Source of the DNA: an uncultured Anaerolineaceae bacterium
Lineage (GTDB): Bacteria > Chloroflexota > Anaerolineae > Aggregatilineales > Aggregatilineaceae
Assembly: GCA_964655405.1 (NCBI GenBank)
Contig: CAZZNC010000001.1
Coordinates: forward strand, 1-29,965
Direction: 5' to 3'
Length of the DNA stretch: 29,965 nt
Every line of letters begins with the position of its first letter. Position 1 is the stretch's first letter. The translations under genes and the position numbers were made by a program. The notes beneath the pieces are model-generated. The model had not been told where the DNA came from and did no database searches. It saw only the letters and a program-made list of their open reading frames with translations. This document shows, piece by piece, positions 1 to 29,965 of the stretch.

Positions 1-624
1 GATTTGCGCAAGTGCATCGGTTGCCAATACTGTGTGTATGCTTGCCAGGCGGTCAACGACGTGCCCGACGATATGCGTTGGAACGTGTACCTGCCGGAAC
101 AAACCGAAACGGGCGAAAAATTCCACATGACACGCCCCTGTTTGCACTGCCAGGACGCGCCGTGTGTTTCGGTATGTCCGGTGGGGGCGACTTTTGTGCG
201 CGACGACGGCTTGGTGGTCATGGACTACGACCGCTGCATTGGCTGCCGGTATTGCCAAGTGGCCTGCCCGTATGGCGCACGGAGCTTCAACTGGGAAAAG
301 CGTACCGAGCATAGCCCTTACACGCCGGAATGGGGCGAGCACGAAGTCGAGATGCGCCCGCGCGGTGTGGCGGAAAAATGCACCTTCTGCATCCATCGCA
401 TTGATCGCGGACTGGCTCAAGGGCTTGTTCCCGGGGAAGACCGCGCGGCCACGCCTGCGTGTGTCAACATCTGCCCTGTGGAAGCGCGTATCTTCGGCGA
501 CCTGAACAACCCCGAAAGCAAAGTCGCCAAGGCTATCGCCGAACTTCCTACCTTCCGGCTGCGTGAAGACCTCGGGACCGAGCCGAGCGTGTACTATATT
601 CCACCGGAGGGGATGGCGATATGA
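1..624 (+). CDS. 4Fe-4S dicluster electron-transfer subunit (NrfC/TtrB/DsrO/QrcC family), 5'-truncated by the window
   Basis: Frame open from base 1 (DLRKCIGC...). Four ferredoxin-type Cys groups: CIGCQYCVYAC, CLHCQDAPCVSVCP, CIGCRYCQVACP, CTFC...PACVNICP. Family-typical tail FGDLNNPES...LGTEPSVYY. Stop overlaps the next start (ATGA at 621-624). Confidence 0.93.
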   Translation, partial: DLRKCIGCQYCVYACQAVNDVPDDMRWNVYLPEQTETGEKFHMTRPCLHCQDAPCVSVCPVGATFVRDDGLVVMDYDRCIGCRYCQVACPYGARSFNWEKRTEHSPYTPEWGEHEVEMRPRGVAEKCTFCIHRIDRGLAQGLVPGEDRAATPACVNICPVEARIFGDLNNPESKVAKAIAELPTFRLREDLGTEPSVYYIPPEGMAI

Positions 625-1853
625 TGGCAAAGGTACGGCGATTTGCACAAGAAAAGCCCGCCCTGACGGCATGGCTCGTTTTCTTGGTGGTGCTTCTGGT
701 CATCGGGGTGATCGCAGGCATTCAGGTGTTTTGGCGCGGCCTGATCACGACCAACTTGCACAACAGCGTCCCCTGGGGGCTGTGGATCACCATAGACCTT
801 TCGGCTATTGCGTTGGGCGCGGGGGCCTTTTCGCTCTCCACCATCGTCTACATCTTCCGTGTCAAGTCCTTTCAGCGCATCGCACGCATCGCTGTTTTTA
901 CCGGCTTTGTAGGCTACACGTCCGCGATGTTGGCGTTGCTGATGGACATCGGGCGGCCTGACCGTTTCTGGCATCCGGTGGTGTACTGGAATGTGCACTC
1001 GGTGCTGTGGGAAATCACGATGTGCGTGATTTTCTATTCCAGCGTGTTGATCTTCGAACTTTCGCCTTCCATTCTGGAAAGCGACTTGGTGGTCAAACAC
1101 ATGGGCCTCAAATGGGCGCCTAAGCTGGCACATCTCATGCACCGTTTTACGCCGGTGGTTTCTGTCATCGGCTTGGGGCTTTCGCTGTTGCACCAATCGT
1201 CGCTGGGCGCGACTTACGGCGTGCTGGTGGCTCATCCGATCTGGTTCAAGCCCACTTTGCCGGTGATGTTCATCCTTTCGGCAGTTGCGGCGGGAGCCAC
1301 GTTGACGCTGGGCGTGACGGTGCTTTATGAAAACATCCTGCGTCAGCGTCAGATCTCCACGCGCCTGCGCAACCAAGTTGCCATGTTCTCCGGCTTGATG
1401 ATGTTGGCGTATCTGTATCTGAAGCTGTGGGACTATCTGGCGACTTCGTACTACAGTCACCTGCCTTCGCGCATCACAGAGCAGAACTTGCTGGGATCGA
1501 TCACACCCTACGGTGTGACGTTCTGGTGGATCGAAGTCATCGTCGGCGCGCTTGTGCCTGCTACCATCTTGCTCACGCCGCGTTTGCGCCGTCAAGATGT
1601 GTGGGTGGTGTTGGCGGCGTTGCTTGCCATCATCGGCATCATCACCAACCGTTGGAACGTGACGCTTTCCGGCCTCATCGTGCCGATGGACTGGTCACCA
1701 GGGGCTGCCGATTTGTTTCCGGTGCAGAAGTACGTCCCCTCGCTGATCGAATGGGGCGTGGGGCTAGGCGTACTGGGATACGCCCTGATGATGTTTACGG
1801 TGGGGTTGGGGTTGCTGCCGATTTTCCCGAACAAGGAACACGCGGAGCATTAA
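621..1853 (+). CDS. nrfD: NrfD/PsrC-family quinone-interacting membrane subunit (HybB/DsrP/QrcD-like, about 10 TM)
   Basis: 410 aa, highly hydrophobic. Motifs PWGLWI, DIGRPDRFW, SVLWEITMCV..Y, LHQSSLG, RWNVTLSG. Translationally coupled to the 4Fe-4S gene. Confidence 0.9.
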   Translation: MMAKVRRFAQEKPALTAWLVFLVVLLVIGVIAGIQVFWRGLITTNLHNSVPWGLWITIDLSAIALGAGAFSLSTIVYIFRVKSFQRIARIAVFTGFVGYTSAMLALLMDIGRPDRFWHPVVYWNVHSVLWEITMCVIFYSSVLIFELSPSILESDLVVKHMGLKWAPKLAHLMHRFTPVVSVIGLGLSLLHQSSLGATYGVLVAHPIWFKPTLPVMFILSAVAAGATLTLGVTVLYENILRQRQISTRLRNQVAMFSGLMMLAYLYLKLWDYLATSYYSHLPSRITEQNLLGSITPYGVTFWWIEVIVGALVPATILLTPRLRRQDVWVVLAALLAIIGIITNRWNVTLSGLIVPMDWSPGAADLFPVQKYVPSLIEWGVGLGVLGYALMMFTVGLGLLPIFPNKEHAEH

Positions 1854-1881
1854 CGCCAACTTTCGCAGCGTAAGACCGAGC

Positions 1882-1916
1882 AGGGGCGCACTGTTCAACG
1901 TGCGCCCCTTTGTGTT
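1882..1916 (+). terminator. Intrinsic terminator after the NrfD-family gene (possibly bidirectional)
   Basis: Perfect 10-bp stem AGGGGCGCAC(1882-1891)/GTGCGCCCCT(1900-1909), 8-nt loop, then TTGTGTT; lies between convergent genes. Confidence 0.75.
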
Positions 1917-1920
1917 GCCT

Positions 1921-3396
1921 TTAGGGGGTATGCTGTCTCGGCAAGTTCGGCTGCGTGGTGCGCTTGGTGTCATGTGCAATCGCTTTGGAAACGAGCGGCA
2001 GGGCCACGGTAAAGGTCGTGCCGTGCTTTACTTCGCTGGTGACGGTGATCCGTCCGTTGTGGGCGTCTACGATCCACTTGGCAATGGCAAGCCCCAAACC
2101 TGTCCCGCCCGCTGCGCGCGAACGGGCTTTGTCCACGCGGTAGAAACGGTCGAAGATGTGGGCCAGGTGCTCGGGTGCAATGCCTATGCCTGTGTCGGCC
2201 ACGCGCACGTAAGCCCAGCCGTTTTCGCGCGCCAATGAAAGTGTCACCGTGCCGTCTGCGGGCGTATACTTGACGCCGTTGGTTACCAAATTCAGCAAAA
2301 GCTGCTTGAGCCGATCCGCGTCGCCGAGTACGTGCACTTGATCCAGTTGCCCCAGCGTCACCTGCACGCTGTCGCTGAGCATACGCGCTTGGTTGTACAC
2401 TTCCAACACCAACGTATCCAGCGAAACGATCTTTTTGTCGAGCGCCAGGCGTCCCGCGTCCGCCTTTGCCAGCAACAGCAGATCGTCCACCAAACGAGAC
2501 ATGCGCCGCGCTTCACCCTCGATAGCCTGCATGGCTTCTTCGTTGTAACCGTAGCGCCGCACCAAGTCCACATTGCCGCGAATGATGGTGAGCGGCGTGC
2601 GCATCTCGTGGGAAACGTCCGCCACAAAACGGCGCTGCGCGTTGAAGAGCCGTTCGAGCCGCTCCAGCGTTTTGTTGAAAACGCGCGTCAGTTGTCCAAG
2701 TTCGTCCGGTGGCCCGTTGTAAGGAATGCGACGGCTGAGGTCGTCGGCGGCGGTAATCTTGCGGGCGGTTTGGGCGATCACGTCAATCGGGTACAGCGCG
2801 CGGCGGGTCAGATAGTCGCCCAGCACAAGCGCCGCCAGCAACGTTCCTGCCCCGCCAATGACCATGATGCGCAGCAGGCGGTCAATGGCCGCGTCCACCG
2901 TGTTCAGCGAGCTGGCGACCTGGATATAGCCCCATACTTGTCCGTTGAGCGTCAGCGGGCGGGTGACAACGCGCAGATGATGCCCTTTGATCAAGCAATC
3001 GCGGCGTACTTCTGCTCTGACACCCAGCGCCAGCGGGTCGAGCGCCCCGCTGTAGCCCACGCCCAGCAGATTCCACGAAAAATCGTGCAAATACAGCCGT
3101 TCGATGGCCGGATCATAGAGCCAGATTTGTACGAACAAGCCCGGGGCGTCCAAACTGTTGACCTGGAGCACCGAAAATTCGCGGATCAACTCGCTGACCG
3201 GAGGATTGCCCCCGACGGTCGGTAGCGCACTGATCACGCCTTCCGCCTGGATGTCTTCCGCTGCTTTTTGCAAAGAAGCGTCCACCTGGCGGCGCAGCGT
3301 CCAGTTCAGCACGCTTAACGTGGCGACGCTGAAAACGAGCATGGCAATAGCCAACAAGCTGGCATAAAGCAGAGTGAGGCGTACTCGGATGGTCAT
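1921..3396 (-). CDS. Membrane HAMP-domain sensor histidine kinase (MprB/BaeS-like)
   Basis: Two TM segments flanking an extracytoplasmic domain; HAMP (RRIPYNGPPDELGQL); H-box VADVSHEMRTPL; N-box LLLNLVTNGVKY; G boxes DTGIGI and GGTGLGL. Confidence 0.95.
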   Translation of the reverse strand: MTIRVRLTLLYASLLAIAMLVFSVATLSVLNWTLRRQVDASLQKAAEDIQAEGVISALPTVGGNPPVSELIREFSVLQVNSLDAPGLFVQIWLYDPAIERLYLHDFSWNLLGVGYSGALDPLALGVRAEVRRDCLIKGHHLRVVTRPLTLNGQVWGYIQVASSLNTVDAAIDRLLRIMVIGGAGTLLAALVLGDYLTRRALYPIDVIAQTARKITAADDLSRRIPYNGPPDELGQLTRVFNKTLERLERLFNAQRRFVADVSHEMRTPLTIIRGNVDLVRRYGYNEEAMQAIEGEARRMSRLVDDLLLLAKADAGRLALDKKIVSLDTLVLEVYNQARMLSDSVQVTLGQLDQVHVLGDADRLKQLLLNLVTNGVKYTPADGTVTLSLARENGWAYVRVADTGIGIAPEHLAHIFDRFYRVDKARSRAAGGTGLGLAIAKWIVDAHNGRITVTSEVKHGTTFTVALPLVSKAIAHDTKRTTQPNLPRQHTP

Positions 3397-3468
3397 AGAG
3401 CGGGTGAACCGTTGATCTCACTGAGGCCCTGGCGCAACCGTCGGCGTCAGGGCGCGAACCATGTTTTC

Positions 3469-3478
3469 ATCCTAACAC
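3469..3478 (-). promoter_or_regulatory. Putative extended -10 promoter element (TGTTAGGAT) upstream of the HAMP kinase
   Basis: Minus strand GTGTTAGGAT fits TGnTAnnnT, about 70 nt upstream of the ATG at 3396, inside the 130-bp gap between regulator and kinase. Confidence 0.4.
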
Positions 3479-3526
3479 CGGAACATTAGTAGCATGTGAG
3501 AAGCTGCGGCCTTGGGCTTGTTGGGA

Positions 3527-4210
3527 CTAATTGTCCGGTTCGCGCAGCACATAGCCTACGCCACGCACCGTGTGGAGCAGGCGGGGTTCGCCACCCTCTT
3601 CGGTCTTCTGACGCAAATAGCGCACGTAAACCTCGATGATGTTGCTTTCCCCGCCGAAGTCGTAGCCCCAGACGCGGTCGAAAATGGTTTCGCGCGTCAA
3701 CACATGGCGCGGGTTGCGCATGAAAAGTTCCAGCAGCTCATATTCTTTGGCGGTCAGGTCAATGTAACGCTCACCGCGACGGGCGCGATGTGTGCCCGTG
3801 TCCAATTCCAAATCGGCAAAACGCAGCACCTCCGGTTCGGAGTGTGGCTGTGCGCGGCGGAACAATGCCCGAATGCGTGCCAAGAGTTCTTCGAAGTCAA
3901 ACGGCTTGACCAAATAGTCGTCCGCGCCGCTATCCAGCCCTTGCACGCGGTCTTGCACCTCGTCTTTGGCCGTCAACATCAGGATGGGCACGTCACCGGC
4001 AGCGCGCAGACGGCGGCATACTTCCAGTCCGTCAATTCCCGGCAGCATCCAATCCAAGATCACCAGGTCCGGCGGTTGTTCGCGTGCCATGTGTAGCCCG
4101 CTGTGTCCGTCCTTAGCCACGTCTACGCGGTAACCTTCGTAGATCAAGCCGCGTTTGAGCAATTGGGCAATGCGTTCTTCGTCTTCGATGACCAAAATCC
4201 GCTTGGACAT
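3527..4210 (-). CDS. OmpR/PhoB-family response regulator (MprA-like)
   Basis: Start reassigned to ATG at 4210 ([11 protein letters not shown]), 227 aa. Receiver [10 protein letters not shown]...LTAKD...DDYLVKPF; winged helix [17 protein letters not shown]...HTVRGVGY. Confidence 0.96.
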
Positions 4211-4244
4211 ACGCGGTTCGTCCCTTCTTGTTTGCGATGTATTC

Positions 4245-6005
4245 TTAATGTCCCCAGCGCAGCATGTGTACATTCTCCTGTGCAAAACCACCCGCAATCT
4301 GCACGGTTTGCTCGGCGGTAATTACGGTCAGCGTGCCGGAAACGCTGCCGCCTTCCGGTGGTTGTGCGGGGTGGCGCAACACGGCGAGCGCCGGCAGGCC
4401 ATCGGCGGCGGGCGGCGAAAGTCGCGCCGTCTTTGCGCCCCGATTGGCGTCCACAAAGCCGCCCAGCGGCAACGTTTTCTCCGGCGTGGCGAGTGTGGGC
4501 GTGTGCAATACCTGTGCATAAGCCGGGCCGGTGAAGACCATTGCTCCGGCGAGCATATAAAGGCCCGTTTGCGGCGTATAGTGCACGTCGTAGACGGCGT
4601 AGCTGTTGAGCAATGGGGTGAGCCGCTCGCTTTCCGGCGCGTTGAGCGTTACCAGATAGAACGCTGGCTCGTCAAAATATACATTCCAGCTCCATGACCA
4701 GGCCAGCAAGTGTGTTTCGTCCGCCCAACGCACCGCCATTGCCGGTAGTTCCAGTGTGCGTGGCGTACCGCTGCGCATATCGTAAACGAGCCATTGGACG
4801 CTTTCCCACAAACCGACGGTGACTAGTAACTGTGAGCCGTCCGGACTCCAACAGGGCGTATGGTAGCGGCGCACCGCGCTCGGCGCGGGATTTTCCCCCG
4901 TGCCCTGGTTGGCGAAAAGCAGCGTCGGGGGGGCGCTGCCGTCGAGCAGCGCCAGCCACAAGCCCATGCTGTCCGCGTAGGCCACATACTTGCCGTTCGG
5001 TTGCCAGGCAGGGCCGACCATTTCGTCATGGATGGGATCGCGCAACGTGACGGGCAACGCGCGATCCGTGCCGCTGGCAATGTCCAGGATGTGGACGGAT
5101 GCGCTGCCATCCGGCGCATCGGCGATATAGGCGATCTGTGCTCCGTCTGCGCTGAGCGTATAGCTCCAGATTTGCCGTTGCGGGTCGCGGACGAGCGCGT
5201 AGGCAGCCCCGCCGTCACGCGGAAGACGCCACAGTGCCCCGTCCGCCAAAAAGAACAGGTCGGCGGGCAACGGCAGTCCCTGCACACTCGGTGGTGGCGG
5301 CGGCCCCCAATCAAAAGCCCGCGCGCCCGCCGTGTTGGGAATCAGTGCTCCGTCATAAACGACACCCTGCGCACTTAAGTAGGCTGGGAAGGCCGGTTGA
5401 GGCCGTGCGGGCGCGTTGGGCGCGGTGGATAGCGTCACCTGCGCGCCCTGGTGCGTGATGCGTGTGACGTGGCCCGCTTCGTCGCTGGCAAGCAGCGTGA
5501 CATCGTCTGCCCAATACAGCTCCCCCCAGGCCCCGCGTACCGTCGTTTCGGCGCTTTCCGGCGCCACCAGCGAGCGGATGCGCACGCCTTCGCCCGCCAC
5601 GATGTAGGCAACGGCATCCCCTTTGGGCGACCAAGCTATCGTCTGGCGAGGGCTGCCGGTGGGCGGCGTTTCCCTGTCCGATGTGAGCATTTGTCCGCGC
5701 CCGTCGTTCGGGTTGGTGACGATCACGCGCCCTTCGTCAAGCGTGCGATAAACCAGCCATTCCCCATCCGGCGCGATGTCGAAATCCGCAATGGGTTGGT
5801 TGGGGTCAGAAATGGGGAGCACTCGGCCCTGGTTCGGTTCGATTTCCACCAATTGATGGTCGCTGGTGAGGATATACAGCGGCGCGGGAAGTGGAAAAGG
5901 CGGGGAAAGTTGGACGGGTGCGGCGGCAGAAACTTTCACAGCTCCCCACAAACTCAACACCAGCGTAACGCGCAGCAACAACGCAAGTCGATAATGGCGC
6001 ATCAT
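4245..6005 (-). CDS. Secreted TolB/PD40-like beta-propeller protein (probably two propellers)
   Basis: Start reassigned to ATG 6005/6002 (GGAG 5 nt upstream), 586 aa. Signal-peptide-like [27 protein letters not shown]; repeats [54 protein letters not shown]. Confidence 0.75.
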
Positions 6006-6045
6006 GCAATCTCCGGTAACGCACTTGGGATACAACGGTCGCTCG

Positions 6046-6055
6046 CAGTATAGCA
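6046..6055 (-). promoter_or_regulatory. Putative extended -10 promoter (TGCTATACT) for the beta-propeller/regulator operon
   Basis: Minus strand TGCTATACTG, about 40 nt upstream of the start; identical 10-mer to the element at 27022-27031. Confidence 0.5.
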
Positions 6056-6125
6056 AGTTTTGTCCCTGCGTGCCGATGTGAGGGAAGCGCGAAGGCAACG
6101 AAAATGTGCATTTTGGACGGCACAT

Positions 6126-6134
6126 TGCTAGACT
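6126..6134 (+). promoter_or_regulatory. Putative extended -10 promoter (TGCTAGACT) for the esterase operon
   Basis: TGnTAnnnT match 36 nt upstream of the ATG at 6171, in a divergent intergenic region. Confidence 0.4.
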
Positions 6135-6170
6135 TGCGCTAAAGAATGGCTACCGACGGGAGCACAAAGC

Positions 6171-6980
6171 ATGGCAAAGCGAATTCCCAAGACCTCTTTA
6201 CCCAAACTCCGACATGGAGCAGAGCCTTTTTTGTTGGAAGGGGGAGACGTTGGTGCGGTGTGTGTGCACGGCTTCACCGCCTCGCCGGAAGAAATGCGCT
6301 GGATGGGCGAATACCTCAACGAACGGGGACTTACCGTTTACGGGCCGCGCATGGCTGGTCATGGCACCAGTCCGGATATGATGCGCCGCCAACATTGGAT
6401 GACGTGGTACGAAGACGTGTTGGACGGCATCGCGTTGGTGCGTGCACGTTGCCGCAAAGTGTACATGGTTGGGCTTTCAATGGGCGGTTTGCTGAGCTTG
6501 CGCGTTGCGGCTGAAGGTTTGGTTGATGGGGCTGCAATCCTTGCAGCACCGCTTTATGTCAAAGAGCCGTTGCTCCCCTTTGCACGCTGGGTCAAATATT
6601 TCAAGCGCTACATCTTTATCGAAATGGCCGACTTGGACGAGCGCGTGCGTGAAACTCAGCGCCAAAAGGGACGTGAGGATTACGGGCGCGTGGCCTACGA
6701 TGATGTGCGTCCCTCTGCTGCCGCCGCGCAGCTTTACGCGCTGATGCAAGATGTCAAACAGCATTTGGCAGAAGTCCGCGTGCCGTTGTTGCTGGTGTAC
6801 TCCAAAGCTGATGCCACCGTGCCGCTGGGCAACATGCGTCAGGTGGCCGAAGGCGTGAGCAGTACGGACGTGACCCAAATTGTGCTGGAACGCAGCGACC
6901 ATGTGTTGACACAGGACGTTGAGCACGAATTGGTCTATCAGCACGTGTGGAACTTCATTTCTGCACACATGGAGGCATAA
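6171..6980 (+). CDS. Alpha/beta hydrolase, carboxylesterase / monoacylglycerol lipase (YvaK/Est30-like)
   Basis: Oxyanion HGFTASP, nucleophile elbow GLSMGG, acid SKADATV, His SDHVLT; GGGAG RBS. Confidence 0.9.
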   Translation: MAKRIPKTSLPKLRHGAEPFLLEGGDVGAVCVHGFTASPEEMRWMGEYLNERGLTVYGPRMAGHGTSPDMMRRQHWMTWYEDVLDGIALVRARCRKVYMVGLSMGGLLSLRVAAEGLVDGAAILAAPLYVKEPLLPFARWVKYFKRYIFIEMADLDERVRETQRQKGREDYGRVAYDDVRPSAAAAQLYALMQDVKQHLAEVRVPLLLVYSKADATVPLGNMRQVAEGVSSTDVTQIVLERSDHVLTQDVEHELVYQHVWNFISAHMEA

Positions 6981-6988
6981 GCGCCGCG

Positions 6989-8206
6989 ATGCGACAGTTG
7001 TGGCGAGATCTGGGCCGCGATACGCGCCTGATGATGCTTTCGTACCTGTTGTGGGGCATCGCCGAAGGGCTGTGGATGGTTTTGCTGCCCCTCTATCTGA
7101 AGTTCCTGGGTGCTACGCCTGGTCAAGGGGGATTCGTGATCGGGTTGTGGGGAGCGGGGCGCTTGTTTGTCATCCTGCCGGCGGGGTGGCTGGGTGACCG
7201 CATCGGGGCGCGGCGTGTGATGCTCCCCGGCTGGTACGCGGGGTTAATCGGCGTAGTCGGGTTGGCGTTGGCGCCGGATTGGCGTTGGACGATCCCCGCT
7301 ATGCTGATGTATGGCGTTTCGGCTTCTGTGATCCCCGTCACCAATTTGTACATGGTGCAAGCGGGGCAACATGATCCCACGCGCCTCCCGACGTTGCCGG
7401 TCAGCACCTCGCTCACGTTGCTATGGGCATCTTACACGGCGGGAGTTGTGCTCACGCCGAGCCTGGGCGGCTGGCTGGGGGATCATCTTGGCTTGCGCGC
7501 CGTTTACGGGATCAGCACGTTTTGGCTGCTGCTGAGCACGTTGGCCGTGATGAGCGCCCATCACTATCCGGTTTCCGAGTTGCCCGCACACGGTTACGCC
7601 CCGCAACGCATCTTGCGGCAACCCGGGGTGTTGGTGGCGCTGGGGCTGCTGACACTGGGCTTCACCGCGCTTTTGATCGGTCAGCCGCTGGCTTCCCAAT
7701 ACCTGGAAGAAGTACGCGGATTTTCTCGTACCACCATTGGCATCTTCGGCTCGTTGACCGCACTGGGCACGACGATTTTTAGTGTGCTTTTGGGGCGCTT
7801 GCGTCCTTGGGTGGGGTTGTATATCAGCTTGTCGGTAGCCGGAATATCCTTTTTGTTCTTTATCGCCAGCGGCGCATTGCCGTTCGTGGCGCTGACGGTT
7901 TTCTTGCTTGGCGCGCACTACGCTGCGCGTCCGTTGGCTTCTGCCATCATCTCGCCATTGGTGGAAGAGCATCAACGCGGGATGGCCTTTGCGCTCGTCG
8001 AAATGCTTGTCGGGCTGGCCGCCACCGGTGGCCCGACCGCCGCCGGTTTCCTTTACGCGCGTGATCCACACAATCCTTTTGTGGTGGGGGCGTTGGGTGT
8101 GGCGTTGACATTGATGCTGGGAGTGCCCGTGTTGCGTGGAGAACACCGTGCCAACCGTAACGCAGCGTTCTCCGGTGCGTATAGAGAAGCAGAGCGCGCC
8201 AGTTGA
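6989..8206 (+). CDS. Major facilitator superfamily transporter (12 TM)
   Basis: Start reassigned to ATG 6989 (MRQLWRDLGRD), 405 aa. MFS motif A GWLGDRIGARR, echoed in GWLGDHLGLR; about 12 hydrophobic segments. Confidence 0.9.
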   Translation: MRQLWRDLGRDTRLMMLSYLLWGIAEGLWMVLLPLYLKFLGATPGQGGFVIGLWGAGRLFVILPAGWLGDRIGARRVMLPGWYAGLIGVVGLALAPDWRWTIPAMLMYGVSASVIPVTNLYMVQAGQHDPTRLPTLPVSTSLTLLWASYTAGVVLTPSLGGWLGDHLGLRAVYGISTFWLLLSTLAVMSAHHYPVSELPAHGYAPQRILRQPGVLVALGLLTLGFTALLIGQPLASQYLEEVRGFSRTTIGIFGSLTALGTTIFSVLLGRLRPWVGLYISLSVAGISFLFFIASGALPFVALTVFLLGAHYAARPLASAIISPLVEEHQRGMAFALVEMLVGLAATGGPTAAGFLYARDPHNPFVVGALGVALTLMLGVPVLRGEHRANRNAAFSGAYREAERAS

Positions 8207-8231
8207 ACACGCGCCCTTTGAGGAGGAAACC

Positions 8232-8618
8232 ATGACCCAACCTAAGCCCAAACGTAAACGCTCCGACCCGCCGTCCAATCCTGACTTGGTGACGCAGCTT
8301 TTGCGCCAATTGGTGTTGGTGTGGCGGCTGCTGTGGGATCGACGGGTGAGCTGGAAAAGCAAACTCATTCCACTGGGGATTTTGGTCTATGTCATTTCCC
8401 CGCTAGACTTTCTGCCGGATGTGCTTTTCCCTATCGGCATGGCGGATGATTTGGGCGTGCTTGTCTTTGGGTTGCAGTTTTTCATTCAGAGCGCCCCGCC
8501 GGATGTGGTGGAAGAGCTGCGCATCGGCGGGAAAAAGTCCGCCCCGCACATTATCGAAGGTGAATACTCTATCCAAGAAGCGCCCCGTCCCCCAGAACAC
8601 CCCACCGACCGCCGCTAG
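8232..8618 (+). CDS. YkvA / DUF1232-family small membrane protein
   Basis: AGGAGG RBS then ATG 8232, 128 aa. Signature LVYVISPLDFLPD..PIGMADDL. Confidence 0.85.
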   Translation: MTQPKPKRKRSDPPSNPDLVTQLLRQLVLVWRLLWDRRVSWKSKLIPLGILVYVISPLDFLPDVLFPIGMADDLGVLVFGLQFFIQSAPPDVVEELRIGGKKSAPHIIEGEYSIQEAPRPPEHPTDRR

Positions 8619-8642
8619 AGCGCTGAAAAAGGGAGTGACTGT

Positions 8643-9146
8643 ATGTTGATCGGTGTCCTTTCCGACACGCACAACGACGCGCACAACACGCAGATCGCGC
8701 TGCGGACTTTCCGTGAACGGGGCGTGACGCGCCTCATCCATTGCGGCGACATCACCACGCCGGAGACCGTCTACCTTTTTGGCGGATGGAACATCGTTTT
8801 TGTGTGGGGAAACGGCGACCACAACAAAGACGCGCTGATTGCCGCTGCGCGGGCCATCGGCGCGCCGGTGCCGCAATTCGTGCACACGCTGGAAGTGGAC
8901 GGGGTCAAGATCGCCGCGACGCATGGACATAAGCACAACGTGCTGGCGAACTTAATCGCCGAGGGCAAGTATGCTTACGTGTGTCATGGGCACACGCATT
9001 TACGCAAAGACGAGCTGCGCCCACCTTTCGGCGTACACGTGATCAACCCGGGGGCGTTGGGCGGTGTCAAACTGCAAGCCCGCTCGGTTTGCGTTTTGGA
9101 TACCGACACCGATCAGGTGGACTTTGTCGAGTTCGCAAACCTGTGA
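8643..9146 (+). CDS. Metallophosphoesterase (YfcE/MJ0936 phosphodiesterase family)
   Basis: Metal-ligand motifs SDTHN, HCGDI, GNGD, THGH, HGHTH, INPG; GGGAG RBS. Confidence 0.92.
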   Translation: MLIGVLSDTHNDAHNTQIALRTFRERGVTRLIHCGDITTPETVYLFGGWNIVFVWGNGDHNKDALIAAARAIGAPVPQFVHTLEVDGVKIAATHGHKHNVLANLIAEGKYAYVCHGHTHLRKDELRPPFGVHVINPGALGGVKLQARSVCVLDTDTDQVDFVEFANL

Positions 9147-9174
9147 ACGGGCGGCGCGCCTAACCGCGCTTCGT

Positions 9175-9990
9175 TTATTGGCTGGCGGCGCGCTGATGGT
9201 AGCTTTGCACCTCTTCCAGCGCTGCCAGTGTATCTTGCAACGATGTAACCTCATCGTGGATTTCGCTTTGCAAACGGCGCGTGCGCGCGCTATCCACGTC
9301 TTTGGCGTCCAAAAGCTGCACCTGAGTATAGACCGTTCCCAGCGCCGAAAGCGTGTGGTCGAGTTGAATGTCCGCGCGCTTGAGGTTGTTTTCCAGCGCT
9401 TGCAAATTGGCAAGTTGTGCCTCGATGGTGCGGATGGTTTCTTCGAGTTCGGCGCGCACGGCGTCGTCGGCCTCACTGCGCAGCCGACGTTGCAGGCGTT
9501 GTAACTCGTAAGGCACCATACGCCGATCACGGACGAGCACGCGGTTGGCTTCGGCTTCGTCCAAGCGGCGCGCCAAGTGGTAGATATGCGCGATCCAGTC
9601 GTTGACCTCGTCCGCCGTCGTTTCAATGCTACGACGCATTGCGCCTCTGTGTCGGCGCGCAGCCTCGCGGATCAGTCGCTGATATTCCAGCGCGCGCTTG
9701 AGCCTTTCGCGGGCGGTGGGGTTGTGGATGTCGTCCGGGTCGAAGCGTTCGCTGAGCATCGTGCTCACGGCACGCTGTGCCGCTTGCGGATCGGTGATCG
9801 TAGCGCCGAGGTAGAGCGCTTCGGCCACCGCCCCCAACACGAGCCAATAGCCACTTTGCCACCAGGCTGCCGGTTGGTATCCCAGGCCGAAGAAAAGCAA
9901 CGTCAACGCGATGATCAACGCGCTTTCCACGCTGAAGAAGGCGTTTTTGAGGATGGCGCGCCAGGCTTGCTGCCGCATATCGTCGTGCAT
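9175..9990 (-). CDS. Membrane-anchored (2 TM) coiled-coil protein downstream of pspA; PspM-like partner (inferred)
   Basis: Start reassigned to ATG 9990 (AGGA upstream), 271 aa. Two N-terminal hydrophobic segments then about 200 aa of heptad-rich helix (LEETIRTIEAQLANLQALENNLKRADIQL). Confidence 0.7.
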   Translation of the reverse strand: MHDDMRQQAWRAILKNAFFSVESALIIALTLLFFGLGYQPAAWWQSGYWLVLGAVAEALYLGATITDPQAAQRAVSTMLSERFDPDDIHNPTARERLKRALEYQRLIREAARRHRGAMRRSIETTADEVNDWIAHIYHLARRLDEAEANRVLVRDRRMVPYELQRLQRRLRSEADDAVRAELEETIRTIEAQLANLQALENNLKRADIQLDHTLSALGTVYTQVQLLDAKDVDSARTRRLQSEIHDEVTSLQDTLAALEEVQSYHQRAASQ

Positions 9991-10106
9991 CGCCCGTCCT
10001 GTTCCTGCGTCGTGCTCCAAAAATTGAGCGCAGAGATGCGCTGCTGCATCCAGAGCCACGCGCCCTGTACCATGCAGCAACGCCTTTCGCGCTCTTGCCG
10101 TTCGCG

Positions 10107-10853
10107 TTACTCTTCGGTGGCACTTTCACTACTGGCGGCGCTGGCACTTTCTTCTTCCGTGCCGCTGACCTCGGCGTCGCTCAGTCCCAAGCGTTGGCGG
10201 CGCTCTTCGAGCTGCATCTCGATCTCCGATGTGCCGATCACTTGGTCGATTTGGTCGCTGACGCTCGTCGTCGCCATTTCCAAACGGGCTTCTTCGCGGT
10301 CCAAGCGTGCGCGAATCTGTTCGCCCAGTTGCCGCACGTCTTCATCGCCCATGCCGACCAGGTCGTCCAGCCCCTTGATGGTGCGGGTGGTGATCGCCTT
10401 GGCCTCGATCAGTTCCATCAGCGCCTGGAGGTGCTCGCGTTCCTGGCGGATGGTGGTCAGCTTGGCTTCCAAGCGCAACTTGGCGTCCAACATGCGGCGA
10501 TATTCTTGCTCTTGGGACTGCCACTGTTCGTAGTATTCTTGGGCAAGCTGTTGTTTTTGGTTCAGCTCGGCTTGGGCAGCCTTTGCCAAGTCGGTTTTGC
10601 CGCGCACGAGCAACGTATCAATGTCACGGTCGAGCTTTTCGGCAGCAGCGGCGAATTCCTCATACTTACGCCGTAACGTCTTCACCGTGCCCCCCACCGT
10701 TGCGGCGGAATCGTCCAATGCTTCGAGGTTGCGTTCCGCCTGGCGAATGTATTCGTCCATGACCTTGACGGAATTGGCTTCCAGCGCGGAATCTACCAGG
10801 GCATGTATATTTGCCGAAAGAAGCGTCTGGATTTTCTGTAACAATGATGCCAT
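10107..10853 (-). CDS. pspA: PspA/IM30 (Vipp1/ESCRT-III-like) family protein
   Basis: Amphipathic N-terminus MASLLQKIQTLLSANIHALVD, then MDEYIRQAERNL, long coiled coil, G...LAKAA, acidic tail; AGGAGGT RBS. Confidence 0.9.
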   Translation of the reverse strand: MASLLQKIQTLLSANIHALVDSALEANSVKVMDEYIRQAERNLEALDDSAATVGGTVKTLRRKYEEFAAAAEKLDRDIDTLLVRGKTDLAKAAQAELNQKQQLAQEYYEQWQSQEQEYRRMLDAKLRLEAKLTTIRQEREHLQALMELIEAKAITTRTIKGLDDLVGMGDEDVRQLGEQIRARLDREEARLEMATTSVSDQIDQVIGTSEIEMQLEERRQRLGLSDAEVSGTEEESASAASSESATEE

Positions 10854-10932
10854 GTTTGCAGCTTACCTCCTGCCTATTGAATGAACCGCGCAAGCGCGCA
10901 TGTCGTGCGCGGCACGGGTTCGGTGCTTCATG

Positions 10933-10942
10933 ATCCTAACAC
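10933..10942 (-). promoter_or_regulatory. Putative extended -10 promoter (TGTTAGGAT) of pspA
   Basis: GTGTTAGGAT on the minus strand 80 nt upstream of the ATG; same 10-mer as at 3469-3478. Confidence 0.45.
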
Positions 10943-11001
10943 AAGTGGAGAGCGTGTGACGATGCCACGGCCTGGCACAAAACCCGCGTGCGGAAAGACG
11001 G

Positions 11002-12159
11002 TCACCCCTGCTCCTCGGCGCTCGCAATCGGGAGGTGAATGGTGAACGTGCTGCCTTCCCCGACCGTGCTTTCTACCGACACGTGCCCGTCGTGCAATTG
11101 CACCACGCCTTTGACAATGGCTAACCCCGCTCCCGCGCCCTGGTCTTCGTAAATCTCGCGGTCAATTTGGTAAAAGCTCTTGAAGATGCGTTCCCGTTCT
11201 GCTTCCGGAATCCCGCGCCCTTGATCCATGACGCTGAAGCACACTTCGTCCCCTTCTTGATACGCACGGAGTGTGATGGTGGTTTCTGGCTGCTCGGTAA
11301 ATTTAACGGCGTTGTCTACCAAACACTCGACGGCAGTGGTCAGATACTCGCTGTCGGCCACGATAGGCGGCAGGTCGTCTTCGATTTGTACCTCCAGCGC
11401 GGCTTGTTTTTCCCGCGCCTGGTCACGGTACTGGCTGGCAACGACGTGCAAAACCGCCGCATAGTTGGAAAACAGCTCGCGTCGCCAAGAAAACGTGTCG
11501 CGGGCTTCTCCGGTTTCCAGCTCGGCCAGCAAAATGAAATTTTCGACCAGGCGGCGCAAACGGTTGGCGCCAGCGTTGATGCCGTGCAAGAAAGTGCGCA
11601 TGTCGCTCACTTGCAAATCTTCAGGGTCGCGCTCCAACAGGTCGCCGTAGTCGCGGTTGAGCATGTCAGAATACGCAACAACATAAGTGAGAGGGGTGCG
11701 CATTTCGTGGTTGATGATGGTGAGCACTTTGCGTTTGATTTCCGCCATCTGTCCTTCGAAGTATTGCCCCACTTCGCGGATGCGGCGCAACTTGGCGTCC
11801 ACGATGGTCAGCAATTCCTGTGCTTCGAAAGGTTTGACGATATAGTCGTCCGACCCCATGCCCTTTCCCAACATCACGTCGTCGCGTTCGCCTTTGGCGG
11901 TCAGGAAAATAAACGGGATTTTGACCCAGGCAGGGTTGGCGCGCACGGCCTGGAAAAACTCGTAGCCGTCCATGCGAGGCATCATAATATCGGAAAGGAT
12001 CAGGTCTGGGGGGGCCGCTTGCTGCTGCAAAAGCTCTAAAGCGACCTGCCCGTCCGCCGATGTCCACACGTCGTAGCCGTGTATTTCTAGAATCTCACGG
12101 AGGCCTTCCAATAAGTGCAGATCATCTTCAACAATTAGGATGGTTCCTTTACCGCTCAT
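11002..12159 (-). CDS. Hybrid receiver-histidine kinase (REC-HisKA-HATPase)
   Basis: N-terminal receiver ILIVEDD...DLILSDIMMP...FLTAK...DDYIVKPF; H-box INHEMRTPL; LVDNAVKF; DQGRGI; GAGAGL. Start overlaps the upstream kinase stop by 11 bp. Confidence 0.94.
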   Translation of the reverse strand: MSGKGTILIVEDDLHLLEGLREILEIHGYDVWTSADGQVALELLQQQAAPPDLILSDIMMPRMDGYEFFQAVRANPAWVKIPFIFLTAKGERDDVMLGKGMGSDDYIVKPFEAQELLTIVDAKLRRIREVGQYFEGQMAEIKRKVLTIINHEMRTPLTYVVAYSDMLNRDYGDLLERDPEDLQVSDMRTFLHGINAGANRLRRLVENFILLAELETGEARDTFSWRRELFSNYAAVLHVVASQYRDQAREKQAALEVQIEDDLPPIVADSEYLTTAVECLVDNAVKFTEQPETTITLRAYQEGDEVCFSVMDQGRGIPEAERERIFKSFYQIDREIYEDQGAGAGLAIVKGVVQLHDGHVSVESTVGEGSTFTIHLPIASAEEQG

Positions 12160-15100
12160 CTACATCACCTCTATGGGCCATTTGTGTGCCTTGTTCGATC
12201 ATGGGGGGCTGCAACGGAAGCCAGATGCGGAAGGTGCTGCCGACGTTTTTTTTGCTTTCGACCTCGATACGTCCTCCGTGCAGCTCGACGATCTCCTTGA
12301 CAATAGCCAGTCCCAACCCCGTCCCCGCGATATTCGGACTGACATTGGAGCCTCGGTAGAAGCGTTCGAAGATGGATGGTAGCTCTTGTTCAGGAATGCC
12401 AATTCCATCGTCTACTACCTCAATAATAACCCATTCTGGCTCGTTTGCATCCGACGGGGCGATGCGGCTACGCACGACAATTTGGGCCCCTTCTAGGGTA
12501 TAGCTCAGCGCATTGCTCACCAGGTTGGTCAGCGCCCGCACAATCTGGTCGGGATCGCCGGTATAGGGGGGCAAGGCGTCGGCAGGGCGTTCATGGTGCA
12601 ACGATTTACCTTCAGAGAAGGCACGCGCTTGGTTATCTTGGATGACCGTGTCAACGAGTGTCAGCAAGTCGAACCCTACGCGCGTTTGGGAGCGTTCGGC
12701 GTCTTTTTCGCGCGCCAGGCGCGAAATTTGCAACAAATTGGTAATCAACCGTTCCAGGCGCTCTACCTCGCGGTGCATCACGCCTAAATATTTGGCGCGG
12801 CGCTCTGGGCGCCCTTGTTCCAACAGCGCCATATAGAGCTTGAGATTAGCCAGCGGGGTGCGCAGCTCGTGGGAAACGTTGGTGACGAACATATCTTTCA
12901 TGCGGTCGAGTTCGCGTAACCGCGAGATGTCACGCATGACTACCACCACACCCAAGGTATGGTCGCCTTCAACCACACGCGCGGCTTTTGCCTGGAGCGT
13001 TACCGCTCCCAGCTCCAGCATCTCGGTGGTGGCGGGGGCTTCGTGAGTTTCACGTAACAAAGGCATGACCATTTCGCGCACGCGCGTTCCCAAGTCCATC
13101 TCCAAATCGTGCGCATCGAAAAGTCTGCGCGCTGCCGGATTGGTCAACATGACTTGCCCTTTTAAGTCAAAGACAATGACAGCGTCGGCCACCGAACGCA
13201 AAATGGCTTCGGTGCGTTCTTGTTGGAGCCGAATTTCGGTGGTGCGTTGCACCACGCGCTCTTCGAGCACAACCGTCTGTTGGCGTACCGTTTCGTACAG
13301 CCTTGCGTTGGAAAGCGAAATGGCGATTTGAGCCGCCAATGGTTTGAGCGCTTCTTCGTCGTCTGAAGCCACGCTGCCGTCCCCGTTCCTGGCAACCAGG
13401 AGCACGCCGGTCACTTCATCCGCGATGATGAGAGGCAAGGCCAGTGCGCAAAAGCAACGGTCTTGCCCTTCGGTTTCTGCTGTGGAAATAGGAACGGCGG
13501 AGGGCACATTGTCGCGCACAGGGGCAGCGTCTTTGCGGGCTTGCATAGCCAACTGTACGAAAGATGCGTGCAGGGCGTTTGGTTTTTGTACCTCTCCGTG
13601 GCAGAAAAAGGTGCGCACCGACAGGTGCTTGGATGTGCTGCTTAGCAATGCCACGATGTCATAGTGCAAGCGCGAGGAAAGCATTTGGGCAATGCCTTCC
13701 TCCAAGTGCGGCAGATTCAGCAGCACCGTAGTATAACGGCTCAATTCGTTGACCAAGCGGAGTTGTTCCAGACGGTGGCGCACTTCGTTGAACAGTGTCG
13801 CGTTTTGAAGGGTCAAGGCGGCTTGTACGCCCAACACCCCGACTTGTTCCAGCACCCAATCTTCGAAGGCGTCGGCTCGTTCGGTGTCAATGAGCAACAA
13901 TGTGCCGACCAACACGTCGGCCTTCAGCAATGGAACGGCCAGCGCAGCTTGGGCGTGCACGTGCGTTGTGAAAAAGTCTGGCAAGACGTCGGCTTGCTCC
14001 ACTTGGTTGACATAGCGGGGACGCCATTCACGGAGTACCTGCGCAGGCAACCAATGGTCGTTTTTCAAATCAATGGCATGGCCTATAAAACGTTTGGCTT
14101 CCGGCCCGTGTGCCGCAGCGCCAACAAGCTGTTGATCTTCCAAAAGCCAGATGTACGCTCCTTGCACGCCCAAAACTGCCGCGCTTTCTTGGCAGAGCAA
14201 CTGCAAGATGGTTTCACGGTTCAGCTGGGCGCTGATTGCCAGCCCCACACGGCTGAGGTCGGCGGAAAGCGCGGCACGACTGGTTGTGGCCTCGAAGAGA
14301 ATTGCATTGTCCATCACCACGCCGAGCTGTGGCCCGATGCTTTTCAGCCATTCGTGCAATGTGGTCGCTTCCTTTTCGCTGGGCGGGGCCAGTACACTCA
14401 GCAGGCCAACCGTTGCTCCATGAGAAAGCAGCGGCACGCTGAGGAACGTCAGCGTGTCGTCAGATGGCAATACGAGTGGCGGTAAATGCAGCGTTTCCAC
14501 ATCGTCTACCGGCACATGAGACAGCAACTCGACCGCTTCGGTGGACAAGCCTTCGGCTACACGCAGGCGCAAATAACGTTCTGTGGATACGTACTGGTGG
14601 ATAATCCCTCCGGCCAACCCCAGGGTTTCCAGTACGCGCATCAGCGACACACGCAGCACGTCGTCTCGGGCTGAAAGTGCCTCGTTGCTGGCCGCTAAAA
14701 TGGTGTTGAGCGCGGTCAACACCTGGTTTTGGCGGGTAGACTCATCCAATAAGCGGAAATTGTCCAACACTGCCGCAATCTGATTGGCAAAGACGCGCAC
14801 CATCTGGAACTCTTCTTGCGAAAAGCCGTTGGGACGCAAGCTGTGAACGCCCAACGCGCCAATAACCCTGTTGCGCACCACCAACGGCACGCCAATCCAA
14901 CTGCGTGTTTCCGGCGTTCCCGGAGAAGTGATCCAACGCGGTTCTTGGCGCGTGTCGCGGAGCAGCATGGCGCGCTGATGGAGCAAAGTTTCCTTGAGCA
15001 GCGGGCGGTCTTCTAGTTCCAAGTTTGGAGAGAACGATGGTGTGGAATTGCAGGGATAGTTTACCGGAGAGAGCCACACGCCGCGCTCCATATCTACCAG

Positions 15101-16408
15101 CCCGATATAAGCGCGGTGGAATTCCAATACTTGCGAAAGGTGTTCCAATGACGTTTGGAGTGCGTTGGACAGGTCGGAGCTGGTGGTCAGCGCATACGAA
15201 GCGTGGGAAAGAAACTCCGCGTGGCGTCGGCGTTCTTGCTCGGATTCAAGCAGGCGCACGTTTTCAACGGCAATAGCGGCTTGGTCGGCGAAGGCAAGGG
15301 AAAGTTCCAAGTGGGTTTCGGTGAAGAAATGAGGCCGGTGGTGCACGATGCTCAAACAGCCCAAAACATGCCCGCGAAAGCTCAACGGGACGCCCATCCA
15401 CGAACCATACGAGCGCCCGTCGCTTTTCCAAAGTGGATCTGCGTTGGTGTTGCGCACAAGTTGCGGCGTGTTGCTTTGGAAGATGCGTTGTAAATAGACG
15501 TAATCGTCAATGTGCACAGATTGTTTGCGCCAGTTGTCCAAGGATTGCGGGCCGGGGTCCAAAAAGCCTTCGAAAGCATATACCCCCAACACGCCTGGCG
15601 CCGTTTCCAAAAGCACGGACGCACGGTCGTAGGGAACAATCTTGTGAAGCTGTGCTAACAAGGCTTGGAGCGTGTCGTGCAAAGTGTGGGTGGTGAGCAA
15701 ACTTGCCAGCACGCTGAGCGTTTCAGTGGTGATATGAGAACGCGGCACAATGGAGGTGCGAAGCACCAGTGCCGTGAGCGCTACAACCAGCAGCGTTGTT
15801 CCCAACGCGGCAAGGGCAATGCCTGTGCTTTCGTTCAGACGCGGCACGGTCAATAGCGCCAGCAACCCAAGCCAACTGGCAACGAGCAGCGCCAACACAT
15901 GTTGCCACACGGCGCGGCGTTGCCACAACGCCATTCCCAAGATGAGGGTGGCTGGTGCCAACAGCGCTGTAGAAAGCAACAGAAGTTCGCCAAAGCTGCG
16001 CACTGTCGAAATGAGCCAAGTGTCGCTCGGAAACCATACGTTCACAAAAAAGCTGCTGCGCACAAAGGCAACGAACAACACCAACAACGCGGGGGCAAGC
16101 CCTAACGTGATGCCAATTGCTTGGGTCAAGGAAGATTGAAAACAGCCACTGAAATACAGGCCGACCAAGACCAACGGCAGCCAGACCACCACGCCCCAGC
16201 CGATGAACAGCGTGAGCACTCTTTCGGCAACACACATCGTCACGGCATCAAAGGTCGTTCCAAGTACGAGATAGGCAGCGGTGACCAGCGCCGCATTGAA
16301 CACATAAAATGCCAGCGAAATATAAGCAAAGCCAGAGGGTTGGCGGCGCAAAATAGACACTGCCAGCGTGCTATAAAGGCCGATGGGCACAATCAGCAGG
16401 TAAACCAT
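12149..16408 (-). CDS. Large sensor histidine kinase: about 7-TM N-terminus, five GAF domains, PAS, HisKA, HATPase
   Basis: 1419 aa. Seven hydrophobic segments in the first ~215 aa; five GAF-type ends (QAAIAVENVRL, QIAAVLDNFRL, QLGVVMDNAIL, QAALTLQNATL, QIAISLSNARL); PAS AILRSVADAVIVFD..G...LTNPAA; VSHELRTPL; DDGIGI; GTGLGL. Confidence 0.93.
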   Translation of the reverse strand: MVYLLIVPIGLYSTLAVSILRRQPSGFAYISLAFYVFNAALVTAAYLVLGTTFDAVTMCVAERVLTLFIGWGVVVWLPLVLVGLYFSGCFQSSLTQAIGITLGLAPALLVLFVAFVRSSFFVNVWFPSDTWLISTVRSFGELLLLSTALLAPATLILGMALWQRRAVWQHVLALLVASWLGLLALLTVPRLNESTGIALAALGTTLLVVALTALVLRTSIVPRSHITTETLSVLASLLTTHTLHDTLQALLAQLHKIVPYDRASVLLETAPGVLGVYAFEGFLDPGPQSLDNWRKQSVHIDDYVYLQRIFQSNTPQLVRNTNADPLWKSDGRSYGSWMGVPLSFRGHVLGCLSIVHHRPHFFTETHLELSLAFADQAAIAVENVRLLESEQERRRHAEFLSHASYALTTSSDLSNALQTSLEHLSQVLEFHRAYIGLVDMERGVWLSPVNYPCNSTPSFSPNLELEDRPLLKETLLHQRAMLLRDTRQEPRWITSPGTPETRSWIGVPLVVRNRVIGALGVHSLRPNGFSQEEFQMVRVFANQIAAVLDNFRLLDESTRQNQVLTALNTILAASNEALSARDDVLRVSLMRVLETLGLAGGIIHQYVSTERYLRLRVAEGLSTEAVELLSHVPVDDVETLHLPPLVLPSDDTLTFLSVPLLSHGATVGLLSVLAPPSEKEATTLHEWLKSIGPQLGVVMDNAILFEATTSRAALSADLSRVGLAISAQLNRETILQLLCQESAAVLGVQGAYIWLLEDQQLVGAAAHGPEAKRFIGHAIDLKNDHWLPAQVLREWRPRYVNQVEQADVLPDFFTTHVHAQAALAVPLLKADVLVGTLLLIDTERADAFEDWVLEQVGVLGVQAALTLQNATLFNEVRHRLEQLRLVNELSRYTTVLLNLPHLEEGIAQMLSSRLHYDIVALLSSTSKHLSVRTFFCHGEVQKPNALHASFVQLAMQARKDAAPVRDNVPSAVPISTAETEGQDRCFCALALPLIIADEVTGVLLVARNGDGSVASDDEEALKPLAAQIAISLSNARLYETVRQQTVVLEERVVQRTTEIRLQQERTEAILRSVADAVIVFDLKGQVMLTNPAARRLFDAHDLEMDLGTRVREMVMPLLRETHEAPATTEMLELGAVTLQAKAARVVEGDHTLGVVVVMRDISRLRELDRMKDMFVTNVSHELRTPLANLKLYMALLEQGRPERRAKYLGVMHREVERLERLITNLLQISRLAREKDAERSQTRVGFDLLTLVDTVIQDNQARAFSEGKSLHHERPADALPPYTGDPDQIVRALTNLVSNALSYTLEGAQIVVRSRIAPSDANEPEWVIIEVVDDGIGIPEQELPSIFERFYRGSNVSPNIAGTGLGLAIVKEIVELHGGRIEVESKKNVGSTFRIWLPLQPPMIEQGTQMAHRGDVDER

Positions 16409-16538
16409 ACCCTATACGCGCGCCTATGAATCTGCAATGCAGCACAATCTATCAGCTGCGTTTCTCTCGGATAACAGTGCAGCCGGTGAACAGCAGGGGC
16501 ACCGCCTAAGCAAACCTTCGCCCCTTGCGTCTCATCTT

Positions 16539-16567
16539 AGTTTATTCGTTCTTCCGCGCGCTGTCAC
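16539..16567 (-). promoter_or_regulatory. Putative sigma70-type promoter for the multi-GAF kinase operon
   Basis: Minus strand GTGACA (16567-16562), 17-bp spacer, TAAACT (16544-16539); predicts a 5' UTR of about 125 nt. Confidence 0.55.
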
Positions 16568-16743
16568 GGCGAAAATGTCCGAACGAGTGCGTAATGGCAA
16601 AAACGCACCACGTTTCAAGCCTCCCCTTGCTTGAAAGAGTGCACATCGTGTAGGTTGTAGGGGCGCAGACGCGCCGCCCGCGTGCGCTACTCAGCACACC
16701 GACGCCATCAGACGCCGGGCCGTGCGGTACACGGCAGCAGGCG

Positions 16744-16767
16744 GCGCGCTCTTTGCAAAGAGCACAC
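16744..16767 (-). terminator. Hairpin / perfect palindrome downstream of the surface-protein gene
   Basis: GCTCTTTGCAAAGAGC (16748-16763) is a perfect 16-bp palindrome, extendable by G-C/U-G pairs on the minus-strand RNA; 30 bp after the stop. No U-tract, so terminator versus operator is unresolved. Confidence 0.4.
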
Positions 16768-16793
16768 ACTCCCCGCAAACGAGCATCGTAGTA

Positions 16794-18473
16794 TCAGGCC
16801 GAGGTGCGCAGCTTGCGTGCGATGAACACCACCGCAACCAGGCCCGCTGCCGCAATAGCCAGCACGGTCAAACCGTTGGTGCCAGAAAGTGCCCCATCGT
16901 CGCCGGTCATATCCGAGAAGAAACCCGTCTCAGACAGCGCGGTGGGTAACGTTCCGGTGACTTCTTCCTGTGGCACAGGGGACAAAATGTCCACGGGCGC
17001 CGCGGTCAGTGTTTGGGCGGCGAACTCGGCGCGTGCGGTGGCGGTTTGTTCGATGCCACTTGGACCGGTCGCTGTGGGCGGGATGGGGGTAGGCGTTGGT
17101 CCACCGATCTCAAAGGAAATTTCCGGCATTTCGCCACTTTCCGGCACGTTGACTTGCAAAACCAGCGGCTCATTGGCGGGCACGATAGCTTGCAGCTCCG
17201 GCGGCAAGGAATCGTATTCCAGCTCCAGCCAATAGGTTCCGGGGTCTAGCGAGCCGAAGTCAATCACGCCCTCTAGGGACGACATAAGCGTATCCATCAA
17301 CGGGTCGCCGGTGTCCGGTGTTGGGGTGGGGGCAGGCGTGCCGCCATCTTGCGCCAGCACATCCGGCGCGCCGATGTCTTCCCCGCCCGTGCTGGGACGG
17401 TATGCGCCTTCGGCGGGCGTAGGTGTTTTTGTTTCGGCCTCGGTTTCGCCTGTTTCCTCTTGCGGCGGCAAAATCGCCACGTTCAGCCGCAAGCGGTAGT
17501 CACCCTGACCGGCCAGGCTGCTTACGGCTATCGTGTAAACGCCGTCGGCGGGCAGCTCAAATTCGGTGATGAGTGCATTCGAAGCGTCGCCGCCGTCGTC
17601 ATCGCTGGTCAAGCGGCGTCCGTCCGGCGCGTACAGTTCCAGGTAGGTATCCAATTGGGCAGGGTTGACGGCTTCGGCGCTGATGGAAACTTTGTCGCCC
17701 GTTTGGCCGGCAAAACGCCAATCAACGCGCTCGCCCATGCTCAGCGTGCCCTCGCCGACCTCGCCGTAAGCAAGGGAGACCTCTTCTTCGGGGGCTTCTG
17801 ATGAAGTTTCGGTTGCTTCGCCACCAGCTTCGGCGACCATGCGGTCGGCGGGGTCAAATTCGCCATCGCCGTCATCCTGATACAACCGCACACGCACGTT
17901 GCTCACCGGCTGCCCTTCTTGAGAAACCAAGCGCACAACCAGGCGGCGCGCTTCGGCGGTTGCAGTCGCAGCGGCGTTCAGTACCTCTTGCGTCGCTGTT
18001 TGCAGGGCGGCGGCGGTTTGCGTGGCGGCGGCGGCCTGGGTCGCGGCCTCAGCGGTTTGGGTTGCTGCGACCGCTTGCTGCGTTTGGGCGGCGAGGAATT
18101 GCGCTGTGCTGGTTTGCGCGTCAAGGAAGATAGCCGTTTCGGTCACTTCGGCGATGCGCGCCAGCGCGGTCAGCGTGGCATTGTTCTTGGAAATCTCGGT
18201 CGAGTTCAGCGCCGCAATCTGGGTGCTCGTCTTGTCATAGGAGGAGAGTTTGCCGCGACTGGCAAAAGCATAGCCCACCAGCACGACAATCAGCAGCAGC
18301 ACCAACAGCGCCATGATACCAGCCACGGCTTTGAAGCTACGGCTTACCCCACCCGTCTCGCCGCTATCGTCGAACTCGGCCAGGAATTCTTCATCTTCCA
18401 TGACCCCAAACGGCGGCTCTTCTTCTAGGAAGTCGAAATCATCTCCCAAGCCAAAGTTTTCTTCGTCGCTCAT
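16794..18473 (-). CDS. Cell-surface protein: acidic N-tail, TM, Ala/Thr linker, SdrD-B/Cna-B-like domain with inserted PPC domain, C-terminal LPXTG-like (LSETG) sorting signal
   Basis: Start reassigned to ATG 18473 (GGAGG upstream), 559 aa. TM AVAGIMALLVLLLIVVLVGYAF; PPC-like WRFAGQTGDKVSIS...DTYLELYAPDGRRLTSDDDGG...LPADGVYTI; LSETG (16923-16937), hydrophobic stretch, RKLR. Confidence 0.7.
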   Translation of the reverse strand: MSDEENFGLGDDFDFLEEEPPFGVMEDEEFLAEFDDSGETGGVSRSFKAVAGIMALLVLLLIVVLVGYAFASRGKLSSYDKTSTQIAALNSTEISKNNATLTALARIAEVTETAIFLDAQTSTAQFLAAQTQQAVAATQTAEAATQAAAATQTAAALQTATQEVLNAAATATAEARRLVVRLVSQEGQPVSNVRVRLYQDDGDGEFDPADRMVAEAGGEATETSSEAPEEEVSLAYGEVGEGTLSMGERVDWRFAGQTGDKVSISAEAVNPAQLDTYLELYAPDGRRLTSDDDGGDASNALITEFELPADGVYTIAVSSLAGQGDYRLRLNVAILPPQEETGETEAETKTPTPAEGAYRPSTGGEDIGAPDVLAQDGGTPAPTPTPDTGDPLMDTLMSSLEGVIDFGSLDPGTYWLELEYDSLPPELQAIVPANEPLVLQVNVPESGEMPEISFEIGGPTPTPIPPTATGPSGIEQTATARAEFAAQTLTAAPVDILSPVPQEEVTGTLPTALSETGFFSDMTGDDGALSGTNGLTVLAIAAAGLVAVVFIARKLRTSA

Positions 18474-18522
18474 AAACCTTTTACCCTCCGCGATAGCCGC
18501 AATAGTCGCCCGCCCCGACGCC

Positions 18523-19608
18523 TTACCCCAACAGCTCCAAGTTGGCGAGAGGAATCGGCACGACGCGATCCGCAGACAGGCGTACTTGTGCGCACGGCAC
18601 ACGCAGCCCATTTTCTAAGACCTGGGGCGTTTGGGGCAACGCTTCCACCGTGCCCACCAGCCCGTCCCAGGGCGCGCGCGTAGCTCGCACCTGCGTCCCC
18701 ACCATGAGAGCTTGGTCAGGGGAAGGAGCAGGCGGGGCTACCCCTTCTGCAGGGAGCGGGATCATAATTTCCGGACGATCGTCTGCCCAGCGTTCCGGTT
18801 GTGCCGCGTCAAAAGCGGCTTGCCGCCCCATATTTTCTTGCAACAGCCGATAGATCAATGTCGTGGGACGACGCGACCCGAACCCGTCGGTTAGCAGTAC
18901 AGGGAATGTAAGCTGCATTGCAAATTCGCGCAAGTCCGCCGACATGCTCGGCGCCACCACACCGGCCACGCCTTGCTGTCGTGCCACCATCAGATCGCCA
19001 GCGTTGATCGGTGCAGGACTGATGATAACGACGTTGCGATACTCAGAAATGCGCGGGTCCATTTTGCTCAGGCCCGCGAAGCCATCCGGCGGCAAAAAGC
19101 GATAAGCGCGGTAAGCATAGCGCCCGTTGCCCCACATACATTGGATCAGCGCGCCGCGTCCGGTGATGGTGACTTGGTGCGTTTCGGCAGCGCTCACCTG
19201 CCCGGGCACACGTGCTTTGATCTCCACCATCTGGCGGGACTCTTGCAGCACCAAGCGGCTGCCGAGGATGGCCGTCACCACGCCTTCCACCGGAGAATAC
19301 AAAATCTTGGTACGTCGTCCCTTGCCGGTGCGTGCCAGCTCTTGCCCGAACTGCACGCGCATTCCTTCTTCAACGCGCAGCACGTCGTCCATGCGTTGTG
19401 CGGTCGGGTTCTTGAGCTTCAGTTCGGCGGCCACGTCCACGATATGATAGTCGCCCAATATCTCACCGGCCAGCACGGTTTGCACCGCGTCTACAGGTTC
19501 GTTGAGCACCACTTGCGACGCATCCGCGATGGCGTGCGGAGGCAACTTGCGCGTGCGGATGACGGTGGTAAAGCCCTGCACGACCGTCAATTCGGGATAG
19601 TAGGGCAT
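18523..19608 (-). CDS. Conserved-looking hypothetical protein with barrel-sandwich-hybrid (RnfC-N/biotinyl-lipoyl-like) segments and a C-terminal KOW/SH3-like domain; GlmL-cluster partner
   Basis: 361 aa, GAGGAG RBS. VEEGMRVQFGQELA...ILYSPVEGVVTAI...IKARVPGQV; C-terminal VGTQVRATRAPWDGLVGTV...PIPLANLELL. Confidence 0.7.
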   Translation of the reverse strand: MPYYPELTVVQGFTTVIRTRKLPPHAIADASQVVLNEPVDAVQTVLAGEILGDYHIVDVAAELKLKNPTAQRMDDVLRVEEGMRVQFGQELARTGKGRRTKILYSPVEGVVTAILGSRLVLQESRQMVEIKARVPGQVSAAETHQVTITGRGALIQCMWGNGRYAYRAYRFLPPDGFAGLSKMDPRISEYRNVVIISPAPINAGDLMVARQQGVAGVVAPSMSADLREFAMQLTFPVLLTDGFGSRRPTTLIYRLLQENMGRQAAFDAAQPERWADDRPEIMIPLPAEGVAPPAPSPDQALMVGTQVRATRAPWDGLVGTVEALPQTPQVLENGLRVPCAQVRLSADRVVPIPLANLELLG

Positions 19609-19615
19609 GGTTCGC

Positions 19616-21451
19616 TTACTCCTCTTCCGCCAACACGGCCAATGCCTCCGGCGTCAAGTCCTCCACGCTCGGCAAGAGTTCTTCTTCCGGCCACTTTTCC
19701 ATCGGTTCGGGAGCAACTTGCGCGGGGGCGCTCATGGCTTGCAACCAGGCCATCAACTGTGCGGCGCGGTCTCGTGGACGCGGCATTGCCAGCGGTCGCC
19801 CACGTGCGTCAAAGATCAGCCCGGCCACACCGGTAACCATGCGGCGCTTGAGCCGACGTTTGCCCGCAATGGAAAGTCCTCGGCCCAATTGGACGCGCAC
19901 TTCGACCGGTTCACCGGGGAGCAACGGCGCGCGCCAAATTTCTCCGCTGCGCACGACATGGGTCAATTTTTGTTTGTTGCCATAACGGATCTGTACCTTC
20001 ATCGCCTTGCGTCCGCGCCGCTTGCGCCCCAGCGGGCAAAAAGCTGTGCCCAAATGCACCAGGCCGCCGCTTTCCAGCGCCTGCACGGTGACGAGGGGCT
20101 TGAGGTACGCTACCACGCCCAGCGAAGCAACCAGGTTGTACGGATCGAGGTACAAATCTGCCAGGCCCACCGGCTGCAAAGCGTCCAGCAGCAACATGGC
20201 GGCCATCGCCGGATGTTGCGCATCGGTCAGCACAGCGCCTGCTGCAATGATGGGGTGGAAGTGGGGCAGCAGCGCGCTTTCGCCCGTGCCCCACATCGGA
20301 CGCGCGTCCGTGACCAGCTCCCGCACGATCTCGCGTGCCAATGCCTGCTCGATCAACATCTCTTCGGTGGTGCCGGGAACGGTGGCCGGTCGCAGTTCCT
20401 TATTGTGGGCGTAGTTGCGCAACGTTTCCGTGTCCATCTCGAAGGGCAACCATTGTTGCACGCGCGCGGGCGTGATTGTCTCCAGCGCCTGCACGATGTT
20501 GTGTCCCACGCCCAAATCGGTGCGAATGGTGTAGACGGGCTGGCGGTTCACGCCGGCGAAGATCAGACTGTTGGCGCTGCCCACGTCCACGCACAACGGC
20601 CCCATGCCCGGGCCTGGCAGGGTTGCCATGTAGCGCATGGCGCTAATGTAGCCCTGCGTGGTGGGGACAAGTCCTACGTCGCTTTGCCGTCCCACCTCGT
20701 CGAAACCGCCCGTGCTTTTGCTGCGGTACTCGTCGTAAACCAGCGCCAGCTCGATCTGCGCGGGGAAAAGCTGCTCGTTTTGCGCATTGGGGCGCACGTT
20801 CTTGGCCGTAAAAATGGTGGTATATGGCTCCAGCCGTGTTTTGACCGCTCTCCGCAAGATTTGGTTGCCGGCAAAAAGCACCGTCGGCGGCGTGCCGCGA
20901 TGCACCAGCGAAAGCGCCAGTTCCACTTTGCCGATCAATTCCTTGATCAGTTCCTCTGCCCCGTCGTCTGTCCCGCCGACGATGAAGATCATGTCGGAAT
21001 TGCTGTTCAGCAGCGCGTTGATCTGCTCTTCTTCGCTGCGTGTATCTTCCGGCGTCAGCGTGTCGGTGATGGTGACATACGTGCCGGCCAACGCATGGCG
21101 TGCGGCTTCTAGGCTCAGCTCTTCGGTCAGCCCTACAAGGAAGACCCTCATCGGGCGGCCTGCGCTCGACGTGGCAAGGAACGCTCCCACCCCTTGCCCG
21201 CTGTCGTCGTCCGACAAAAATAGTGTTTGCCCTTGCGGATCGAGCAAGGTGCGACCGGTGAACTCGGCCATTTGCGCGGCGGCATGTTCCAAACCCAACC
21301 CCACGCGAGAAAGCGGCGGCTCGGCGGTTGTGCGCACACGCGAGGCGGCCACCAGGCGATATTGCCCTTCTACCAAGTCCAGCAGCAACAGCCGCGTATG
21401 CACGCTGCCCAAGTCTGTGACCAGGATCGAGCTTGTGTCTTGTTCCGCCAT
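19616..21451 (-). CDS. Glutamate mutase L (GlmL/MutL)-family ASKHA-fold protein, long form
   Basis: 611 aa. Phosphate-1-like LVTDLGSVHTR, SSAGRPMRV (SSA.GGL-like), IFIVGGTDDG, phosphate-2-like CVDVGSANS, RTDLGVG, IIAAGAVL, C-terminal GLIFDARGRPL. Confidence 0.8.
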   Translation of the reverse strand: MAEQDTSSILVTDLGSVHTRLLLLDLVEGQYRLVAASRVRTTAEPPLSRVGLGLEHAAAQMAEFTGRTLLDPQGQTLFLSDDDSGQGVGAFLATSSAGRPMRVFLVGLTEELSLEAARHALAGTYVTITDTLTPEDTRSEEEQINALLNSNSDMIFIVGGTDDGAEELIKELIGKVELALSLVHRGTPPTVLFAGNQILRRAVKTRLEPYTTIFTAKNVRPNAQNEQLFPAQIELALVYDEYRSKSTGGFDEVGRQSDVGLVPTTQGYISAMRYMATLPGPGMGPLCVDVGSANSLIFAGVNRQPVYTIRTDLGVGHNIVQALETITPARVQQWLPFEMDTETLRNYAHNKELRPATVPGTTEEMLIEQALAREIVRELVTDARPMWGTGESALLPHFHPIIAAGAVLTDAQHPAMAAMLLLDALQPVGLADLYLDPYNLVASLGVVAYLKPLVTVQALESGGLVHLGTAFCPLGRKRRGRKAMKVQIRYGNKQKLTHVVRSGEIWRAPLLPGEPVEVRVQLGRGLSIAGKRRLKRRMVTGVAGLIFDARGRPLAMPRPRDRAAQLMAWLQAMSAPAQVAPEPMEKWPEEELLPSVEDLTPEALAVLAEEE

Positions 21452-21457
21452 GCGCCC

Positions 21458-22135
21458 CTAGCCCCCCACGCGATCTAAGATGAAGATCACTTGTTCGCGG
21501 ACAACGTCGCTAAATACGCTCAGGCTGGCGATGATCGCGCCTGCATAGAGTGCACCCAGCGTCACCATGACAAAAGCGCGCCCTACCACGCTGATCCCTT
21601 GCAGCCAGCGCGGGCGTGTGACTTCGCCTTGCCGTTCCACTGCCAGGTATTGGAAGTAGAGCAACGTGGAAATGACCCCCACGATCATAATCGCCCCGTC
21701 GAGCTTATCGCGTTGCACCCAGCGTCCTGTTTCGCGCACGAGTGGCGCTATCGTTCCGCTCACCGCGCCGACCAGCGCCACCGCCAACCCTACGCCGATC
21801 AGAAACGCCAACTCCAGGTCTCCGATGGGGGCCAGCCGTGCAGAAAACTTGAGCAACAGCAGTGCGCCGCCCAAAAAAGGCAACGCGCCCAGCGCCCGCA
21901 GCCCCATCAGGGTTGTTTGGTCGTATGCGTCAGCGTCGGCCAGCAAGGTTTGGTGCAACCAGGGCACGAGCACGCTTTCCACGGCTACGATAGCGATATA
22001 CGCCGTCGCTACGCCCACCAGCACATGCAGCGCCAAACGATACAGCACGTTGTCGCTCAGCAAATAGCTGAAGATCATCAGCGTTAGGACGAGCGAGACC
22101 CATCCGGCGATCAGGTCTAATGTGTCTGGACTCAC
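21458..22135 (-). CDS. Polytopic membrane protein (about 6 TM) of the DUF6754/GlmL-like cluster
   Basis: Start reassigned to GTG 22135 (GGAGG RBS; GTGA overlap with the upstream stop), 225 aa. LTLMIFSYLLSDNVLYRLA, ISTLLYFQY, GRAFVMVTLGALYA. Confidence 0.8.
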   Translation of the reverse strand: MSPDTLDLIAGWVSLVLTLMIFSYLLSDNVLYRLALHVLVGVATAYIAIVAVESVLVPWLHQTLLADADAYDQTTLMGLRALGALPFLGGALLLLKFSARLAPIGDLELAFLIGVGLAVALVGAVSGTIAPLVRETGRWVQRDKLDGAIMIVGVISTLLYFQYLAVERQGEVTRPRWLQGISVVGRAFVMVTLGALYAGAIIASLSVFSDVVREQVIFILDRVGG

Positions 22136-25100
22136 CGGTGCTCCCTCCGTAACAACCCGCGCAGTACATTGAAGAGCAAGCCTAACGTAATCAGCAGCGC
22201 CGCCACCAACGCGCCCCACGCCATGCTGTGCCATTGTGCCGCTTGGGGATCGGGCACGTTGGGGGCATCCGGCGGCGGTGTGTAAGGCGTGCGTGCCGCG
22301 GCGTTATAGGCCGCGTCGTAGCGGAAAGCGTCCCGCAGACCGGCCAAATAGCCCGCGTAGCCGTCTTTTTGCACATAAGGCGTCGTCAACGGCTCGGCGG
22401 CTGCGGTGACCAGCGCCACTTTGTGCAGCGGCAGCTCTTTGAGTTGCTCTGCCCAGGTGCGCACATCGTCCAGCCCTTCGCCCACCACTACCACCAGCAC
22501 CACATCTTGCCCCACATCGGCGATCAGCAAATTGGTTGGGTCGCCGCGCAAATCGTACTCGAAGGCGGGTTGCACAGCCAAGTTGCCCTCGGCGTCGTGA
22601 AAAACTTCGCGCAGCGTGCGCACACCGACTGCCTCGCCGGAAAGATATCCCAGCACGTAATAGTCCTCGCCCCAGCGCAACATTTCCTCGCCCTGGCCGC
22701 GCACTTTGAGCAAGGCGGGGTCTTCGGTCAGCGGGGCCATGACCGCCGTTGTGTGGAACGCTCCCGCCGGATCAGTGCTCAGCAACACAGGGATCGCGTT
22801 GCGCGCCAGCACGCCGCGTAAAACGGCTTGGGCCAGCGGATCGAGTTCACCGGCAGCGGTAGGGGCATACTCGAACGCGAAAAGCACATAATCCCCCGCG
22901 TCCAGCGCGTTGATCTCGTCGGCCACAGCTTGCCGTGCCCCGTCGAGTGCTGGTGGGTCGGCGGCGATGTGCAGCACGTCGGTCAGGAAAGGCGCAACCA
23001 GCGCAATCAGCAGCACCAACGCCACCACGACGCGATCCGGCTTGAGCTTGGCGCGGCGCGCGACCTTACGACGCTCGGCAGCCTGTGCGGACTCGTGTGC
23101 TTCGGCTTCCTCGGGCGTCATTTCGTCGAAAAGCCCCATCGTCGGCTCGCCGAAAGTGTCGCGTTCTTCTTCCAATTCCTCTTCTTCGGCGGCCACCAGT
23201 TCCAAGATCGCTTGCAGACGTTCGGCGCGTGCTTGTTGGGTAGGTGTAATCGCCAGTTCGGTGACCGGTTGCAAGGTTACTTTTTCCGGCAAGACGGCTT
23301 CAGCCGGTGGCAAAGCGCCTCCGATGCCCGCCAACGGCCCTTCTTCCGGCGGGGCAGACGGTTCACCTTGCTTGACAAGTTGCATCACACGCTCACGAAA
23401 CGCTTGCAATTTGCGTGGCAATTCGTGGACTGGACGCTGCTGTATGTCCATGTGCACACCGCTTGCCTGCACGGTCACCGGCAAGTTTGCGGGGCGCATT
23501 TCCTCGATCCATTCCGGCTGCACGGCTTCCGGCTCGGCAAGGGGGGCTGGTGTGGGAGGAACAAACGGCTCGGGTTCGGTGAAGACTGGGGCTTCTTCAA
23601 CGGCCATCGCTGCGAAGTCCGGCACGCCGCCAATTTCTTCCGGATGGGCGGCTTGTTCACTTTCGCCAAAAAGCGCCTCGATCTGCCGTGTGCCTTCGTC
23701 TGGAATGAGCACCGGTTCTTCCTCGGAAGCCTCCGGAGACAGCTCGGCGAGCATGGCGTCTAGGTCTTCGACGACGGCGGGCAGATTGTCTGCCGGTACG
23801 GTCAGTGCTGCCGAAACGCCCAGCAGATTTTCCAGCGCTTGACTATCCAGCGGGGCGGTTTCCAGCACCTCGGCCTCGGCAGGCGCCGGTGCTTCTTGGG
23901 CTAGCGCGGGCGGTTCGGCTTCAGAATGCGCGGTAGCTTGCTCGGCACTCGGCGCTTCCATCTCTGCGGCGTCGGCTTCGGAAAACACGTCCAGCCAATC
24001 CAACGCATCTTCGTCGGCAACGGTGCTCGCTTCCGGCGGCACTGTGGCCGGCGTGGTGACGTGCATTCCTCCGGCTATCGCTTCTCCTTCGTCCATGGCC
24101 TCACGCAGCCAGCTTGGTACGTCCTCGTCCTGAGCGGGCACAGCGTCCGCCGGAGGCTCGACCGGCTCGAAGCGCTCGACGAAGTCCTCGATGGGCGCGC
24201 GTTGTTCGGCGGAGGGTTGCTTTTCCGGTGCGGCTTCCGCCAACCAGTTCGGCATGTCGGCGGCGGCGAGTTCTTCGGTTTTCTCGGTGGATGGTGTTGC
24301 TTCACTGAGCAGTGCTTCCAAATCCGGCAAGGCTTTGTCAGCGGATGGCGTTTGTTCTTCCGGCGCGGCCTCTGCCAACCAGTCTGGCATGTCGCCAACG
24401 ACGAGTTCCTCGGCTTCCGAGGCTGCTTCGGCTGCGGAGGGGGCTTCGCCGAGCAACGCTTCCAAATCCGGCAAGGCTTCGTCGGAGGAAGGCACTTGTT
24501 CTTCCGGCTGAACCCGCAGCCGTTTGATAGACAAGCGGGGAGCTTCTGGCTCTGGCTGTTCCGGCGGGGCTTCTGCGCCACCGAACGCAGCCATCCAATC
24601 TTCGTTGCCCAGGTCTGCGCTGCCTTTCATCCAATCCGGCAAATCCGGCTCGGCGGCTTGCTCGGGGGCCTCCTGCGTGGAGGTGCCGAACGGCTGGGTG
24701 AAGGGGTCTTCGGGCATGTCCAACTGCTTGGCCCAGTCCGGCACTTCGCTCTCGTCGGGCTGGGGCATCTCTGCTACCGGACTGACCGGTTCCGGCTCCG
24801 GCAAATCTTGCGGTAACGCGATTTCTTCTTCTTGAGCCTGCGCGACAGCGTCTTGGTAGGCTTCCCACTCGTCGTAGGTCATGCCTTCTGGAATTTCTGA
24901 GGCAGGGCTTTCGGCGGCGGTTTGTTGCGGCTGCTGCAACCAGTCGGGCAAGGCTTCTTCGGCAGCCTCGGCTGTCTCTTCGCGGGACGGAGCTTGGGCC
25001 TCTTCCTGTCCGGCGGCCTGCATCCATGCAGGCACAGCATCCGCGGCAGGCGACGGGGTTTGCTCACCGGCTAACTGTTCCCAGGGCGGCGCTTCGGCTG

Positions 25101-25233
25101 GCGCACTGGGAGACGGCGGGGATTCTCCGGCTTTGGTTTCCCAGGCCGGTTGTGTTGCGTTTCCCTCGTCGGCAGACGCTGGCGTTTCTTCGTTGTTCGT
25201 TTCGTCGTCCCAGAAGTTCCACTCATCTGACAT
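22132..25233 (-). CDS. 1033-aa protein: about 730-aa acidic Pro/Ala/Glu-rich disordered region with repeated PxW motifs, then a TM-alpha/beta-TM membrane domain
   Basis: Start reassigned to ATG 25233 (MSDEWNFW). TM RVVVALVLLIALVAPFL; domain DYVLFAFEYAPTAAGELDPLA; GYLAGLRDAFRY; C-terminal TM HSMAWGALVAALLITLGLLFNVL. Confidence 0.8.
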   Translation of the reverse strand: MSDEWNFWDDETNNEETPASADEGNATQPAWETKAGESPPSPSAPAEAPPWEQLAGEQTPSPAADAVPAWMQAAGQEEAQAPSREETAEAAEEALPDWLQQPQQTAAESPASEIPEGMTYDEWEAYQDAVAQAQEEEIALPQDLPEPEPVSPVAEMPQPDESEVPDWAKQLDMPEDPFTQPFGTSTQEAPEQAAEPDLPDWMKGSADLGNEDWMAAFGGAEAPPEQPEPEAPRLSIKRLRVQPEEQVPSSDEALPDLEALLGEAPSAAEAASEAEELVVGDMPDWLAEAAPEEQTPSADKALPDLEALLSEATPSTEKTEELAAADMPNWLAEAAPEKQPSAEQRAPIEDFVERFEPVEPPADAVPAQDEDVPSWLREAMDEGEAIAGGMHVTTPATVPPEASTVADEDALDWLDVFSEADAAEMEAPSAEQATAHSEAEPPALAQEAPAPAEAEVLETAPLDSQALENLLGVSAALTVPADNLPAVVEDLDAMLAELSPEASEEEPVLIPDEGTRQIEALFGESEQAAHPEEIGGVPDFAAMAVEEAPVFTEPEPFVPPTPAPLAEPEAVQPEWIEEMRPANLPVTVQASGVHMDIQQRPVHELPRKLQAFRERVMQLVKQGEPSAPPEEGPLAGIGGALPPAEAVLPEKVTLQPVTELAITPTQQARAERLQAILELVAAEEEELEEERDTFGEPTMGLFDEMTPEEAEAHESAQAAERRKVARRAKLKPDRVVVALVLLIALVAPFLTDVLHIAADPPALDGARQAVADEINALDAGDYVLFAFEYAPTAAGELDPLAQAVLRGVLARNAIPVLLSTDPAGAFHTTAVMAPLTEDPALLKVRGQGEEMLRWGEDYYVLGYLSGEAVGVRTLREVFHDAEGNLAVQPAFEYDLRGDPTNLLIADVGQDVVLVVVVGEGLDDVRTWAEQLKELPLHKVALVTAAAEPLTTPYVQKDGYAGYLAGLRDAFRYDAAYNAAARTPYTPPPDAPNVPDPQAAQWHSMAWGALVAALLITLGLLFNVLRGLLRREHR
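24224..24508 (-). repeat. Intragenic tandem duplication (two units, 48 and 45 codons)
   Basis: GCTTCCAAATCCGGCAAGGCTT identical at 24314 and 24458 (144 bp apart); GCCAACCAGT at 24239 and 24374 (135 bp apart). Encodes PEEQ.PS.D.ALPDLEALL.EA...EEL...DMP.WLAEAA twice. Confidence 0.9.
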
Positions 25234-25267
25234 AGCGCTATGTCCCCACTGTCCCCTGAGCCGACCC

Positions 25268-25918
25268 TTAGCCGCGCAGTGTGCGGTCTTGCCCCATGAG
25301 CACACGCACACCGACCATCAGCGTTCCCAGGCCCACGCCTAGCAAAATGCCGCGCGCGCCTGCGCCAACAGGAATAGCTACGATCCAATCGCGCACGTCG
25401 GCCAACTTTTCTGTGCCGTTCACAGGCACCCAACCCAACAACACGACGATCACCGTCAGCGTGAAGAGTGTGTGCCACAACGTGACCTCGCGGCGCATGA
25501 GGCGATAGGCCGCGTAGACCAAGAAGAACACCAACAGACCGGCCAATGCCGATTCTATGCTGACCTGCACCGCCTCAAAGAGCCGCGTGCTCATCATCTC
25601 ACCGGAAAGTTCACCGCGCCACACGTCCGCACGATCCACTATACGCAGTGTGACCGTGCCCGCCAGTGCCAGCACCACGACCACGCTGTAGGGCCAGCCG
25701 TGCTCTCGTTGCCGCACACGGCCCAGATGCACCGCCAACACGTTCAACACACCGATCAACGCAGCTAACGCAGCCGTGACCATCACGATGCGCAACAGAA
25801 AATCGGCAGTGTGTGCAGTTACAGACCCGGGTTTTGCCAGCAAGCCGATCAACGTGATCAACGCGATACTCAGCGCGGTGACGGTTGCCAGAAAATGCAC
25901 CAAACGATGGCGTCTCAC
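25268..25918 (-). CDS. Polytopic membrane protein (about 6 TM) of the DUF6754/GlmL-like cluster
   Basis: 216 aa, GTG start. Hydrophobic segments with ALIGVLNVL..HL, LAGLLVFFLVYAAYR, C-terminal PVGAGARGILLGVGLGTL..GVRVLMG.DR. Confidence 0.8.
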   Translation of the reverse strand: MRRHRLVHFLATVTALSIALITLIGLLAKPGSVTAHTADFLLRIVMVTAALAALIGVLNVLAVHLGRVRQREHGWPYSVVVVLALAGTVTLRIVDRADVWRGELSGEMMSTRLFEAVQVSIESALAGLLVFFLVYAAYRLMRREVTLWHTLFTLTVIVVLLGWVPVNGTEKLADVRDWIVAIPVGAGARGILLGVGLGTLMVGVRVLMGQDRTLRG

Positions 25919-25991
25919 GAGACCCCCATTTCCCCTTGCTTTGCGCTCGCTCCTAATCGTATCACGTTGCGGCGCGCGCCCAAAGAGACCT

Positions 25992-26723
25992 TTACAACAA
26001 AGCCTGGAGTAGTTCCACCACGATGCCCGCGATCACCAACCAGCGTAACGCTTCAATGGCGATCACGCCGCCGCGTTCCAGGGCGTTACCGTCCAGGTAA
26101 GCCGGCCCAACGTAAAGTTCTTCGCCCAAGAGCACATGTTCGGCTTGTGCAAAGGCGACTGCTTGCCCTTCCAGCCAATCGCTGTGCGCGATCATGTGCT
26201 GGTCGTGCCGCAGGGCACTTTCGCCGAGCAATGCCAGCTCTTCACGGTAGCGCCCCAGCAAAATCAAGCTATGTTCGCGGCGATCTGCGCTCAAGCTGGC
26301 GACACCTGCGGCAAACGCAATGCCCTCAGGATACCAAGCAGCCAGACGACTGTGCCATTTTCCCGCCCGTTGCCGATATTCGTAAGCGCGGCGCAAGGTT
26401 TCTTGCGCCAAGGACAGAGCCAGCGGGTTGGCCAGCGTGAAGGTGGGTGTCCGCTCGGCGATGGCAATCCGTTCGGCCAGGCGGAAAAACACCTCCGCGC
26501 CGGTCAAAGCACTGATTGTGCTTGCTGTGGCCGGTGCGCTGGTTCCCAGCGAAAAATGCAGCCGGTGGCCGCTCTCTACGGCGTCGGCGGCCAGCAGGGG
26601 CAGGGCTTCATAAGCGGGAATGCGACGCAAGCGCAGCCCAAAACGTCGCACGATGAAGCGCCCGACCAATGTTGCTGCAAACGCAATCGCCAGCAATACA
26701 ATCGTCAAATTGGCGTCGTTCAT
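25992..26723 (-). CDS. DUF6754-like protein (N-terminal TM, alpha/beta domain, C-terminal TM)
   Basis: 243 aa, GAGGGG RBS, ATGA overlap with the upstream gene. LRRIPAYEAL...AVESGHRLHFSLG, VLLGEELYVGPAYL and IEALRWLVI recalled as DUF6754-type patterns (from memory, not searched). Confidence 0.72.
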   Translation of the reverse strand: MNDANLTIVLLAIAFAATLVGRFIVRRFGLRLRRIPAYEALPLLAADAVESGHRLHFSLGTSAPATASTISALTGAEVFFRLAERIAIAERTPTFTLANPLALSLAQETLRRAYEYRQRAGKWHSRLAAWYPEGIAFAAGVASLSADRREHSLILLGRYREELALLGESALRHDQHMIAHSDWLEGQAVAFAQAEHVLLGEELYVGPAYLDGNALERGGVIAIEALRWLVIAGIVVELLQALL

Positions 26724-27016
26724 GCGTCCCCCTCGTCGGCCTTATCGCCGAGCAACTGCGTGCGTATCCACGCAACCCCCTGCGGGTCTTCCAAGGTGCG
26801 CGCCAAGGCGCTCACGTCGTCGCGTGGCCAGAAAAGGCTCAGCGTAGGTTGCGCCCACCACAGTATATGTGCGCCCAGTGGGCCGAGCGGCTCGGCGGCG
26901 TCCAACAAAGCTGCCGCCAGCGTTCCCAGATGCGCAGTGTGCAACCACTGCCCCCACCGGGCCAAGCGCACCTTCCAGCGTACTAGAGCGTCTGGCGCGT
27001 GCTGTTCACCTGACAT
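26720..27016 (-). CDS. Small hypothetical protein (98 aa), first gene of the operon
   Basis: Start reassigned to ATG 27016. Amphipathic/hydrophobic LAAALLDAAEPLGPLGAHILWWAQPTL; stop overlaps the DUF6754-like start. Confidence 0.65.
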   Translation of the reverse strand: MSGEQHAPDALVRWKVRLARWGQWLHTAHLGTLAAALLDAAEPLGPLGAHILWWAQPTLSLFWPRDDVSALARTLEDPQGVAWIRTQLLGDKADEGDA

Positions 27017-27021
27017 AGCGC

Positions 27022-27031
27022 CAGTATAGCA
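27022..27031 (-). promoter_or_regulatory. Extended -10 promoter (TGCTATACT) predicting a leaderless transcript
   Basis: TATACT ends 6 nt before ATG 27016; no Shine-Dalgarno in between. Confidence 0.6.
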
Positions 27032-27119
27032 CAGGGCCAAAGGGAGAGAAAATCCGAGAAGACGCGCCGTATTACAACAACGAACGATGAGGTGAAACAC
27101 TGTTCGAGCAGGCATTTCG

Positions 27120-27128
27120 TGGTATAAA
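27120..27128 (+). promoter_or_regulatory. Putative extended -10 promoter (TGGTATAAA) of the Ser/Thr kinase
   Basis: TGn-TATAAA 46 nt upstream of ATG 27175; AGGGGG at about 27157. Confidence 0.45.
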
Positions 27129-27174
27129 CGGACAGGGATCGCAACCGCGTACACGCAGGGGGCGCACAATTTCT

Positions 27175-28560
27175 ATGAGCGAGTTTGCCATCGGCACGAT
27201 TGTTGGCGGATACCAAATTTTGGACATCGTCGGGCAAGGCGGCATGGCGACCGTGTACCGTGCGCATCAGCTTTCGATGGATCGTGATGTGGCGCTCAAG
27301 GTGTTGCCTCGCCATCTGCTCCGCCAAGCCAACTCGCTGGAACGCTTCAAGCAAGAAGCCAACATCATTGCGCGCCTGGAACATCGCGCCATCGTGCCCG
27401 TTCACGACTACGGCGAGCATGACGGGCTGCCCTATATTGTCATGCGATATATGGACGGCGGCTCGGTGGCCGAGCTGTTGTTGCACGGCCCGCTTCTTCC
27501 GCAACGCGCCCTGCACATCGTGGAGCAGATCGCGCTTGCGCTGGATTATGCGCATCAAAAGGGCGTGTTGCATCGTGACCTGAAGCCCAGCAACATCTTG
27601 CTAGACGCCAGCGGCGATGCTTATATCACGGACTTTGGCATCGCGCGCATCTTGGGAGAAAATGCCCCTTCGCTCACCACCAGCGGGGTCGTCGGCACCC
27701 CTTCGTATATGTCTCCGGAGCAAGCCCAAGGGCACGATTTGGACGGACGCAGCGATATTTACGCGCTGGGCGTGGTGCTCTTTGAGATGCTCACGGGGCA
27801 ACGTCCTTTTGAAGGGGAAACACCTTACAGCGTGGCGGTTAAGCACGTCACCGAGGCGCCGCCTTCAGCGTGCAAGCTCAACCCGAACTTGCCGCCGAGC
27901 GTGGAATGTGTGCTTTACAAGGCGTTGGAAAAAGACCGCGAACGCCGTTACCCGACTGCCGCAGAGCTTGCCCAGGCGCTGCGCCAAGCCCTGGAACATC
28001 CGCACAACGTGCCGACTGACCCTTCCAAAGCCGAAACCGACCCTTCGCTCAACCAGGCGCTGCGCGAAGGGGCAGCCCGACATGGGCAACCTTTGCCTTC
28101 GGCCTATGTGCCGCCGGTGGTGCAACCGGCTGCTTCCGGGCGGGCCTTGACGCCTAATTTGCAGGTGTTGCCTTCGTATGTGCCCACCGGCGCGCGTCCT
28201 TACGGGCGGCCCTGGCAACGTGTGCATCGCCGTTCTGCCCAGCGTGTTTCTTGGACAACCTGGTTGCTGATTGGATTGGCCGTTGGCGGGTTTTTGCTGA
28301 TCATGCTTGTTGGCAGCTTGTACTATTGGTTGGAGCTGTCCCCTACCCCCGTGAGCAGCAACGATTATGCCGCCACCGCCGTCTATAAACTCACCGCGAC
28401 ACGCCAGGCTATCGAGGCGCAACACGATAGCGCGCTTACAACCGCGCCGACGCTTTCGCTGCGCACCCCTACGCCCACTGTCAGCGCCACGTCAATTCCG
28501 ACCAACACCCCCTCACGCTTGCACGCCTCGCTCACCGTTGAGCACACGCCCGTTCCGTAA
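27175..28560 (+). CDS. Membrane-anchored Hanks-type Ser/Thr protein kinase (PknB-like catalytic domain, Thr/Pro-rich tail)
   Basis: GQGGMATVY, VALKVL, HRDLKPSN, DFGIAR, GTPSYMSPEQ, DIYALG; Pro-rich linker; TM WLLIGLAVGGFLLIMLVGSLYYWL; T/P-rich C-terminus. Confidence 0.96.
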   Translation: MSEFAIGTIVGGYQILDIVGQGGMATVYRAHQLSMDRDVALKVLPRHLLRQANSLERFKQEANIIARLEHRAIVPVHDYGEHDGLPYIVMRYMDGGSVAELLLHGPLLPQRALHIVEQIALALDYAHQKGVLHRDLKPSNILLDASGDAYITDFGIARILGENAPSLTTSGVVGTPSYMSPEQAQGHDLDGRSDIYALGVVLFEMLTGQRPFEGETPYSVAVKHVTEAPPSACKLNPNLPPSVECVLYKALEKDRERRYPTAAELAQALRQALEHPHNVPTDPSKAETDPSLNQALREGAARHGQPLPSAYVPPVVQPAASGRALTPNLQVLPSYVPTGARPYGRPWQRVHRRSAQRVSWTTWLLIGLAVGGFLLIMLVGSLYYWLELSPTPVSSNDYAATAVYKLTATRQAIEAQHDSALTTAPTLSLRTPTPTVSATSIPTNTPSRLHASLTVEHTPVP

Positions 28561-28562
28561 AA

Positions 28563-28671
28563 GCGGCGCGCGCGAGGTCAGCGCCCGCGTCAGCGTGGCG
28601 CTGGGCGACGTGCGCGCCGCGTAGGGCGGGTGAAGTCGGAGGACGTGCCGCGTTAAGTGGCACGTCCTCCG
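28563..28671. terminator. Two GC-rich hairpins between convergent genes (terminator-like)
   Basis: 13-bp perfect stem CGGAGGACGTGCC(28637-28649)/GGCACGTCCTCCG(28659-28671), plus an upstream GCGGCGCGC.../...GCGCGCCGC stem. No clear U-tract. Confidence 0.55.
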
Positions 28672-28690
28672 GCGAGGTCGCCCGTGTGCA

Positions 28691-29965
28691 TTACCAACCG
28701 CGCGAACGGGCCGCCGCTTCGCGGATGGCTTCCAAGAAGCGCTCCAAGCCTTCAGAAATGCTCCCCTCCGGCAAATGAAACCGCACGACCCGCCGTTTGC
28801 GCGCCTGCAGAGCTTCCAAATCCCCTTGAGCTTGCGCAGTTTTGAGCTGAGCAAAGTCGTATGGCTCATCGGGGACGGGGATTTCTTCGTTGTTGTCTGC
28901 TGTGATCTGGATGAAAACGCCGCTGTTGGGGCCGCCTTTGTGCAATTGCCCTGTCGAGTGCAAAAAGCGCGGCCCATAGCCCAGCGTGACCGCTCGTGTA
29001 GTCGCATGGCGAAGTTCGCTGCGGATCGCTTCCAGCAGCTCGGTGTGGCGCGGTGTCGGCGCCAAAAAGGCCATCAGCGCGATGTAGTCGCCGGAGCGCG
29101 CCAGCCGCATGTGCGCCAGCAGCATATTGATCAGCTCGTCGTATTCGTAGCCGCACTGCTCGCTGACCTTGCGCAAAGTGTTCGCCACACGTGCATCCGC
29201 ATAAAGGGTCAACCCGTTTTCTTCCAGCACAGGTTGCGGTTGTGGCAGTGTGCCTTGTTCCTCCAACTGCGTCAGCAACTCGCGCGTGTTGACTTTGGTG
29301 GCTTGCACGTCCGGCTGATCGAAGGGATTGATGCCCAACAAATGACCGGCTAGCGCGGTTGCCAGCTCCCAGCGGAAGAATTCTCCGCCCAAATCGTAGG
29401 GATCGCCCAGTTCCAGCGTGACCACCGGCTGACCGGCACGTGCCAACGCGCTCATCTGAGCGTCCAGAGCTTCGTTTTCTCCCAAACGCAAATAGACGAA
29501 AAGCCGGTCGTCGTCAAAATCCCGCGCTTCTTGCGGGCACACGTCTGCTACGGGCACGATGCCGCGCCCTTCTTTGCCCGTGCTTTCGGCGATCAATTGC
29601 TCGGCCCACAAGCCAAATTCGCTTACCGGCGACGCGGCAACCACGCATACTTTGTCCCGCCCGCGCTGTGCCAATGTGCCCATGGTCACGCCGAGCCACG
29701 CCGCAGGGTTGCTCAACGCGGAAATGGTTGGGCCGCAAGCCCGCCCCATGTTCCGCGCCCGCTCCACCAGCTCCATGAAGTCCAAGCCCATCACGGCGGC
29801 GGGCACCAGCCCAAAATAGCTCAGCACGCTGTAACGTCCGCCGATGTCCGGCGGATTTAGGAAGACATGCCAAAAGTCCTTTTCATGCGCGATAGCTTCC
29901 AATGGTGAACCGGCGTCTGTGACGGCGACGAACTGATCGCCGGCTTTTGCACCGCGAGTGGCTTG
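28691..29965 (-). CDS. pgi: Glucose-6-phosphate isomerase (Tal-Pgi / actinobacterial-type), 5'-truncated by the window
   Basis: Frame open from the window end (QATRGAKAGDQFVAVTDAGSPL); GGRYSVLSYFGLVPAA, WAEQLIAESTGKEG, INPFDQPDVQATK, GPRFLHSTGQLHKGG. Confidence 0.88.
   Translation of the reverse strand, partial: QATRGAKAGDQFVAVTDAGSPLEAIAHEKDFWHVFLNPPDIGGRYSVLSYFGLVPAAVMGLDFMELVERARNMGRACGPTISALSNPAAWLGVTMGTLAQRGRDKVCVVAASPVSEFGLWAEQLIAESTGKEGRGIVPVADVCPQEARDFDDDRLFVYLRLGENEALDAQMSALARAGQPVVTLELGDPYDLGGEFFRWELATALAGHLLGINPFDQPDVQATKVNTRELLTQLEEQGTLPQPQPVLEENGLTLYADARVANTLRKVSEQCGYEYDELINMLLAHMRLARSGDYIALMAFLAPTPRHTELLEAIRSELRHATTRAVTLGYGPRFLHSTGQLHKGGPNSGVFIQITADNNEEIPVPDEPYDFAQLKTAQAQGDLEALQARKRRVVRFHLPEGSISEGLERFLEAIREAAARSRGW

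What the first reader, a model, noticed from the sequence alone, without database searches (positions are those of the whole stretch)
23036..25233. About 730-aa acidic disordered arm with ~10 PxW motifs resembling the FtsZ C-terminal peptide, co-encoded with an ASKHA-fold protein
Seen: ten P-x-W motifs (QPAWE, APPWE, VPAWM, LPDWL, VPDWA, LPDWM, MPDWL, MPNWL, VPSWL, QPEWI) plus DEW/EDW/LDW variants in Glu/Asp/Pro/Ala-rich sequence ahead of the first TM. DVPSWLR (24103-24123) lines up with the FtsZ tail consensus D-I-P-x-F-L-R. Known: the FtsZ tail, on an acidic disordered linker, docks onto FtsA (ASKHA fold), SepF and ZipA. Inference: this arm is a multivalent membrane-tethered scaffold that recruits the operon's own actin-fold GlmL-like protein, or divisome partners, i.e. 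a possible cytoskeleton-like or polar-organising hub.
Basis: partly seen in the sequence, partly recalled or inferred. Interest (0 to 1): 0.72.

Follow-up and report, generated by a model that had tools for sequence, protein, structure and literature searches.

The report
Acidic disordered arm with tryptophan docking motifs
A membrane protein found only in filamentous Anaerolineae bacteria carries a 733-residue, very acidic, floppy cytoplasmic arm with about ten conserved Pro-x-Trp mini-motifs that look like repeated docking sites, inside a conserved gene cluster of unknown function.

Summary
Gene 22132-25233 (- strand, 1033 aa) has an N-terminal arm of 733 aa with net charge -136 and 15 Trp. 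Ten Trp sit in P-x-W motifs, against 1.9 expected; 0 of 20,000 shuffles reached ten.

The motifs are selected. Trp is 82% conserved in 12 homologs, against 40% for the arm. In 34 long arms from other genomes, 49% of 716 Trp have Pro at -2. Phe almost never replaces Trp (84 versus 3). AlphaFold2 models most of residues 1-573 as disordered, with short helices at several motifs.

The family is limited to class Anaerolineae and sits in a fixed cluster: DUF6754, 6-TM protein, this protein, 6-TM protein, GlmL/MutL-like ASKHA protein. A sister clade keeps only an N-terminal DDFNWL peptide. The long-arm clade adds a 361-aa protein and an acidic-tailed membrane protein.

Best reading: a cytoplasmic, multivalent Trp-motif docking arm. 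The partner is unresolved; it is likely the ASKHA protein and/or the 361-aa protein.

The FtsZ-tail idea is not supported: the position is wrong, the motif is repeated, and Trp stands where FtsZ has a conserved Phe. No paper in the searched library mentions DUF6754 or PF13941.

The parts
22132..25233 (-). Arm protein gene, 1033 aa: cytoplasmic arm, TM1, extracytoplasmic alpha/beta domain, TM2, short basic tail
   Evidence: ORF and translation. No Pfam, NCBIfam or PADLOC hit. Full-length homologs of 934-1671 aa.
23035..25233 (-). Acidic arm, aa 1-733, net charge -136, 15 Trp
   Evidence: Composition. In the AF2 model most of aa 1-573 has pLDDT below 50.
25201..25233 (-). N-terminal acidic-aromatic peptide MSDEWNFWDDE, the element shared by the long-arm and short-arm clades
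   Evidence: Most untruncated long-arm homologs start M[SPN]D[DE]xN[LF]FDDD. All 40 short-arm homologs start with an M[NSDKT][DE][DE]..[NS]WL-type peptide, mostly MNDDFNWL or MSEEFNWL.
25135..25155 (-). PxW motif 1, TQPAWET (aa 27-33)
   Evidence: AF2 places a short helix at aa 30-33.
25075..25095 (-). PxW motif 2, EAPPWEQ (aa 47-53)
   Evidence: P and W are conserved in 12 homologs. AF2 helix at aa 50-53.
25018..25038 (-). PxW motif 3, AVPAWMQ (aa 66-72)
24934..24954 (-). PxW motif 4, ALPDWLQ (aa 94-100)
24823..24885 (-). Conserved helix GMTYDEWEAYQDAVAQAQEEE (aa 117-137), the only confidently structured element in the distal arm
   Evidence: T, E, W, E, Q and two further columns (A, E) are invariant in 12 homologs. 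AF2 helix at aa 120-138 with block pLDDT up to 91.
24727..24747 (-). PxW motif 5, EVPDWAK (aa 163-169)
   Evidence: PDW is invariant in 12 homologs. AF2 helix at aa 166-170.
24625..24645 (-). PxW motif 6, DLPDWMK (aa 197-203)
   Evidence: P, D and W invariant.
24580..24606 (-). Trp motif without Pro, NEDWMAAFG (aa 210-218)
   Evidence: W is invariant.
24367..24477 (-). Repeat unit 1, ALPDLEALL...DMPDWLAEA (aa 253-289), which contains PxW motif 7 (24373-24393)
   Evidence: The unit is present in 1, 2 or 3 copies in close homologs.
24232..24333 (-). Repeat unit 2, ALPDLEALL...DMPNWLAEA (aa 301-334), which contains PxW motif 8 (24238-24258)
   Evidence: The two units share 102 of 141 aligned bases. 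AF2 helix at aa 329-333.
24163..24186 (-). Near-invariant island DFVERFEP (aa 350-357)
   Evidence: Seven of eight positions are invariant in 12 homologs. Present in most of the remoter homologs.
24103..24123 (-). PxW motif 9, DVPSWLR (aa 371-377), the FtsZ-tail look-alike
   Evidence: P.WLR is invariant in 12 homologs. P.WLR is found in 27 of 34 long arms; P.FLR is found once. AF2 helix at aa 374-382, block pLDDT 72.
23983..24006 (-). Invariant LDWL island, ALDWLDVF (aa 410-417)
   Evidence: AF2 helix at aa 414-417.
23470..23523 (-). PxW motif 10 and the start of the membrane-proximal module, VQPEWIEEMRPANLPVTV (aa 571-588)
   Evidence: AF2 models a beta-hairpin at aa 585-598.
23035..23469 (-). 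Membrane-proximal conserved module (ELP..L.AFRE, GPLAGI.GALP, long helices), ending in the basic stretch RRKVARRAKLKPDR
   Evidence: Conservation. AF2 helices at aa 607-622, 664-693 and 707-727. The basic stretch places the arm in the cytoplasm by the positive-inside rule (inference).
22972..23031 (-). TM1 (aa 735-754)
   Evidence: Hydropathy. AF2 helix at aa 732-756.
22342..22938 (-). Extracytoplasmic alpha/beta domain (aa 766-964), the most conserved part of the protein
   Evidence: Block pLDDT mostly about 76-92. No significant PDB match by sequence or by fold. This domain defines the family in 80 genomes.
22162..22218 (-). TM2 (aa 1006-1024), followed by RGLLRREHR
25992..26723 (-). DUF6754 protein, first gene of the cluster: TM, ~180-aa soluble domain, TM
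   Evidence: PF20539, E 3.8e-16. Syntenic in nearly all loci that extend far enough.
25268..25918 (-). 216-aa polytopic (6-TM) membrane protein
21458..22135 (-). 6-TM membrane protein ('p258'). Its likely start is the GTG at 22135, which overlaps the arm gene's TGA stop as GTGA
   Evidence: The homolog in the short-arm clade starts at the equivalent position.
19616..21451 (-). GlmL/MutL-like ASKHA protein, 611 aa, with a basic C-terminal domain (aa 461-560, net +20) and an acidic tail
   Evidence: PF13941, 179 bits. Below the GlmL equivalog cut-off. Charges. Present in every locus that extends far enough.
18523..19608 (-). 361-aa cytoplasmic protein: barrel-sandwich hybrid domain, alpha/beta domain, KOW-like barrel. 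Found only with long arms
   Evidence: AF2 mean pLDDT 89.9. Weak fold matches to NusG and to Spt5 KOW domains. Weak RnfC_N/NqrA_N hits. Co-occurrence 34 of 34 against 0 of 40.
16794..18473 (-). Membrane protein with an acidic Phe-rich N-terminal tail (MSDEENFGLGDDFDFLEEE...), a TM, a PPC domain and a C-terminal TM. Its likely start is the ATG at 18473
   Evidence: PF04151. Tail conserved across the long-arm clade. Start position.

Best explanation
The arm is a cytoplasmic, intrinsically disordered, polyanionic tether. It carries an array of Trp-centred short linear motifs with consensus [DE]-[DE]-x-P-D-W-[L/F/M]. Each motif starts a short helix. I propose each is a docking site for a folded cytoplasmic partner, so that one membrane protein can hold or concentrate many copies of that partner at an Anaerolineae-specific membrane complex. 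That complex is DUF6754 protein, 6-TM protein, this 2-TM protein with an outward-facing alpha/beta domain, a second 6-TM protein, and a GlmL/MutL-like ASKHA protein.

Shown:
- the composition of the arm;
- the excess of motifs over chance;
- Trp-specific conservation against diverging spacers;
- copy-number change by unit duplication;
- predicted disorder;
- fixed gene order in about 80 genomes;
- two clades, one with a single N-terminal DDFNWL-type peptide and one with 8-21 motifs in most complete arms.

Inferred: cytoplasmic topology, and that the motifs bind a protein.

Most speculative: the partner.
- One candidate is the ASKHA protein. It is the only fully soluble protein shared by both clades, and its C-terminal domain is basic.
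- The other candidate is the 361-aa barrel-sandwich/KOW-like protein, which occurs only where the arm is long.
- The acidic Phe-rich tail of the downstream PPC-domain membrane protein may use the same receptor.
For: Motif excess: 10 P-x-W against 1.9 expected, 0 of 20,000 shuffles.

Conservation in 12 full-length homologs: Trp 0.82 identity, motif core 0.74, rest of arm 0.43.

34 long arms from other genomes: 716 Trp, of which 49% have Pro at -2 (background 13%), 49% have Asp at -1, and 59% have L, F or M at +1. Phe, Tyr, Leu and Met show no Pro at -2.

The 30 complete arms recovered by an exhaustive search of 1.84 billion representative proteins have 3-16 P-x-W against 0.7-4.9 expected. All 29 hit sequences that I read, and at least 36 of the 40 hits overall, are members of this same family.

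The 45-aa unit ending in MPDWLAEA is present in 1, 2 or 3 copies in homologs 61-66% identical to the window protein. A remote homolog repeats a ~22-aa TPDWFSEPAAT-type unit about four times.

AF2: most of aa 1-573 has pLDDT below 50, with short helices at six of the W motifs.

Synteny in 82 loci. N-terminal peptide conserved in both clades. The 361-aa protein is present in 34 of 34 long-arm loci with enough downstream DNA and in 0 of 40 short-arm loci. The ASKHA C-terminal domain has net charge +12.3 in the long-arm clade and +6.8 in the short-arm clade.
Against: - No binding was tested, and no complex prediction was possible with these tools.
- The link between the long arm and the 361-aa protein follows one split in the tree, so it is a single evolutionary event and not repeated co-variation.
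- The ASKHA charge difference is also clade-level. There is no correlation within the clade (rho 0.20, p 0.33), and the deep-branching locus L002 has +1.
- GlmL-family proteins are not known to bind peptides or to polymerise (my knowledge).
- A charge of -136 could serve a function that needs no specific partner.
- Only the 82 fetched loci (~20 kb each) were scanned for other proteins with the motif. A partner encoded elsewhere in the genome is fully possible.
Confidence: 0.5

Rival explanations
1. FtsZ-tail mimic. The motifs, above all DVPSWLRE, copy the FtsZ C-terminal conserved peptide and dock FtsA, SepF or ZipA-like divisome proteins. That would make the arm a division or polar-organising hub.
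For: One motif per arm fits [DE]-x-P-x-W-L-R-[ED] and is invariant in 12 homologs. It is found in 27 of 34 long arms. Like the FtsZ peptide, it sits in a disordered segment and is modelled as a short helix. FtsZ tail features are described in PMC9939409.
Against: - The FtsZ peptide is defined by conserved D, P and F (PMC9939409). Here the aromatic residue is always Trp: P.WLR 35 against P.FLR 1, and [DE][IVLM]P.W[LMF] 84 against 3 with Phe, although Phe is commoner in the arms.
- The motifs are internal, repeated and N-terminal. There is no tubulin fold.
- Most motifs are PDW[LFM] without the basic residue.
- No divisome gene is in the window or in the conserved cluster.
- The short-arm clade lacks the WLR motif.
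Confidence: 0.07
2. No dedicated folded partner. The arm acts through bulk physical properties. It could be a polyanionic entropic brush or spacer at the membrane. It could instead be a sticker-and-spacer chain, in which Trp residues are stickers that drive clustering or co-condensation with basic proteins or cations.
For: - Extreme charge (about -107 to -308 in most arms; -36 to -71 in the remotest four) and Ala, Glu and Pro-rich spacers of very variable length, with arms of about 625-1500 aa.
- Trp makes up 2.3% of the arm, evenly spread.
- The ASKHA protein has a basic domain.
Against: A brush or generic sticker would not need a fixed P-D-W-[LFM] context with acidic residues at -4 and -5. 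It would also not exclude Phe and Tyr from that context. Several islands without Trp (DFVERFEP, GMTYxEWE helix) are near-invariant, which points to specific recognition. The strong net negative charge opposes self-association and binding to anionic membranes (inference).
Confidence: 0.2
3. Juxtamembrane signalling linker of a receptor-like protein. The outer alpha/beta domain senses something in the envelope, and the arm motifs recruit signalling proteins such as kinases or two-component proteins, not the cluster's own proteins.
For: - In three homologs (L035, L039, L041) the arm follows an N-terminal Hanks-type Ser/Thr kinase-like N-terminus. This was confirmed as a Pkinase domain in L035 and L039 (E 4e-26 and 7e-28). 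That gives the classic kinase, linker, TM, sensor layout.
- A multi-GAF histidine kinase lies downstream in many long-arm loci.
- A Ser/Thr kinase gene lies divergently upstream in the window.
Against: The kinase fusion is limited to one sub-lineage. The neighbouring Ser/Thr kinase of the window is not syntenic elsewhere. The tight, translationally coupled operon with four membrane proteins and an ASKHA protein looks like a stable complex more than a signalling relay.
Confidence: 0.12
4. Compositional accident. The P-x-W pattern falls out of a Pro-rich low-complexity sequence and has no function.
For: Pro makes up 13% of the arm, so some P-x-W are expected (1.9).
Against: 0 of 20,000 shuffles reach the observed count. 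The pattern is Trp-specific, and it is conserved across arms whose spacers no longer align.
Confidence: 0.01

Closest known systems
FtsZ C-terminal linker plus conserved C-terminal peptide ('grappling hook')
   Same: A short acidic-x-Pro-x-aromatic-Leu motif on a long disordered tether, which becomes ordered on binding. One motif per arm (P.WLR[ED]) resembles it in sequence.
   Different: - N-terminal arm of a 2-TM protein, with no tubulin fold.
- 8-21 copies in most complete arms instead of one.
- Trp invariant where FtsZ has a conserved Phe.
- The arm is several times longer (FtsZ tails are about 68-104 residues, PMC9939409) and far more acidic.
- No divisome context.
Eukaryotic endocytic scaffolds with motif arrays (Eps15 DPF repeats, epsin DPW repeats that bind AP-2 appendages). 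From my knowledge; analogy only
   Same: Long disordered region with many copies of a three- to four-residue Asp/Pro/aromatic motif, giving multivalent, avidity-based recruitment at a membrane.
   Different: No homology. Bacterial. The motif order is P-D-W, not D-P-W. The arm is fused directly to transmembrane helices. The partner is unknown.
PilN-PilM and FtsN-FtsA: a conserved N-terminal cytoplasmic peptide of a bitopic membrane protein docks an actin-fold (ASKHA) protein. From my knowledge
   Same: A conserved N-terminal cytoplasmic peptide on a membrane protein encoded next to an ASKHA-fold protein. The peptide is the one element shared by both clades.
   Different: The ASKHA protein belongs to the GlmL/MutL family (PF13941), not to PilM or FtsA. 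The peptide sequence is unrelated. The peptide type is multiplied into an array in the long-arm clade. Binding is untested.
GlmL/MutL accessory proteins of glutamate mutase (PF13941)
   Same: The co-encoded 611-aa protein matches the full Pfam domain (positions 1-446 of 450).
   Different: It scores 75.7 against the 475-bit equivalog cut-off. It has an extra basic C-terminal domain and an acidic tail. No mutase genes are nearby. It is always embedded among membrane-protein genes.

Membership tests
FtsZ C-terminal conserved peptide | Lies at the extreme C-terminus of a tubulin-fold FtsZ, after a disordered linker | tested here: not met
   The motifs lie in the N-terminal arm of a 2-TM protein. 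No Pfam hit of any kind on the protein.
FtsZ C-terminal conserved peptide | Eight-residue stretch with conserved Asp and Pro (PMC9939409) | tested here: met
   DVPSWLR at 24103-24123. P.WLR is invariant in 12 homologs and the acidic residue before it is mostly conserved.
FtsZ C-terminal conserved peptide | Conserved Phe as the aromatic residue (PMC9939409) | tested here: not met
   Trp is invariant. P.WLR 35 against P.FLR 1, and [DE][IVLM]P.W[LMF] 84 against 3 with Phe, in 34 arms.
FtsZ C-terminal conserved peptide | Binds FtsA, ZipA or SepF | not testable with these tools
   No complex prediction or binding assay was available.
Multivalent short-linear-motif scaffold (functional class) | Long intrinsically disordered region | tested here: met
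   AF2 with a 21-sequence alignment: 559 of 1033 residues have pLDDT below 50, nearly all within aa 1-661.
Multivalent short-linear-motif scaffold (functional class) | Repeated short motif conserved while the spacers diverge | tested here: met
Multivalent short-linear-motif scaffold (functional class) | Motif copy number evolves by gain and loss of units | tested here: met
   1, 2 or 3 copies of the 45-aa unit in close homologs. 3-21 P-x-W per complete arm across the family.
Multivalent short-linear-motif scaffold (functional class) | A folded partner that binds the motif | not testable with these tools
   Only indirect co-occurrence data.
GlmL/MutL (the co-encoded ASKHA protein) | Pfam PF13941 domain above the gathering score | tested here: met
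   179.1 bits against a cut-off of 27, covering profile positions 1-446 of 450.
GlmL/MutL (the co-encoded ASKHA protein) | Reaches the NCBIfam equivalog score for GlmL | tested here: not met
   75.7 bits against 475. The glmL_fam subfamily model gives 46.5 against 204.
GlmL/MutL (the co-encoded ASKHA protein) | Encoded with glutamate mutase subunits | tested here: not met
   No mutase domains among the 19 window ORFs scanned or in the conserved cluster.
PilN/FtsN-type N-terminal anchor peptide for an ASKHA protein | Conserved N-terminal cytoplasmic peptide on a membrane protein co-encoded with an ASKHA protein | tested here: met
PilN/FtsN-type N-terminal anchor peptide for an ASKHA protein | Homology of the two proteins to PilN/PilM or FtsN/FtsA | tested here: not met
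   No PilM, PilN, FtsA or FtsN Pfam or NCBIfam hits on either protein.

The most novel reading that the evidence does not exclude
The cluster encodes an undescribed membrane machine of filamentous Anaerolineae. In it, a GlmL-family actin-fold ATPase has been taken over from cofactor-repair duty and is gathered at the membrane by an array of Trp motifs. This would be a bacterial counterpart of eukaryotic motif-array scaffolds, possibly organising envelope growth, septation or filament architecture.
Probability: 0.15. Interest if true: 0.85.

Novelty: new variant of a known kind. Interest (0 to 1): 0.6.

Why it matters
Motif arrays on disordered arms are a central organising principle in eukaryotic membrane traffic, but they are barely documented in bacteria. 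This is a clean natural case:
- a defined Trp motif;
- 1 to about 21 copies across relatives;
- a sister clade with only one copy;
- a fixed set of candidate partners encoded next door.

That makes questions about multivalency and avidity directly testable.

The case also points to a conserved, unstudied gene cluster of a widespread but poorly understood bacterial class. It suggests a non-metabolic role for a GlmL-family ASKHA protein. One homolog of the 361-aa protein is annotated from the named species Aggregatilinea lenta, so an experimental host may exist.

Tried and rejected
- **Family libraries.** Pfam, NCBIfam and PADLOC on the arm protein gave no hit.
- **Solved structures by sequence.** PDB searches with the loop-domain profile, the ASKHA protein and the 361-aa protein found nothing meaningful.
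- **Solved structures by fold.** Foldseek of the full model against PDB gave only generic alpha/beta matches, best E 5e-3. The 361-aa model gave only weak domain-level matches to NusG, a PA-like domain and KOW.
- **Literature.** PDWL returned only unrelated hits. DUF6754 and PF13941 returned zero papers. Anaerolineae plus FtsZ returned nothing that says whether these organisms have FtsZ. The new actin-like family FcmB (PMC12645912) is ParM-derived and unrelated.
- **Tandem repeats.** Tandem Repeats Finder did not report the diverged 45-aa unit, only an 18-bp array. The unit was confirmed at protein level instead.
- **Charge co-variation.** Arm charge against ASKHA C-terminal domain charge within the long-arm clade gave no signal.
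- **Phylogenetic profile.** The profile linking the 361-aa protein to the long arm collapses to one split in the tree.
- **Same motif elsewhere.** No other ORF in the 82 loci has the motif array. The exhaustive protein search found only members of this family.
- **Sequencing runs.** Only two DNA metagenome runs hold the sequence (epibiont, hydrothermal vent). I did not make a separate RNA-only search, so I have no transcription evidence.

Full report
**1. Observation**

The finding lies inside one gene, 22132-25233 on the - strand. The longest ORF starts at a GTG at 25311. The ATG at 25233 gives MSDEWNFWDDE, which matches the N-termini of the homologs. This start lies 34 nt after the stop of the upstream gene.

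The product is 1033 aa.
- Residues 1-733 (23035-25233) contain Ala 127, Glu 125, Pro 94 and Asp 44. The net charge is -136, with 15 Trp.
DVPSWLR is at 24103-24123.
- Shuffling the arm gives 1.9 P-x-W on average and a maximum of 8 in 20,000 trials. For P-x-W[LMIFV] the observed count is 7 against 0.37 expected.
- No other ORF in the window has more than three P-x-W.

**2. Anatomy of the protein**

After the arm comes a basic stretch (RRKVARRAKLKPDR), then TM1 (aa 735-754), a ~250-aa loop, TM2 (aa 1006-1024) and the tail RGLLRREHR. By the positive-inside rule, and because there is no signal peptide, the arm and the tail are cytoplasmic and the loop faces outward. This is inference.

AlphaFold2 with a 21-sequence alignment gives mean pLDDT 54.
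- Most of aa 1-573 is below 50.
- One exception is a helix at aa 120-138 (GMTYDEWEAYQ..., block pLDDT up to 91).
- Short helices begin at W motifs: aa 30-33, 50-53, 166-170, 329-333, 374-382 (block pLDDT 72) and 414-417.
- The membrane-proximal part (aa 574-730) has a hairpin and three helices.
- The loop is a confident alpha/beta domain, with block pLDDT mostly about 76-92.

The loop domain has no significant relative in the PDB by sequence or by fold. The protein has no Pfam, NCBIfam or PADLOC match.

**3. Are the motifs conserved?**

Two searches of the large protein collection found about 25 relatives. An exhaustive HMMER search of 1.84 billion representative proteins with the arm found 40 proteins. 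All 29 sequences that I read, and at least 36 of the 40 hits overall, have the same architecture.

In an alignment of 12 full-length homologs:
- mean identity to the window residue is 0.82 for Trp;
- it is 0.74 for the P, W and +1 positions of the motifs;
- it is 0.43 for the rest of the arm, and 0.40 over aa 1-573.

The conserved islands are:
- the N-terminal peptide;
- PPWE and PAWE;
- GMTYxEWE..Q;
- PDW..QLD;
- LPDWMKG;
- EDWMAAFG;
- MPDWLAEA;
- DFVERFEP;
- [DE]xPxWLR[ED];
- LDWL;
- QPEW[IV]EE[ML]RP..LPVTV;
- ELP..L.AFRE;
- GPLAGI.GALP.

In 34 long arms taken from other genomes there are 716 Trp.
- 49% have Pro at -2 (background 13%).
- 49% have Asp at -1.
- 59% have Leu, Phe or Met at +1.
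- Acidic residues are enriched at -4 and -5.
- Phe, Tyr, Leu and Met show no Pro at -2 (7-9%).

The motif is therefore [DE][DE]xPDW[LFM], and it is Trp-specific.

The ~45-aa unit ALPD[LI]EALL...MPDWLAEA occurs once, twice (window) or three times in homologs 61-66% identical. A remote homolog repeats a ~22-aa TPDWFSEPAAT-type unit about four times. Arms range from about 625 to 1500 aa, with 3-21 P-x-W.

This is how short linear motifs in a disordered region behave: conserved cores, free spacers, and copy-number change.

**4. Genomic context and distribution**

A scan of one genome per species found 90 relatives of the loop domain. The best 80 were kept. All are from Chloroflexota metagenome-assembled genomes, and those classified further belong to Anaerolineae lineages: Anaerolineales, Thermoflexus, Aggregatilineales and Phototrophicaceae.

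Gene order is fixed:
1. DUF6754 protein
2. 216-aa 6-TM protein
3. this protein
4. a ~225-aa 6-TM protein
5. PF13941 (MutL/GlmL) ASKHA protein

In the window, the 6-TM gene after the arm gene most likely starts at the GTG at 22135. That GTG overlaps the arm gene's TGA stop as GTGA, which suggests translational coupling.

The ASKHA protein matches the whole Pfam domain (179 bits). It falls far below the GlmL equivalog cut-off (75.7 against 475), and no mutase gene is near. It has an extra C-terminal domain with net charge +20 in 100 residues, followed by an acidic tail.

**5. Two clades**

A tree of the ASKHA protein splits the loci into two clades.

- **Long-arm clade.** It includes the window and the deep branches L002 and L069. 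Arms are 690-1500 aa.
- **Short-arm clade.** It contains 40 loci, mostly Phototrophicaceae and Aggregatilineales. The N-region is a ~160-210-aa, near-neutral stretch with one or a few Trp (one in 32 of 40 loci). One of them lies in the N-terminal peptide MNDDFNWLxY[DE]E. In the one locus checked (L045), the outward loop has an added SH3_3 domain.

The N-terminal acidic-aromatic peptide is thus the shared element. Many long-arm proteins start M.DD.N.FDDD.L.PDW[LM], so a first PDW motif is part of it. The simplest history is one ancestral acidic-Trp-Leu peptide that was multiplied into an array.

The long-arm clade also has two extra genes.
- **A 361-aa cytoplasmic protein.** A profile finds it in 34 of 34 long-arm loci with enough downstream DNA and in 0 of 40 short-arm loci.
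- **A membrane protein with an acidic Phe-rich N-terminal tail** (MADDELFENLEDFGDLEEEPSFG...; in the window MSDEENFGLGDDFDFLEEE), a TM and, in many cases, a PPC domain.

The 361-aa protein is modelled with confidence (pLDDT 89.9). It has a barrel-sandwich hybrid domain, an alpha/beta domain and a C-terminal KOW-like barrel. It has only weak matches to known folds and families.

Because long arm and extra genes follow one split in the tree, this association counts as a single event.

**6. Mechanism**

The best-supported reading is a cytoplasmic, polyanionic, disordered tether with an array of Trp docking motifs. Such an array can hold several copies of a partner at the membrane complex.

Candidate partners:
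- **The ASKHA protein.** It is the only fully soluble protein common to both clades. Its basic C-terminal domain is more basic in the long-arm clade (+12.3 against +6.8). This difference is clade-level only, with no correlation within the clade.
- **The 361-aa protein.** It is present only with long arms, and it has an SH3-like KOW barrel.
- **The ~180-aa soluble domain of the DUF6754 protein.** The basic stretch after its first TM suggests that it is cytoplasmic (inference).

None of this was tested for binding. I give the docking-array reading 0.5.

**7. The FtsZ-tail idea**

One motif per arm, [DE]xPxWLR[ED], does resemble the FtsZ peptide. The defining features of that peptide are nevertheless not met.
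- The FtsZ peptide is a single element at the C-terminus of a tubulin fold, with fully conserved Asp, Pro and Phe (PMC9939409).
- Here the motifs are N-terminal, internal and repeated.
- Phe essentially never takes the place of Trp: 84 against 3, and P.WLR 35 against P.FLR 1, although Phe outnumbers Trp 1045 to 716.
- No divisome gene is in the window or the cluster.

I could not retrieve FtsZ, FtsA or SepF from these genomes, so the idea is unsupported rather than excluded (0.07).

**8. Other rivals**

- **Partner-free brush or sticker-and-spacer chain (0.2).** This fits the charge and the variable length. It does not fit the strict, Trp-only sequence context or the near-invariant islands without Trp.
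- **Signalling linker (0.12).** In three homologs (L035, L039, L041) the arm follows a Hanks-type kinase-like N-terminus, confirmed as a Pkinase domain in two of them. A multi-GAF histidine kinase is often downstream. The neighbouring Ser/Thr kinase of the window is not syntenic elsewhere.
- **Compositional accident.** Refuted.

**9. Novelty**

I found no paper on DUF6754 or PF13941 in the searched library. The cluster cannot be filed under the divisome, type IV pili, glutamate mutase or known defence systems.

The principle, multivalent motif arrays on disordered arms, is known. The motif, the protein family and the system are new. I therefore rate it a new variant of a known kind. A categorically new machine is the most novel reading that is not excluded (0.15).

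**10. Source**

Near-identical DNA is held in an epibiont metagenome run, and partly in a hydrothermal-vent metagenome run. I did not make a separate RNA-only search, so I have no transcription evidence.

Noticed in passing
window 16794-18611 (-); likely start at 18473: The PPC-domain membrane protein at the end of the cluster has its own acidic, Phe-rich N-terminal cytoplasmic tail (MSDEENFGLGDDFDFLEEEPPFG...), followed by GG[IV]SR[TS]F and a TM. The tail is conserved across the long-arm clade. Its opening resembles the arm protein's N-terminus (MSDE.NF..DD), so the two may share a receptor.
   Followed up: partly
L035 6923-, L039 7055-, L041 (arm gene N-termini): In one sub-lineage the arm protein begins with a Hanks-type Ser/Thr protein kinase domain. 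Pfam Pkinase gives E 4e-26 in L035 and 7e-28 in L039; L041 has only a tblastn match. The layout is kinase, PxW arm, TM, alpha/beta loop, TM.
   Followed up: partly
L002 1779-3110: In a deep-branching relative the arm starts with a zinc ribbon (CPMC...CRHC), followed by many PDWL, PSWL and PTWL motifs. The assembly has a run of N inside the arm.
   Followed up: partly
L045 9365-11362: The short-arm protein examined (L045) carries a Pro/Thr-rich linker and a bacterial SH3_3 domain in the outward loop. This hints at cell-wall contact. Other short-arm proteins are of similar length but were not scanned.
   Followed up: partly
window 19616-21451 (-), aa 461-611: The GlmL/MutL-like protein has an extra C-terminal domain with net charge +20 in 100 residues (GRKRRGRK..., GKRRLKRR...), followed by an acidic tail with one Trp (PEPMEKWPEEELL...). 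The domain is basic in both clades, and more so in the long-arm clade.
   Followed up: partly
window 12149-16408 (-) and 11002-12159 (-): A 1419-aa multi-GAF/PAS histidine kinase lies downstream on the same strand, followed by a hybrid kinase/receiver gene. The GAF kinase is syntenic with the cluster in about 20 long-arm loci.
   Followed up: partly
window 10107-10853 (-): A PspA/IM30 family gene (membrane-stress or membrane-remodelling protein) lies about 6 kb downstream of the cluster. No tblastn match to it was found in the other loci.
   Followed up: partly
window 27175-28560 (+): A Hanks-type Ser/Thr kinase gene is divergently oriented upstream of the cluster. This adjacency is not conserved in the other loci.
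   Followed up: yes
L001 3110-7565: In a close relative the arm is split into three ORFs in different frames. These are either assembly frameshifts in a repetitive GC-rich region or a decaying gene. L015 shows a similar interruption.
   Followed up: no
window 22132-22135: The arm gene's TGA stop overlaps a GTG (as GTGA), which is the likely start of the next 6-TM gene. The ORF list instead gives a longer 258-aa reading from the ATG at 22234, which overlaps the arm gene by about 100 nt.
   Followed up: yes
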